A DNA stretch of 64,000 nt, from positions 5,984,001 through 6,048,000 of the forward strand of contig CP068257.2 of assembly GCA_009914755.4 (NCBI GenBank), given 5' to 3'. Both the position numbers and the translations under genes were made by a program. Within the stretch, counting starts at the first letter, position 1, and each line of letters opens with the position of its first letter. Origin of the DNA: the human T2T-CHM13v2.0 reference genome, Homo sapiens. This document shows, piece by piece, positions 1 to 64,000 of this stretch. The notes beneath the pieces were generated by a model. The model ran no database searches. It worked only from the letters and a program-made list of their open reading frames with translations, and was not told the origin of the DNA.

Positions 1-3000
1 AATTCATTCCATTTGAATCCATTCCGTTTCTGTCCATTCCATTCCAGTCCACTCCATTCGATTCCTTTGCATTCCATTCCGTTTCATTCCATTCCATTCC
101 ATTCCGTTCCATTCCATTCCATTCCATTCCATTCGAGACCGTTCCATGCCTGTCCATTCCATTCGAGTCCATTCCACTCCAGTCTATTCCATTCAATTCC
201 ATTCTATTCGATTCCATTACAATCAATTCCATTTTCTTTTATTGCTTTCCATTCGAGACCTTTCCTGTATAGTCCTTTCCATTCGAGTCCATTCCATTCC
301 ATTCCATTCCATTCCATTCCTTTCCATTCCATTCCATACTATTCCTTTCGATTGCATTCCTTTTGAATGCATTCCATTCGAGTCCATTCCATTCCAGTCC
401 ATTCCATTCGAGTCCATTCCATTGGAGTCCATTAACTTCCAATCCTTTCAATTCCATTCCACTCCATTCGAGTCCATTCCATTTGATTCCTTTCCATTCG
501 TGACCATTCCATTCCAGTCCATTCCTTTCGAGTCCACTGCATTCCATTCCATTCCATTCTATTCCATTCCATTCCATTCCATTTCATTCCATTACATTAC
601 ATTCCATTGGAGTTCATTCCAATGGTGTCCACGACATTTGAGTCCGTTCCATTCCATTCTGTTCCATTGCCTTCCATTCCATTCTATTTGATTCCATTTG
701 AATCCATTCCATTCGAGTATATTCCATTGGAATACATTCCATTCGAATCCATTACATTCCAGTCCATTACATTCAAGTCCATTCCATACCTTTCCATTCA
801 ATTGTATTCCCTTCGTATCCATTGCATTCGAATCCATTCCATTCGAGTCTAATCTATTCCAGCCCATTACATTCGAGTCCAATCCATTCCATTCCAATTT
901 ATTCCTTTCCATTTCAGTCCATTCCATTCGAATCACTTCCATTCCACTCCATTCCATACCATTCCATTCCATTCCTTTCCATTCTATTAGATTCTATTCC
1001 ATTTGATTCCATTCCATTCAATTCCATTCCATGCCATTCCATTCGATTCCATTCCATTCCATTTCATTCCTATCCATTCCATTCGAATCCATTCTTCTCC
1101 ATTCCATTCCATTCCATTCCATTCATTTCCATTCCAATCAATACTGTTCCATTACAACCTATTCAATTCATGTCCATTCTATTCGATTCCAATCCATTTG
1201 ATTCCATTCCATTTGATGCCATTCCACTCAAGTCCATTCCACTCCAGTCCATTACTTTCCAGTTCATTCAAGTTCATTCGAGTCCATTCCATTCCATTCA
1301 ATTCCATTCGATTGCATTCCAATCCTTTCGAATCCAATCCATTCCGTTCCATTCCATATGATTCCACTCAATTCCAGTCCATTCCATTCGAATCCTTTCC
1401 AGTACACTGCATTAAATTTCTTTCCATTCAATTAAATTCCATTTTGTTCAGTCCATTACATTCCATTCCGTTGCATTCCACCCCATTCGATTCCATTCTA
1501 TTCCATTCGAGTCCAATCCATTCAATTCCATTCCATTTCATGTCCTTCCATTCCATTCCATTGCATGCTGTTCCATTCCATTCCATTCTTTTTCATTCGA
1601 TTCCATTTCATTCGAATCCATTGCACTCCATTCCGTTCCATTTGTTTCCAATCCATTCCATTCCAATCCCATTCCATTCCATTCCATTCCATTCCATTCC
1701 ATTCCATTTCTTTCAATTCCATTCCATTTGATTGCATTCGATTCGAATTCATTCCATTGGTGTCCATTCCATTCTATTCCATGCCATTTCATTCCATTCC
1801 ATTCCATGCCATTCCATTCCATTAGATTCCATTGCATTCCATTCCATTCTATTCTTTTTGAGACCTTTCCTTTCCAGTCCATTCCAAATGAGTCCATTGC
1901 AATCCAGTCCATTCCATTCGATTCCAATCCTTTTGATTCCATTCAGTTTGATTGCATTAGATTGTAGTCCATTCCAATGCAGTCCATTACATTAGAGCCC
2001 ATTCCATTCCATTCTATTCCATTCCATTCCCTTCCATTCCTTTCCATTCCAGTCCGTTCCTTTCCACTCAAATCGTTTCTAGTCCGTTTTAGTCCATTTC
2101 ATTTAATTACATTCCATTAAATTGCATTCAAGTTCATTCTGTTGCATTCTTTTCCACCCCTTTCCATTCCAGTTGAGTCAATTCCATTCCCGTCCATTTA
2201 ATTCGAGTCCATTCCATTCCAGTCCGTTACATTTGATTCCATTCCAATACATTCCATTCCATTCCATTCCTGTCCATTCCATTCGAATCAATTCCGTTGC
2301 ATTCCATTCCATTACATTCATTTCCATTTGTTTTCATTCCATTCCATTCCATTCCTTTCCATTCCATTAAATTTTATTCCATTTTGTTACATTCCATTCA
2401 ATGCCATTTCGTTCGATTCGATTCCATTCAATTCCATTCCATTGCATTCCATTCCATTAGATTCCATTCCATTCCATTCCATTAGTTTCCATTGCATTCC
2501 ATTCCATTCCATTCCATGCTATTCCATTCCGTTAGATTCCATTCCATTCCATTCCATTCGAGTCCATTCCATTCCATGCCATTCCATTCCATTAGTGCCA
2601 ATTCCATTCCATTCCATTCTATTCAATTAAATTCCATTCTATTCCTTTCCATTCCATTTGTTTCCAGTCCATTCCATTGCATTCCATTTCATTCCATTCC
2701 ATTCATTCCCTTTCGATTCCATTCCATAGTTTCCATTGTATTCTACTCCATTTGTTTACATTCCAGTTGATTCGATTCCATTTCATTCCATTCCATTATT
2801 TTCCATTTGAGACCATTCCATTCGAGTCCATTCTTTTCGAGTCCATTACATTCCCGTCCATTTAATTTGATTCCTTTCCATTTGATTGCATTCCTTTGGA
2901 GTCCATTCCAATGGAGTCCATTACATTCGAGTTCATTCCATTCGAGTCAATTTCATTCCATTTTATTCCATTTCATTCCATTCCATTGCATTTTATTTCA

Positions 3001-6000
3001 TTCACTCCCATTCTTTTCCGTTTGTGTCCATTCCATTCCATTCCATTCCATTCAAATCCATTGCATTTCATTCCTTTCCCTTATAGCCCTGTCCATTCCA
3101 TTCCATTGCATTCGAGTCCATTCCATACACTTTCACTCAATTCCAGTCCTTTCCTTTCGAAACCTTTCCAGTCCATTGCATTCCATTGCATTCCATTCCA
3201 TTCCATTTTGTTCGATTCCATTCCTTTCCAGTCCTTTCCATTCGAATCAATTCCATTCCATTAGGTTATATTCCATTCGATTCCATTCCATTAGATTCCA
3301 TTCCAAGCCATTACTTTCCATTTGGTTCCATTCCATTCCATTCCATTCCTTTCCATTCCATTTGATTCCATTCCATTCCATTTCTTTCCACTACAATCCA
3401 TTCCATTCTATTCCATTCCTTTTGAGACTATTCCATTCCAATGCATTCCATTCAAGTCCATTCCATTCGATTCCATTCTATTTGATTACATTCCTTTCGA
3501 TTATATTGCATTCCATACCATTCTATTCGAGACCGTTCCATTCCGTTCATTCCATTCATGTCTTTTCGATTCTATTCCATTGCATTTGATTCTATTCCAT
3601 TCCATTCCATTCCATTCAATTCCATTCCATTGCATTCCATTTCAGTCCATTCCATTTGAGTCCATTCCATTCGAGTCCATTGCATTCCAGACCATTCGCT
3701 TCCATTCCATTGAAATCCATTCCATTCGAGTCCATTCCATTTGAGTCCATTCCACTCCACTCCATTCCGTTCTAGTCCGTTCCACTCGATTCCATTCCAT
3801 TCGATTCTATTCCTTTCCATTCCATTCGACTCCACTTGATTCCACTCCATACCCTTCCATTTTATTTGATTCCATTCCATTTGATTCCGGTCCATTCGTC
3901 TTCATTCCATTGGAGTCCATTCCATTCGAGTCTTTTCAATTCCAGACCATTGCTTTCAATTCCCTTACATTCGTTTCCTTTCATTTCATTGCATTCCGTT
4001 AGATTCCATTCCATTCTATTCCATTCCATCCATTCCATTCGAGACTGTTCCATTCCAGTCCATTCCATTCGAGTCCATTCCATTCCATTGCAGTGCTTTC
4101 AAATCCATTCCATTCCATCACATTCCTTTCCTTTGCATTCCATTCGATTCTTTCCTATTAGATTCCATTCCGTTTGATTCCATTCTATGCCATGCCATTC
4201 CATGCCATTCTATTACGTTCTATTTGATTCCCTTTGAGTCCATTTCATTCAAGTCTATTCCATTCCATTCCATTCCATTCTATTACATTATATTCCATTT
4301 CATTCAGTTCAATTCGATTCCATTCCATTTCTTTACGTTACATTATATACCAATATATGCTATTCCATTCGTTTCCTTTTCATTTACTTTGATTCGATTC
4401 CATTGCAATCCATTTCACTCCATTCAATTCCATTCCATTTGAGTCCATTCCATTCGAATCTATTACATTCCAGTTCATTCCAATCCACTACATTGCATTC
4501 AATTCCATTGCATTCAATTCCATTCCATTGGATTTCATTCCATACTATTACATTCCATTCGATTCCATTGCACTCGAGTCCCTTCCATTCCAGTCCATTA
4601 TATTCGAGTCCATTCCATTCAATTTTATTCCATTCGAGTCTTTCCGTTCCATTCCATTCCTTTCCATTCCGTTCCATTCGAGACAGTTACTTTCGGATCC
4701 ATTGAATTCAAGTCCATTCCATTCGATTGCATTCTATTAGACTCCATTCCTTTTGATTTTGATCCATTCAAGTCCGTTCCATTCCATTCCATTCAATTCC
4801 ATTCCATTCGCGACTGTTCCCTTCTTGTCCATTCTTTTCGAGTCCATTCCATTCCAGTTTTTTCGATTCCATTCCATTCGATTCCATTCCTTTCGATTGC
4901 GTTGAATTTGAGTCCATTCCATTGGAGAAAATTCTATTCGAGCCCATTGCATTAGAGATCATTCGAGTCCATTCCTTTTGAATCCATTCCATTCGAGTCT
5001 ATTCCATTCGAATCCATTCCATTCCAGTACGTTCCATTCCAGTCCATTTCATTCGATTCCATTCCTTTCCATTGTATTCCATTCCATTCAATTCCATTCC
5101 ATGCCATTCCATTCCATTCGAGGCTGTTCCATTCCAGTCCACTCCATTCGATTCCAGTCCATTCCATTCCATTCCATTCCATTTGATTCCATTCTATTGA
5201 ATTCAATTCCGTTCGAAACCATTCTATTCCAGTTCATTCCTTTTGTGTCTAATCAGTTCTACTGCATTCCATTAGATTCCATTCCATTCGAGTCCATTCC
5301 TTTCGATTGAATTCCATTTGCGTCCCTTCCGTTGGAGACCATTCGATTCGAGTCCATTCCATTACATACCATTCACGTCCATTCTGATCGAATTCATTCC
5401 ATTCGAGTCCGTTGCATTTGTGCACATTCCATTCCAGTCCATTCCGTTCCGGTCCATTCCATTCTATTCCATTCCCTTCCATTCCATTCTACTCTATTCC
5501 ATTCGACTCCATTCAGTTCCATTCCATTCTATTCCATTCCATTTCATTCCATTCCATTCGACTCCATTATATTCCAGTCCATTCCACTCCCTTCCAATCC
5601 ATTCCATTGTATTTCATTCCATTCTATTACATTCCATTCGATTCCATTGCACTCGAGTGCATTTCATTCGATTCCATTCCATTCGAGTCCATTCCTTTCC
5701 ATTCAATTCCGTTCCATTTTGTTCGATTCTGTTACATGCTATTCCATTCCATTCAAGTCCATTCCATTCCATTCAAATCCATTCCATTCCATTCCATTCC
5801 ATTCCATTCCATTCCATTCCATTCCATTCTTTTCCATTCGACTCCATTCAATTAGACTCCATTGCAAGCAATTCCATTGCAAGCAATTCCATTCCATTCC
5901 ATTCCATTCCATTCCATTCCTATTCTTTCCATTCCACTCCATTCAAATCCATTCCATTCCATTCAATTCCACTCCATTCTATTCCATTCGAGTCCATTCC

Positions 6001-9000
6001 ATTCCTTTCCATTCTATTCTCTTCTTTTCCATTCATTTGAGTTTATTCGCTTCAAGTCCATTCCATTCCATTCTATTCCATTGTATTCCCTTCTATTGCA
6101 TTCCATTTGATTCAATTTGATTCGATTCCATTCCATTCGTATCCACTCCATACAATTCCCTTCCATTCGAGCCCGTTGCATTCAACTCCATTATTTTCTA
6201 GTCCATTCCAATCCATTTCAATCCATTCCATTCCAATAAATACCATTGCATTTCATTCTGTTCCATTACATTCCATTCAATTCCTTTGCAGTCGAGTGTA
6301 TTCCATTCGAGTCCATTCCATTCAAGTCAATTACATTCAAGTACATTGAATTCAAGTTCTTTCCATTCCATTCCATTCCATTTGATTCCATTGATTGCAT
6401 TCCTTTGGAATCTATTCCAATGGAGTCCATTAAATTTTAGTCCATTCCTTTCCATTCTATTACATTCCAGTCCATTACATTCAAGTCCATTCTATTGCAT
6501 TCCATTCCACTCCTTTCCATTCCATTCGAGTCCATTCTTTTTGAGTCCATTCCATTCCATTCCAGTACTTTACAATCAAGTGAATTCCATTCCATTCCAT
6601 TCCATTCTATTTCATTCCATTCCATTCCATTCATTTCCATTCCATTCCATTCCATTGGTTTCTATTCCATTTGCTTCCAATCCATTCATTTCCTTTCCTT
6701 TCAATTCCATTCCATTCCATTCCACTCCTTTCCATTCCACTCGATTCCATTCCATTATATTCCTTTCCATGCAATTCCATTCCCTTTGAGACCGTTCCAT
6801 TACAATCCATTCAATTTGAGTCCATTCTATTTGATTACATTCCATTTTATTCCATTCTATTCGAATATATTGCATTCGAGTCCATTCCTTTTCTGTCCAT
6901 TACTTTCCAGTCTATTCCGTTCCATTCCAGTCCATTCTTTTCCATTCGACTCCATTTGATTGCATTCCATTCCATTCCATTCTATTCTATTCCATTCGAG
7001 ACCATTCCATTTCAATTTATTCAATTTATACCATTCTATTAGACTCCATTCCATTCCATTCCATGCAGTTCCATTCTGTTTGATTCCTTGCCATGCCATT
7101 CCATTCCATTCCATTCCATTCCTTTATATTCCATTCCATTGCCGTCCATTCTAGTACATTCCATTCAATTCCATTCCATGAGATGCCATTCCATTCCACT
7201 TGTGTCCATTCCATTCCATTCCATTTCATTCCATTTCATTTCTTTCCATTCAACTCGAATCCATTGCATTCCATTCAATTCCATTCCATTCGTTTCCATT
7301 CCATTGCATTCCATTTTATGCCATTTCATTCTGTTCCTTTTCATTCCATTCCACATTAGACCTTTCCATTCCAGTTCTTTTCCTTCGTGTTCATTTGATT
7401 CGATTCCATTCCATTTGATTCCATTCCATCCGATTCTATTGCATTCAAATCCATTCCATTCGAGTCCATTACATTCGAGTCCATTACATTCAAGTCGATT
7501 CTATTCAATTCCAGATCATCCGATTCCATTCCATTTCACTCCTTTAGAATCCATTCCATTCAATTCCATTCACTTTGATTCCATTCCATTGGAGACCGTT
7601 CCATTCTAGTAAATTCCCTTCAAGTCCATTCAATTCCACTTTATTTGATTCAATTCCATTCGATCCCATTCCTTTCGATTGCATTCCATTCGAGTCCATT
7701 CCATTGCAGACCATTCCATTTGCGTCCATTCCATTCCACACTGCTCGAGTCCATTCCATTCCATCTCATTCCTTTGTCTTCCATTCCATTCTCTTACATT
7801 CCTTTCCTTTCCTTTCCATTGCATTCTTTCTATTGCATTTTTTTAGAGTGTATTCAATTCGAGTCCATTCCATTCCACTCCATTCGATTTCATTCCATTC
7901 GATTCCATTCCATTCAATTGCATTCCTATTGATTCCATTCTGTTGGAGACCATTCGAGTCCATTCTATTCAAATCCATTCCATTCCATTCCATTCCATTC
8001 CATTCCATTCCATTCTATTCCATTGCATTCCATTTCTTTCCATTCCTTTCTGTACTGTTCCATTCCAGTCCAATCCGTTCGAGTCCATTCCATTCCAGTC
8101 CCTTCCATTCGATTGCATTCCATTTGATTGCATTCCATTCCAGTCCATTCCAATGGAGTCCATTCCATTCGAGACCATTTCATTCGATTCCATTCCATTC
8201 CAGTCCATTCTAATATGGTCCATTCCATTCGAGTCCATTTCATTCGAGTCCATTCCATTCCAGTCCATTACATTCGATTCCATTCCATTCCTTTCTATTC
8301 CATTCCATTCTTTACATTCCATTCCATTACATTACATTTGTTTCCATTCCATTCCATTCTATTCCCTGCCATTCTTTCCATTCCATTCCATTCGAGTCCA
8401 TTCCATTCAAGACCTTTACATTCCAGTCCGTTCCATTTGCATCCCTTCGATTGTAATGCATTCCATTCGATTCCATTCCATTCAAGACCATTCCATTCCA
8501 GTCCATTCCATTTGTGTCCCTTCCATTCCATTGCTTTTGATTCAATTCCATTACATTTGATTCTGTTCCATTCAATTCCATTCCATTCAATTGGAATCCA
8601 TTTGCTTCCAATCCAAAGGAGTCCATTTCATTCGAGTACATGATTACATTCCATTTGATTCCATTCCATTCGATATGTTTCCTTTCAATTGCATTCCATT
8701 TGACTCCATTCCAATGGAATCCATTCCATTCGAGTCCGTTCCATTCAAGTCCATTACATTCAAGTCGATTCTACTCAATTCCAGGTCATTTGATTCCATT
8801 CCATTTTACTCCTTTCAAATCCATTCCATTCAATTCCATTCACTTTGATTCCATTCCATTCGAGACTGTTCCATTATAATCCATTCCTTTCAAATCCATT
8901 CCTTTCAATTCCATTCAATTCCACTTTATTTGATTCAATTCCATTTGATACCATTCCTTTAGGTTGCATTCCATTCGAGTCCATTCCATTGCAGACCATT

Positions 9001-12000
9001 CCATTTGCATCCATTCCATTCCACACCTCTCGAGTCCATTCCATTCCAACTCATTCTATTGCATTGCAGAACATTCTGTTCCATTCCTTTCCATTCCACT
9101 CCATTATTTCTATTGCATTCCTTTAGAGTGCATTCAATTAGAGTACATTCCATTCCACTCCATTCGATTTCATTCCATTGAATTCCTTTCCATTCAATTG
9201 CATTCCATATGAGTCCATTCCATTGGAGACCATTCCTTTCGAGTACATTGCATTGCAGAACATTCGAGTCCATTCCATTCATATCCATTCCATTTGAGTC
9301 CATTCCATTCGAGTCCATTCCACTCGATTCCATTCCATTCCATTCCATACTATTCCATAGCATTCCATTTCATTCCATTCCTTTCTATACCATTCCATTC
9401 CATTCCAATCCATTCGAGTCCATTCCATTCCAGTCCCTTCCATTCGATGACATTCCATTCGATTGCATTCCATTGGAGTCCATTCCAATGGAGTCCATTC
9501 CATTCGAGTCCATTTCATTCGAGTCTATTCCATTCCAGTCCATTACATTCGATTCCATTCCATTCCATTGTATTTCATGCCATTCTTTCCATTCCATTCC
9601 ATTCGAGTCCATTCCATTCAAGACCGTTCCATTCCAGTCCATTCCATTTGATTCCCTGCGATTGTAATGCATTCATTTCGATTCCATTCCTTTCAAGACC
9701 ATTCCATTCCATTCCTTTCCAATTGAGTCCCTTCCATTCCAATGCATTTGATTCGATTCCATTCCATTTGATCCAATTCCATTCAATTCCATTCCATTCA
9801 ATTGGAATCCATTCGAGTGCAATCCAAAGGAGTTCAATTCATTCGAATGCATGATTCCATTCCATTTGATTCCATTGCATTCGATTCCTTTCCTTTCAAT
9901 TGCTTTCCATTCGACTCCATTCCAACGGAATCCATTCCATTCGAGTCCATTACATTCAGGCACATTCCATTCCAGTCCATTACATTTGATTCCATTCCAT
10001 TCCATAGTATTCCATTGCATTCCATTCAAGTCCATACCCTTCGAGTCCATGCCATTACAGTCCATTACATTTGAGTCTATTCCGTTTCATTCCGTTTCAT
10101 TCCGCTCCATTCCATTCGAGTCCTTTCCATTCAAGTCCATTACATTCGAGTCCATTCCCTTCCATTCCATTCCATTCCATTCCATTCCATGTGATTCCAT
10201 TCCATTCCCGTCCATTCTATTTGAATCAATTAATTTCTATTCCATTCCATTCCATTCCATTCCTTGCCATTCCATTTCTTTCCATTCGAGTCTTTTTCAT
10301 TCCATTCCATTGCATTGGAGAAAGTTCCATTCAGATTCATTCAATTAGAGTCCATTCCATTCCATTAGATGCCATTCTATTCGATTGCATTCCATTCGAG
10401 TCCATTCCATTCCATTCCATTCCATTCCATTGCATTCTATTCCATTCCATACGATTCCACTCAATTCTATTCCATTCCATTTGAATCCTTTCCAGTCCAT
10501 TGAATTCCATTCTATTCCATTCCATTTCATTCCATTCCAATCCATTCCATTCCATTCCATTCCATTCCATTCCATTCCATTCCATTCCATTTTGTTCTAT
10601 TCCATTCCTTTCCAGTCCAATATATTCGAATCATTTGCATTCCATTTCATTAGATTCTATTCCGTTCGATTTCATTCCCTGCAGTTCCATTCCAGGCCAT
10701 TGCTTTCCGTTCGATTCCATTCCATTCCATTCCATTTGATTCCATTCCATTCCATTTTATTCCACTCCAATCCATTCCATTCAATTCCATTCGCGACAAT
10801 TCCATTCCAATCCATTCAATTTAAGTACATTCCATTCTATTCCATTCCAGCTGATTCCTTTCCATTTGATTACATTCCTTTCAAGTCAACTCCATTTGAT
10901 TCCATTTCTTTCGATTCCATTCCTTTCTATTCCAATCCATTTGGGTCCACTTTAATCAAGACGATTCCATTCAAGTCCATTCCTTTCTAGTCCATTCCAT
11001 TCGTGTCCAATACATTCCATTCCATTCAATTCCCTTTCATTAGAGTGCATTCGATTTTTTTTCTTTCTGTGGATTCAAATGCATTAGAATGCATTCCATT
11101 CGATTCCGTTCCATTCTACTCCATTCCTTTCTAATCCATTCCATTCCAGTCCATTACATTCCAGTACATTCCATTGGATTCCAGTCCATTCCATTAAGTC
11201 CATTTCATTCCTTTCCAGAGCCTTCCATTCCATTCCATTGTTTTGCATTCCATTCCATTCCATTCTATTCCATTCCATTCCATTCCATTCTATTTGAGAA
11301 CGTTTCATATCAGTTCATTCCATTTGTATCCATTCAATTCTGTTCCATTCAATTCCATTCCATTCGATACCATTCCATTCTAACCCATTCCACTCGATTG
11401 CATTCCATTTGAGCAAATTCCATTGGAGACAATTCCATACGAATCCTTTCAATTCCATACCGTTCACGTCCATTCCTTTCAAATCCATTCCATTCGAGTC
11501 CATTCCATTCGAGTCCATTGAATTCCAGTCCATTCCGTTCCAGTGAATTCCATTCGATTCCATTCCATTCCATTCCAATGCATTAGACTAGATTCGTTTC
11601 CATTCCATACACTTCCATTTCATTCGATTCCATAAAATTCCAGTTCTTTCCACTAGAGTCCATTCCATTCAAGTCTTGAAATTCCAGACAATTGCATTGG
11701 ATTCCCTTCCATTCTATTGCAATCGATTGCATTACATTCCATTAGATTCTATTCCATTCGATTCGATTCCATTCTATTCCCTTCCATTCCATTCCAGTCT
11801 ATTCCATTCGTTTCCATTCCATTCGATTCTATTGCATTCCACTGCAATCGTTTTGAATCCATTCCATTCCATTCCTTTCCATTCCATTTGATTCTTTAAC
11901 ATTCGATTCCATTCCGTTTGATTCCATTGCATGCCATTCCATTCCATTTCATTTGAGTCGATACCATTCAGTTCCTTTGTATTCCGTTCTATTCCATTCC

Positions 12001-15000
12001 CTTTGAGTCCATTCCATTCGAGTCCATTCCATTCCATTGCATTTCATTCCATTCCATTTTTTTCGATTCCATTCCATTCTGGTCCATTACGTTCGAATCC
12101 ATTCCATTGCATTCCGTTACATTGTATTCCATTCACTTCCATTCCATTCCATTCCATTCCATTCCATGCCATTCCATTCCAATCGATTCCATTCCATTCC
12201 ATTCCATTCCATTCCATTCCATTCCATTCCATTCCTTTCCATTCCATTCGATTCTATTCTATTCTTTTCCGTTCCACTCCATTCCATTCCATTCAATTCC
12301 ATTCCATTTGATACCATTCCTTTCCGATCCATTCAATCCTAGTTCTTTCCGTTCGATTTTATTCCATATGATTCCATTCCATTCGATTACCTTCCTTTCG
12401 AGTCAATTCCTTTTTATTCCATTCCGTTTGATTTCATTCTGGTCGAGTCCATTCCATTCAGTCAATTACATTCGAGTCCATTCTATTCCATTCAATTACT
12501 TTCCATTCCATTCGAATCCATTCCTTTCAATTCCAATCCATTCGGCTCCACTTCATTCGAGAGGGTTCCATTCCAGTCTATTCCTTTCGAGTCCATTCCA
12601 TTCCAGTCCAGTCCTTCCCATTCCATTCGATTCCCATCCATTTGATTCCATTCCATTCCTTTCCATTACTTGTGATTTCATTCCTTTGGATTCCATTCCT
12701 TTCGATTCCTTTCCATTCAACTCCATTCCATTCGAGCCCATTTCATTCTGTCCTTTACATTCTAGTACATTCCATTCCATTCCAGTCAATTCAGTTGTGT
12801 CAATTTCATTCCATTCCACTCCAATCATTTCCGTTCCTTTCAATTCCATTTGATATCATTCCATTCGATTCCATTCCATTCAAGACCGTTCCATTCCAGT
12901 TCAGTCCATTCATGTCCATTCAATTCTATTCCATTCCATCAGAATCCATTCCATTGCAATCCATTCCACAGGAGTTCGTTCCATTCGAGTTCATTCCATT
13001 CCAGTTCATTGCGTTTCAGTCCATTCCATGTGATTCCATTCCATTTGATTCTATTCCATTCCAATCCATTCCATTCCATTTGACTCCATTCGATTCCGTT
13101 CTATAACATTCCATTCAATTTCATTCCATTTCATTCGAGTTCATTTCATTGGAGTCCATTCCATTCTAGTCCATTCAATTCCACACCATTTTATTTGGTT
13201 CCCTTCTATTAGATTGCATTCCATTCCATTCAATTCCATGAGATTCCATTCAATTTCATTATATTCCATTCCATTCTATTCCATTCCATTCCACTTGAGA
13301 CTGTTCCATTCCATTCCATTCCTTTCCATTTGACTCCATTCCATTCGATTCCATTCCATTCTAATCCATTCATTTCCAGTCCATTCCATTAGATTCCATT
13401 CCATTCCTTTCCATTCGAATCCGTTCTGTTCCATTCCTTTCCATTTCATTCTATTCTTTTCCATTCAATTCGATTCCATTAGATTCTCTTACATGCCATT
13501 CCATTCCATTTGATTCCATTGCGTTCCATTCAATTCCATTCCATTTCATTCCATTGGAATCCATTCCGATCAATTCCATTCCATTCCAATCCATTCTATT
13601 CCATTCGAGTCAATTCCATTCCTTTCCATTTTTTTCTGTTCTATTCCATTCCCTTTGAGTCCATTCGATTCGAGTCCTCTCAATTCCATTCCATTCCATT
13701 CTATTCTTTTACATTATAATCTATTCCATTCCATTTCATTCCATTCGATTTGATTCGATTCCATTCCATTCGCATCCATTGCATTCAATTTCAATCCATT
13801 CGAGTCCATTCCATTCGAGTTCATTACATTCCAGTCCATTCCAATGCATTCCATTCCTTTCTATTGCATTGGATTTCATTCCATTCGATTAAATTGCATT
13901 CGATTCCTTTGCACTGGAGTGCATTCCACTCGAGTCCATTCCATTCCAATCCATTACATTCTATTCCATTCCATTCCATTCCATTTAATTCCATACTAGT
14001 CTTTCCATTGCATTAAATTCCACTCCATTCTATCCCATTACATTTGACTGGACAGCGTTCGATTCGTACACATTCAATTCGACGCCATTTCATTCGATTC
14101 CATTCCATTCTATTCCATTCCATTCGAGTCCATTCCATTCCATACGATTCGACTCAATTCAGTCCACTCCTTTCTAATCCTTTCCAGTCCACTGCATTCC
14201 ATCCCATTCTATTCAATTCCATTCCATTTTATTCGATTCCATTCCATGCAATTCCATTCCATTCGAAACCATTCCATTCCTTTCCATTCCATTCAATTCC
14301 ATTTCATTCTATTCCATTCCGTTTGAATCCTTTGGATTCCATTCCATTCCATTCAGTTGGTTTTCAATCAGTTCCTTTCCGTTCCATTTGATTCCATTCC
14401 ATTCCTTTCTATTTTATTTGATTCGATTCCATTTGATTGCATTCCGTTCAAGTACATTCCATGGGAGTCCATTCCATTCACTACCATTCTATTCCAATCG
14501 ATTCCATTATATTTGATTCGATTCGATTCGATTCCATTCCATTCCATTCCATTCCATTCCATTGCTTTCCATTAGAGACCATTCCATTCCAGTCCGTTTC
14601 ATTTGAGTCCATCTCATTCCAGTCCATTCCATTTGATTCCATTCCCTTGGATTCCATTCCATTGTATTCCGTTCCATTGGATTCCATTCCATTCTATTTC
14701 ATTCCATTGGATTCCATTCCAATAGAGCCCACTACATTCGAGTCCTTTCCAATCCATTCTTTTCCTTTCCATTCCATTCCATTTCATTCCTTTCCGTTAT
14801 ATAACATTACATTCGAAACCATTCCATTCAAATCCATTCCATTACAATCAATTACATTCCACTCCATTACATTCAAGTCCATTCCTTTCCATTCCATTCC
14901 AATCCATTTTATTCCATTCGAGTCCATTCCATTCGATTCCATTTCATTCCAGCCCATAATATTCGAGTCCTTTCCATTCCATTACACTCCACTCCATTTG

Positions 15001-18000
15001 TGTCTATTCCATTCGAGTACATTCCATTTGAATCAATTCCATTCCATTCCATTCCATTCCATTCCATTCCATTCCATTCCATTCCATTCCTCTCAATTCC
15101 ATTCAATTCCATTCCATTCAAGACTCTTCCATTCCAAACCATTCTATTCGAATCCATTCCGGTAGATTCCATTCCATTCAATTCTATTACTTTCGATTCC
15201 ATACCATTCGAGTCCATTCCTTTCCAGTCCATTATAATCGAGTCCATTTCATTCAAATCCATTCCACTCCATTTGATTCCATTCCATTCGATCCCATTGC
15301 ACTCAATTCCATTCATTTCGATTCCATTCTATTCAACACTGTTCCACTCCTCTCCATTCCTTTCTAGTCCATTCCATTATAGTCCATTCAATTCTAGTGA
15401 ATTCCGTTCTATTCTATTGTATTTCATTCCATTCCCTTCCTTTCATTTCCATTCCATTCCATTCCATTCCATTCCATTCCATTCCATTCCATTGCGTTCT
15501 ATTCCATTCCATTCAATTCTATTCCATTCCATCCCATCCCATTCCGTACCATTCGATTACATTCCATTCGATTCCATTCTATTCAACAAAGTTGCGTTCC
15601 CGTCCATTCTATTCATGTCCATTTGATTCGGTTACATTCCTTTTGATTCCACTCCTTCCTATTCCCTTCCATTCGATTCTATTGCATTGCTGTTCGTTAT
15701 ATTCGATTCCATTCCATACCATTGCAGTCCATTCCATTCTATTTGATTCCGTTCCATTTGATCCCATTCCACTCAATAATATTCTATTAGATTCCCTTCC
15801 ATTCGAGTCCATTCGATTCCATACTATTCCATTCCATTGGTTTCCATTCAATTCCATTCCATTCGAGTCCATTCCACTACAGTACATCACATTCAAGTCT
15901 TTTCCATTCCATTCCATTGCATTCCATTCCATTCCTTCCATTTACATTTTATTCCATTCCATTCCATTCCATTCCAATCGATTCCATTCCATTTCTTTCC
16001 TTTTGATTCCATTTCATTCTGTTCCATTCCATACCATTCCATTCCATTCCATACCATTCCATTCCATTCCATTCCATTAGAATCCATTCCAGTAGATTCC
16101 TTTCCATTCAATGCAATTTCGTTCGAGAAAGATGCATTCTTTTCTATTCCATTCATGTACATTCAATTTGATTTCATTCCATTCAATTCTATTCCTAACT
16201 ATTTTATTCCAGTCAAGTCCATCCCATTCCAGTCCATTACGTTCGAGTGTTTTCCATTCCATTGGTTTCCATTCTATTCAATTCCATTCCTTTCAATTTC
16301 ATTTTATTTGATTCCATTCCTTTTGAGACCTTTCTATTCCAGTGTTCTCCTTTTGAATCCATTACTTTCCAGTCCACTCCATTTTATTCCATTCCATTGG
16401 AATCCATTCCAATGGCGTCCTTTACATTCGAGTCCATTCCATTCGAGTCCATTTCATTCGAGTCCATTCCATTGCAGTCTATTACGTTCGATTTCATTCC
16501 ATTCAATTCCATTGTATTCAACTCCATTCCATTCCATTTGACACCATTCCATTCGAGTCCATTCCATTCGAGGCCATTCCATTCCAGTCGAGTACATTTG
16601 AGTCCATTCCATTCCACTCCATTGCATTCCATTCCATTTCATGCATTTCCATTCTATTCCATTCCATTCCATTCCATTCCATTCCATTCGTTTCCATTCC
16701 ATTTCATTCCTTTTGATTCCATTCCATTCTATTCCATCCCATTACATTCGATTCCATTCCTTTCAATTCCATTCCATTCAATGCCTCTCCATTCGAGAAA
16801 GTTGCATTCTTTTCCATTCCATTCATGATCATTCGATTCGATTCCATTCCATTCTATTCCATTCCATTCGATTTTATTCCAGTTGAGTACATTCCAATCC
16901 AGTCCATTTTTTTCGAGTGTTTTCCATTGCATTCAATTCCATTCCTTTCCATTTCATTCCGTTTTATTCCAATCCATTCAAGACAATTCTATTCCAGTCT
17001 ACTCCATTTGAATCCATTCCATTACAGTCCACTCCATTTGAATGCATTCCATTGGAATCCATTCCAATGCATTCAATTTCATTCGAGTCCATTCCATTCG
17101 AGTCCTTTCCACTCGACTACCTTCCATTCCAGTCCATTACGTTCGATTTCATTTCAATCAGTTCCATTCTATTCCATTCCATTCCATTTCATTTGACAGC
17201 TTTCCATTAGAGGTCATTCCATTCCAGTCCATTACATTCAATTCCATTCCATGCCATTTCCTTGCATTCCAGTGCATTCCCTTCCTTTCATATCCATTCT
17301 ATTCCATTCCATTCCTTTCCATTCGTTTCCATTCCGCTTCATTCCTTGTGATTCCATTCCATTCCATTGTATTCCATTCCATCCCATTCCATTCCACTCT
17401 ATTCCATTCCATTCAATTCCATTCCATTGAATGCCATTCCACTCGAGAAAGTGTCATTCTTGTCCATTCCATTCATGTGCATTTGATTTGATTCCTTTCC
17501 TTTTGATTCTATTCCATTCGATTTTATTCCAGTGGATTCCATTCCATTCCAATCCATTACGTTCGTGTTTTCCATTCCATTCCATTCTATTCCATTCCAT
17601 TCCACTCCATTCCTTTCCATTTCACTCCATTCAATTCCATTCCATTCGAGACCGTTCTATTCCAGGCAACTCCTTTTGAATCCCTTCCATTCCAGTCCAC
17701 TCCATTTGATTGCATTCCACTGGAGTCCATTCCTATGGATTCAATTTCTTTCAACTCCATTCCATTCCAGTCCATCTCATTCGAGGCCATTTTATTCCCA
17801 TCCATTACATTCGAGTAAATTCCATTTCATTCAATTCAATTCCGTTTAATTCCAGTTCATTCCATTCAATTCAATTCTATTCCATTCGACTCCTTTCCAT
17901 TCGATTCCATTGCTTGCCAATCCATTTCATTCCATTCCATTCAATAACATTCAATTTGGTTCGATTCCATTCCATTCCATTCCATTCCATTCCATTCCAT

Positions 18001-21000
18001 TTCATTCCATTCCTTTCCATTCCGTTCGATTTCATTTCATTCCATTCCATTCCATTCTATTCCGTTCCATTCCATTCCATTCCATTCCATTTAATTCGAT
18101 TCCATTCCATTCAATTCCATTCCATTCATTTCCATTCCATTCCATTCGTGTCCATTCCGTTTGAGTCCATTCCATTCCATTTCATTCCATTCCATTCCTT
18201 CCCTTTCCATTCAATTGGATTCTGTTCCATTCGATTACATTCCGTTCAAATACATTGCTTTTGAGTCCATTCCTTTCGATTACATTCATTTCCATTGAAT
18301 TCCATTCCATTCCTTTCCATTCCATTCGATTCCTTTTGATTCCATTCATTTCGATTCCATTCCAATCGATTCCATTACATAAGATTTGATTCCATTTCAT
18401 TTGGTTCCACTTCATTCAATTCCATTCCATTTGAGTACGTTCGATTCGAATCCATTCAGTTACAGTCGATTGCATTTGATTCCATTCCATTCCATTCCAT
18501 TCCTCTCAATTCCGTTCCTTTCTATTCGATTCAATTCCATTCCATTGCATTCAAATCCATTCCATTTGAGACCGTACCTTTGCAATCCATTCCACTCGAG
18601 TTCATTCCATTCAACTCCATTCCATGCGTTTCCATTCTAATAGATTACCTTCCATTCGATTGCATTCCTTTCGAGTCCATTCCAATGGAGTCCATTCCAT
18701 TCGAGTCCATTCCATTCCAGGACATTCCATTAGAGTCCGTTCCATTCGAGTCCATTCCATTCCAGTGCATTCCATTCGTGTCAATTCCATTCGACTGCAT
18801 TGCCATTCAGTCCATTACATTTGAGTCCCTTCCTTTCCGTTCCGTTCCATTCTGTTCCAGTAGAGTGTATTCCATTCAAATCCATTCCATTACATAACAT
18901 TCCAGTAAATTCCATTTGACTCCATTCCCTTCGAGCCCATTCCATTCCATTCCATTCCGTTCAAGTCCATTCCATTCCATTCTATTCCATTCGATTCCAA
19001 TCCATTCCATTTGATTCCATTCCATTCGAGTCCATTCCATTCGAGTCCATTCCATTCAGGTTCATTGCATTTCAGTCCATTACATTCCAGTCCATTCCAT
19101 TGCATTCCATTCCATTCGTTTCCATTCCTTTCTATTGTATTCCATGCCATTGCATTCCATTTGATTCCATTCCTTTCCTTTCCATTCCATTTCATTCAAT
19201 TCAATTCTTTACCATTCCTTTCCATTTCATTCGTGTCCTTTCAATTCCATTCCGTTCCATTCCATTCCATTCAATTCAATTCCATTCCTTTCTATTCCTT
19301 TCGATTCCATTCCCTTCAAGTCTTTTCCATTCCATTACCATTAATTCCATTCCATTCCGTTACATTCGATTCCATTCCATTCGATTCAATTCCATTCTAT
19401 TCCACTCCTTTTGATTCCATTCCGTTCCATTCCTTTGCATTCCATTCCTTTCCGTTCCATTCCATTCAATTTTATTCCATTCCTTTCTATTTCATTACAT
19501 TCCATTCTGTTCAATTCCACTCCATTCCATTCCGTTCCATTCCATTTGATTCCATTCGATTCCATTGAATTCCATTCCCTTCGTTTCCATTCCATTCCAT
19601 TGCATGCCATTTCAGTCCATTCCATTCCTTTCCGTTCGCTTCCATTGCATTCGAGTTCATTCCATTCGAGTCCATTTCATTTTGGTCCATTACATTCGAG
19701 TCTATTCCATTCCATTTCACTCCATTCCATTCTATTTCATTCCCTTCCATTGCATTATATTCAATTCCATTCAATTCGATTCCATTCCTTTGAAGTCCGT
19801 TCCATTCCATTTGATTCCATTCCATTCCATTCCATTCCATTCCATTCGAGACCGTTCCATTCCAGTCAATTTAATTCGAGTCTATTCGGTTTGATTCCAT
19901 TCCATTAGATTCCATTCCATTCGATTCCACTCCATTAGATTCTATTCCATTTGTTTTCATTCCATTTTATTTCATTCCATTCGACACCATTCCATTCCAT
20001 TCCATTTGAGTCCATTTGATTCTAGTCCGTTACATTCGAGCCCATTGTATTGAAATCCTGTCCATTCAATTCCATTCGATTCCATTCCATTTCATTCCAT
20101 TCCATTCAATTCCATTCCTTTCAATTCTTTTCCATTCGAGACCGTTCCATTCCAGTCCATTCCTTTCAAGTCCATTCCATTCCAGTCTACTCTATTCCAT
20201 TACATTAAATTCAATTCCAATCTTTTCCATTCCATTCAATTCCATTGCTTTCGTATCCATTCCATTCGAGACAGTTCCATTACAGTCCATTCCTTTCGAG
20301 TCCATTTCCATTCCAGTCCATTCCATTATATTCCATTCCATTTGATTCCACTCCATTCACTTACATTCCTCTTTAGGCCATTCCATTCGAGTCCATTCCT
20401 TTCCAGTCCATTCCATTCGAGTTCTTTCCTTTACACTCCATTACATTCCAGTCCATTCCATTCGATTCCATTTTATTTCATTCCATCCCGTCTATTCCAT
20501 AACTTTCGATTGCATTCCATTTGAGTCCATTCCATTTGTGTCCATTCCATTTGAGTCCATTCCATTCGAATACATTCCACTCGAGTCCATTCCATTCGAG
20601 ACCACTCCATTCTATTCCATTCCATTCTACTCCATTCCATTTGATTCCATTCCATTCCATTCCATTTCATTCCATTCTATTCCATTCCATTTCATTCCAT
20701 TCTATTCCATTCCATTCCTTTGGATTCCATTCAATTCCATTCCATTCGATTCCATTGCATTCAAGTCGTTTCCGTTCAATTCCATTCTATTCCACTCCAT
20801 TCCATTCCACTCTTTTTGATTCAATTCCATCCGATTCCATTCCATGCGTTTCCATTACATTTGATTTGATTGTATTCCATTCTATGCCTTTCCATTCGAT
20901 TCCATTCCATTTGATTAGATTCCATTACAGTCCTTTCCATTCCAGTCCATTCTGATACAGTCCATTCCATTGGAGTCCATTCCCTTCCATTCCATTCTGT

Positions 21001-24000
21001 TCTATTCCTTTCTTTTCAATTCGATTCCATTCCATTTTTTTGGATTCCATACCATTGGATTCCATTTCATTCCATTCCATTTTGTTCGATTCTATTCCAA
21101 TCGATTCCATTCCATTCATGTCCATTCCATGCTGTTCCATTCGATTCCCTTCCTTTGCACTCCATTCCATTCCTATCCATTCCATTCGAATTCATTCTGT
21201 TACATTCCATTCCATTCAAGACAGTTGCATTCCAGTCCATTCTATTAATGTCCATTCTATTCGATTCCATCCCATTCTATTCCAATCCATTCTATTCGAT
21301 TCCTTTCGAGTCCATTCCGTTCCAATCCATTGCATTCCAGTCCATTCCATTCCATTACAATTCATTCCATTCCTTTTGATTACATTCCATTCGATTCCAT
21401 TCCATTTGATTCTATTCCATTTGAGACCTTTGCATTCCAGTCCCTTCCTTTTGTGTACATTCCATTCCACTCCATTCCATTCTATACATTGCCTCTCCAT
21501 TCCAGTCCATTCCATTCGAATCTTTTCCAGTCCATTCCAATTCACTCCATTCCTTTCCACTCCATTCAATTCCATTCCATTTTGTTCGATTCCATTTCAT
21601 TCCAGTCCATTCCATTCGAAACATTTCCATTCCAATCAGTTTGATTCTATTTCATTCCTTTCTGTTAAGTTTGATTCCATTCAGTGCCATTCTATTCCAT
21701 TCCATTCCATTCCATTCGATTCCATTCCATTCCATTCCATTACCTTTCATTAAATTATGTTCCATTCCATGCCAATCCATTCGATTCATTTTGATTCAAT
21801 TTCATTCCATTCGATTCCATTCCGTTCAATTCAATTTCATTCAAGTCCATTCTTTTCAATTCCAATACATTCACGTCCATTTTATTTGAGTCGGTTCCAT
21901 TCCTGTCAATTCAATTCGAGTTGATTCCATTGGAGTGCATTGAATTCGAGTCCATTCAATTCCAGACCATTCCATTAGATTCCCTTCCTTTTGATTCCAT
22001 TCCACTCCATTCCATTCCATTCCATTCCATTCCATTCCATTCGAATCGATTTCATTCCATTCCATTGCATTTCATTCCATTCGAGACCGTTCCATTCGAG
22101 TCCATTCCATTCCAGTCCATTCTATTTGATTCCATTCCATTCGATTCCATTCCATTCCAGTGCATCCCTTTCAATTGCATTCCATTCTTTTCCATTCCAT
22201 TCCTTTCCCTTCCATTCGATTCTTTTGCATTCTATTTCATTCCGTTAGATTCCATTACCTTCCTTTCCATTCCATTCTATTCCGTTTCATTCAATTAAAT
22301 TCCATTTCATTCCATTCTATTGTATTCTATTATATTCCATTCAGTTAAAATTCCATTTCATTCAATTCCTTTTGAATGCATTCAATCCCACTCCATTCCA
22401 TTCCATTGGATTCCATTCCATTCAAATCCATTCCATTTAATTGCGTTCCATTAGAGTCCTTTCCATTGGAGAGTATTCCATTCGAGTGCATTCCGTTCGA
22501 CTCTATTCCATTCCATTCGAGTGCATTCCGTTCGACTCTATTCCATTCCATTCGCTTCCATTCCTTTCGATTGCATTCCTTTCGGGTCCATTCCGTTGGA
22601 GTCCATTCCATTCCAGTCGATTCCATTTGACTCCTTTCCATTGCAGTCCATTCCCTTCCAGTCCATTCCATTGCATTCCACTCCATTCGATTATATTACA
22701 TTTGATTCCTTTCCATTCGTTTGCATTCCTTTCGAGTCCATTCCATTGGAGACCATTCCATTCGAGTCCTTTCCATTTGAGACAATTCGAATCCATTCCA
22801 TTCGAGTCCATTCCATTCGAGTCCATTCCATTCCAGTCCATTTCATTCGATTCCATTCCATTCCATTGCATTCCATTTCATTCAATATAATTACTTTCCA
22901 TTTCATTCAACAACTATCCATTCTAGTCCATTCCATTCGAGTTCATTCCATTTCAGTCGATTCCATTCCATTCAATTCCTTTCCATTCGATTGCATTTCA
23001 TTCTATTCCATTCCAAAGTAGTCCATTCCAGTTGAGTCCATCAGATTACATTCGATTTGATTCCATTCCTTTCGATTCCTTTACATTCTATTGCATTCCA
23101 TTCGATTCCATTCCAATAGAGTCCATTCCATTCAAGTCCACCCCATTTGTGTCCATTGCATTCCATGCTATCACATTTGATTCCATTCCATTCCATTACT
23201 TTCCATTCCGTTTGAGTCAATTCCCTTCGAGTCTATGGCATTCCAGTCCATTACATTGGTGTTCATTCAATTCCATTCCATTCCTTTATATTACATTGCA
23301 TGCAATTCCATTCCATTCCAGTCTATTCCATTCAAATCAATTCCATTCCATTTCATTCCATTCCATTGGATTCTACTCCATTCGATTCCAGTACGTTTGA
23401 TTCCATTCCATGCCATTCCATTACATTCGTTTCCATTCCATTCCATTCGTTTCCATTTCATTCGATTCCATTCCATTCCTTTCAATTCCATTCCAGTAGA
23501 CTCAATTTGACTCCATTCCTTACCCTTCCATTCCAGTGGATTCCATTCCGTTCGATTCCATTCCATTTGCCTTCATTCCATTGGAGTCCATTCCATTCAA
23601 TTCCATTCAATTCCAAACCATTCCTATCGATTCCCTCCCATTCAATTCCATTCCATTCCACACCATTTGATTCTATACGATTTCATTCCATTCCATTCGA
23701 GACTGTTCCATTGATGTCTATTCCATTCGAGTCCATTCCATTCGAATCCATTCCATTCTATTCCATTCCAGTCCGTTCCATTCTGATCAATTCCATTCCA
23801 TTTCATTCCATTCCATTAGATTCTATTCCATTGGATTCCAGTACGTTTGATTCCATTCCATGCCATTCCATTACATTCATTTCCATTCCATTGCATTCCT
23901 TTCCATTTCATTCAATTCCATTCCATTCCATTCCTTTCCATTCCATTCAATTCCATTGCATTCGATTCCATTCCATTGAATTGCATTCCATTCGAGGCTG

Positions 24001-27000
24001 TTCCTTTCTAGTCCATTCCTTTTGATTCCATTCCATTCCATTCCATTCCATTCCATTCCATTCCATTCCATTCCTTTCGAATCCATTCCTTTCGAGTCCT
24101 TTACATTCCAGTCCATTCCTTTCGAGTCATTCCATTGCAGTCCTTTCCCTTCCAGTCCATTCCATTCCTTTCCACTCCATTCGCTTCCATTCCATTCGAC
24201 TGCATTTCATTCAAATCCATTCCATTGGAGACCATTCCTTTTGAGTCCATTCCATTTAAGACCATTCGAGTCCATTCCATTTGGATGCATTTCATTCGAG
24301 TCCATTCCATTCGAGTACAGTCTGTTCCTGTTCATTGCATTCAATTACTTTCCATTCCATTCCATTGCATTCCATTCCATTCTATTCCATTCCATTCCTT
24401 TCCATTCCATTCCATTCCATTCCCTTCCACTCGAGACCATTCCATTCCAGTCCATTCCATTCGTGTCCATTCCATTCCTGTCCATTCCATTCGATTCCAT
24501 CCCATTCGACTCCATTCCATTTGATTCCATTCTATTCAAGTGCATTGCATTCGGGGCCATTCCAAAGGAGTCTGTTACATTCGAGTCCGATAGATTACAT
24601 TCTAATCGATTGCATTCCATTCGATTCCTTTCCAATCGATTGCATTCCATTCGAGTCCATTCCGTTTGAATTCATTCCATTCAAGTCCATTCCATACGAG
24701 TCCATTGCATTCCAGTCCATTGCGTTCGATTCCATTGCCTTCCAGTCCATTACATTCGATTCCATTCCATTCCATTCTACTCCATTCCTTTCCATTCCTT
24801 TCCTTTCCTTTCCATTCCATTCGAGTCCATTCCCTTCAAGTCTGAGCCATTTCATTCTATTATATTCGAATCCATTCCATTCCATTCCGTTCGAGTCCAT
24901 TCCATTCAAGTCTATTACATTTGAGTCCATTCCGTCCATTCCATTCTACGTGATTCCATTCCATTCCAGTTCAATAAATTCGAATTAATTCCATTCCATT
25001 GCACTTTATTCCATCTGATTCTATTCCATTCGATTCCATTCCGTTTGATTCCAATCCTTGCCTTTCCCTGCCATTTGATTCCATTCCATTCCATATCTTC
25101 CCATTCCATTCCATTCCATTCTACTCGAGACCGTTCCATTCAAGTCCTTTAAATTCGTTCCATTCCACTCTATTCCATTCCTTTTGATTCCATTCTATTC
25201 TATTACATTCCGTTCTAGTCCATTCCATTTGTCTCTATTCCATTCGATTCCAATCCATACGAGTCTATTTCATTGGATACAGTTCCATTCCAGTCCATCC
25301 ATTTTGAGTCCATTCCATTCCACTTCAGTCCATTCTATTCCATTCGATTCCCTTCCATTTGAGTCCATTCCCATCCTTACCATTCATTGTGATTCCATTC
25401 CATTGGATTCCATTCCATTTGATTCTATTCCATTCGACTCCATTCCATTTGAGTCCATTCCATTCCAGTCCATTAATGTGAGTACATTCCACTCCATTCT
25501 AGTCCATTCCATCGAGTCCATGTCATTTCATTCCATTGCATTCCATTGCATTCCATTCCATTCCATTCCATTCCATTCCATTCCATTTGATTGCATTTCA
25601 TTTTATTCCATTCCTTTTGAGTCCATTCCATTCCAGTCCATTCCATTCGAGTCCATTCCATTCGATTCTATTGCATTCCAGTCCATTCCTTTTGATTCCA
25701 TTCCATTCGATTCCATTCCATTCGAGTCCATTCCATTCGAGTCCCTTCCTTTCGAGTCCATTCGATTACAGTCCATTCCATTCCACTCCATTCCTTTCCA
25801 TTGCATTCCATTCCATCTGATTGTGTTCCATTCGAGTCAATTCCATTCAAGTCCATTCCCTTCTAGTCATTTACATTCGAGTACATTCCAATCCTATCCA
25901 TCCATTTTGTTCCATTCCATTCGAGTCCATTCCATTCTAGTCCATTCCAATACAATCCATTACAATCGAGTCCATCCCATTATTTATGATTCCATTCCAT
26001 TACATTGCATTCGAATCCATTCCATTTGAGTCCATTCTTTCGAGTCCATTCCATTGCACTCCATTCCATAAGATTCCATCCCATTCGAGTCCATCCTACT
26101 CGATTGCATTCCATTCGAGACCATTTGGTTTAATTCCATTCCACTCGAGTCCATTCCATTCAAATCCTTTTCATTCAAGTCCATTTCATTCAAGTACATT
26201 CCATTCCAGTCCCTTATATTCGAGTATATTCCATTCCATTCGATTTCATTCCATTCCATTCCATTCTATTCTATTTGATTCCATTCCATTTCACTCCATT
26301 CCATGTGTGTCCATTTGATTCCAGTCTTTTCCTTTACAGTCCTTTACATTCGAGTCCATTGCATTCCATTCCACTCCGTTTGATTCCATTCCATTTGATT
26401 GCATTTCATTCCCTTCGAATCCATTCCATTTGATTCCATTCCATTCGATTGCATTCCTTTCAAGTCCATTCCATTGGAGTCCATTCCATTCGAGTCCATT
26501 CCATTTCAGTCCATTCCATTTGATTCGATTCCAATCCATTCCATTCTCTTCCATTCCATTCCATGCGAAACCGTTCCCTTCTAGTTCACTTCATTCAATT
26601 CCTTTCTATTAGATTCCATTCCAATCAATTGCATTCCATTCGTGTCCATTCCTTTCGAGTACATTCCATTCAAATCCATTCCATTCTAGTCCATAGCATT
26701 CCATTCCATTACATTAGAGTCCATTCCATTCCATTCCATTCTATTCTGTTCCATTGCATTCCATTGCATTCGATTCCATTCCATTCGGGTCCATTCCATT
26801 CGAGCCCATTCCATTCCATTCCATTCGAGTCCGTTTCACCCCATTCCATTCCAGGCCAGTCCATTCCATTCGGTCCCATTCTAATTGATTCCATTAAATT
26901 TGATTCGATTCGATTCCATTCCATTCCATTCCAGTCCTTTCTATTGCATTTCATTGCATTCCATTCCATTCGATTCCATTCCATTCAATTCATTTACATT

Positions 27001-30000
27001 CTGCTCGATTCCATTCCATTCAATTTGTTTCCATTGCATTCCACTCCATTCCATTCCATTGCGTTCCTTTCCATTCCATTTAATTGCATTCAATTCAATT
27101 CCATTCCATTCCAATCCATTCCATTCCATTCCATTCCATTGCATTCAATTCCATTCCATTCGACTCCAGTCCTTTGGAGTCCATTCCTTTCCATTCCATT
27201 CCATTGCATTCAATTCCATTTCATTCGACTCCAGTGCTTTGGAGTCCATTCCATTCCATTCCATTCCACTCCACTGCACTAAACTCCATTCCATCCACTC
27301 CATTTCCTTCCATTCCACTCCTTTGGAATCCATTAACTCCATTCCATTCTATTCCATTCCATTCCATTGCATTACATTCCACTCCACTCCATTACACTCC
27401 ATTCCGTTCAATTCCACTCCTTCCCCTTCCATTATATTTGACTCCATTAAACTCCACACCCCTCCTCTACATTCAATTCCATTCCACCCCATTCCATTCC
27501 AGTCTATTACACTCCACTCCACTTCACCGCAATCCATTCGATTCCATTTGGTGCCGTTCGAATCCTTTCAATTTGATTCCATTCCATTTGATTCCATTCC
27601 ATTCGATTCCATTCCATTTAATTAGATTCCACTCCATTTGATTCCATTCCATTCGATCCCTTTTCATTTGATTTCATTCCATTCGATTCTGTTACATTCG
27701 ATTCTGTTCCATTCCATTCCATTGGATTCCATTCCGTTCCGTTCCATTCCATTCAATTCCTTTCCAGTCCATTCCTTTCCAGTCCATTACAATCGATTCC
27801 ATTCAATTGAATTCAATTCCACTAGATTCCATTCCGTTCAAGTCCATTTCATTCGAGTCCATTCAATTCCAGTCCATTCCATTCGAGTTCATTCCATTTG
27901 CTTCCATTCTTTTCCATTATATTACATTACATTACATTCTATTATATTTGATTCCAATCCATTCGAGTCGATTCCATTCCAGTCTATTCCATTCGATTCC
28001 ATTCTATTGAATTCCATTCCATTTGATTCCATTACATTAGATTCCATTCCATTCTATTGCATTCCATTCGAGTTCTTTCCATTCCAATCCATTCCATTCG
28101 AGTCCACTCAATTCCAGTCCATTACGTTTGGGTCCATTCCATTTCATTCCATTCTATTCCATTCCATTCCATTCCATTCCATTCCATTCTGTCCGATTCC
28201 ATTCCATTAGATTTCATTCCATTAGATTCTTTACCGTTTATCTCCATTCCACTCAATTACATTCCATTCGATTCCATTCCATTCCATTCCATACCATTCC
28301 ATTCCATTCGATTGCATTCCTTTCTATTCCATTCCATTCGGTTCTATTGCCATCGATTCCATTCCTTTCGATTCCTTTCCTTTTTAGTCCGTTCTATTCG
28401 AGTCCATTCCATTCGAGTCCATTCTATTCTATTGGATTCCATTCGAGACCATTCCATTCCATTTCATTCCATTAGATTCCATTCCATTCAAGACTTCCAC
28501 TCGATTCCATTCCTTTTGATTCCATTCCATTTCATTCCATTCCATTGCATTCCATTTGATTGCATTCCATTCAATTCCATTCCATTAAGTTAGATTTCAT
28601 TCCATTCTATTCCATTCTATTCAATTCCTTTCCTTTCGAGTCCTTTCCATTTGAGTTCATTCTAATCAATTCCATTTCCTTCCAGTCCATTCCATTCGAT
28701 TCCTTTCCATTCGATTCTATTCCATTCGATTCCATCCCGTTCGATTCCATTCCGTTCGATTACATGCCATTTGAGTCCATCCAATTGAATCCATTCAACT
28801 TCAGTCCATTGTATTAGAATCCATTCTATTCGTGTCCATTCCATTCCATTCCATTTTATTCCATTCGAGTACCTTCCATTCAATTCCATTCCCTTTGAAT
28901 CTGTTCCATTTCAGTCCATTCCATTCGAGTCCATTCCATTCCAGTACATTTCATTCGAGTCCATTCCATTCGATTCCATTCTATTCCTTTCCATTCCATT
29001 CGATTCCATTCCATTCGATTAGATTCCATTTGGGACCGTTGTATTACACTCCATTCCATTAGAGTCTATTCCATTCCATTCCATTCCAGTCCGTTCCGTT
29101 GCATTCCACTCCATTCAATTCCATTCCCTTTGAATCTGTTCCATTTCAGTCCATTCCATTCGAGTCCTTTCCATTCCAGTACATTTCATTCGAGTCCATT
29201 CCATTCGATTCCATTCTATTACTTTCCATTCCATTTGATTCCATTCCATTCGATTAGATTCCATTTGGGACCGTTCTATTACACTGCATTCCATTAGAGT
29301 CCATTCTATTCCATTCCATTCCAGTCCATTCCATTGCATTCCACTCCAGTCAATTCCATTCCATTCAATTCCAATTCATTCCAGTCCATCCCATTCCAGT
29401 CCATTCCATTCCTTTCCTTTCCATTCCATTCCGTTCAATTCCATTCCATTCCATTCCATTCCATACCATTCCACTCCATTCCATGCCATTTCAGTCCATT
29501 CCTTTTGAGTCCATTCCGTTCCATTCCTTTCAAATCTATTCCATTCCATTCCATTCGGTTCCATTCCATGCCATTAGATTCTATTCCATTCCATTGTGTT
29601 ACATTCAATTCCATTCCATTCCATTTGAATCCATTCCACTATATTCCATTCCATTCCCTTCCCTTCCTTTCGATTTCATTCCATTTGATTTGATTCGATT
29701 CCTTTCCATTCCAATCCATTCCATTCCATTAAATTCTATTCCATTCCATTCGATTCCATTTCATTCGATTCAATTCCATTCGATTCCATTCCACTCCAGG
29801 CCATTTCATTTGAGTCCGTTCCATTCCATTAAATTCTATTCCATTCTATTCCACTCCATTCCATTCCATTCTTTTCCATTCCATTCCTTTCCTTTCAGGA
29901 CCATTCCATTCCTTTCCATTCCATTCGATTCCATTCCATTCCATTTGATTCCATTCTGTTCATTTCCATTCCATTCGATTGCATTCCATTCCAGTCCATT

Positions 30001-30250
30001 CCATTCGAGTCCATTCCATTTCTATTCCTTTCATTTCCATTCCTTTCCATTCGAGTCCATTCCATTCCACTCGATTCTATTCCATGTGATTCCATTGCAT
30101 TCCAGACCGTTCCATTCCGTTCCATTCAATTCGAGTCCATTCCATTCGATTACATTTCATTAGATTCCATTTCATTCGATTCCATTCCATTCGAGTCCAT
30201 TCCATTCCATTCCATTCCAGTCCATTCCATTCGAATCCATTCTCTTCTAT
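1..30250. repeat. Classical satellite III (HSat3), (GGAAT)n family, seen as the (ATTCC/CATTC)n strand
   Basis: Near-continuous pentamer periodicity 'CCATT/ATTCC' with diverged 'CATTCGAGTCC'-type variants. Only the C/T-rich strand appears on +, with no inversions. Every ORF in the track here translates to IPFHS/MEWNG low-complexity peptides. Confidence 0.9.
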
Positions 30251-30573
30251 TCCATTCCATTCCATACCGCTCCGTTCTACTTTACTCCACTCCACCACAC
30301 TAAATTCCATTATATCCAACTCCATTCCATGCCATTCCACTCCTCTCCTCTGCACTGCACTCCACAGCGCTCCATTCCACTCCATCCCATTCTATTCTGC
30401 TCCATTCCACTGCAATCTTCTCCACCCCACTCATCTCCACTTCATTCCATTCCATTCCATTCCATCTCATTGCATGCGTCTCCATTCTAGTCAACTCTAC
30501 TTCACCCCACTCTTCTCCACTTCAGTCCACTCCATTCGATTCCATTCCATTTCCCTGCATTCTGTTCTATTCC

Positions 30574-30637
30574 TTTCTTTTGAAAGTATCTCACTCTGTC
30601 ACCCAGCCTGCAGCGCAGTGGCACAATCTCAGCTCAC
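30574..30637 (-). mobile_element. Alu 3'-end fragment (antisense, includes poly-A remnant), class A
   Basis: 'ctttcttttgaaagtatctcactctgtcacccagcctgcagcgcagtggcacaatctcagctcac' is the reverse complement of the Alu right-monomer terminus 'GTGAGCCGAGATCGCGCCACTGCACTCCAGCCTGGGCGACAGAGCGAGACTC..AAAA'. Confidence 0.8.
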
Positions 30638-30834
30638 ATTTCATTTCATCATTCCATTGCATTCCATTCCACTCTATTCCACTCTACTCCACTCCACTCC
30701 AATCCATTCCACTCCACTCCACTCCAGTCCATTCCACTCCACTCCTTTCCATTCCATCCCATTTCATTCCACTCCTTTCCACTCCACACCAATCCTCCCC
30801 ACTCCATTCCATTCCACTCCTTTCCTTTCCATTC

Positions 30835-30898
30835 CTTTCTTTTGACAGGATCTCACTCTGTCACCAAGACTTGTGTGCAGTGGCAGAATCTCATCTCA
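30835..30898 (-). mobile_element. Alu 3'-end fragment (antisense), class B
   Basis: 'tttgacaggatctcactctgtcaccaagacttgtgtgcagtggcagaatctcatctca'. Confidence 0.75.
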
Positions 30899-31026
30899 TA
30901 TTTTACTTCACCATTTCATTCCATTCCATTCTGTTCCACTGCACTCCACTCCACTCCACTGAATTCTACTCCACTCCACTCCAATCGATTCCTTTCCATT
31001 CCATTCCAATCCCTTCCATTCCACTC

Positions 31027-31090
31027 CTTTCTTTCAACAGGATCTCCCTCTGTCACACAGGCTGTAGCACGTGGCGTAATCTCAACACAC
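31027..31090 (-). mobile_element. Alu 3'-end fragment (antisense), class C
   Basis: 'ctttcaacaggatctccctctgtcacacaggctgtagcacgtggcgtaatctcaacacac'. Confidence 0.75.
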
Positions 31091-31627
31091 ATTCCTTTTC
31101 ACCATTTCATTCCATTCCATTTCATTCCATTCCATTCCATTCCATTACAATTCATTCCATTCCACTGCATTCCTTTTCACTCTATTCCAGTCCACTCCAC
31201 TCCATTTCATTCCACCGCATTCCATTCCACTCTTTTCCACTCTTTTCCACTCCATTCCACTCCATTCCATTTCATTCCACTCCATTCCATTTCACTCCAC
31301 TCCACTCCTCTCCACTCCATTCCACTCCACTCCACTCCATTCCACTCCACTCCATTCCATTTCATTCCATTCCACTCCATTCCTTTCCCTTCCACTCCGT
31401 TCCTTTCCCTTCCATTCCATTCCATTCCATTGCATTCTACTCCACTCCACTCGTTTCCTCTCCCTTCCATTACACTCCACTCATTTCCTTACCATTCCAT
31501 TCCTTACCATTCCATTCCACTCCACTCCTTTCCATTCCATTGCAGTCCACTCCACTCCGCTCCACTCCACTCCACTTCACTGTACTCCTTTTCACTCCAT
31601 TCCATTTCACTCAATTGCATTCCATTC

Positions 31628-31691
31628 CTTTCTTTCGACACTATATCAGTGTGTCACTCAGGCTGGAGAGCAGTGGCACAGTCCCTGCTCA
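31628..31691 (-). mobile_element. Alu 3'-end fragment (antisense), class D
   Basis: 'ctttctttcgacactatatcagtgtgtcactcaggctggagagcagtggcacagtccctgctcac', followed by the 'attacatgacaactttccatt' signature. Confidence 0.75.
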
Positions 31692-32100
31692 CATTACATG
31701 ACAACTTTCCATTTCATTGCATTCTATTTCATTGCATTCTATTGCATTCCATTCCATTCCATTCTATTCCATTCTATTCCTTTCCACTCCACTCCACTCC
31801 ACAACATTCCATCCCATTCCACTCCACTCCACTCTACTACATTACATCACATCCAATTCCATTCCACTCCATTCCACTCCTCTCCACTCCCCTTCTCTCT
31901 AAACCACTCCATTTCACTCCATCCCATTCCATTCCGCTCCATTCCACTGGACTCCGCTCCACCCCACTCCACTCCACTTCTTTCAATTCCATTCCATCCC
32001 ATTCCATTCCTCTCCATTCCACTCCACTCCACTTCACTCCACTCCACTCCAGTCCACTCCATTCCAATCCATTCCATTCCACTGCATTCCATTCCATTCC

Positions 32101-32164
32101 TTTCTTTCGAGTGTATCTCACTCCGTCACCCAGCCTGGAGAGCAGTGGCACAATCTCAGCTGAC
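32101..32164 (-). mobile_element. Alu 3'-end fragment (antisense), class A
   Basis: 'tttctttcgagtgtatctcactccgtcacccagcctggagagcagtggcacaatctcagctgac'. Confidence 0.75.
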
Positions 32165-32376
32165 ATTTCATTTCACCATTCCATTCCATTCCGTTCCATT
32201 CAGTTCCATTCTGCTCTACTCTACTCCACTCCATTGCAATCCATTCACTTCACTCCACTCCATTCCATTCCACTCCACTCCTTTCCCTTCCATCCCATTC
32301 CATTGCACTCCTTTCCTCTCCAATCCACTCTACTCCACTCCATTCCATTCCATTGCACTCCATTAGATTGCATTCC

Positions 32377-32436
32377 TTTCGTTTGACAGGATTTCACTCT
32401 GTCACCCAGGCAGGAGTGCAGTGGCACAATCTCACC
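32377..32436 (-). mobile_element. Alu 3'-end fragment (antisense), class B
   Basis: 'tttcgtttgacaggatttcactctgtcacccaggcaggagtgcagtggcacaatctcac'. Confidence 0.75.
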
Positions 32437-32562
32437 CCATTTTTCATTTCACCATTCCATTCCTTTCCATTCCACTGCACTCCACTCCAATCCACTGAAT
32501 TCCACTCCACTCCACTCCAACCTATTCCATTCCGTGCAATTCCAATCCCTTCCATTCCTCTC

Positions 32563-32627
32563 CTTTCTTTTGACAAGATCTCCCTCTCTCACACAGGGTG
32601 TAGCGCAGTGGCACAATCTCAGCACAC
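32563..32627 (-). mobile_element. Alu 3'-end fragment (antisense), class C
   Basis: 'ctttcttttgacaagatctccctctctcacacagggtgtagcgcagtggcacaatctcagcacac'. Confidence 0.75.
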
Positions 32628-32930
32628 ATTTCTTTTCACGATTCCATTCCACTCCATTTCATTCCTTTCCATTCCGTTTCATTCCATTCCATTCATTTCA
32701 ATTGCATTCCATCCCACTCCATTCCATTCCATTCCATTCCACTCCATTCAATTCCATTCCACTCTATTCCATTCCATTCCACTCCACTCCATTCCATTCC
32801 ACTCCAATCCATTCCACTCCACTCCTCTCCACTCCACTCCTCTAAACTCCACTCCACTCCATTCCATTCCTTTCCATTCCATTCCATTCCATTCCATTCC
32901 ATTCCATTCCATTCCATACCATTCCTTCCC

Positions 32931-32994
32931 TTTCTTTCCAAAGGATCTCACTCTGTCACAGGGGCTGGAGTGCTGTGGCACAATCTCAGCTCAC
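32931..32994 (-). mobile_element. Alu 3'-end fragment (antisense), class E
   Basis: 'tttctttccaaaggatctcactctgtcacaggggctggagtgctgtggcacaatctcagctcac'. Confidence 0.75.
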
Positions 32995-33180
32995 ATTTCT
33001 TTTCACCATTCAATTACGTTCCATTCCATCCCATTCCATTCCTCTCTATTTCACTCCACTCCACTCCATTCCACTCCATCCCATTCCAGTCGACTCCATT
33101 GAACTAAACTCCATTCCACTCCACTCAAATCCATTCCATTCCATTCCATAACATTTCACTCCATGGCATTCCATAGCTTC

Positions 33181-33241
33181 CTTTCCACTGTATATCACTT
33201 TGTCACCCAGGCTTGAGTGCAGTGGCACTATCTCAGCTCAT
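33181..33241 (-). mobile_element. Alu 3'-end fragment (antisense), class D
   Basis: 'ctttccactgtatatcactttgtcacccaggcttgagtgcagtggcactatctcagctca', followed by 'tattacatgtcaactttccattgc'. Confidence 0.75.
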
Positions 33242-33652
33242 ATTACATGTCAACTTTCCATTGCATTGCATTCTATTCCATTGCATTCAATTGCATTCCA
33301 TTCCTTTCCATTACATCCTTTCCATTCCATTCCTTTCCCTTCCATTCCACTCCGTTCGACTCCACTCCACTCCTCTACATTCCATTACATCTGATTCCAT
33401 TCCACTACATTCCACTCCTCTCCATTCAACTACACTCCACTCCACTCCATTCCACTCCATTCCAATCCATTCCGCTCCATTCCACTGCACTTCCCTCCAC
33501 CCCTCTCCACTCCACTTCATTCCATTCCATTCCATCCCATTCCATTCCCCGCCATTCCACTCCACTCCACTTCTCTCCACTCCACTCCTCTCCAGTTCAC
33601 TCCATTCCACTCCACTCCACTCACTCCACTCCACTGCATTCCATTCCACTCC

Positions 33653-33716
33653 CTTCTTTCGAGAGTATCTCACTCTGTCACCCAGCCCGGAGTGTAGTGG
33701 CACAATCTCAGCACAC
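33653..33716 (-). mobile_element. Alu 3'-end fragment (antisense), class A
   Basis: 'cttctttcgagagtatctcactctgtcacccagcccggagtgtagtggcacaatctcagcacac'. Confidence 0.75.
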
Positions 33717-33894
33717 ATTTCATTTCACCATTCCTTTCCATTCTATTCCATTCCATTCCATTCAACTCCACTCCACTCCAATGCATTCCACTCCTCTCCA
33801 TTCCCGTCCATTCCATTCCACTCCTTTCCATTCCACTCCTTTCCACTCCACTTCCCTCCAATCCACTCCATTCCATTCCACTCCATTCTATTCC

Positions 33895-33957
33895 TTTGTT
33901 TTGATGGGGTCTCACTCTGTCACCCAGGCTGGTGTGCAGTGGCACAATCTCAGCTCA
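33895..33957 (-). mobile_element. Alu 3'-end fragment (antisense), class B
   Basis: 'tttgttttgatggggtctcactctgtcacccaggctggtgtgcagtggcacaatctcagctca'. Confidence 0.75.
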
Positions 33958-34065
33958 TATTTCATTTCACCATTCCACTGCACTCCACTCCACTCCACTC
34001 AATTCCACTCCACTCCACTCCAATCCATTCTTTTCCATTCCATTCCAATCCCTAACATTCCACTC

Positions 34066-34130
34066 CTTTCTTTTGACAGGATCTTCCTGTGTCACACAGG
34101 CTGTAGCACAGTGGCACAATCTCAGCACAC
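34066..34130 (-). mobile_element. Alu 3'-end fragment (antisense), class C
   Basis: 'ctttcttttgacaggatcttcctgtgtcacacaggctgtagcacagtggcacaatctcagcacac'. Confidence 0.75.
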
Positions 34131-34556
34131 ATTTCTTTTCACCATTTGATTCCATTCCATTCCACTCTATTTCTTTCCATTCCAATCCCTTCCACTGCAC
34201 TCCACTCCACTCCACTCCTCTCCATTCCCCTCCACTCCACTCCATTCCACTCCATGCCACTCCATTCCACTCCACTCCACTCCATTCCATTCCACTCTAC
34301 TCCATTCCACTCCACTCCTCTCCATTCCACTCCAATCCATTCCACTCCATTCCACTCCTTGCCACTCCATTCCACTCCACTCCACTCCATTCCATTCCAC
34401 TCTATTCCACTCCACTCCACTCAATGCCACTCCCCTCCACTACACTCCATTCCACTCCACACCTATCCACTCCACTCCACTCCCCTCCACTGCATTATAT
34501 TCTTCTCCACTCCACTCCCCTCCACTACATTATATTCCACTCCATTCCATTCCATT

Positions 34557-34620
34557 CTTTCTTTCCACAGGATTTCACTCTGTCACAAAACTGGAGTGCA
34601 GTATCACAATTTCAGCTCAC
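34557..34620 (-). mobile_element. Alu 3'-end fragment (antisense), class E-like
   Basis: 'ctttctttccacaggatttcactctgtcacaaaactggagtgcagtatcacaatttcagctcac'. Confidence 0.7.
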
Positions 34621-35293
34621 ATTTCTTTTCACCATTCCATAGTATTCCATTCCATCGCATTCCATTCTACTCTATTTCATTCCACTCCACTCCACTCCAT
34701 TCCGTTCCACTCCACTCCGTTCCATTCCACTCCATCCCATTCCATTGGACTCCACTCCATTCCACCCCATTCCACTCCACTGCATTTCACTCCATTCCAC
34801 TCCATTCCACTCCACTGCACTCCACTCCACCCCACTCCATTCCATTCCACTCCATTCCATTCCATTGCACTCCATTCCATTCCATTCCATTCCACTCCTT
34901 TCCATTCCATTCTACTCCACTCCATTCCGCTCTACTCCACTCAACTCTACTCCTCTCCACTCCACTCCATTCCATTCCATTCCACTCCATTCCATGCCAT
35001 TCCATTCCACTCCACTCCTTTCCATTCCATTCCACTCCACTCCATTCCACTCTACTCCATTCCACTCCACTCCATTCCACTCTACTCCTCTCCACTCCAC
35101 TCCATTCCAGTCCACTCCATTACACTCCACTCCATTCCACTCTATTCCCCTCCACTCCACTCCATTCTATTCCATTCCACTCCATTCCATGCCATTCCAT
35201 TCCACTCCATTCCAGTCCTCTCCATTCCACTCTACTCTATTCCACTGCACTCCACTCCATTCCATTCCATTCTACTCCATTCCATTCCGTTCC

Positions 35294-35357
35294 TTTATTT
35301 CTACTGGATCTCACTCTATCAACCAGACTGGAGTTCAGTGGCACAATCTTAGATCAC
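35294..35357 (-). mobile_element. Alu 3'-end fragment (antisense), class B-like
   Basis: 'tttatttctactggatctcactctatcaaccagactggagttcagtggcacaatcttagatcac'. Confidence 0.7.
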
Positions 35358-35683
35358 ATTTCATTTCATCATTCCATTCCATTCCTTTCAATTCTATTCA
35401 GTACAACTCCGTTCCACTCCACTCCACTCCACTTAATTCCATTACATCCGATTCCATTCCACTCCATTCCACTCCTCTCCTCTCCACTGCACTCAACTCC
35501 ATTCCACTCCATCCCATTCCAATCTGCTCCATTCCACTGCAATCCCCTCCACCCCACTCATCTCCATTTCATTCCATTCCATTCCATCCCATTCCAGTCC
35601 ACTCCACTTCACCCCACTCCATTCCACTGCAGTCCACTCCATTCCATTCCACTGCATTAAATTATATTCCATTCTTTTGAAAG

Positions 35684-35734
35684 AATCTCACTCTGCCACC
35701 CAGCCTGGAGCACAGTGACACAATCTCGGGTCAC
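35684..35734 (-). mobile_element. Alu 3'-end fragment (antisense), class A
   Basis: 'cttttgaaagaatctcactctgccacccagcctggagcacagtgacacaatctcgggtcac'. Confidence 0.7.
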
Positions 35735-36006
35735 ATTTCATTTCACGATTCCATTCCATTCCATTCCATTCCACTTCACTCCACTCTTCTCCACTCCACT
35801 CCAATCCACTCCACTCTACTCCACTCCATTCCAGTCCACTCCACTACACTCCATTCCATCCCATGCCATTCCACTCCTTTCAACTGCACTCCACTCCACT
35901 CCATTCCAGTCCACTCCACTACACTCCATTCCATTCCACGCCATTCCACTCCTTTCCACTCCACTCCACTCCACTCCACTCCACTCCATTCCATTCCATT
36001 CCACTC

Positions 36007-36071
36007 CTTTCTTTTGACAGAATCTCACTCTGTCACCCAGGCTGGTGTGCAGTGGCACAGTTTCATCTCAC
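36007..36071 (-). mobile_element. Alu 3'-end fragment (antisense), class B
   Basis: 'ctttcttttgacagaatctcactctgtcacccaggctggtgtgcagtggcacagtttcatctcac'. Confidence 0.75.
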
Positions 36072-36193
36072 ATTTCACTTCAGCATTCCATTCCATTCCA
36101 TTCTATTCCACTGCACTCCACTGCACTCCACTCCACTCAATTAGACTCCACTCCAGTCCAATTCATTCCATTCCAATCCCTTCAATTCTAAGC

Positions 36194-36258
36194 CTTTCTT
36201 TCGACAGGATCTCCCTCTGTCACACTGGCTGTAGTGCATTGGCACAGTCTCAGCACAC
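36194..36258 (-). mobile_element. Alu 3'-end fragment (antisense), class C
   Basis: 'ctttctttcgacaggatctccctctgtcacactggctgtagtgcattggcacagtctcagcacac'. Confidence 0.75.
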
Positions 36259-36770
36259 ATTTCTTGTCACCATTTCATTCCATTCCGTTCCATTCCATTC
36301 CATTCTATTACACTACATTCCATTCCACTGCATTCCATTCCACTCTACTCCAGTGCACTCTACTCCATTTCATTCCACTACATTCCATTCCACTCTTTTC
36401 CACTCCATTCCAATCTATTCCGTTCCATTCCTCTCCATTCCATTCCACTCCACTCCACTCCATTCCACTCCTCTCCACCCCATTCCTCTCTACTCCACTC
36501 CATTCCACTCCACTCCATTCCATTTCATTCAATTCCACTCCATTCCATTCCCTTCCATTACATTCCATTTGATTGCATTCCACTCCATTCCACTCCATTC
36601 CTCTCCATTCCACTCCACTCTGCTCCGTTCCATACCATTCCATTCCATTCCATTCCTCTCCACCCTATTCCAATCCATTGCATTCCACTCCACTCCACTT
36701 TAATCCACTCCACTCCTCTCCACTCCATTCCATTCCATTTCACTCCATTGCATTCCATTCCTTTCTTTCA

Positions 36771-36834
36771 ACAGGATATCACTGTGTCACCCAGGCTGGA
36801 GTGCAGTGGCACAATCTCTGTTCACATTACATGT
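36771..36834 (-). mobile_element. Alu 3'-end fragment (antisense), class D
   Basis: 'ctttctttcaacaggatatcactgtgtcacccaggctggagtgcagtggcacaatctctgttcac', followed by 'attacatgtcaactttccatt'. Confidence 0.75.
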
Positions 36835-36986
36835 CAACTTTCCATTTCACTGCATTCTATTCCATTGCATTCCATTGCTTTCCATTTCATTCCATTCCAG
36901 TCCATTCCATTCCATTCCACTCCACTCCATTCCATTCCATTCCATTCCACGCCACTCCACTCCATTCCATTCCATACCATTCCTTT

Positions 36987-37052
36987 CCTTTCTTTCCAAA
37001 GGATCTCACTCTGTCACAGAGGCTGCAGTGCAGTGGCACAATCTTAGTTCAC
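36987..37052 (-). mobile_element. Alu 3'-end fragment (antisense), class E
   Basis: 'cctttctttccaaaggatctcactctgtcacagaggctgcagtgcagtggcacaatcttagttcac'. Confidence 0.75.
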
Positions 37053-37246
37053 ATTTCTTTTCATCATTCCTTTGCATTCCATTCAATCCCATTCCATTCC
37101 TCTCTATTTCACTCCACTCCACTCCACTGCATTCCATTCCACTCCATCCCATTCCATTCGACAACATTCCACTAAACTCCACTCCACTCCACTCAACTCC
37201 ATTCCATTCCGTTCCATACCATTTCACTCCATTCCATTCCATAGCT

Positions 37247-37309
37247 TCTTTTCCACAGGATATCACCGTGTCACCCAGGGTGGAGTGCAGTGACACTATC
37301 TCAGCTCAC
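37247..37309 (-). mobile_element. Alu 3'-end fragment (antisense), class D
   Basis: 'tcttttccacaggatatcaccgtgtcacccagggtggagtgcagtgacactatctcagctcac', followed by 'cttacatgtcaactttccattgc'. Confidence 0.75.
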
Positions 37310-37695
37310 CTTACATGTCAACTTTCCATTGCTTTGCATTCAATTGCATTCCATTCCATTCCATTCCATTCCATTCCATTCCATTCCACTCCGTTCGACT
37401 CCACTCCTCTCCACTCCTCTACATTCCATTACATCTGATTCCATTCCACTCTATTCCACTCGTCTCCACTCCACTGCACTCCACTCCATTCCACTCCATT
37501 CCACTCCATCCCATTCCATTCCACTCCATTCGACTGCACTCCACTCCACCCCACTCTATTCCTCTTCATTCCATTCCATTCCATCTCATTCCATTACTCT
37601 CCATTCCACTCCACTCCACTTCACTCCACTCCACTCCTCTCCAGTCCACTCCATTCCATTCAATTCCATTCCATTACACTGCATTCCATTCCATT

Positions 37696-37760
37696 CCTTT
37701 CTTTCGAGAGTATCTCACTCTGTCACCCAGCCTGGAGCGTGGTGGCACAATCTCAGCTCA
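37696..37760 (-). mobile_element. Alu 3'-end fragment (antisense), class A
   Basis: 'cctttctttcgagagtatctcactctgtcacccagcctggagcgtggtggcacaatctcagctca'. Confidence 0.75.
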
Positions 37761-37958
37761 TATTACATTTCACCATTCCATTCCATTCTCTTCCTTTCTA
37801 TTCCACACCACTCCACTCCAGTACGTTCCCCTCCACTCCACTCCATTCCAGTCCATTCCAGTCCTTTCCATTCCATCCCATTCCATTCCACTCCTTTCCA
37901 CTCCACTCCCCTCCACTCCACTCCAATCCATTCCATTCCACTCCATTCCATTCCATTG

Positions 37959-38024
37959 CTTTCTTTTGACAGGACCTCACTCTATCAACCAGGCTGATAT
38001 GCAGTGGCACAATCTCAGCTCACA
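37959..38024 (-). mobile_element. Alu 3'-end fragment (antisense), class B
   Basis: 'ctttcttttgacaggacctcactctatcaaccaggctgatatgcagtggcacaatctcagctcac'. Confidence 0.75.
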
Positions 38025-38151
38025 TTTCATTTCACCATTCTACTCCATTCCATTCCATTCTATTCCACTGCACTCCACTCCAGTCAATTCCATTCCACTC
38101 TACTCCAATCAATTCCATTCCATTCCATTCCAATCCCTTCTACTCCACTCA

Positions 38152-38183
38152 TTTCTTTCAACAGGATCTCCCTGTGTCACACA
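38152..38183 (-). mobile_element. Alu 3'-end fragment (antisense), class C, internally deleted
   Basis: 'tttctttcaacaggatctccctgtgtcacaca' runs directly into 'tttcttttcaccatttc'. The 'ggctgtagc...ctcagcacac' middle seen in other class-C copies is missing. Confidence 0.6.
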
Positions 38184-38624
38184 TTTCTTTTCACCATTTC
38201 ATTCCATTCCACTCCAGTCCACTCCACTCCATTCCAATCCATGTCAATCCATTCCACTCCACTCCATTCCATTCCACTCTACTTCACTCCAGTCCACTCG
38301 TCTCCATTCCACTCCACTCCACTCCACTGAATTCCACTCCATGCCACTCCATTCCACTCCACTGCATTCCACTGCATGACACTCCATTCCACTCCACTCC
38401 ACTCCATTCCATTCCACTCCACTCCACTCCATTCCATTCCACTCTACTCCACTCCATTCCACTCCACTCAATTCCATTTCACTCCACTCCACTCCATTCC
38501 TCTCCACTCCACTCCACTCCTCTCCACTCCTCTCCACTGCATTCCATTCCACTCCATTCCTCTCCACTCCACTCCTCTCCACTCCACTCCACTGCATTCC
38601 ATTCCACTCCATTCCATTCCATTA

Positions 38625-38689
38625 ATTTCTTTCCACAGGAACTCACTATGTCACAAAGGCTGGAGTGCAGTGGCACAGTCTCAGCTGAC
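38625..38689 (-). mobile_element. Alu 3'-end fragment (antisense), class E-like
   Basis: 'atttctttccacaggaactcactatgtcacaaaggctggagtgcagtggcacagtctcagctgac'. Confidence 0.7.
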
Positions 38690-38836
38690 ATTTCTTTTCA
38701 CCATTCCATTGCATTCCATTCCATCCTATTCCATTCCACTCTATTTCACTCCACCCCACTCCACTCCATTCCTTTCCACTCCTTCCCTTTCCATTCCGCT
38801 CCACTCCACTCCATTCCACTCCGTTGCATTCCATTC

Positions 38837-38901
38837 ATTTCTTTCAACAGGATATCACTGTGTCACCCTGGCTGGAGTGAAGTGGCACAATCTCAGCTCA
38901 C
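38837..38901 (-). mobile_element. Alu 3'-end fragment (antisense), class D
   Basis: 'atttctttcaacaggatatcactgtgtcaccctggctggagtgaagtggcacaatctcagctcac', followed by 'gttacatgtcatctttccattgc'. Confidence 0.75.
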
Positions 38902-39333
38902 GTTACATGTCATCTTTCCATTGCGTTGCATTCTATTCCATTGCATTCCATTGCATTCCATTGCATTCCATTCCATTCCAGTCCTTTCCATTCTATTCCA
39001 TTCCATTAAATTCCATTCCATTCCATTCTGTTCCACTCCACTCCCCTGCACTGCACTACATTCCATTACACCCGATCCCATTCCACTCCATTCCAGCCCT
39101 CTCCACTCCACTGCACTCCACTCCACTCTATTCCAATCCATCCCATTCCATTCCGCTCCATACCACTGCACTCCACTCCACCCCACTCCACTCCTCTTCA
39201 TTCCATTCCATTCCATCTTTTTCCATTCCTTTCGATTGCACTGTACTCCACTTCACTCCACTCCACTCTGCTCCACTCCACTCCACTCCACTCCAAACCA
39301 TGCCATTCCATTCCACTGCATTCAATTCCATTC

Positions 39334-39397
39334 CTTTCTTTCGAGAGTATCTCACTCTGTCACCCAGCCTGGAGCACAGTGGCAGAATCTCAGCTCA
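39334..39397 (-). mobile_element. Alu 3'-end fragment (antisense), class A
   Basis: 'cctttctttcgagagtatctcactctgtcacccagcctggagcacagtggcagaatctcagctcac'. Confidence 0.75.
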
Positions 39398-39626
39398 CAT
39401 TTCATTTCACCATTCCATTGCATTCTACTCCATTAAATTCCAATGCACTCCACTCCACTCCAATCCATTCCACTCCACTCCACCCCAGTCCAGTCCACTC
39501 CAGTCCTTTTCTTTCCTTCCCATTCCATTCCACTCCTTTCTACTCCACTCCATTCCACTTCTTTCAATTCCATTACATTCCATTCCACTCCATTCCACTC
39601 CATTCCACTCCATTCCATTCCAGTAC

Positions 39627-39689
39627 TTTCTTTTGACTGTATCTCACTCTGTCACCCAGGCTAGTGTGCAGTGGCACAATCTCAGCCCA
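39627..39689 (-). mobile_element. Alu 3'-end fragment (antisense), class B-like
   Basis: 'tttcttttgactgtatctcactctgtcacccaggctagtgtgcagtggcacaatctcagccca'. Confidence 0.7.
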
Positions 39690-39804
39690 TAATTTCACCA
39701 TTCCATTCCATTCCATTCCACTGCACTCCACTCCACTCCACTCAATTCCACTTCACTCCACTCCTATCCATTCCATTCCATTCCAATCCCTTCCATTCCA
39801 CTCC

Positions 39805-39836
39805 TTTATTTCAACAGGGTCTCCATCTGTCACACA
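39805..39836 (-). mobile_element. Alu 3'-end fragment (antisense), class C, truncated at the HSat3/beta-satellite junction
   Basis: 'tttatttcaacagggtctccatctgtcacaca' is followed immediately by 'tgatcacccaggtgataggac', the first beta-satellite monomer. Confidence 0.7.
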
Positions 39837-42800
39837 TGATCACCCAGGTGATAGGACTTTTGTCTAGGCTCTGCCTACGGTGGCATTGTGACATATCTCT
39901 TCACTGATCACCCAGGTGATGTAACTCTTGTGTTGGATCTGCCTAGGGGGAATCATGACATATTTCTGCACTGATCACCCAGGTGTTGGGACTCTTGTCT
40001 AGGCTCTGTATATGGGGGATTTGTGACATATCCCTGCACTGATCACCCAGGTGATGTAACGCTTGACTAGGCTGTGAATTCTGGGGCATAGTGACATCAC
40101 TACATTGATCACTGAGATGACGTAACTCTTGTCCAGGCTCTAGCTATAGAAGGCCCAGTGACATATCTCTGCACTGATCATCTACTTGATGTAACTCTTG
40201 GTTACACATTGCCTGCAGAGGCATTGTGAAATATCTCTTTACTGATCAACCAGGTGATCTAAGTCTTGTCTAGGCTCTGCCTACAGGGGGTTTTGTGGCA
40301 TAACCCTGCACTGATCACCCAGGTGATGGGACTCTTCTCTAGGCTCTGCCTATTGGGGGCATTGTCACATATTTCTGCACTGATCACCCAGGTGATGGAC
40401 TCTTGTCTTGGATCTGCCCATGGGGGCATTGTGACATATCTCTGCACTGATCACCCAGGTGATGTAACTCTAGTCTAAGCTCTGCCTAAAGTGGCATTGT
40501 GACAGATCTCTGTACTGATCACTCAGCTGATGTAACTATTGTCTAGGCTCTGCTTAAAGGGGCCTTGTCACATATGTCTACACTGATCACCCAGGTGATG
40601 TAACTGTTGTCTAGGTTCTGCTTACAGAGGATATTGTAACATATCTCTGCACTGATAACGTAAGTGATGTAATACTTGTGTAGGCTCTGCCTACAGGGGC
40701 ATTTTGACATATCTCTGCACTGTTAACCGAGGTGATGTAATTCTTCTCTAGGCTGTGCCCACAGGGGCGTTGAGACATATCTCTGCACTGATCCCAAGGT
40801 GATCCAACTGTTGTCTGGGCTCTGCCTACTGGGGGCATTGTGACATATCTCTGCACTGATCTCCCACGTGATGTAACTTTTATCTAAGCTCGGGCTACAT
40901 GGCATTGTGACATATTACTGCACTGATCACCCAGGTGATATAACCCTTGTCTAGGCTCTGCCTACAGGGGGCTTGTGACACATCTCTGCACTGATCACCC
41001 AGGTGATGTATCTCTTGTCTAGGATCCGCCTACAGGTTGCTTTGTGACATATCCCTGCAATGATCACCCAGGTGATGTACCACTTGTCAAAGCTCTGACT
41101 ACAAGGGGTTTGCTATGTATCTCTGCACTGATAATATAGGTCATGTATCTCTTGTCTAGGCTCTACCTACAGTGGCATTGTGATATATCTCTGCACTGAT
41201 CACCCAGGTGATGGAATCCTTGTCTAGGCTCTGCCAAAATGGGGCATTGTGATATAACTCTGCACTGATCACCCAGGTGATGCGACTCTTGTCTAGGCTC
41301 TGCCTACAGGAGCATTGTGACATATCTCTGCATTGATCACGCAGGTGATGTAACTCTTGTCTATATCTGCCTACTGGTGGCATTGTGGCATATTTCTGCA
41401 CTGATCACCCAGGTGATGGACTCTTGTCTTGGATCTGCCTATGGGGGCATAATGACATATCTCAGCACTGATCACTCATATGATGTAACGCTTGTCTAAG
41501 CTGCGCCAAAAGGGGAATTGTGAAAGATATCTCCACTGATCACCCAGGTGATGTAACAATTTTCTGGTATTTGTCTACAGGGTGCTTTGTGACATATCTT
41601 TGCACTGATCACCCAAGAGATGTAACACTTGTCTAGGCTCGGCCTACAGGGGCTTTGTGACATATGTCTGTACTGATCACCCAGGTGAAGTAACTCTTGT
41701 CTAGGCTCCACCTACAGGGGGTATTGTGACGTATCTCTGCACTGATCACCCAGGTGATGTAACATTTATCTAGGCTCTTCCTACAGGGGCGTTTTGACAT
41801 AGCTCTGCACAGCTCACCTAGGTTATATAACTCTTGTCCACTCTCTGCCTACAGGGGCATTGTGAAACATCTCTGCACTGATCACCCAGGTGATGCGACT
41901 CTTCTCTATACTCTGCCTAGAAGGGGTTTGTGACATACCTCTGCACTGATAACCCAGGTGATGGAAGTCTTGTCTAGGCTCTGTCTATGGGGGCATTGTG
42001 TCAAATATCTGCACTGTTCACCCAGGTGATGTACCTCTTTTCTAGGCTCTGTCTACAGGGATTTTTGTGACATATCACTGCACTGATCACCTAGGCGATA
42101 TAAGCTTTGTATGGGCTTTGCCTACAGAAGGCTTTGTGACATATCTATGCACTGATCTCTGAGGTGACGCAACTCTTGTCTAGGCACTGCCTACAGGGTA
42201 CATTGGTACATAACTCTGCACTGAGCACCCAGGTGATGGACTCTTGTCTGAGATCTGCCTACAGGGACATTGTGATACATCTCTGAACTGATCAACCAAG
42301 TGATGAAACTCATGTCTAGGCTCTGCCTACAGGGGCTTTGTGACACATCTCTACACTGATCACCCTGGGGAAGGAACTCTTGTCTATGCTCTGCCTACAG
42401 GGGACATTGTGGCATATGTCTGCACTGATAACCCAGGTGATGCAACTCTTCTCAATGCTCTGCCTACATTTGGCATTGTGACATATCTCTGCACTGATCA
42501 CCCATTTGATGTAACTCTTTTCTAGTCTCTGCCTACAGAGGGCGTTGTGACATCACTCTGCACGGATCACACGGGTTATTTAACTCTTGTCTAGGCTCTG
42601 CCTACGTGGGCATTGTGACTTATCTCTGCACTGATCACCCAAGAGATGTGTCACTTGTCTAAGCTCTGTGTAGAGGGACATTGGGACATATCTCTGCCCT
42701 GATCGCTGAGGTGATGTAAAATTTGTCTAGGCTTGCCTACAGTGGGATTTATGACGTATCTCTGCACTGATCACCCAGGTGATGTAACTCTTGTCTAGGC

Positions 42801-43694
42801 TCTGCTTACAGGGAGTATTGTGAGATATCTCTGCACTGATCACACAGGTGATGAAACTCTCGTCTAGGCTCTGCCTACAGGGGCTTTGTGACACATCTCT
42901 GCACTGATCACCCTAGGGAGTGAACTCTTGTCTACGCTCTGCCTACAGGAATCTTTATGACTTATACCTGCACTGATAACCTAGGTGATGTAACACTTGT
43001 CTAGGCTCTGCCTACACGGGAATTCTCACATATCTCTGCACTGATCACCCAGGTGATGTAACTCCTGTCTAGTTTCAACCAACGGGAGCGTTTTGACATA
43101 TCTCTGCCCTGATGACCCAGGTGATGTAACCCTTGTCTAAGCTCTGCCTACAGGGGCATTGTATCAGATCTCTCCAATGCTCACCCAGGTGATGTAACAA
43201 TTGTCTGAGCTTTGCCTACAGGGGGCTTTGTGATATACATTTCCACTGATCAAACAGGTGATGTAACCCTTGTCAAGGTTCTGCTTACAGGGGATTTGTG
43301 ACATAGCTCTGCACTGATCACCCCAGGGAGGAAACACTTGTCTGCACTCTTCCTAAAGGAGGATTTACGACTTATCCCTGCACTGATCACTAGGTGATGT
43401 AACACTTGTCTAGGCTCTGTCTACATGGGAATTTTCACATATCTCTACACTAATCCCCTAAGTGATGTAACCCTTGTCTAGGTTCAGCCTACTGGGGATT
43501 TCTGACATACCTATGCACTGATCACTGAGGTGATGTAAATCATTTCCAGGCTTTTTGTACAGGGGACCTTGTGATATATCTCTGCACTGATCACCCAAAT
43601 GATGCAAATCGTCTCTAAGCTCTGCAGGGAGGGGGCATTGTGACATACTTCTGAACCAATCATCCAGGAGATGTAAGTATACTCCAGGCTTTGA
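39837..43694. repeat. Beta-satellite (Sau3A/BSR 68-69-bp monomer) array 1
   Basis: Monomers of the type 'ctgcactgatcacccaggtgatgtaactcttgtctaggctctgcctacaggggcattgtgacatatct' with one GATC each. Measured spacing of 'ctgatcaccc' is 69, 69 bp (39902, 39971, 40040). Collinear monomer-by-monomer with array 2. Confidence 0.9.
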
Positions 43695-44401
43695 CTTAAG
43701 AGCATCGCAAGGTGTTGGGAGAGCCTCAGCCGGAATTTCACAGACAGACAAGGACAAAGAGAGGCCAGCGGGCTCCCTTGCACATCAGCCAGGGTGCGCA
43801 ATGAGCGCAGGTTTAGCCAGGAGGCTGGCAAAGAGAGCTAGAAGTCTGCGTTCTGCCGCCAGGCGCTCCAAGGTGGTAGCTGGGAGGCTGCAGGGGCACG
43901 GGCGGGCCGACGACGGTGGCTCAGAGGCGCAGAGGAGGTGAGCCGCCGGAGGCGTGTCAGGCCTGGACGCTGCGTGGGCCCAGTGTTTCACGGGACGGGG
44001 GTCTCCACCCTGCCCAGGGGAGGACGCATTTTCCGTGGATGGGGGGTGGGGGTGTGGGGTGTTGGTCAGGCGGGGTTGGGGTGGTGGAAAGGCATGAGAT
44101 CTCTGCCTGGGCTGCTCCCAAAGCCCAGGCGGCTACCCCACAACACGCACTTGCACAGTAGGCGGCCCACCTGCTGGTACCTGGGCTGGCTCTGGGATCC
44201 CCGGGATGCCCAGGAAAGAATGGCTGTTCTCCACTGTGTGGAGCCTCTTACTGGGCCTAGACCTAGAAGGCAGGAATCCCAGGCCGGTCAGCCCGGTTGT
44301 GGGGGCGGGGGAAGACACAACCCTCCATAACCAGCCAGGTGTTCCCTGGGAAAGAGAGGCCACCGCCCTGCCCCGACCCGACCCCGCCCCAACCCCGCGT
44401 C

Positions 44402-45841
<1,440 letters not shown>

Positions 45842-46460
45842 TCATGAATGGCGGTGAACCCTGGGAATGCCCACCCCACCCCAGAAGGGTTCCAGGGTGT
45901 CGAGGCCTGCGGCCTGGGGGTGGTGGGGGGGGAGGGCGTGGTGATGTCGCTGGTGAGGCCAGAGACACGAAGAGGAAGGGGGTGAGGGGGAAGGGGTGAG
46001 GTGGGCGCATTTCACGGGCTGGCTCTCCGGACCTCTCCAAGAATCCCACGGGAAATGGAAGCCAATCTCTGGGCTCCCACGCGTCTTCAGCAGGGAGAAA
46101 CCGGCCTGGGAGGGTGGAGGGGAGTGTAAACCTTAACCCCCGTGGGAGTCTTGAGTGTTCCAGACCCTCTCTCCGTGAAGGAGGCAGTGCCTGTGGCAGT
46201 CGCCGTTGCCAGGACAGTCTCACACACCCAGGCGTGTGGCTCTCGTTAATTTCCATGTATGAGACCAGAGTGAGACCCCAGAGAGAAGGTGCCTCCCCAG
46301 CGTGATGACCTGACGATGGATTCCCATGTGCGGCAACATGGGGAGTCTGCAGTGTGGCCGGTTTGGAAACTGGCAAGGAGAGCAAAGGCACCATTCGGGT
46401 CTTCCACCCTTCCCTGCATGTTTCCGGGTGCCCGCAGAGCTCTGGGAGCAAACAGTCAGC

Positions 46461-49400
46461 ATGACACATCTCTGAACTGATCAACAAAGTGATGTAACTC
46501 TTGTCTAGGCTCTGCCTACAGGGGCTTTGTGACATATCTCTGCACTGATCACCCAGGTGATGAGACTTTTGTCTAGGCTCTGCCTATGGGGGCATTGTGA
46601 CATATCTCTACACTGAACACCCAGGTGATGTAACTCTTGTGTTGGATCTGCCTATGGGGTCATTGTGACATATTTCTGCACTGATCACCCAGGTGACGGG
46701 ACTCTTATCTAGGCTCTGTGTATGGGGGCTTTGTGACATCTCTGCATTGATCACCCAGGTGATGTAACGCTTGACTAGGCTCTGCCTACGGTTCATAGTC
46801 ACATATCACTGCATTGATCACCGAGGTGATGTAACTCTTGTCCATGCTCTGCCTATAGGGGTCCTTGTGACATATCTCTGCACTGATGATCTACGTGATG
46901 TAACTCTTGCTTATGCTCTGCCTGCAGGGGCATTGTGAAATATCTCTGCACTGATCACCCAGGTGATGGGACTCTTCTCTAGGCTCTGCCTAATGGGGGC
47001 ATTGTCACATATTTCTGCACTGATCACCCAGGTGATGGACTCTTGTCTTGGATTTGCCTATGGGTGCATTGTGACATATCTCTGCACTGATCACCCAGTT
47101 GATGTAACTCTGGTCTAAGCTCTGCCTAAAGGGGCATTGTGACAGATCTCTGCACTAATCACTCAGGTGATGTAACTATTGTCTGGGCTCTGTTTAAAGG
47201 GGCCTTGTCACATATCTCAGCACTGACCACCCAGGTGATGTAACTCTTGTCTAGCCTCTGCTTACAGAGGTTATTGTGACATATCTCTGCACTGGTCACT
47301 TAATTGATGTAACAATTGTGTAGGCTCTGCCTACAGAGGCATTTTGACATCTCTCTGCACTGTTAACCGAGGTGATGTAACTCTTGTCTAGGCTGTGCCC
47401 ACAGGAGTATTGAGGCATATCTCTGCACTGATCCCGAGGTGATCCAACTCTTGCCTGGTCTCTGCCTACTGGGGACATTGTGACATATCGCTGCACTGAT
47501 CTGCCAAGTGTGTAACTTTAGTCTAGCCTCTGGCTACACGGCATTGTGACAGATCTCTGCACTGCTGACCCAGGTGATATAACTCTCGTCTGGGCTCTGC
47601 CTACAGGGGGCTTTTGACATATCTCTGCACTGATCTCCCAGGTGATGTAACTCTTTTCTAGGATCTGCCTACAGGGTGCTTTGTGACATATCCCTACAAT
47701 GATCACCCAGGTGAGGTACCACTTGTCAAGGCTCTGCCTACAGGGACATTGCGATGTGTCTCTGCACTGATCACCTAGGTCATGTAACTCTTGTTTAGGC
47801 TCTGCCTACAGTGGCATTGTGACATATCTCAGCACTGATCATTCAAGTGATGTAACTATTGTCTAGGATCTGCCTAACGGGATTTTGTGACATAACTCTG
47901 CACTGATCATCCAGGTGATGGGACTTTTATCTAGGCTCTGCCTAAGGGGGCATTGTGACATATATCTGCACTGATCACACAGGTGACGGGCCCTTGTCTT
48001 AGATCTGTCTATGAGGGCATAGTGACATATCTCTGCACTGATCACTCATGTGATGTAACGGTTTTTAAGCTGCGCCTAAAGGGGAATTGTGACAGATATC
48101 TCCACTGCTCACCCAGGTTATGTAACAATTTTCTGGGATTTTTCTACAGGGGGCTTTGTGACATATCTCTGCACTGATCACCCAGGTGATGTAACTCTTG
48201 TCTAGGCTCCACCTACAGGGATTATTGTGACGTATCTCTGCTCTGATCACCCAGGTGATGTAACATTTATCTAGGCTCTCCCTACAGGGGCGTTTTGACA
48301 TAGCTGTGCACAGATCAACTAAGTTATGTAACTCTTGTTCACTCTCTGCCTACAGGGGGCATTGTGAAATATCTCTGCACTGATCACCCAGGTGATGGGA
48401 CTCTTCTCTATACTCTGCCTACGGGGGATTTGTGACATATCTCTGCACTGATCACCCAGGTAATGGAAGTCTTGTCTAGGCTCTGTCTATCTTGACATTG
48501 TATCAAATATCTGCACTGATCACCCAGGTGATGTAACTCTTTCCTAGGCTCGGTCTACAGTGATTTTTTTGACATATCACTGCACTGATCGCCTAGGTGA
48601 TGTAAGCCTTGTATGGGCTTTGCCTACAGAAGGCTTTGTGACATATCTCTGCACTGATCTCTGAGGTGATGCAACTCTTGTCTAGGCACTGCCTTCAGGG
48701 TACATTGGTACATATCTCTACACTGATCACCCAGGTGATGGACTGTTGTCTTAGATCTGCCTACATGGACATTGTGACCCATCTCTGACCTGATCAACCA
48801 AGTGATGAAACTCTTGTCTAGGCTCTGCGTACAGGGGCTTTGTGACACATCTCTACACTGATCACCCTGGGGAGGAAACTCTTGGCTACGCTCTGCCTAC
48901 AGGAGGCTTTATGCCTTATACCTGCACTGATAACCTAGGTGATGTAACACTTGTCTAGACTCTGCCTTCACCGGAATTCTCACATATCTCTGCACTGATC
49001 ACACAAGTGATGTAACTCCTATCTAGGTTCAGCCTTCAGGAGCGTTTTGACATATCTCTGCACTGATCACCCAGGTGATGTAACCCTTGTCTAAGCTCTG
49101 CCTACAGGGGCATTGTGACAGATCTCTCCACTGCTCACCCAGGTGATGTAACAACTGTCTGGGCTTTGCCTACAGGGGGCTTTGTGATATACATTTCCAC
49201 TGATCAAACAGGTGATGTAACACTTGTCAAGGTTCTGCTTACAGGGGCTTTGTGACATATCTCTGCTCTGATCAACCTAGGGAGGAAACACTTGACTGCA
49301 CTCTGCATAGAGGGGACTTTACGACTTATCACTGCGCTGATTACAAGGTGATGTAACACTTGTCTAGGCTCTGTCTACACGTTAATTTTCATATATCTCT

Positions 49401-49649
49401 ACACTGATCACCTAAGTGATGTAACCCTTGTCTAGGTTCAGCCTTTTGGGGATTTCTGACATACCTATGCACAGATCACCGAGGTGATGTAAATCATTTC
49501 CAGGCTTTTTGTACAGGGGACATTGTGATATATCTCTGCACTGATCACCGAAATGATGCAAATCTTCTCTAGGCTCCGCAGGGAGGGGGCATTGTGACAT
49601 ATTTCTGAACTGATCATCCAGGAGATGTAACTATTCTCCAGGCTTTGAC
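46461..49649. repeat. Beta-satellite array 2 (higher-order block between D4Z4-like cores)
   Basis: Same 68-69-bp monomer family. The array starts 'acacatctctgaactgatcaacaaagtgatgtaactcttgtctagg' exactly as arrays 3 and 4 do. Array 1 positions 40500-41230 align monomer-for-monomer with 47130-47860. Confidence 0.9.
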
Positions 49650-50356
49650 TAAAGAGCGTCGCAAGGTGTTGGGAGAGCCTCAGCTGGAATTTCACCAACG
49701 GACAAGGGCACAGAGAGGTCAGCCGTCTCCCTTGCATGTCAGCCGGGGTGCGCAAAGAGCACAGGTCTAGCCAGGAGCATGGCAAAGAGAGCTAGATGTC
49801 TGTGTTCCGCTGCCAGGCGCTCCATGGTGGCTGCTGAGAGGCTGCAGGGTCACGGGCTTGCTGGCGATGGTGGCGCGGATGTGCAGAGGTGGCGAGCCTT
49901 TGGAGGGGTGTCAGGCCTGGATGCTGCGCGGGCCCGGTGTTTCGCGGGATAGGGGTCTCCACACAGCCCAGGGGAGGACACATATTCCGGGGTTGGGGGG
50001 TGGGTGTGGGGAGGTGGTGGTCAGGTGGGGGTGTGGTGGTGGAAAGGCATGAGAGCTCTGCCCGGGCTGCTCCCACAGCCCAGGCGACTGCCTACAAACA
50101 CGCACGTGCACAGTAGGCAGCCCACCTGCTGGTACCTGGTCCGGCTCTGGAATCCCCGTGATGCCCAGGATAGAATGGCAGTTCTCCGCTGTGTGGAGTC
50201 TCTCACGGGGCCTAGACCTAGAAGGCAGGAATCCCAGGCCGGTCAGCCTGGTGGAGGGGGCGGGGGACTAAACGCCCCTCCATAACCAGACAGGTGTTAA
50301 CCGCGAAAGAGAGGCCACCGCCCTGCCCCTACCCGACCCCGTCTCAACCCTGCGTC

Positions 50357-51769
<1,413 letters not shown>

Positions 51770-52425
51770 GCCCGCAGGCAGGCAGGTTCCACAACTTCAT
51801 GAATGGTGGTGAGCCCTGGGACAGCCCGCCCCACCCCGGAAGGGTCCCAGGACTTCGTGGCCTGCGGCAGGGTGGTGGTGGGGAGGGCGGGGGAGGGCAT
51901 GTGGATGGTGGTGGATGGGTCGGATAGACGAAGAGGAAGGGGGCGAGGGGGAAGTGGTGAAGGGGGCACGTTTCGGGGCCTGGCTCTCTGAACCTCTCCA
52001 GGAATCCGGTGGGAACTGGAAGCCGCTCTCTTGGCTCCCACTTGTCTTCAGCAGGGAGAAACCGGCCTGGGAGTGTTTAGGGGAGTGTTGAACTGAACCT
52101 CCGTGGGAGTCTTGAGTGTTCCAGGCCCTCTCTCCATGAAGGAGTCTGTGCCTGTGGGTGTCGGCGTTGCCGGGACAGTCTCACTGACGCAGGCGTGTGG
52201 CTCTCATTCATTTCCACGTAGGAGACCAGAGTGAGACCCCAGAGAGAAGATGCCTCCCCGGCGTGATGGCCTGACGATGGATTCCCGTGTGGGGCAACAT
52301 GGGGACTCTGCAGTGTGGCCAGTTTGGAAACTGGTAAGGAGAGCGAAGGCACCATGCCGGTCTTCCACACTTCCCTGCATGTTTCCGGGTGCCCGCAGAG
52401 CTCCAGGAGCAAACAGTCAGCATGA

Positions 52426-55400
52426 CACACCTCTGAACTGATCAACAAAGTGATGTAACTCTTGTCTAGGCTCTGCCTACAGGGGCTTTGTGACATATCT
52501 CTGCACTGATCACCCAGGTGATGGAACTTTTGTCTGGGCTCTGCCTATGGGGACATTGTGACATATCTCTACACTGATCACCCAGGTGATGTAACTACTG
52601 TGTTGGATCTGCCTATGGGGACATTGTGACATATTTCTTCACTGATCACCCACGTGATGGGACCCTTGTCTAGGCTCTGTGTATGGGGGCATTGTGACAT
52701 ATCTCTGCACAGATCACCCAGGTGATGTAACGCTTTACTAGCCTCTGCCTACGGGGCATAGTGACATATCACTGCATTGATCACCGAGGTGATATAACTC
52801 TTCTCTAGAATCTGACTACAGAGTGCTTTGTGACATATCCCTGCAATGATCACCCAGGTGATATACCACTTGTCAAGGCTCTGCCTACAGGGGCATTGCG
52901 ATGTATCTCTGCACTGATCACCTAGGTCATGTAACTCTTGTCTAGGCTCTGCCTACAGTGGCATTGTGACATATCTCTGCACTGATCACCCAGGTGATGT
53001 AACTCTTTTCCAGGCTCTGAGTATAGGGGGCCTTGTGACATATCTCTGCACTGATCATCTAGGTAAAGTAACTCTTGTCTACCCTCTGCCCAAAGGGGGC
53101 ATTGTGAAATATCTCTGCACTGATCACACAGGTGAAGGGACTCTTCTCTAGGCTCTGCCTACTGGGGGCATTCTCACATATTTCTGAACTGATCACCCAG
53201 GTGACGGACTCTTGTCTTGGATTTGCCTATGGGGGCATTGTGACATATCTCCGCACTGATCACCCAGGTGTTGTAACTCTGGTCTAATCTCTGACTAAAG
53301 GGGCATTGTGACAGATCTCTGCATTGATCACTCAGGTGATGTAACTATTGTCTAGGCTGTGCTTAAAGGGGCCTTGTCACATATCTCTGCACTGATCACC
53401 CAGGTGATGTAACTGTTGCCTAGGCTCTGCTTACAGGGCGTATTTTGACATATCTCTGCACTGATCACCTAAGTGATGTAACACTTGTGTAGGCTCTTCC
53501 TACAGGGGCATTTTGACATATCTCTGCACTGTTAACCGAGGTAATGTAACTCTTGTCTAGGCTGTGCCCACTGGGGGATTGACATATATCTCTGCACTGA
53601 TCCTGAAGTGATCCAACTCTTGCCTGGTCTCTGCCCACTGGGGACATTGTGACATATCTCTGCACTGATCTCCCAGGAGCTATTGCTTTATTCTAGGCTT
53701 TGGCTACACGGCACTGTCACATATCACTGCACTGATCACCCAGATGATATAACTCTTGTCTAGGCTCTGCCAACAGGGGGCTTTTGACATATCTCTGCAC
53801 TTATCACCCAGGTGATATAACTATACTCTAGGATCTGACTACAGGGTGCTTTGTGACATATCCCTGCAATGATCACCCAGGTGATATACCACTTGTCAAG
53901 GCTCTGCCTACAAGGACATTGCGATGTATCTCTGCACTGATCACCTAGGTCATGTAACTATTGTCTAGGCTCTGCCCACACTTGAATTCTCACATATGTC
54001 TGCACTGATTACCCAGTTGATGTAACTCCTGTCTAGGTTCAGCCTACAGGAGCGTTTTGACATATCTCTGCACTGATCATCCCGGTTTTGGGGCATTTTT
54101 CTAGGCTCTGCCTAAGGGGGCATTGTGACATATCTCTGCACTGATCACCCAGGTGATGTTACTGTTGTATAAGCCCTGCCTACAGGGGAATTTTGAGAGA
54201 TATCGCCACTGATCCCCCAACTGATGTAACTATTGTCTAGGCTTTGCCTACAGGGGGCTTTGTGACATAATTTTGCACTGATCACGCAGGTGATGTAACT
54301 CATCTAAGTTCTGCCTACAGGAGCTTTGTCACATATCTCTGCACTGATCACTTTGGTTATGTAACACTTTTGTAAGCACTGCCTAAAGGGAATTTTCACA
54401 AATCTCTGCACTGATCACCTAGGTGATGTAACTCTTGTCTACCATCTGCCCAAAGGGGGCATTATGAAATATCTCTGCACTGATCACTTTGGTGATGTAA
54501 CACTTTTGTAAGCACTGCCTAAAGGGAATTTTCACAAATCTCTGCACTGATCACCTAGGTGATGTAACTCTTGTCTACTATCTGCCCAAAGGGGGCATAT
54601 GAAATATCTCTGCACTGATCACCCAGTTGATTCAACTCTAGTCTAGGATCTGCCTACAGAGGTGTTTTCACATATCCTTGAAGTGATGACAAACGTGATG
54701 TAACTCATGCCTAGACTTTACCTACAGGGGACATTGTGACATATCTCTGCACTGATCACCCAGGAGATGCAACTCTTCTCTCTGCTCTGCCTACAGGGGA
54801 CATTGTGACGTATCTTTGCACTGATAAACCAGGTGGTGTAACACTGGACGAAGCTCAGCCTAAAGGGGCATTGTGAAAAATCTCTGCACTGATCACTCAG
54901 GTGATGTAACTATTGTCTAGGCTATGCTTAAAGGGGCCTTGTCACATATCTCTGCACTGATCACCCAGGTGATGTAACTCTTGTCTAGGCTCTGCTTACA
55001 GGATGTATTGTGACATATCTCTGCAATGATCACCTAAGTGATGTAACACTTGTGTAGGCTCTGCCTACAGGGACATTTTGACATATCTCTGCAGTGTTAA
55101 CCGAGGTGATGTAACCCTTCTCTAGGTTGTGTCCACAGGGGGATTGAGGCATATCTCTGCACTGATTCCTAGGTGATCCAACACTTGCCTGGTATCTGCC
55201 TACTGGGGACATTGTGATATCTCTCTGCACTGATCTCTCAGGTGTTGTAACTTTAGTCTAGGCTCTGCCTACAGGGCATTGTGACATATCACTGCACTTA
55301 TCACCCAGGTGATATAACTCTTGGTTAGGCTCTGCCTACAGTGGCATTGTGACATATCTCTGCACTGATCATCCAGGTGATGTAACTCTTTTCTAGGATC

Positions 55401-58400
55401 TGCCTACAGGGTGCTTTGTGACATAACCCTGCAATGATCACCCAGGTGATGTACCACTTGTCAAGGCTCTGCCTACAGGGACATTGCTATGTATCTCTGC
55501 ACTGATCACCTAGGTCATGTAACTCTTGTTTAGGCTCTGCCTACAGTGGCATTGTGACATATCTCTACAATGATCATCCAAGTGATGTAACCCTTGTCTA
55601 GGATCTGCCTAAAGGGACTTTGTGACATAACTCTGCACTGATCATCCAGGTGATGGGGCTTTTGTCTAGGCTCTGCCTAAGGGGGCATTGTGACATACTT
55701 CTGCACTGATCACCCAGGTGAGGGAATCTTCTCTTGGATCTGCCTATGGGGGCATTGTGACATAAATCTGCACTGATCACCCAGGGGATGTAACTGTTGT
55801 ATAAGCTCAGCCTACAGGGGAATTGTGAAAGATCTCGCCACTGATCACCCAAGTGATGTAACTATTGTCTAGGCTTTGCCTACAGGGGGTTTTGTGACAT
55901 ACCTTTGCACTGATCACCCAGGAGATGTAACTCATCTAAGTTCTACCTACAGGAGCTTTGTGACATATCTCTGCACTGATCACTTAGGTGATGTAACACT
56001 TTTATAAGCTCTGCCTACAGGGAATTTTGACAAATCCCTGCACGGATCACCTAGGTGATGTAAATCTTGTCTACCCTCTCGCCCAAAGGGGGTATTGTGA
56101 AATACCTCTGCACTGATCACCCAGGTGATTCAACTGTTATCTAGGATCTGCCTACAGGGGGTATTGTGAAATATATCTGCACTGATCAACTAGGTGATGT
56201 AACCCTTATCTATGTGATGCCTACAGGGGCCTTTTCACATATCCCTGACCTGATGACAAAGGTGATGTAACTCTTGCCTAGGCTTTGCCAACAGGGGACA
56301 TTGTGACATATCTCTGCACTGATCACCCAGGTGATGCAACTCTTCTCTATGCTCTGCCTACAGGGGGCATTGTGACATATCTCTGCACTGATCACCCAGG
56401 TGATGTAACTCTTTTCTAGTCTCTGCCTACAGAGGGCGTTGTGACATCACTCTGCACGGATCACCCGGGTTATGTAACCCTTGTCTAGGCTCTGCCCATG
56501 GGGGCATTGTGACTTACCTCTGCACTCATCACCCAGGAGATGTGACTCTTTTCTAAGCTGTGCCTGGAGGGACATTGGGACATATCTCTGCACTGACCGG
56601 TGAGGTGATGTAAAACTTGTCTAGGCTTTGCCTACAGTGGGATTTATGACATATCTCTGCACTGATCACCCAGGTGATGTAACTCTTGTCTTAGCTCTGC
56701 TTACACGGGGTATTGTGAGATATCTCTGCACTGATCACCCAGGTGATGTAACTCTTGTCTAGGCTCTGTCTACAGGGGCATTTTAACATATCACTGCACT
56801 GATCACCGAGATGATGTAACCCTTGTATAGGCTTCGCCGACAGGGGGCATTGAGACATATCTCTGCCCTGATCACCGAGGTGATGCGACTCTTGTCTGGG
56901 ATCTGCTTCCAGGGGGCATTGTGACATATCTCTGCCCTGATCAACCAGGTGATGTAACTCTTGTCTAGGCTCTGCCTACTGGAGACATTGTGACATATCT
57001 CCGCACTTATCACCCAGGTGATATCACTTTTCTCAAGGATATGGCTACACGGACATTGTGACATGTCACTGCACTGATCTCACAGCTGATGTAACTCTTA
57101 TCTAGACTCTGGCTACATGGGGTTTGTGACACATCTCTGCACTGATCACCCATGTGTTGTAACCCTTGTCTAGGCTCTGCCAAAAAGGGGCATTGTGACA
57201 TAACTCTGCACTGATCCCCCAGGTGATGGGACTCTTGTCTAGGCTCTGCCTACATGGGCATTGTGACATATCTCTGCAGTGATCACGCAGGTTATGTAAC
57301 TCTTGTTTATATCTGCCTACTGGCGGCATTGTGACATATTTCTGCACTGATCACCCAGGTGATGGACTCTTGTCTTGGATCTGCCTATGGGCCATAGTGA
57401 CATATCTCTGCACTGATCACTCATGTGGTATAACACTTATGTAAACTGCGCCTAAATGGGAATTGTGACAGATATCTCCAGTGATCACCCAGGTGATGTA
57501 ACAATTTTCTGGGATTTGTCTCCAGGGGGCTTTGTGACATATCTTTGCACTGATCACCCAGGAGATGTAATTCTTGTCTAGGCTCGGCCTACAGGGGCCT
57601 TGTGTCATATTTCTGCACTGATCATCCAGGTGATATAACTCTTGTTTAGGCTCTGCCTACAGGGGATTTTGTCATATTTCTGCACTGATCACCCACGTGA
57701 TGTAACTCTTTTTTAGGCTCTGCCTACAGGGGCTTTGTGATATATCTCTGCACTGATCACCCAGGTGATGTAACTCTTGTCTAGGCTCCACCTACAAGGG
57801 GTATTGTGACGTATCTCTGCACTGATCACTCAGGTGATGTAACTGTTGTCTAGGCTCCACCTACAGGGTTTATTGTGACGTCTCTATGCACTGATCACTC
57901 AGGTGATGTAACGTTTATCCAGGCTCTGCCTACTGGGGCGTTTTGACATAGCTCTGCACAGATCTCCTAGGTTATGTAACTCTTGTCCACTCTCTGCCTA
58001 CAGTGGGCATTGTGAAATATCTCTGCACTGATCACCCAGGTGATGGGACTCTTCTCTATACTCTGCCTAGAGGGGGATTTGTGACATATCTGTGCACTGA
58101 TCACACAGGTGATGGAAGTCTTGTCTAGGCTCTGTCTATGGGGACATTGTGTCAAATATCTGCTCTGATCACCCATGTGATGTAACTCTTGTCTAGGCTC
58201 TGTCTACAGGGATTTTTGTGACATGTCACTGTGCTGATCACCTAGGTGATGTAAGCCTTGTATGGGCGTTGCCTACAGAAGGCTTTGTGACATATCTCTT
58301 CACTGATCTCTGAGGTCATGCAACTCTTGTCTAGGCACTGCCTACAGAGGACATTGGTACATAAACTGCACTGATCACCCAGGTGAGGACTCTTGTCTTA

Positions 58401-59294
58401 GATCTGCCTACATGGACATTGTGACACATCTCTGAACTGATCAACCAAGTGATGAAACTCTTGTCTAGTTTCTGCCTACAGGGGCTTTGTGACACATCTC
58501 TGCACTGATCACCCTGGGGAGGGAACTTTTGTCTACGCTCTGCCTACAGGAGGCTTTATGACTTATGCCTGCACTGATAACCTAGGTGATGTAACACTTG
58601 TCTAGGCTCTGACTACATGGGAATTCTCACATATCTCTGCACTGATCACCCGGGTGATGTAACTCCTGTCTAGGTTCAGCCTACAGGAGCGTTTGGACAT
58701 ATCTCTGCACTGATCACCCAGGTGATGTAACCCTTGTCTAAGCTCTGCCTACAGGGTCATTGTGACAGATCTCTCCACTGCTCACCCAGGTGATGTAACA
58801 ATTGTCCAGGCTTGCCCTACAGGGGCCTTTGTGATATACATTTGCACTGATCAAACAGGTGATGTAACCCTTGTCAAGGTTCTGCTTACAGGGGCTTTGT
58901 GACATATCTCTGCACTGAACACCCCAGGGAGGAAACACTTGTCTACACTCTGCCTATAGGAGGCTTTATGACTTATCCCTTCACTGATCCCTAGGTGATG
59001 TAACACTTGTCTAGGCTCTGTCTACACGGGAATTTTCACATACCTCTACACTGATAACCTAAGTGATGTAACCCTTGTCTAGGTTCAGCCTACTGGGGAT
59101 TTCTGACATACCTATGCACTGATCCCCGAGGTGATGTAAATCATTTCCAGGCTTTTTGTACAGGGGACATTGTGATATATCTCTGCACTGATCACCCAAA
59201 TGATGCAAATCTTCTCTAGGCTCCACAGGAAGGGGGCATTGTGACATATTTCTGAACTGATCATCCAGGAGATGTAACTATTCTCCAGGCTTTG
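52426..59294. repeat. Beta-satellite array 3 (expanded to 6.9 kb; contains a recent ~136-bp tandem duplication at 54343-54478 / 54479-54612)
   Basis: Same monomer family, with start and end blocks matching arrays 1 and 2. The internal part is expanded. The two adjacent ~136-bp segments 'ctgatcactttggttatgtaacacttttgtaagcactgcctaaagggaattttcacaaatctctgcactgatcacctaggtgatgtaactcttgtctac..' are nearly identical. Confidence 0.9.
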
Positions 59295-60000
59295 ACTAAA
59301 GAGCATCGGAAGGTATTGGGAGAGCCTCAGCCGGAATTTCACGGACGGACGAGGGCACAGAGGCCAGCATGCTCCCTTGTACGTCAGCCACAGTGCACAA
59401 TGAGCGCAGGTCTAGCCAGGAGCCCGGCAAAGAGAGCTAGAGGTCTGCGTTCTGCCACCAGGCGCTCCATGGTGGCAGCTGGGAGGCTGCAGGGGCACCA
59501 GAGGGCCAGGGACCGTGGCGCGGAGGTGCAGAGGAGGCGAGCCGCCAGAGGGGTGTCAGGCCCGGACGCTGAGCCGGCCCAGTGTTTCGCGAGACGGGGG
59601 TCTCCACCCAGCCCAGGGGAGGACGCATTTTCCCGGGTTGGTGTGTGGGGATGGGGAGAGTGTGGTCCGGCCGGGTGGGATGGTGGAATGGCATGAGAGC
59701 TCTGCCTGGGCTGCTCCCACAGCCCAGGCGGCTGCCCGCAAACCCACGCATGTGCAGTAGGCAGCCCACCTGCTGGTACCTGGGCCGGCTTTTGATCCCC
59801 GGGATGCCGAGGAAAGAATGGCAGTTCTCCACTGGGTGGAGCGTCTCACCAGGCCTAGACCTAGAAGGCTGGAATCCCATGCCGGTCAGCTCGGTGGAGG
59901 GGTCGAGGGGAAGACGTGCCCCTCCATAGCCAGCCAGGTGTTCCCCGCGAAAGGGAGGCCACCGCCCTGCTCTGACCCGACCCCTTCCCAACCCAGTGAC

Positions 60001-61305
<1,305 letters not shown>

Positions 61306-61401
61306 TCAGAGAGAGTCCGGTAGGCTCCCGTGCACCTCAGCTGGACTGTGCACTGCGGCAAGTGCAGCCAGGAGACCAGCCGGGACAACAAGCCAGCAGT
61401 T

Positions 61402-61410
61402 CTTATAAAG
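61402..61410 (-). promoter_or_regulatory. TATA-like box 'TTTATAAG' upstream of the DUX4L ATG (copy 3)
   Basis: rc of 'cttataaag' in 'gttcttataaaggtctgcaggcaggcagg', about 140 bp upstream of the ATG at 61266. Confidence 0.45.
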
Positions 61411-62065
61411 GTCTGCAGGCAGGCAGGCTCCACCCCCTGATGAATGGCGGTGAGTCCTGGGACAGACCGCCCCACCCCGGAAGGGTCCCAGGGCGTCCAG
61501 GCCTGTGGCCGGGAGGTGGTGGGGTTGGGGGGAGGGCGTGGTGATGGTGTTGGTGGGGCCGGAGAGACGAAGAGGAAGGGGGCGAGGGGAAAGGGGTGAG
61601 GGGGGAGAGTTTCAGGGGCTGGCTCTCCGGACCACTCCAGGAATCCCGCGGGAACTGGAAGCCACTCTCTGGGCTCCCACATGTCTTCAGCAGGGAGAAA
61701 CCGGCCTGGGAGGGTGGAGGGGAGTGTGGAACTGAACCTCCGTGGGAGTCTTGAGTGTTCCAGGCCCTGTCTCCATGAAGTAGTCAGTGCCTGTGTGTGT
61801 CGCCTTTGCCGGGACAGTCTCACAGGCGCAGGCCTGTGACTCTCGTTCATTTCCACGTAGGAGACCAGAGCGAGACCCCAGAGAGAAGACGCCTCCCCGG
61901 CGTGATGGCCTGACGATGGATTCCCGTGCGTGGCATCATGGGGAGTCTGCAGTGTGGCCGGGTTGGAAACTGGCAAGGAGAGCGAAGTCACCATGTCGGT
62001 CTTCTATCCTTCCCTGCATGTTTCCGGGTGCCCGCAGAGCTCCGGGAGCAAACAGTCAGCATGAC

Positions 62066-64000
62066 ACATCTCTGAACTGATCAACAAAGTGATGTAACCC
62101 TTGTCTAGGCTCTGCTACAGGGGCTTTGTGATATATCTCTGCACTGATCACCCAGGTGATGGGACTTTTGTCTAGGCTCTGCCTATGGGGGCATTGTGAC
62201 ATATCTCTACACTGATCACCCAGGTGATGTAACTCTTGTGTTGGATCTGCCTATGGGGACATTGTGACATATTTCTGCACTGATCACCCAGGTGATGGGA
62301 CTCTTGTCTATGCTCTGTGTATGGGGGCTTTGTGACATATCTCTGCACTGATCACCCAGGTTATGTAACGCTTGACTAGGCTCTGCCTATGGGGCATAGT
62401 GACATATCACTGCATTGATCACGAAGGTGATGAAACTCTTGTCCAAGCTCTGCCTATAGGGGGCCTTGTGACATATCTCTGCACTGATCATCTAGGTGAT
62501 GTAACGCTTGCTTACGCTCTGCCTGCAGGGGCATTGTGAAATATCTCTGCACTGATCACCCAGGTGATGGGACTCTTCTCTAGGCTCTGCCTACTGGGGG
62601 CATAGTCACATATTTCTGCACTGATCACCCAGGTGACCGACTCTTGTCTTGGATTTGCCTATGGGGGCATTGTGAAATATCTCTGCACTGATAACCCAGG
62701 AGATGTAACCCTGGTCTAAGCTCTGCCTAAAGGGGCATTGTGAAAGATGTCTGCACTGATCACTCAGGTGATGTAAGTATTGTCTAGGTTCTGCTTAAAG
62801 GGGCCTTGTCACATATCTCTGCAGTGATCACCCAGGTGGTGAAACTCTTGTCTAGGCTCTGCTAACAGGGGCTATTGTGACATATCTCTGCACTGATCAC
62901 CTGAGTGATGTAACACTTGTGTAGGCTCTGCCTACAGGGGCATTTTGACATATCTCGGCACTGTTAACCAAGGTGATGTAACTCTTGTCTAGGCTGTGGC
63001 CACAGGGGGATTGAGACATATCTCTGCACTGATCCCTAGGTGATCCAACTCTTGCCTGGTCTATGCCTACTGCGGACATTGTGACATATCTCTGCACTGA
63101 TCTCCCAGGTGCTGTAACTTTAGTCTAGGCTCTGGCTACACGGCATTGTGACATATCACTGCACTGAGCACCCAGGTGATATAACTCTTTTCTAGGCTCT
63201 GCCTACAGGAGGCTTATGACATATCTCTGCACTGATCATCCAGGTGATATAACTCTTCTCTAGCATCTGCCTACAGGGTGCTTTGTCACATATCCCTGCA
63301 ATGATCACCCTGGGGATATACCAATTGTCCAGGCTCTGCCTACAGGGGCATTGCGATGTATCTCTGCACTGATCACCTAGGTCATGTAACTCTTGTTTAG
63401 GCTCTGCCTACAGTGGCATTGTGACATATCTCTGGACTGATCACCCAGGTGATGTAACTCTTTTCTAGGATCTGCCTACAGTTGGCTTTGTGACATATCC
63501 CTGCAATGATCACCCAGGTGATGTACCACTTGTCAAGGCTCTGCCTACAGGGACATTGCGATGTATCTCTGCACTGATCACCTAGGTCATGTAACCCTTG
63601 TCTAGGCTCTGCCTGCAGTGGCATTGTGACATATCTCTGCACTGATCATCCAAGTGATGTAACACTTGTCTAGGATCTGCCTAAAGTGACTTTGTGACAT
63701 AATGCTGTACTGATCATCCAGGTGATGGGGCTTTTGTCTAGGCTCTGCTTAAGGGGGCATTGTGACATATTTCTGCACTGATCACCCAGGTGATGCAACA
63801 CTTTTCTAGTCTCTGCCTACAGAGGGCTTTGTGACATTACTCTGCATGAACACCCAGGTGATGGGACATTTGTATACGCTCCGCCTATGGGGGCATTGTG
63901 ACATATCTCTACACGGATCACCCAGGTGATGTAACTCTTGTGTTGGATCTGCCTATGGGGGCATTGTGACATATTTCTGCACTGATCACCCAGGTGAAGG
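62066..64000. repeat. Beta-satellite array 4 (start of the next composite unit; runs off the window)
   Basis: Begins 'acacatctctgaactgatcaacaaagtgatgtaacccttgtctagg', identical in layout to the starts of arrays 2 and 3. Confidence 0.9.

What the first reader, a model, noticed from the sequence alone, without database searches (positions are those of the whole stretch)
39800..39845. HSat3/Alu-to-beta-satellite breakpoint lies in a 'TCACCCAGG' microhomology and truncates the beta higher-order repeat by one monomer
The last class-C Alu fragment ('...gggtctccatctgtcacaca') passes directly into 'tgatcacccaggtgataggacttttgtctagg', the first beta monomer. Both the Alu segment ('gtCACCCAGGctgg') and the beta-satellite monomer ('gatCACCCAGGtgatg') contain 'CACCCAGG'. 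The two satellite families therefore appear to have been joined through this shared 9-mer. Array 1 also starts one monomer (about 85 bp) later than arrays 2, 3 and 4. Position 39837 aligns with 46545, not with 46461. The junction thus lies inside the composite unit and marks the proximal edge of the D4Z4-like/beta array.
Basis: seen in the sequence. Interest (0 to 1): 0.55.

Follow-up and report, generated by a model that had tools for sequence, protein, structure and literature searches.

The report
Blunt HSat3-to-beta-satellite array boundary
This is an ordinary, sharp boundary where one block of human satellite DNA (HSat3 carrying Alu fragments) meets a known D4Z4-like/beta-satellite repeat array; the two were joined end to end without any shared bases, not through the proposed 9-base microhomology.

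Summary
The junction exists and is unique in the window. HSat3 carrying antisense Alu fragments ends at A39836. Beta satellite starts at T39837.

Confirmed: the first beta block (39837-43676) is colinear with the later blocks only from their position +85. 39837 aligns with 46546, 52507 and 62145. It therefore lacks a 16-18 bp partial monomer plus one 68-bp monomer.

Refuted: the join is not inside 'TCACCCAGG'.
- All full-length class-C Alu copies read TCACACAGG or TCACACTGG, never CACCCAGG.
- The junction reads TGTCACACA|TGATCACCCAGG. It keeps class-C-specific CACACA and beta-specific TGA, so both parental versions of the motif sit side by side, 10 nt out of register.
- The bases flanking the break differ between the parents (G vs T, C vs A), so microhomology is 0 bp.

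The GC-rich spacers are D4Z4-like units with DUX4-like pseudogenes on the minus strand. This is the published LSAU-beta composite. Alu fragments inside HSat3 are also published.

Best reading: a non-homologous, blunt end-joining event that cut the terminal unit of an existing composite array. The end-joining mechanism is inferred. Whether the junction is fixed could not be tested here. Interest is low.

The parts
1..30250 (+). Plain HSat3, (ATTCC)n with ATTCGA variants, GC about 0.38
   Evidence: 59-85 ATTCC per kb with no beta or Alu motifs; composition profile; sequence read at 29700-30700
30251..39836 (+). HSat3 variant rich in CACTC, GC about 0.47. It carries 27 full or partial antisense Alu 3'-end fragments plus the truncated terminal one, in an irregular 1.5-2.1 kb higher-order pattern
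39806..39836 (+). Terminal class-C Alu fragment, truncated after TCACACA
   Evidence: The 40 nt to the left of the break match the class-C copies at 31021, 32563, 34060, 36194 and 38145 at 32-37 of 40 positions, against 10 of 40 for beta. The terminal unit is 91-95% identical to the 31021 unit
39836..39837 (+). Breakpoint: blunt, 0 bp microhomology
   Evidence: The next class-C base is G where the junction has T. The previous beta base is C where the junction has A
39837..43676 (+). Beta-satellite block 1 (56.3 monomers of 68 bp), lacking the 84-85 bp that blocks 2-4 have next to the D4Z4-like unit
   Evidence: TRF; colinearity with 46547, 52508 and 62146
43677..46461 (-). D4Z4-like (LSau) unit 1 with a DUX4-like pseudogene at 44402-45670 (8 internal stops)
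46462..49651 (+). Beta-satellite block 2 (46.8 monomers)
   Evidence: TRF
49652..52422 (-). D4Z4-like unit 2 with a DUX4-like pseudogene at 50357-51625 (4 internal stops)
52423..59298 (+). Beta-satellite block 3 (100.8 monomers, contains internal block duplications)
   Evidence: TRF; paired hits such as 53327 and 54892
59299..62061 (-). D4Z4-like unit 3; the DUX4-like region is fragmented
   Evidence: tblastn hits come in several pieces across 60255-61266
62062..64000 (+). Beta-satellite block 4, cut by the end of the window
   Evidence: TRF

Best explanation
Positions 39836|39837 are a single, sharp, non-homologous junction between two known kinds of human heterochromatic repeat. On the left is an HSat3 array whose higher-order units carry a fossil antisense Alu 3'-end fragment. 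On the right is a tandem array of the LSAU-beta (D4Z4-like plus beta-satellite) composite repeat.

The composite array already existed when the join was made. Blocks 2-4 hold 84-85 bp that block 1 lacks, so block 1 cannot be their source. One break fell in the beta part of the terminal unit. The other fell in a class-C Alu fragment after TCACACA. The two ends were joined blunt, with no shared bases, as in classical non-homologous end joining or any other homology-independent rearrangement such as a deletion, translocation or insertion between heterochromatic blocks.

Shown here: the position of the break, the identity of both parents, the absence of microhomology, and the truncation. Inferred: the repair pathway and the order of events.

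The TCACCCAGG shared by Alu and beta satellite is a real but incidental similarity and did not serve as the crossover point.
For: - The sequence switch is abrupt. The left 40 nt match class-C copies at 32-37 of 40 and beta at 10 of 40. The right 40 nt match beta blocks 2 and 3 at 37-38 of 40 and class C at 9-13 of 40.
- The flanking parental bases differ on both sides, so microhomology is 0 bp.
- Class-C copies read TCACACAGG or TCACACTGG, never TCACCCAGG.
- The junction is unique in the window.
- TRF starts the beta array at 39837.
- Block 1 is colinear with blocks 2-4 from their position +85, at 90-94% identity against 76-85% off register.
- The spacers are D4Z4-like with DUX4-like pseudogenes.
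- The composite repeat and its 80-95% within-array identity in centromere transition regions are published. HSat3 intermingled with Alu fragments on the Y and the acrocentrics is published.
- No HSat3 pentamers occur to the right of the junction and no beta or LSau sequence to its left within 39.8 kb.
Against: - Both breaks lie at or next to the respective copies of the shared motif: inside the class-C homologue, and 3 nt upstream of the beta copy. A rough post-hoc estimate gives about 1% for that by chance, so some influence of local similarity cannot be strictly excluded.
- The repair pathway cannot be read from one old junction. Later point mutations could have erased 1-2 bp of microhomology.
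- No reads or second assembly were available to exclude a misjoin.
- The other end of the rearrangement is outside the window.
Confidence: 0.8

Rival explanations
1. One reading: the two satellites recombined within the shared TCACCCAGG or CACCCAGG microhomology, by microhomology-mediated end joining or template switching.
For: The 9-mer is present in both families on the same strand. Both breaks are within a few nucleotides of their motif copies.
Against: An in-register exchange would give one hybrid motif (CTGTCACCCAGGTGAT). The observed sequence is CTGTCACACA-TGA-TCACCCAGGTGAT, with class-C-specific ACA and beta-specific TGA both kept. The extra 10 nt contain sequence specific to each parent, so they cannot be a later insertion. 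No class-C copy contains CACCCAGG. The breakpoint has 0 bp of shared sequence.
Confidence: 0.04
2. A join with minimal microhomology (1 bp, T) from a class-C copy that already carried the internal CACACA-to-CACACA deletion seen at 38145 (GTCACACA|TTTCTTTTCACC). The break would then be at CACACAT|GATCA.
For: The neighbouring class-C copy at 38145 has a deletion whose left end is at the same CACACA. With that parent the T at 39837 is ambiguous.
Against: The terminal unit is not closest to the 38145 unit (88%). It is closest to the full-length 31021 unit (91-95%). One base of ambiguity is what chance gives and does not change the non-homologous nature of the join.
Confidence: 0.1
3. Assembly or cloning artefact: a chimeric join of two unrelated satellite contigs or clones.
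For: The junction is seen once only, lies in highly repetitive DNA, and no read support is available here. The break abuts a GATC (Sau3A/BclI) site on the beta side.
Against: Overlap assemblers misjoin through long shared repeats, and none exists between the two sides. A ligation chimera at Sau3A sites would need GATC in the left parent too, but class C reads CACACAGGCT there. The adjacent 6-10% diverged, colinear composite units look like natural sequence.
Confidence: 0.05

Closest known systems
LSAU-BETA (LSAU-BSAT) composite repeat / beta-composite arrays of T2T-CHM13 (Hoyt et al., Altemose et al.; originally the Sau3A/LSau linkage of Agresti, Meneveri et al.)
   Same: 68-bp beta-satellite blocks of 3-7 kb alternate with about 2.8-kb GC-rich D4Z4-like units that carry DUX4-like reading frames. 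Unit-to-unit identity is about 83% overall and 90-95% in register for the beta parts. That fits the 80-95% reported for arrays in centromere transition regions.
   Different: Nothing structural. Only the terminal unit is cut 84-85 bp short, where it meets HSat3.
HSat3 arrays intermingled with Alu fragments (reported for chrY and acrocentric short arms in the T2T-Y paper; TE fragments inside HSat units in Altemose et al.)
   Same: Pentameric CATTC-derived satellite with one and the same roughly 60-70 nt antisense Alu 3'-end segment recurring inside the repeat units.
   Different: The subfamily and chromosome could not be assigned here. The fragments fall into recognisable position classes within an irregular 1.5-2.1 kb unit.
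4qA-type arrangement: D4Z4, then pLAM, then beta satellite
   Same: On the minus strand each unit reads: D4Z4-like with DUX4-like frame, then about 0.7 kb of 3' region, then beta satellite.
   Different: The DUX4 frames are broken by 4-8 stops. The units are 5'-truncated and interspersed rather than head-to-tail D4Z4. The pLAM polyadenylation signal was not examined.
Blunt or non-homologous end-joining junctions of germline structural variants
   Same: An abrupt switch with 0 bp microhomology and no filler.
   Different: The pathway is inferred from one ancient junction. No experimental or population evidence is available.

Membership tests
Beta satellite (68-bp Sau3A family) | Tandem monomers of about 68 bp with the GATC-containing core TGATCACCCAGGTGATG | tested here: met
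   TRF gives period 68 and 56.3 copies from 39837, with consensus TGATCACCCAGGTGATGTAACTCTTGTCTAGG...
LSAU-beta composite repeat | Beta blocks regularly interspersed with D4Z4-like/LSau GC-rich units that contain DUX4 homology | tested here: met
   Three GC-rich spacers (GC 0.64-0.67) of about 2.8 kb. tblastn to DUX4 gives 80-81% over 424 aa in two of them and fragments in the third. Units are colinear.
LSAU-beta composite repeat | Match to the curated LSAU/BSR consensus or to the T2T annotation track | not testable with these tools
   No human repeat library or human genome was available. The identification rests on DUX4 homology, on the beta consensus recalled from the literature, and on published descriptions.
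HSat3 | Diverged (CATTC)n/(ATTCC)n pentamer array | tested here: met
   TRF gives period 5 with consensus ATTCC over 29003-39622. There are 39-85 ATTCC per kb across 1-39836.
HSat3 | Assignment to a named subfamily (A1-A6, B1-B5) by diagnostic k-mers | not testable with these tools
   The subfamily k-mer sets are not available here.
Microhomology-mediated junction (MMEJ/MMBIR type) | One or more bases, usually at least 2, at the breakpoint that are identical in both parental sequences, so that the breakpoint is ambiguous | tested here: not met
   0 bp. Class C continues with G where the junction has T. Beta is preceded by C where the junction has A.
Microhomology-mediated junction (MMEJ/MMBIR type) | A single hybrid copy of the shared motif at the junction | tested here: not met
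   Both copies are present: TCACACA (39830-39836) and TCACCCAGG (39840-39848), separated by beta-specific TGA.

The most novel reading that the evidence does not exclude
The two breaks lie next to or inside the two parental versions of the same 9-mer: inside TCACACA|GG of class C, and 3 nt upstream of TCACCCAGG in beta. This may not be coincidence. Transient pairing of the imperfect motif could have held the two ends together. Out-of-register processing, as in synthesis-dependent or polymerase-theta-type end joining, would then produce an apparently blunt join. On that reading, short Alu/beta-satellite homeology would help decide where satellite domains fuse.
Probability: 0.06. Interest if true: 0.3.

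Novelty: already known. Interest (0 to 1): 0.1.

Why it matters
It matters little on its own. Both repeat families, the Alu fragments in HSat3 and the LSAU-beta composite are already described in complete human genome assemblies. A boundary between two satellite domains has to lie somewhere. Its practical value is as a unique sequence tag (…CTGTCACACATGATCACCCAGG…) in otherwise repetitive DNA. Such a tag could anchor reads or trace exchange of this segment between acrocentric short arms or haplotypes. The main result is negative: the proposed microhomology mechanism is wrong.

Tried and rejected
(1) Exact search for the 22-nt junction CTGTCACACATGATCACCCAGG found 0 hits in metagenome contigs and 0 in bacterial/archaeal genome contigs. 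These collections are not expected to hold this human region, so the result is uninformative about fixation.

(2) Two ORFs span the junction (39664-39867 and 39671-39907). Neither product is on record by exact look-up in public assemblies.

(3) A 43-aa junction peptide searched against the 5.8-billion protein set gave no candidates. This is also uninformative.

(4) In-register exchange followed by a 10-nt insertion: rejected, because the extra 10 nt contain sequence specific to each parent.

(5) Alignment of block 1 to the first monomer of blocks 2-4 (a truncation of only about 17 bp): rejected. The variant monomers (GACTTTTG, GTGTTGGATCTGCC, GTAACGCTTGACTAGG) match in order only in the +85 register.

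(6) Long ungapped BLAST registers, for example 40500 against 46462, suggested other offsets. These reflect later block insertions and deletions inside the arrays, not the homology at the start of the array.

(7) An ACACA 5-mer is shared between class C and the first partial monomer of blocks 2-4. Using it would need a second deletion event. It was treated as chance.

(8) In-situ amplification from a founder unit next to HSat3: rejected, because it predicts that block 1 would be longer than blocks 2-4, not shorter.

(9) Literature searches for a described HSat3/beta junction or for microhomology at satellite boundaries found nothing specific.

Full report
**What the window contains.** The window is human-type heterochromatin.
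- Positions 1 to about 30250 are plain HSat3: (ATTCC)n, GC about 0.38, 59-85 ATTCC per kb.
- From about 30250 to 39836 the HSat3 becomes CACTC-rich (GC about 0.47). It carries 27 copies of one and the same antisense Alu 3'-end segment, corresponding to Alu consensus positions about 224-280. The copies are spaced 166-736 bp apart.
- From 39837 onward there are four blocks of 68-bp beta satellite: 39837-43676, 46462-49651, 52423-59298, and 62062 to the window end.
- These blocks are separated by about 2.8-kb GC-rich units (GC 0.64-0.67).
- The GC-rich units are D4Z4-like. On the minus strand they align to DUX4 over all 424 residues at 80-81% identity, but with 8 and 4 internal stops in the first two units.

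**How this matches the literature.** This arrangement is the published LSAU-BETA/LSAU-BSAT composite, or beta-composite array.
- It is reported on 16 chromosomes, with 80-95% within-array identity in centromere transition regions.
- 5'-truncated D4Z4 copies in such regions of the acrocentrics and chr1 are described in PMC10620044.

**The observation.**
- The 25-mer across the bar is unique in the window even with three mismatches allowed.
- Tandem Repeats Finder independently starts the 68-bp array at 39837.

**The truncation claim is correct.**
- A four-way alignment puts T39837 opposite T46546, T52507 and T62145. Distinctive variant monomers follow in the same order in all four blocks (GACTTTTG, then GTGTTGGATCTGCC, then GTAACGCTTGACTAGG).
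- 204-bp windows from block 1 find their best matches colinearly in the other blocks. The first window hits at 94%, 91% and 90%, against 85% or less in any other register.
- Further downstream the path is interrupted by block insertions, deletions and duplications.
- Blocks 2-4 therefore have 84-85 bp that block 1 lacks. That piece is a 16-18 bp partial monomer (CATGACACATCTCTGAAC) plus one full 68-bp monomer. It is not a single 85-bp monomer.

**The microhomology claim is wrong.**
- The four full-length class-C copies (31021, 32563, 34060, 36194) read TCACACAGG or TCACACTGG at this point, never TCACCCAGG. The fifth copy (38145) has lost that stretch by deletion.
- The exact 9-mer occurs in 7 other Alu fragments and in 82 beta monomers, but in no class-C copy.
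- In an ungapped, anchored comparison the 40 nt left of the bar match the five class-C copies at 32-37 of 40 positions and beta at 10 of 40. The 40 nt right of the bar match beta blocks 2 and 3 at 37-38 of 40 and class C at 9-13 of 40.
- The first base after the bar is T, where class C has G. The last base before the bar is A, where beta has C. No base at the breakpoint can be assigned to both parents, so microhomology is 0 bp.
- The junction holds both parental versions of the motif side by side: TCACACA (class C, cut after its seventh base), then beta-specific TGA, then TCACCCAGG (beta).
- A crossover inside a shared motif would leave one hybrid copy (CTGTCACCCAGGTGAT). The 10 extra nucleotides contain sequence specific to each parent, so they cannot be a later insertion into such a product.

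**A side issue.** The class-C copy at 38145 has a deletion of about 36 bp between two CACACA repeats (GTCACACA|TTTCTTTTCACC). Its left end coincides with the junction's break. If the terminal copy descended from that variant, the T at 39837 would be ambiguous, giving 1 bp of microhomology. However, the terminal unit is closest to the full-length 31021 unit (91-95%), not to the 38145 unit (about 88%). Either way the join is non-homologous.

**Order of events (inference).** Blocks 2-4 contain 84-85 bp that block 1 lacks, so the composite units cannot have been amplified from block 1 as it now stands. Amplification in place from a founder next to HSat3 would make block 1 longer, not shorter. The composite array therefore pre-existed, which agrees with its presence on many chromosomes. 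The junction truncated its terminal unit. No beta or D4Z4-like sequence lies anywhere in the 39.8 kb to the left, so the reciprocal end is not in the window.

**Orientation.** Read in the orientation of the DUX4-like frame (minus strand), each unit runs: D4Z4-like, then about 0.7 kb of 3' region, then beta. Block 1 is thus the beta tail of the last unit, cut 84-85 bp before its usual end. The edge lies within 85 bp of a unit boundary in a unit of about 6-9.6 kb. That is a mild coincidence, roughly 2-3% post hoc, for which I have no explanation.

**Mechanism.** The best-supported reading is a homology-independent, blunt end-to-end join between a break in a class-C Alu fragment of HSat3 and a break in the beta part of the composite. 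This could be classical NHEJ or an equivalent rearrangement. The pathway is inferred, not shown.

One caveat is fair. Both breaks lie at or beside the respective motif copies. A rough post-hoc estimate of that proximity arising by chance is about 1%: about 4% for the HSat3 side times about 22% for the beta side. I therefore keep a small probability for a homeology-assisted but out-of-register join.

An assembly or cloning artefact is unlikely. The two sides share no overlap, and the left parent has no GATC at the break. This cannot be excluded without reads.

**Attempts to find the junction elsewhere.** All were negative and uninformative, because the accessible collections are not human genome assemblies:
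- exact pattern scans of metagenome contigs and of prokaryotic genome contigs;
- exact look-up of the two junction-spanning ORF products;
- a protein search with a junction peptide.

Literature searches found no description of this specific junction and no systematic analysis of microhomology at satellite boundaries.

**Verdict.** The junction is real and precisely placed, and the beta truncation is real. The proposed mechanism is refuted. All components are known repeat types in a known arrangement. Interest is low. The junction is useful mainly as a unique marker in repetitive DNA.

Noticed in passing
window 38145-38200: This class-C Alu fragment has an internal deletion of about 36 bp lying exactly between two CACACA direct repeats (GTCACACA|TTTCTTTTCACC). 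It looks like a 6-bp microhomology or slippage deletion. Its left end coincides with the point where the terminal class-C copy is cut at the beta junction.
   Followed up: partly
window ~30250-30270: There is an abrupt change of HSat3 type: a plain ATTCC/ATTCGA-rich array (GC 0.38) gives way to a CACTC-rich array with Alu fragments (GC 0.47). This is a second satellite-subfamily boundary. It was located by eye and its exact breakpoint was not analysed.
   Followed up: no
window 30573-39836: All 27 Alu fragments cover the same Alu segment (about the last 60-70 nt, antisense) and fall into recurring position classes. This points to one ancestral Alu piece amplified with the HSat3 higher-order unit rather than independent insertions. 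The unit length is irregular (1.5-2.1 kb between class-C copies).
   Followed up: partly
window 44402-45670, 50357-51625, 60255-61266 (minus strand): These are DUX4-like reading frames inside the GC-rich units. They are 80-81% identical to DUX4 over 424 aa but broken by 8 and 4 stops. The third copy is fragmented or frameshifted. They are pseudogenes of the divergent D4Z4 family.
   Followed up: partly
window 52423-59298: Beta block 3 is about twice as long (100.8 monomers) as blocks 1 and 2. It contains internal block duplications (for example about 53055-53803 and 54754-55436 both match 40246-41062). Block 1 is a mosaic of segments found in block 2 and/or block 3, consistent with unequal exchange in monomer register.
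   Followed up: partly
window 39837 vs unit boundary at 46462: The array edge lies only 84-85 bp from a D4Z4-like/beta unit boundary in a unit of about 6-9.6 kb. This is roughly a 2-3% coincidence, post hoc, and is unexplained.
   Followed up: no

What the first reader, a model, noticed from the sequence alone, without database searches (positions are those of the whole stretch)
39837..64000. Tandem composite array: beta-satellite higher-order block plus 2.77-kb D4Z4-like/DUX4L core, at least 3.3 units, minus orientation
The distal 24 kb is neither a simple satellite nor single-copy DNA. A 2.77-kb GC-rich core with promoter, DUX4-like ORF and 3' region recurs at 43695, 49650 and 59295. Each core is preceded by a collinear beta-satellite block of variable length (3.9, 3.2, 6.9 and more than 1.9 kb). 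In the 3.3-kb D4Z4 unit at 4q35, a short beta-satellite-like LSau segment sits in the same relative position. Here that segment appears to have expanded into kb-scale beta-satellite. Unit lengths are 6.6, 6.0 and 9.6 kb, which points to unequal crossing-over inside the satellite portion. Such beta-satellite/D4Z4-like arrays are known from acrocentric p-arms, 1q12 and Y heterochromatin. The exact layout and copy structure here are worth placing on a T2T assembly.
Basis: partly seen in the sequence, partly recalled or inferred. Interest (0 to 1): 0.7.

Follow-up and report, generated by a model that had tools for sequence, protein, structure and literature searches.

The report
Decayed beta-satellite/D4Z4-like (LSAU-BSAT) composite array
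The last 24 kb of the window is a known type of human heterochromatic repeat, beta-satellite blocks alternating with dead copies of the DUX4 (D4Z4) element, so it is real and correctly spotted but ordinary.

Summary
From 39837 to the window end, four 68-bp beta-satellite blocks (3.84, 3.19, 6.88 and more than 1.94 kb) alternate with three 2.77-kb GC-rich cores at 43677, 49652 and 59299. Each core carries a full-length DUX4 homologue on the minus strand.

- The "ORF" is closed in all three copies by 4-7 stops or by frameshifts, and the changes are neutral across codon positions.
- The beta-satellite has no short higher-order repeat. The only higher-order unit is the composite itself.

Cores are 85.5-86% identical to each other and 91-92% identical to a consensus of 52 independent copies. 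That consensus still encodes an intact 422-aa protein. The three copies share almost no derived changes, so this is an old array that was never homogenised.

The "LSau expanded into beta-satellite" idea is not supported. No beta-satellite homology lies inside the core. The 3' edge matches the 4qA end of D4Z4 (KpnI site, then pLAM, then beta-satellite), and the poly(A) hexamer reads GTCACA instead of ATTAAA.

This is the LSAU-BSAT/LSAU-BETA composite already catalogued in T2T-CHM13. Novelty: already known. Interest: low.

The parts
39837..43676 (+). Beta-satellite block B1: 56 monomers of about 68 bp, abutting HSat3 on its left. Its last 2-3 monomers are the pLAM-like, more divergent monomers that belong to core 1's 3' end.
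   Evidence: TRF period 68. Monomer segmentation. Collinear with B2 in three runs at offsets 0, -2 and -10 monomers, identity 0.90-0.92. Junction sequence.
43633..43657 (-). Homologue of the DUX4 exon-3 (pLAM) polyadenylation site for core 1. The hexamer reads GTCACA (43644..43639) instead of ATTAAA.
   Evidence: Comparison with the published PMO-PAS oligo GGGCATTTTAATATATCTCTGAACT, described as 766 bp downstream of the stop (PMC7767109). Here the site is 758 bp downstream of the stop.
43677..46461 (-). Core 1: a D4Z4-like element of 2,785 bp, 64.8% GC, CpG o/e 0.52.
   Evidence: blastn 85.7-86.0% to cores 2 and 3. Composition. 92.4% identical to the family consensus.
44402..45670 (-). DUX4 pseudogene in core 1: 422 codons plus the stop, with 7 premature stops at codons 21, 111, 130, 200, 284, 312 and 407.
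   Evidence: tblastn 79.7% amino-acid identity over DUX4 residues 1-424. Codon table.
44176..44181 (.). [quoted passage not shown] The same site is at 50131-50136 in core 2 and at 59775-59780 in core 3.
   Evidence: It is at the same position in the family consensus.
45807..45811 (-). TATAA box 141 bp upstream of the ATG in core 1, with a GC box (GGGGTGGGGYGG) further upstream. Core 3 has TATAA at 61403-61407. In core 2 the box is mutated to TGAAC (51762-51766).
   Evidence: Alignment of the three promoter regions. The family consensus has TATAA at -142.
46462..49651 (+). Beta-satellite block B2: 46 monomers.
   Evidence: Monomers 0-19 match B4 monomers 0-19 at 0.927. Monomers 25-45 match B3 monomers 79-99 at 0.923.
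49652..52422 (-). Core 2: a D4Z4-like element of 2,771 bp. The DUX4 pseudogene spans 50357-51625 with 4 premature stops (codons 87, 130, 241, 383) and an Asn51-to-Lys change in homeodomain 1. The PAS homologue is at 49587-49611.
   Evidence: (PDB 5z6z, E = 3e-52).
52423..59298 (+). Beta-satellite block B3: 100 monomers. It is a mosaic with an internal duplication at a 23-monomer lag.
   Evidence: self run at offset 23, identity 0.885.
59299..62061 (-). Core 3: a D4Z4-like element of 2,763 bp. The DUX4 pseudogene spans 60001-61266 with three 1-bp deletions (near 60907, 60620 and 60426) and premature stops. The PAS homologue is at 59234-59258.
   Evidence: An independent contig, L001, matches it at 99.47% over 1,887 bp.
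62062..64000 (+). Beta-satellite block B4: 28 monomers, cut by the window end, so the array continues beyond the window.

Best explanation
This is the proximal edge of an LSAU-BSAT (LSAU-BETA, 'beta-composite') satellite array in human heterochromatin, abutting an HSat3 array.

The repeat unit is a composite. It consists of a 5'-truncated D4Z4 element followed by its pLAM-like 3' end, which runs into 68-bp beta-satellite. This is the same arrangement as the distal end of the 4qA D4Z4 array.

Inferred history:
1. A founder unit with an open 422-codon DUX4-like frame, a TATAA promoter and position-specific beta-satellite monomers was amplified in tandem.
2. Out-of-register exchange between beta-satellite monomers changed spacer lengths in whole monomers, giving 46, 56 and 100 monomers.
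3. Homogenisation then stopped, and each unit decayed independently and neutrally. The decay was mainly loss of CpG and other GC-to-AT changes, as expected for methylated heterochromatin.

The copies here are non-coding relics. They have no open frame and no ATTAAA poly(A) signal, and one has lost its TATAA box.

Shown directly: the anatomy, the homology, the closed frames, the neutral substitution pattern, the star-like divergence and the family-wide junction. Inferred: the methylation, the order of events and the exchange mechanism.
For: Structure.

DUX4 homology on the minus strand:
- Pfam Homeodomain, E = 2e-12.
- PDB DUX4 5z6z, E = 3e-52.
- Full-length tblastn at about 80% amino-acid identity.

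Pseudogene status:
- Stops and frameshifts, mostly private to one copy.
- Differences are spread evenly over codon positions, p = 0.57-0.84.

D4Z4/pLAM landmarks:
- KpnI site 221 bp after the stop in all three cores.
- PAS homologue 756-759 bp after the stop, against a published 766 bp, reading GTCACA.

Composite unit:
- Both junctions are identical in all three units. The left flank ends at monomer position about 44 and the right flank resumes at position 53.
- The exact 38-nt right junction occurs in more than 120 metagenome contigs, some labelled human gut or skin.
- Core-adjacent monomers are 0.88-1.00 identical between units, against a 0.77 background, and 93-95% identical family-wide.

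Founder and decay:
- The consensus of 52 independent copies is 2,791 bp, 70% GC, 8.6% CpG, with an intact 422-aa ORF. Sixteen copies still have that ORF.
- The window cores are 91.4-92.4% identical to the consensus.
- Of their derived sites, 502 are private, 45 are shared by two cores and 3 by all three.
- They have lost 40-44% of the consensus CpGs, and 35% of all changes are CpG C>T.

Literature:
- LSAU-BETA composite on 16 chromosomes, with 80-95% identity within arrays at centromere transition regions.
- Beta-composite arrays.
- 319 copies of a 5'-truncated, roughly 3.1-kb D4Z4-pLAM form in LSAU-BSAT regions, with CpG density about 5.4%. The cores here have 5.1-5.9%.
Against: - No human reference genome or RepeatMasker was available, so the LSAU/BSR labels and the chromosome are not confirmed directly.
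- No D4Z4 nucleotide reference was available. The extent of the 5' truncation (791 bp retained upstream of the ATG) is compared with the literature only by length.
- The pLAM match rests on two published oligos and on distances.
- Methylation is inferred from CpG loss, not measured.
- Two premature stops are shared by conflicting pairs of cores (codon 130 in c1+c2, codon 241 in c2+c3). This needs homoplasy or a little gene conversion.
- Human origin rests on L001 (99.47% identical to core 3) and on contig labels, not on a placed alignment.
Confidence: 0.9

Rival explanations
1. One reading: the short LSau segment inside the 3.3-kb D4Z4 unit is beta-satellite-like and expanded in place into kb-scale beta-satellite, turning a D4Z4 array into this composite.
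For: The beta-satellite does lie between successive DUX4-bearing elements, roughly where the first part of the next D4Z4 unit would be in a pure array. The spacers do vary in length.
Against: A beta-satellite profile HMM finds nothing significant inside any core; the best internal hits have E = 0.28-7. The literature describes LSau as a GC-rich repeat, and LSau and beta-satellite are used as separate probes. The 3' junction is collinear with the 4qA terminal unit-pLAM-beta-satellite arrangement, including the poly(A)-site homologue at the expected distance. The core interrupts a beta-satellite monomer nearly in phase, at positions 44 and 53. That looks like a D4Z4-derived segment set in satellite, not satellite growing out of D4Z4.
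Confidence: 0.05
2. Three independent insertions (or gene conversions) of D4Z4-like elements into a pre-existing beta-satellite array, rather than tandem duplication of one composite unit.
For: The three cores share almost no derived changes and are no closer to each other than to family members elsewhere. This is what independent arrivals from a master copy would also give.
Against: Both junctions are base-for-base homologous in all three units and in more than 120 other copies. The flanking 5-12 monomers on each side are positionally matched at 0.88-1.00. Longer collinear runs extend through the spacers. Independent insertions would not carry kilobases of the same flanking monomers.
Confidence: 0.04
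3. The cores are live DUX4 paralogues (DUX4L genes) that can still produce a double-homeodomain protein or a regulatory RNA.
For: The ATG, the stop codon, the TATAA box (c1, c3) and the GC box are at conserved positions. Sixteen of 52 family copies elsewhere keep the full 422-aa frame. The literature reports transcription from dispersed 3.3-kb elements.
Against: In these three copies there are 4-7 premature stops or three frameshifts. Asn51 of homeodomain 1 is changed to Lys in c2. Substitutions are equal across codon positions. There is no ATTAAA signal. Rfam finds no RNA family in 39-64 kb.
Confidence: 0.02
4. Assembly artefact: a mis-joined or collapsed satellite region that only looks like a variable-length array.
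For: Satellite regions are error-prone, and I could not check read support.
Against: The units differ by 14%, which makes them easy to assemble uniquely. An independent short-read metagenome contig reproduces core 3 at 99.47% with no gaps, against 85% to the other two cores. Collinear but shifted monomer runs are what real unequal exchange produces.
Confidence: 0.02

Closest known systems
LSAU-BSAT / LSAU-BETA composite repeat of T2T-CHM13 ('beta-composite arrays'; Hoyt et al., Altemose et al.)
   Same: 68-bp beta-satellite interspersed with LSau/D4Z4-like GC-rich elements, in tandem arrays next to other pericentromeric satellites. Within-array identity here (85.5-86% for cores, about 93% for matching monomers) falls in the 80-95% range reported for arrays in centromere transition regions.
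   Different: Nothing categorical. This stretch is at the diverged end of the reported range. It is also the very edge of an array, where it meets HSat3.
5'-truncated D4Z4-pLAM copies (about 3.1 kb, 319 copies in CHM13; Butterfield et al. 2023, PMC10620044)
   Same: A DUX4-bearing element that lacks the 5' part of the KpnI unit and runs through a pLAM-like 3' end into beta-satellite. CpG density is 5.1-5.9% here, against about 5.4% reported. It is embedded in LSAU-BSAT regions.
   Different: Those copies are reported as uniformly about 90% identical to 4qA, and many keep full-length ORFs. The three copies here are each a further 8% or so from the family consensus, and none keeps the ORF.
D4Z4 macrosatellite at 4q35/10q26 and its 4qA distal end
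   Same: Double-homeobox retrogene, KpnI landmark, promoter with a GC box, and at the 4qA end the order D4Z4 - pLAM (poly(A) site) - 68-bp beta-satellite.
   Different: D4Z4 is a head-to-tail 3.3-kb array without satellite spacers. It is about 71% GC with a CpG/GpC ratio of 0.8 and carries an intact DUX4 ORF. Its units are nearly identical to each other, which I state from general knowledge and did not test. Here the cores are 2.77 kb, 64-65% GC with CpG o/e 0.5, 86% identical, and separated by 3-7 kb of satellite. The promoter box is TATAA instead of TACAA, and the poly(A) hexamer is GTCACA instead of ATTAAA.
Dispersed 3.3-kb DUX elements with the HEFT1/DUX1-type promoter
   Same: A TATAA box, rather than the D4Z4 TACAA, upstream of a double-homeobox frame.
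   Different: DUX1-type copies were described as transcribed and protein-producing. These copies cannot encode the protein.

Membership tests
LSAU-BSAT / beta-composite array | Arrays of about 68-bp beta-satellite (Sau3A) monomers | tested here: met
   TRF period 68 in four blocks. The consensus contains the GATC site. 230 monomers of 66-69 bp were segmented.
LSAU-BSAT / beta-composite array | GC-rich LSau/D4Z4-like elements interspersed in the satellite, repeated in tandem | tested here: met
   Three 2.77-kb cores of 64-65% GC with DUX4 homology, all in the same orientation, with the same junctions.
LSAU-BSAT / beta-composite array | Within-array identity of 80-95% when located in centromere transition regions | tested here: met
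   Cores are 85.5-86.0% identical. The array is adjacent to 39.8 kb of HSat3.
LSAU-BSAT / beta-composite array | RepeatMasker/T2T annotation as LSAU plus BSR/Beta at a placed genomic locus | not testable with these tools
5'-truncated D4Z4-pLAM copy | pLAM-like 3' end that leads into beta-satellite | tested here: met
   Homologues of the published PAS and cleavage-site oligos lie 756-759 bp after the stop, against a published 766 bp. They sit in the first satellite-like monomers.
5'-truncated D4Z4-pLAM copy | [quoted passage not shown] | tested here: inconclusive
   The core of 2.77 kb plus 0.2-0.3 kb of pLAM-like monomers comes to about 3.0-3.1 kb, and only 791 bp lie upstream of the ATG. No D4Z4 nucleotide reference was available to align.
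5'-truncated D4Z4-pLAM copy | Reduced CpG density of about 5.4% | tested here: met
   151/2785, 143/2791 and 165/2783, which is 5.4%, 5.1% and 5.9%.
D4Z4 macrosatellite (4q35/10q26 type) | Head-to-tail 3.3-kb KpnI units without intervening satellite | tested here: not met
   The cores are 2.77 kb and are separated by 3.2-6.9 kb of beta-satellite. Each has one KpnI site, so KpnI fragments would be 5.95 and 9.64 kb.
D4Z4 macrosatellite (4q35/10q26 type) | Intact DUX4 open reading frame (424 aa, two homeodomains) | tested here: not met
   The homology is full length, but there are 7, 4 and at least 2 premature stops, plus three frameshifts in c3.
D4Z4 macrosatellite (4q35/10q26 type) | About 71% GC, CpG-island-like (CpG/GpC ratio 0.8) | tested here: not met
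   64-65% GC and CpG o/e 0.50-0.56.
Functional DUX4 transcription unit (4qA-permissive) | ATTAAA polyadenylation signal in pLAM exon 3 | tested here: not met
   The hexamer reads GTCACA in all three units.
Beta-satellite higher-order repeat (HOR) array | Monomer identity peaks at a fixed multi-monomer period within the array | tested here: not met
   The lag profile is flat at 0.74-0.79 for lags 1-39 in B1-B3. The only exception is a weak lag-23 duplication in B3.

The most novel reading that the evidence does not exclude
The three units may be a 'fossil' of the founding amplification of the whole LSAU-BSAT family. They share only 3 derived sites out of about 580 relative to a consensus that still encodes a protein. 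If so, this array edge next to HSat3 stopped being homogenised at about the time the family arose. Its decay, which is unusually rich in C>A transversions, would then be a clean record of the mutation process in constitutive heterochromatin.
Probability: 0.2. Interest if true: 0.3.

Novelty: already known. Interest (0 to 1): 0.12.

Why it matters
It matters little as a discovery. Beta-satellite/LSau (D4Z4-like) composites were described in the 1980s-90s and are fully catalogued in T2T-CHM13.

Its practical relevance is as background for FSHD work. Hundreds of such divergent DUX4 copies capture probes, guide RNAs and reads aimed at 4q35 (PMC10620044). Knowing that a given copy is dead (no ORF, no poly(A) signal) helps to discount it.

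The unit-by-unit dissection also gives a small, clean example of how array edges escape homogenisation and decay by CpG loss.

Tried and rejected
- Short HOR in the beta-satellite: the lag profiles are flat, so this was rejected.
- Beta-satellite homology inside the cores, to test the LSau idea: none was found.
- Rfam at gathering thresholds over 39-64 kb: no hits, and no miRNA family such as the MIR8078 mentioned by Hoyt et al..
- Selection on the DUX4 frame: codon-position counts are uniform, so this was rejected.
- Selection or conversion as the reason that flanking satellite (93-99%) is better conserved than the cores (86%): probably not needed. From the counts I estimated per-base change rates by hand. 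These predict about 90% identity for 47%-GC, CpG-poor satellite and about 87% for the cores. This was a rough calculation, not a tool result.
- Chromosome assignment: not possible, because no human assembly is searchable here.
- The PMO-PAS oligo search at up to 3 mismatches hit only generic monomers. The true homologues have 4-5 mismatches and were located by alignment.
Residues 4-149 agree with PDB 5z6z. The independently derived family consensus ORF looks very similar to it by eye, but I did not align the two.
- My first MAFFT run of 55 copies timed out and was repeated with faster settings.

Full report
**1. What is in the sequence**

The window has two parts. Positions 5-39622 are a (CATTC)n HSat3 array. 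From 39837 to the end, GC skew drops to zero and the composition alternates between about 47% GC and 64-67% GC.

TRF finds 68-bp tandem arrays at 39837-43676 (B1), 46462-49651 (B2), 52423-59298 (B3) and 62062-63997 (B4, cut by the window end). The three GC-rich intervals are c1 43677-46461, c2 49652-52422 and c3 59299-62061. They align to each other over their whole 2.77 kb at 85.5-86.0% identity.

Offsets are 5,954, 9,647 and 15,601 bp. Unit lengths are 6,625, 5,961 and 9,639 bp.

**2. The cores are D4Z4-type elements carrying dead DUX4 copies**

- Minus-strand translations hit Pfam Homeodomain (E = 2e-12).
- They hit solved DUX4 structures (5z6z, E = 3e-52).
- tblastn with DUX4 aligns residues 1-424 in every core at about 80% amino-acid identity.

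The ATG and the TAG stop are in the same alignment columns in all three cores. None of the frames is open:
- c1 has 7 premature stops.
- c2 has 4 premature stops, plus Lys in place of the invariant Asn51 of homeodomain 1.
- c3 has three 1-bp deletions plus stops.

Differences between copies are spread evenly over codon positions (p = 0.57-0.84). The coding part is no better conserved than the non-coding parts of the core, about 86% everywhere. These are neutrally evolving pseudogenes, so 'DUX4-like ORF' is an overstatement. Rfam finds nothing in the region.

**3. Where the satellite joins the core**

A profile built from the 230 monomers finds no significant beta-satellite inside any core. In plus-strand terms the left flank ends at monomer position about 44 and the right flank resumes at position 53. 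The same holds in all three units.

On the gene's 3' side:
- A KpnI site lies exactly 221 bp after the stop in all three cores.
[quoted passage not shown] Its homologue here lies 756-759 bp after the stop, inside the first, more divergent satellite-like monomers.
- In that homologue ATTAAA is replaced by GTCACA.

The order KpnI, then partial unit/pLAM, then poly(A) site, then beta-satellite is the one described for the distal 4qA end.

On the 5' side only 791 bp precede the ATG. They include a GC box and a TATAA box at -141 in c1 and c3; the box is mutated in c2.

This matches the form Butterfield et al. found to be the commonest divergent D4Z4 in CHM13. That form is a 5'-truncated, roughly 3.1-kb D4Z4-pLAM sequence with 319 copies. 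It lies in LSAU-BSAT regions of the acrocentrics and pericentric chr1 and has a CpG density of about 5.4%. The cores here have 5.1-5.9%.

The literature also treats LSau as a GC-rich repeat distinct from beta-satellite.

**4. The satellite blocks**

Within a block, monomer identity is flat at about 0.77 at all lags, so there is no classical HOR. Between blocks there are collinear runs of 12-21 monomers at 0.88-0.93 identity, separated by shifts of whole monomers:
- B1 equals B2 plus 2 and plus 8 monomers.
- B2 monomers 0-19 match B4 monomers 0-19 (0.927).
- B2 monomers 25-45 match the last 21 monomers of B3 (0.923).
- B3 contains an internal duplication at a 23-monomer lag.

The 5-12 monomers next to each core are 0.88-1.00 identical between units.

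The satellite (about 93% in matching monomers) is better conserved than the cores (86%). I estimated by hand, from the counts, that base composition accounts for most of this. C/G bases, and especially CpGs, change about twice as fast as A/T bases.

**5. Relation to the rest of the family**

The exact 38-nt right junction occurs in more than 120 metagenome contigs. Several contigs are labelled human gut or skin metagenome, which indicates host DNA.

From 52 full-length copies I built a consensus of 2,791 bp with 70% GC, 8.6% CpG and TATAA at -142. It has an intact 422-aa DUX4-like ORF, and 16 of the copies keep that ORF. Most copies are 96-99% identical to the consensus.

The window cores are 91.4-92.4% identical to the consensus (211-237 substitutions each). 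Of their derived sites, 502 are private, 45 are shared by two cores and only 3 by all three. They have lost 40-44% of the consensus CpGs, and 35% of all changes are CpG C>T.

The founder of this array was therefore close to the family consensus and probably still coding. The three units have decayed independently since then, without homogenisation.

Other observations on family members:
- L029 has two cores 4,548 bp apart, both 97-98% identical to the consensus. Unit length therefore varies family-wide.
- L001 reproduces c3 at 99.47% over 1,887 bp, against 85% to c1 and c2. This argues that the copy is real and present in another individual.

**6. Comparison with what is known**

- Hoyt et al. 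describe the LSAU-BETA composite on 16 chromosomes. Arrays in centromere transition regions share 80-95% identity, and interstitial arrays share nearly 100%.
- Older work by Agresti, Meneveri, Lyle/Hewitt and Winokur, cited in those papers, established the dispersed 3.3-kb family on acrocentric short arms.

Everything seen here fits that class. It fails the tests for the 4q35-type D4Z4 array, for a functional DUX4 unit and for a beta-satellite HOR (see the membership table).

**7. Verdict**

The feature is already known and non-functional, and interest is low. Not settled here: the chromosome, direct RepeatMasker labels, methylation, and a nucleotide alignment to the 4qA reference.

Noticed in passing
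window 30000-39836: The HSat3 array changes character at about 30 kb. GC rises from 0.38 to 0.47 and CACTC-type pentamers become common. From 30583 onward it carries 25 antisense fragments of an Alu 3' end (TTTTGACAGGxTCTCACTCTGTCACCCAGGCT...) at irregular spacing of 0.2-1.2 kb. The last fragment (39814-39836) directly abuts the first beta-satellite monomer at 39837. It is a composite HSat3 subtype that I could not name.
   Followed up: partly
window 39837-40320 (B1 monomers 0-6): The array's left edge falls almost exactly where a core would end. B1 monomers 7-21 match B2 and B4 monomers 7-21 in the same register (0.88-0.99). B1 monomers 0-6 match only weakly, and best with a one-monomer shift. 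The break with HSat3 therefore lies about one monomer from the canonical core/satellite junction.
   Followed up: partly
cores 43677-46461, 49652-52422, 59299-62061: The substitution spectrum relative to the family consensus is unusually rich in transversions. Non-CpG C>A (129) is at least as frequent as non-CpG C>T (111), while T>C is rare (28). From general knowledge, not checked here, this differs from the usual human germline spectrum. It may reflect the mutation process in late-replicating heterochromatin.
   Followed up: partly
L074 (metagenome contig, 2,186 bp): L074 is 93.1% identical to core 2 but only 85-86% to cores 1 and 3. A paralogue of the c2 lineage therefore exists elsewhere, which suggests a segmental duplication of part of this array after its units had diverged.
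   Followed up: no
protein hits (e.g. P0030): A DUX4-like C-terminal fragment is deposited as 'hypothetical protein Kyoto166A_1130 [Helicobacter pylori]'. More than 380 similar 'proteins' sit in metagenome gene catalogues. This is human repeat DNA contaminating microbial assemblies and protein databases.
   Followed up: no
codons 130 and 241 of the DUX4 pseudogenes (45283/51238 and 50905/60548): Two premature stops are shared by conflicting pairs of units: TAG at codon 130 in c1+c2 and TAA at codon 241 in c2+c3. A single tree cannot explain both. Parallel mutation or short gene-conversion tracts between neighbouring units could.
   Followed up: no

What the first reader, a model, noticed from the sequence alone, without database searches (positions are those of the whole stretch)
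43560..43830. pLAM-like core-to-beta-satellite junction without a usable poly(A) signal, repeated after every core
On the minus strand, the 3' end of each core reads from a '...gtgaaattccggctgaggctctcccaacaccttgcgatgctctt...' segment into 'agtcaaagcctggagtatacttacatctcctggatgattggttcagaagtatgtcacaatgccccctccctgcagagc', and then into regular beta-satellite. From memory, this closely parallels the 4qA pLAM region 'GCAAACCTGGATTAGAGTTACATCTCCTGGATGATTAGTTCAGAGATATATTAAAATGCCCCCTCCC'. At the position of the pathogenic-haplotype ATTAAA poly(A) signal, all three copies here have 'GTCACA'. The equivalent positions are 43560-43700, 49520-49650 and 59170-59295. None has AATAAA or ATTAAA nearby. Any transcript from these DUX4L copies would lack the stabilising polyadenylation signal, which makes them non-permissive. 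The result also suggests that pLAM is itself the ordinary core-to-beta-satellite junction of this repeat family.
Basis: partly seen in the sequence, partly recalled or inferred. Interest (0 to 1): 0.55.

Follow-up and report, generated by a model that had tools for sequence, protein, structure and literature searches.

The report
Ancestral pLAM-like D4Z4–beta-satellite junction
Each of three decayed DUX4-like repeat cores in this human satellite block ends in a true homologue of the 4qA "pLAM" region that carries the ordinary beta-satellite letters GTCACA where the disease allele has the ATTAAA poly(A) signal; this is real, but the arrangement is already published.

Summary
A published 220-nt 4qA pLAM/DUX4 exon 3 sequence aligns end to end, on the minus strand, to exactly three places: 43812-43592, 49766-49551 and 59411-59193. 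Identity is 81-83% and E is 1e-57 to 1e-59. ATTAAA aligns to GTCACA in all three, 756-759 nt after the DUX4L stop (766 bp in 4qA). No AATAAA or ATTAAA lies within 2.1 kb downstream.

Three refinements:
- pLAM from about position 116 onward, PAS included, is itself the first 68-bp beta-satellite monomer. GTCACA is the beta-satellite consensus there (109 of 234 monomers), so these copies show the ancestral state and ATTAAA is derived.
- All three DUX4L ORFs are dead: 7 premature stops, 4 premature stops, and frameshifts. "Non-permissive" is therefore true but moot.
- Composition predicts only about 0.17 canonical hexamers per 1.2 kb, so their absence is not a special depletion.

The idea that pLAM is the ordinary core-to-beta-satellite junction is supported: 119 of 120 contigs carrying this monomer show the same junction. 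It is also already published (Butterfield 2023, 319 D4Z4-pLAM copies in LSAU-BSAT composites; EJHG 2026 survey). Low interest.

The parts
43692..46460 (-). LSau / D4Z4-like core 1, about 2.77 kb of non-beta-satellite DNA between beta-satellite blocks
   Evidence: Gap of 2770 nt in the beta-satellite monomer hits. Three-copy repeat families with spacings of 5955 and 9644. GC 66%.
49646..52422 (-). LSau / D4Z4-like core 2
   Evidence: Gap of 2778 nt in the monomer hits. Repeat families.
59293..62060 (-). LSau / D4Z4-like core 3
   Evidence: Gap of 2769 nt in the monomer hits. Repeat families.
44402..45670 (-). DUX4L pseudogene 1: collinear with all 424 aa of DUX4 in one frame (79.7% identity), with 7 premature stop codons
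   Evidence: tblastn (the DUX4 query was recalled from memory). Direct translation.
50357..51625 (-). DUX4L pseudogene 2: collinear with DUX4 (81.1%), 4 premature stops, two homeodomains recognisable
   Evidence: Pfam PF00046, 2 stretches, E 2e-27.
60001..61266 (-). DUX4L pseudogene 3: split over three reading frames (at least two frameshifts); C-terminal ...LEEL and stop retained
   Evidence: tblastn HSPs in frames -2, -1 and -3. ORF list. Sequence.
43592..43812 (-). Homologue of 4qA DUX4 exon 3 / pLAM, copy 1 (81.4% over 220 nt); acceptor dinucleotide AA instead of AG
49551..49766 (-). Homologue of 4qA DUX4 exon 3 / pLAM, copy 2 (82.9%); acceptor AG kept
59193..59411 (-). Homologue of 4qA DUX4 exon 3 / pLAM, copy 3 (82.4%); acceptor AG kept
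43629..43696 (-). First beta-satellite monomer after core 1, equivalent to the PAS-bearing part of pLAM (pLAM 116-183)
   Evidence: nhmmer with the 4qA monomer: 34.3 bits, rank 3 of 234. Boundary.
43639..43644 (-). GTCACA at the position of the 4qA ATTAAA poly(A) signal, 758 nt after the stop
49593..49598 (-). GTCACA at the PAS position, copy 2, 759 nt after the stop
59240..59245 (-). GTCACA at the PAS position, copy 3, 756 nt after the stop
44171..44261 (-). Homologue of DUX4 exon 2, ending ...GGTACCAGCAG|GT (KpnI site, GT donor kept). The same element lies at about 50126-50216 and 59770-59860.
   Evidence: Sequence. Donor check. Published exon 2 sequence in PMC2965761 Table 4. Start coordinates for cores 1 and 2 were inferred from the offset to core 3.
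45674..45780 (-). DUX4L 5'UTR segment paralogous to the first ~100 nt of the exon 3 homologue (direct repeat within the core)
   Evidence: Self-BLAST: 79.6% over 108 nt, E 8e-22. Alignment. pLAM 1-80 hits 45767-45689 at 82.5%.
39837..64000 (-). [quoted passage not shown]
   Evidence: TRF period 68 with higher-order periods 341 and 476. nhmmer. Repeat families.

Best explanation
**What it is.** This is the 3' end of the common, diverged "D4Z4-pLAM" unit of the human LSau/beta-satellite composite repeat (annotated LSAU-BSAT or LSAU-BETA). It is the kind found on acrocentric short arms and at 1q12.

**Unit structure (minus strand).** Each ~2.77-kb core carries:
- a DUX4-like ORF;
- homologues of DUX4 exon 2 and intron 2;
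- the ~115-nt unique part of exon 3;
- then, directly, beta-satellite.

**Origin of the PAS.** The rest of "pLAM", including the poly(A)-signal position, is the first 68-bp beta-satellite monomer. That monomer here keeps the beta-satellite consensus GTCACA. The 4qA ATTAAA is therefore a derived state, three substitutions away. The single-step intermediates ATCACA (seen in other junction copies) and ATCAAA (10qA and non-permissive 4qA) both exist.

**Likely consequence (inferred, not shown).**
- RNA polymerase II transcripts reading out of these cores would not be cleaved and polyadenylated at the exon 3 site.
- The ORFs are in any case pseudogenes.
- Published methylation of such copies is 81-94%.
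- These are therefore most likely silent heterochromatic relics with no coding function.
For: - **Homology.** The 220-nt collinear alignment to published 4qA sequence runs at 81-83% with one 1-nt gap (two gaps in the core 3 alignment).
- **Geometry.** The hexamer lies 756-759 nt after the stop, against 766 bp in 4qA. Exon 2 and its GT donor are conserved in 3 of 3 copies, and the exon 3 AG acceptor in 2 of 3.
- **Beta-satellite nature of the PAS region.** pLAM 116-220 matches about 160 beta-satellite sites at 73-84%. The 4qA monomer retrieves 234 monomers, all on the minus strand.
- **Hexamer census.** The aligned hexamer is GTCACA in 109 of 234 monomers, GTCAAA in 16 and ATCACA in 12. None is ATTAAA or AATAAA.
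- **Family-wide junction.**
  - A degenerate pattern that allowed ATTAAA gave 122 hits in human-derived contigs: 119 GTCACA and 3 ATCACA.
  - 119 of 120 have the same core end upstream, and 114 keep the AG acceptor.
  - Median identity to 4qA is 86.9%.
- **Pseudogene state.**
- **Literature.**
  - pLAM guide RNAs cut LSAU-BSAT composites.
  - T2T-CHM13 holds 319 copies of a 5'-truncated ~3.1-kb D4Z4-pLAM unit.
  - The ancestral D4Z4-pLAM configuration is stated, and methylation is 81-94%.
  - The distal part of pLAM is made of 68-bp Sau3A-like repeats.
  - ATCAAA is the non-functional variant.
Against: - No transcript, 3'-end or methylation data exist for this window, so "not polyadenylated" and "silent" are inferences.
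- Weak hexamer variants occur shortly after the site: AAAAAG at +844 to +847 in all three copies, and CATAAA at +1031 in core 3.
- An AATAAA lies 2.1 kb downstream of core 3.
- Non-permissive 10q alleles are known to use a distal PAS in testis.
- The beta-satellite part alone is only marginally more similar to pLAM than generic monomers are. Orthology therefore rests on the contiguous unique part and the shared junction.
- The window copies (81-83%) are more diverged than the roughly 87-90% typical of the family.
- The direction of change (GTCACA ancestral) is inferred from the consensus, not from an outgroup.
Confidence: 0.9

Rival explanations
1. The resemblance to pLAM is only generic beta-satellite similarity. 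On this view any monomer would look like pLAM and there is no specific homology of the junction.
For: pLAM 116-220 matches about 160 other beta-satellite sites at 73-84% identity. The best non-junction monomer scores 33.4 bits against 34.3-36.7 for the junction monomers. GTCACA is the satellite consensus.
Against: - The non-satellite 115 nt of exon 3 align at 79-82% immediately upstream, contiguously and in the same phase, only at the three junctions.
- The distance from the stop codon matches 4qA.
- The junction monomers rank 1-3 of 234.
- The junction-specific monomer variant is preceded by the same core end in 119 of 120 contigs.
Confidence: 0.03
2. The copies are not dead ends. Transcripts from these cores are polyadenylated at a non-canonical or distal signal, for example the AAAAAG about 90 nt downstream, the AATAAA 2.1 kb downstream of core 3, or a germline-type distal site. 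They would give stable non-coding or truncated-protein RNAs.
For: - Weak variants are present at +844 to +847 in all three copies, and an AATAAA lies at 57874.
- A U/GU-rich stretch (TTTGCATCATTTGGGTG) is retained downstream of the site.
- Chromosome 10 DUX4 uses an exon 7 PAS 6.5 kb distal in testis.
- The EJHG 2026 survey proposes a few D4Z4-like loci with coding potential.
Against: - The ORFs here carry 4-7 stops or frameshifts.
- Divergent D4Z4 copies are reported to be 81-94% methylated in blood DNA.
- AAAAAG is a very weak signal (general knowledge).
- There is no expression evidence for this window.
Confidence: 0.07
3. The window is a 4q35 or 10q26 subtelomere, so the three junctions would be variant alleles of the real pLAM rather than paralogues.
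For: It has the same element order (DUX4 ORF, exon 2, exon 3, beta-satellite) as 4qA and 10qA.
Against: - Identity to 4qA is only 81-83%, whereas 4qA and 10q are more than 98% identical.
- The cores are separated by 3-7 kb of beta-satellite instead of forming a head-to-tail 3.3-kb array.
- The cores are only about 85% identical to each other.
- The block abuts about 40 kb of (ATTCC)n satellite.
- The ORFs are pseudogenes.
Confidence: 0.01

Closest known systems
4qA pLAM region (DUX4 intron 2 / exon 3 with the ATTAAA poly(A) signal, followed by beta-satellite)
   Same: - Same order and spacing: DUX4 stop, exon 2, KpnI/GT donor, ~365-nt intron, AG acceptor, ~115 nt unique exon 3, then the first 68-bp beta-satellite monomer carrying the PAS position.
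- 81-83% identity over 220 nt.
- The hexamer lies 756-759 nt after the stop, against 766.
   Different: - GTCACA instead of ATTAAA.
- Upstream ORF dead.
- Present after every interspersed core rather than once at the end of a tandem 3.3-kb array.
- Not subtelomeric (it lies next to HSat-type (ATTCC)n).
10qA / non-permissive 4qA pLAM (ATCAAA)
   Same: It also lacks a functional hexamer at the same position. ATCAAA is a one-step neighbour of both ATTAAA and ATCACA.
   Different: 10qA is more than 98% identical to 4qA, with intact DUX4 ORFs. The copies here are about 82% identical and carry the full satellite-consensus hexamer.
LSAU-BSAT (LSAU-BETA) composite repeats: the 5'-truncated ~3.1-kb D4Z4-pLAM unit (319 copies in T2T-CHM13; Butterfield et al. 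2023, PMC10620044; Hoyt et al.)
   Same: - Diverged D4Z4 with a DUX4-like ORF.
- pLAM attached at its 3' end.
- Interspersed with beta-satellite blocks.
- Intra-array identity of 80-95%. Here the cores are about 85% alike, and each unit is 2.77 kb plus the satellite part of pLAM.
   Different: Nothing essential. The copies here are somewhat more diverged from 4qA (81-83% in the pLAM part) than the roughly 90% quoted. Chromosome assignment could not be made with these tools.
Beta-satellite (Sau3A 68-bp family)
   Same: The PAS-bearing part of pLAM and its homologues here are beta-satellite monomers. Identity of 4qA to the window consensus is 51 of 68, and the period is 68.
   Different: The junction monomer is a distinct variant (TTACATCTCCTGGATGAT..GTTCAGA). 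In this window it occurs only at the three junctions.

Membership tests
LSAU-BSAT composite / divergent D4Z4-pLAM unit | GC-rich LSau/D4Z4-like core containing a double-homeobox (DUX4-like) reading frame | tested here: met
   tblastn covers DUX4 residues 1-424 at 80-81% identity in cores 1 and 2, and is fragmented in core 3. Pfam Homeodomain, 2 stretches, E 2e-27. GC 64-67%.
LSAU-BSAT composite / divergent D4Z4-pLAM unit | Cores interspersed with blocks of 68-bp beta-satellite | tested here: met
   TRF period 68. 234 monomers surround three 2.77-kb gaps.
LSAU-BSAT composite / divergent D4Z4-pLAM unit | pLAM (DUX4 exon 3) sequence attached to the 3' end of the D4Z4-like part | tested here: met
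   Full-length collinear alignment of the published 220-nt pLAM at all three cores. Same junction in 119 of 120 contigs.
LSAU-BSAT composite / divergent D4Z4-pLAM unit | [quoted passage not shown] | tested here: inconclusive
   The size fits: a 2.77-kb core plus about 0.1-0.3 kb of satellite-derived pLAM. No 4q D4Z4 reference sequence was available to show which 0.9 kb is missing.
LSAU-BSAT composite / divergent D4Z4-pLAM unit | Location on acrocentric short arms, 1q12 or another pericentromeric beta-satellite block | not testable with these tools
   No human reference could be searched. The adjacent ~40 kb of (ATTCC)n satellite is compatible with such a location.
FSHD-permissive 4qA pLAM | ATTAAA poly(A) signal in exon 3 | tested here: not met
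   GTCACA in all three copies.
FSHD-permissive 4qA pLAM | Intact full-length DUX4 ORF in the unit immediately upstream | tested here: not met
   7 premature stops, 4 premature stops, and frameshifts.
FSHD-permissive 4qA pLAM | Sits once, distal to a head-to-tail 3.3-kb D4Z4 array at a subtelomere; more than 98% identity among 4qA and 10qA | tested here: not met
   It recurs after every interspersed core at spacings of 5955 and 9644 nt, with 81-83% identity.
Beta-satellite (Sau3A family) | Tandem 67-69-bp monomers with a Sau3A (GATC) site | tested here: met
   The TRF consensus of 68 nt begins TGATCA. The monomer alignment consensus contains GTGATCAGTGCAGAG.

The most novel reading that the evidence does not exclude
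DUX4 exon 3 may be a two-part chimera whose origin can be read from these diverged copies.

- **Unique ~115-135 nt.** These look like a truncated second copy of the DUX4 5'UTR plus the first ~9 codons, with the ATG removed by a 13-nt deletion.
- **PAS-bearing remainder.** This is the first beta-satellite monomer.
- **Stepwise origin.** The disease-permissive ATTAAA would have arisen from the satellite consensus by three single steps, GTCACA to ATCACA to ATCAAA to ATTAAA. Every intermediate is still observable in extant junction copies.

The pLAM-junction part is published. I did not find the 5'UTR paralogy or the explicit stepwise path stated in the papers I read, but I could not search the older subscription literature.
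Probability: 0.25. Interest if true: 0.35.

Novelty: already known. Interest (0 to 1): 0.15.

Why it matters
**Relevance.** The 4qA poly(A) signal decides whether a contracted D4Z4 array causes facioscapulohumeral dystrophy.

**What these copies show.**
- The whole pLAM cassette is a standard part of a dispersed repeat family.
- The signal sits in a satellite monomer whose default letters are GTCACA.

**Practical consequence (already noted in the literature).** Exon 3 and pLAM primers, guide RNAs and antisense reagents have hundreds of near-targets in LSAU-BSAT arrays. Surveys that use an 85% identity cut-off will under-count exon 3 homologues such as these, which are 81-83% identical.

**Limits.** For this window it adds no new biology. 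The copies are pseudogenes in satellite heterochromatin.

Tried and rejected
- **Recovering a real 4qA/10qA locus.**
It returned only acrocentric-type copies.
  - The exact 4qA string found nothing in viral contigs.
  - The bacterial genome collection gave one 247-nt contaminant contig.
  - The 4qA reference therefore had to be assembled from sequences printed in papers. 10qA and 4qB could be compared only through what papers state (ATCAAA; no pLAM or satellite in 4qB), not aligned.
- **Protein search.** The search with the core 3 C-terminal ORF returned mostly short, unnamed human-contaminant fragments. It was not pursued towards genomic context.
- **Rfam.** A scan of 39-64 kb found nothing, including no microRNA such as the MIR8078 mentioned for LSAU composites.
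- **Depletion of PAS hexamers.** I considered that the absence of PAS hexamers might be a selected depletion. I rejected this: a first-order Markov expectation is 0.09 plus 0.08 per 1.2 kb, and observed counts over 24 kb (2 and 0) match expectation (1.9 and 1.6).
- **Ancestral 1.95-kb tandem unit.** I considered that the internal direct repeat reflects such a unit. Self-BLAST shows no further paralogy outside the ~110-150-nt segment, so this is not supported.
- **Lemmers 2010b.** This paper, cited for the ancestral configuration, is not in the searchable library.
Full report
**Context**

The window is human satellite DNA. Positions 1-39.8 kb are (ATTCC)n-type satellite in two compositional blocks, GC 38% up to about 30 kb and 47% after that.

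From 39,837 to the end there is 68-bp beta-satellite. It contains three GC-rich cores of about 2.77 kb at 43,692-46,460, 49,646-52,422 and 59,293-62,060. The cores and all 234 detected satellite monomers share one orientation, the minus strand. The cores are about 82-88% identical to each other.

**Checking the observation**

It recurs after each core, and the three junctions are 95% identical column by column.

Four sources agree:
- Primer 183.
- PMO-PAS.
- Three donor oligonucleotides in PMC7822190.
- A 200-nt pLAM BLAST query in the KaryoScope preprint.

BLAST of the 220 nt against the window gives three full-length minus-strand hits:

| Window position | Identity | E-value |
|---|---|---|
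| 49766-49551 | 82.9% | 1e-59 |
| 59411-59193 | 82.4% | 4e-59 |
| 43812-43592 | 81.4% | 6e-57 |

In global alignments with one or two small gaps, ATTAAA (pLAM 168-173) lies over GTCACA in all three copies. The hexamer is 758, 759 and 756 nt after the DUX4L stop codons. The 4qA signal is reported 766 bp after the stop.

On the minus strand there is no AATAAA or ATTAAA within 3 kb downstream of stops 1 and 2. The nearest to stop 3 is an AATAAA at +2127.

**What the element is**

The alignment falls into two parts.

- **pLAM 1-115.** This part matches only the three junctions, plus three weaker internal sites discussed below.
- **pLAM 116-220.** This part also matches about 160 beta-satellite positions at 73-84% identity.

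I used the 68 nt that carry the PAS as an nhmmer query. It retrieved 234 monomers. The three junction monomers rank first (36.7, 36.1 and 34.3 bits), and ordinary monomers follow closely at 33.4 bits and below.

In a MAFFT alignment of all the monomers, the hexamer under ATTAAA has this distribution:

| Hexamer | Monomers (of 234) |
|---|---|
| GTCACA | 109 |
| GTCAAA | 16 |
| TTCACA | 14 |
| ATCACA | 12 |
| ATTAAA or AATAAA | 0 |

The window consensus there reads GAGATATGTCACAATGCCCCCT.

So the PAS-bearing part of pLAM is the first beta-satellite monomer after the core, and the copies here carry the satellite's default letters. The 4qA signal is three substitutions away. The 10qA and non-permissive 4qA variant ATCAAA is two away.

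**Is this junction typical of the family?**

I scanned metagenome contigs, which contain much human contamination, with a degenerate pattern that would accept ATTAAA or ATCAAA.
- Of the 122 matches (including one from the bacterial genome scan), 119 read GTCACA and 3 read ATCACA.
- Of 120 matches with enough upstream sequence, 119 have the same LSau core end in front. 114 show the AG acceptor before the exon 3 homologue.
- The 118 junctions spanning the full 220 nt (56 distinct sequences) are 76.9-87.8% identical to 4qA, with a median of 86.9%.

The window copies therefore sit at the diverged end of a large and uniform family. These contigs are not independent samples of the genome, because many must be the same loci from different people.

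**State of the upstream genes**

- **Cores 1 and 2.** Both align to all 424 residues of DUX4 in a single frame at 80-81% identity. The tblastn query was recalled from memory, but the stops are read directly from the DNA. Core 1 has 7 premature stops and core 2 has 4. Two homeodomains are still recognisable.
- **Core 3.** It is split over three frames.
- **Splice signals.**
  - The exon 2 homologue and its GT donor after GGTACCAGCAG are kept in all three copies.
  - The exon 3 acceptor is AG in cores 2 and 3 but AA in core 1.
  - The exon 2/3 junction is inferred from the widely used primer CCCAGGTACCAGCAG|ACC and from the start of the published pLAM query.

**Mechanism**

*Shown:* the cassette is homologous to the DUX4 3' end, and it lacks the only hexamer that makes the 4qA site functional.

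*Inferred:* transcripts from these cores would not be cleaved and polyadenylated at that site.

This inference is reasonable, because a single change (ATTAAA to ATCAAA) is described as enough to inactivate the site. It has little consequence here, for three reasons:
- The ORFs are dead.
- Such divergent copies are reported to be 81-94% methylated.
- The absence of canonical hexamers is not a special property. A first-order Markov model predicts 0.09 plus 0.08 occurrences per 1.2 kb, and the 24-kb region holds 2 and 0 against 1.9 and 1.6 expected.

A residual alternative is use of weak or distal signals. Candidates are AAAAAG at +844 to +847 and the AATAAA at 57874. Chromosome 10 alleles do use a distal site in testis.

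**Comparison with what is known**

- pLAM has been described since its first definition as a truncated D4Z4 unit followed by 68-bp Sau3A-like repeats.
- Beta-satellite is known to adjoin LSau/D4Z4-like repeats on the acrocentric chromosomes and on chromosomes 1, 3, 4, 9, 10 and Y.
- Hoyt et al. annotated the LSAU-BETA composite in T2T-CHM13.
- Butterfield et al. 2023 reported four relevant results:
  - pLAM guide RNAs cut LSAU-BSAT composites.
  - They counted 319 copies of a 5'-truncated ~3.1-kb D4Z4-pLAM unit.
  - Only two pLAM sequences were unlinked to D4Z4.
  - They concluded, citing Lemmers 2010b, that D4Z4-pLAM is the ancestral configuration.
- A 2026 survey tabulated exon 2, exon 3 and poly(A) status for every D4Z4-like locus, with almost no poly(A) signals outside 4q.

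One point of detail differs. That 2026 survey, which used an 85% similarity threshold, scores exon 3 as present in only a small minority of units. Here 3 of 3 units have a collinear exon 3 homologue at 81-83% identity. The low counts probably reflect the threshold.

**Side observation**

Within each core, the last ~135 nt before the satellite (the unique part of the exon 3 homologue) are paralogous to the segment holding the DUX4L 5'UTR, ATG and first codons.
- Self-BLAST gives 79.6% over 108 nt, E 8e-22, in core 1, and 72.8% over 114 nt, E 2e-10, in core 3.
- The alignment shows a 13-nt gap that removes the ATG. Similarity then resumes over CTCCCnACACCTTCnGA.
- Published 4qA pLAM 1-80 matches these 5'UTR sites as well as it matches the junctions: 82.5% at 45767-45689.

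I did not find this stated in the papers I read, and I could not test it on 4q itself.

**Verdict**

The element is an ordinary member of a described repeat family, so novelty is low.

Noticed in passing
window 45674-45780 vs 43718-43825 (core 1); 61270-61380 vs 59319-59428 (core 3); 51640-51722 (core 2): Direct repeat inside every core. The unique part of the exon 3 homologue is paralogous to the DUX4L 5'UTR plus ATG plus first ~9 codons, with a 13-nt deletion that removes the ATG in the 3' copy. Published 4qA pLAM 1-80 matches the 5'UTR copies at 74-82.5%. This suggests DUX4 exon 3 began as a truncated second copy of the DUX4 5' end.
   Followed up: partly
window 43813-43814 (minus strand, just 5' of 43812): Core 1 has AA where cores 2 and 3, and 114 related contigs, have the AG splice acceptor of DUX4 exon 3.
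   Followed up: yes
window 1-39836: About 40 kb of (ATTCC)n-type satellite (HSat2/3-like) lies on the plus strand. Composition steps near 30 kb from GC 38% to 47%, with more CCACT-type units after the step. Short Alu-like fragments (e.g. 39630-39690, 39810-39835) sit at and near the boundary with beta-satellite.
   Followed up: no
window 39837-41000 and the rest of the beta-satellite: The beta-satellite shows higher-order periods of 341 nt (5 monomers) and 476 nt (7 monomers) besides the 68-nt unit. Repeat families recur at spacings of 68, 137, 205, 273 and 340.
   Followed up: no
loci L001-L121; proteins P0014, P0030: Human D4Z4-like/beta-satellite DNA is a frequent contaminant of public metagenome and bacterial assemblies. 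More than 120 contigs carry this junction. One is labelled Streptomyces hilarionis (L121). A DUX4-like fragment is annotated as a Helicobacter pylori hypothetical protein, Kyoto166A_1130.
   Followed up: partly
window 57874 and 53692 (minus strand): These are the only two AATAAA hexamers on the minus strand of the whole 24-kb beta-satellite/LSau block. Both lie inside satellite monomers. There is no ATTAAA on either strand.
   Followed up: yes
literature vs window 43592-43812, 49551-49766, 59193-59411: The EJHG 2026 T2T survey scores DUX4 exon 3 as present in only a few D4Z4-like units per array, using an 85% threshold. Butterfield 2023 counts 319 D4Z4-pLAM units. The 81-83% identity of the copies here suggests the discrepancy is due to the threshold.
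   Followed up: partly
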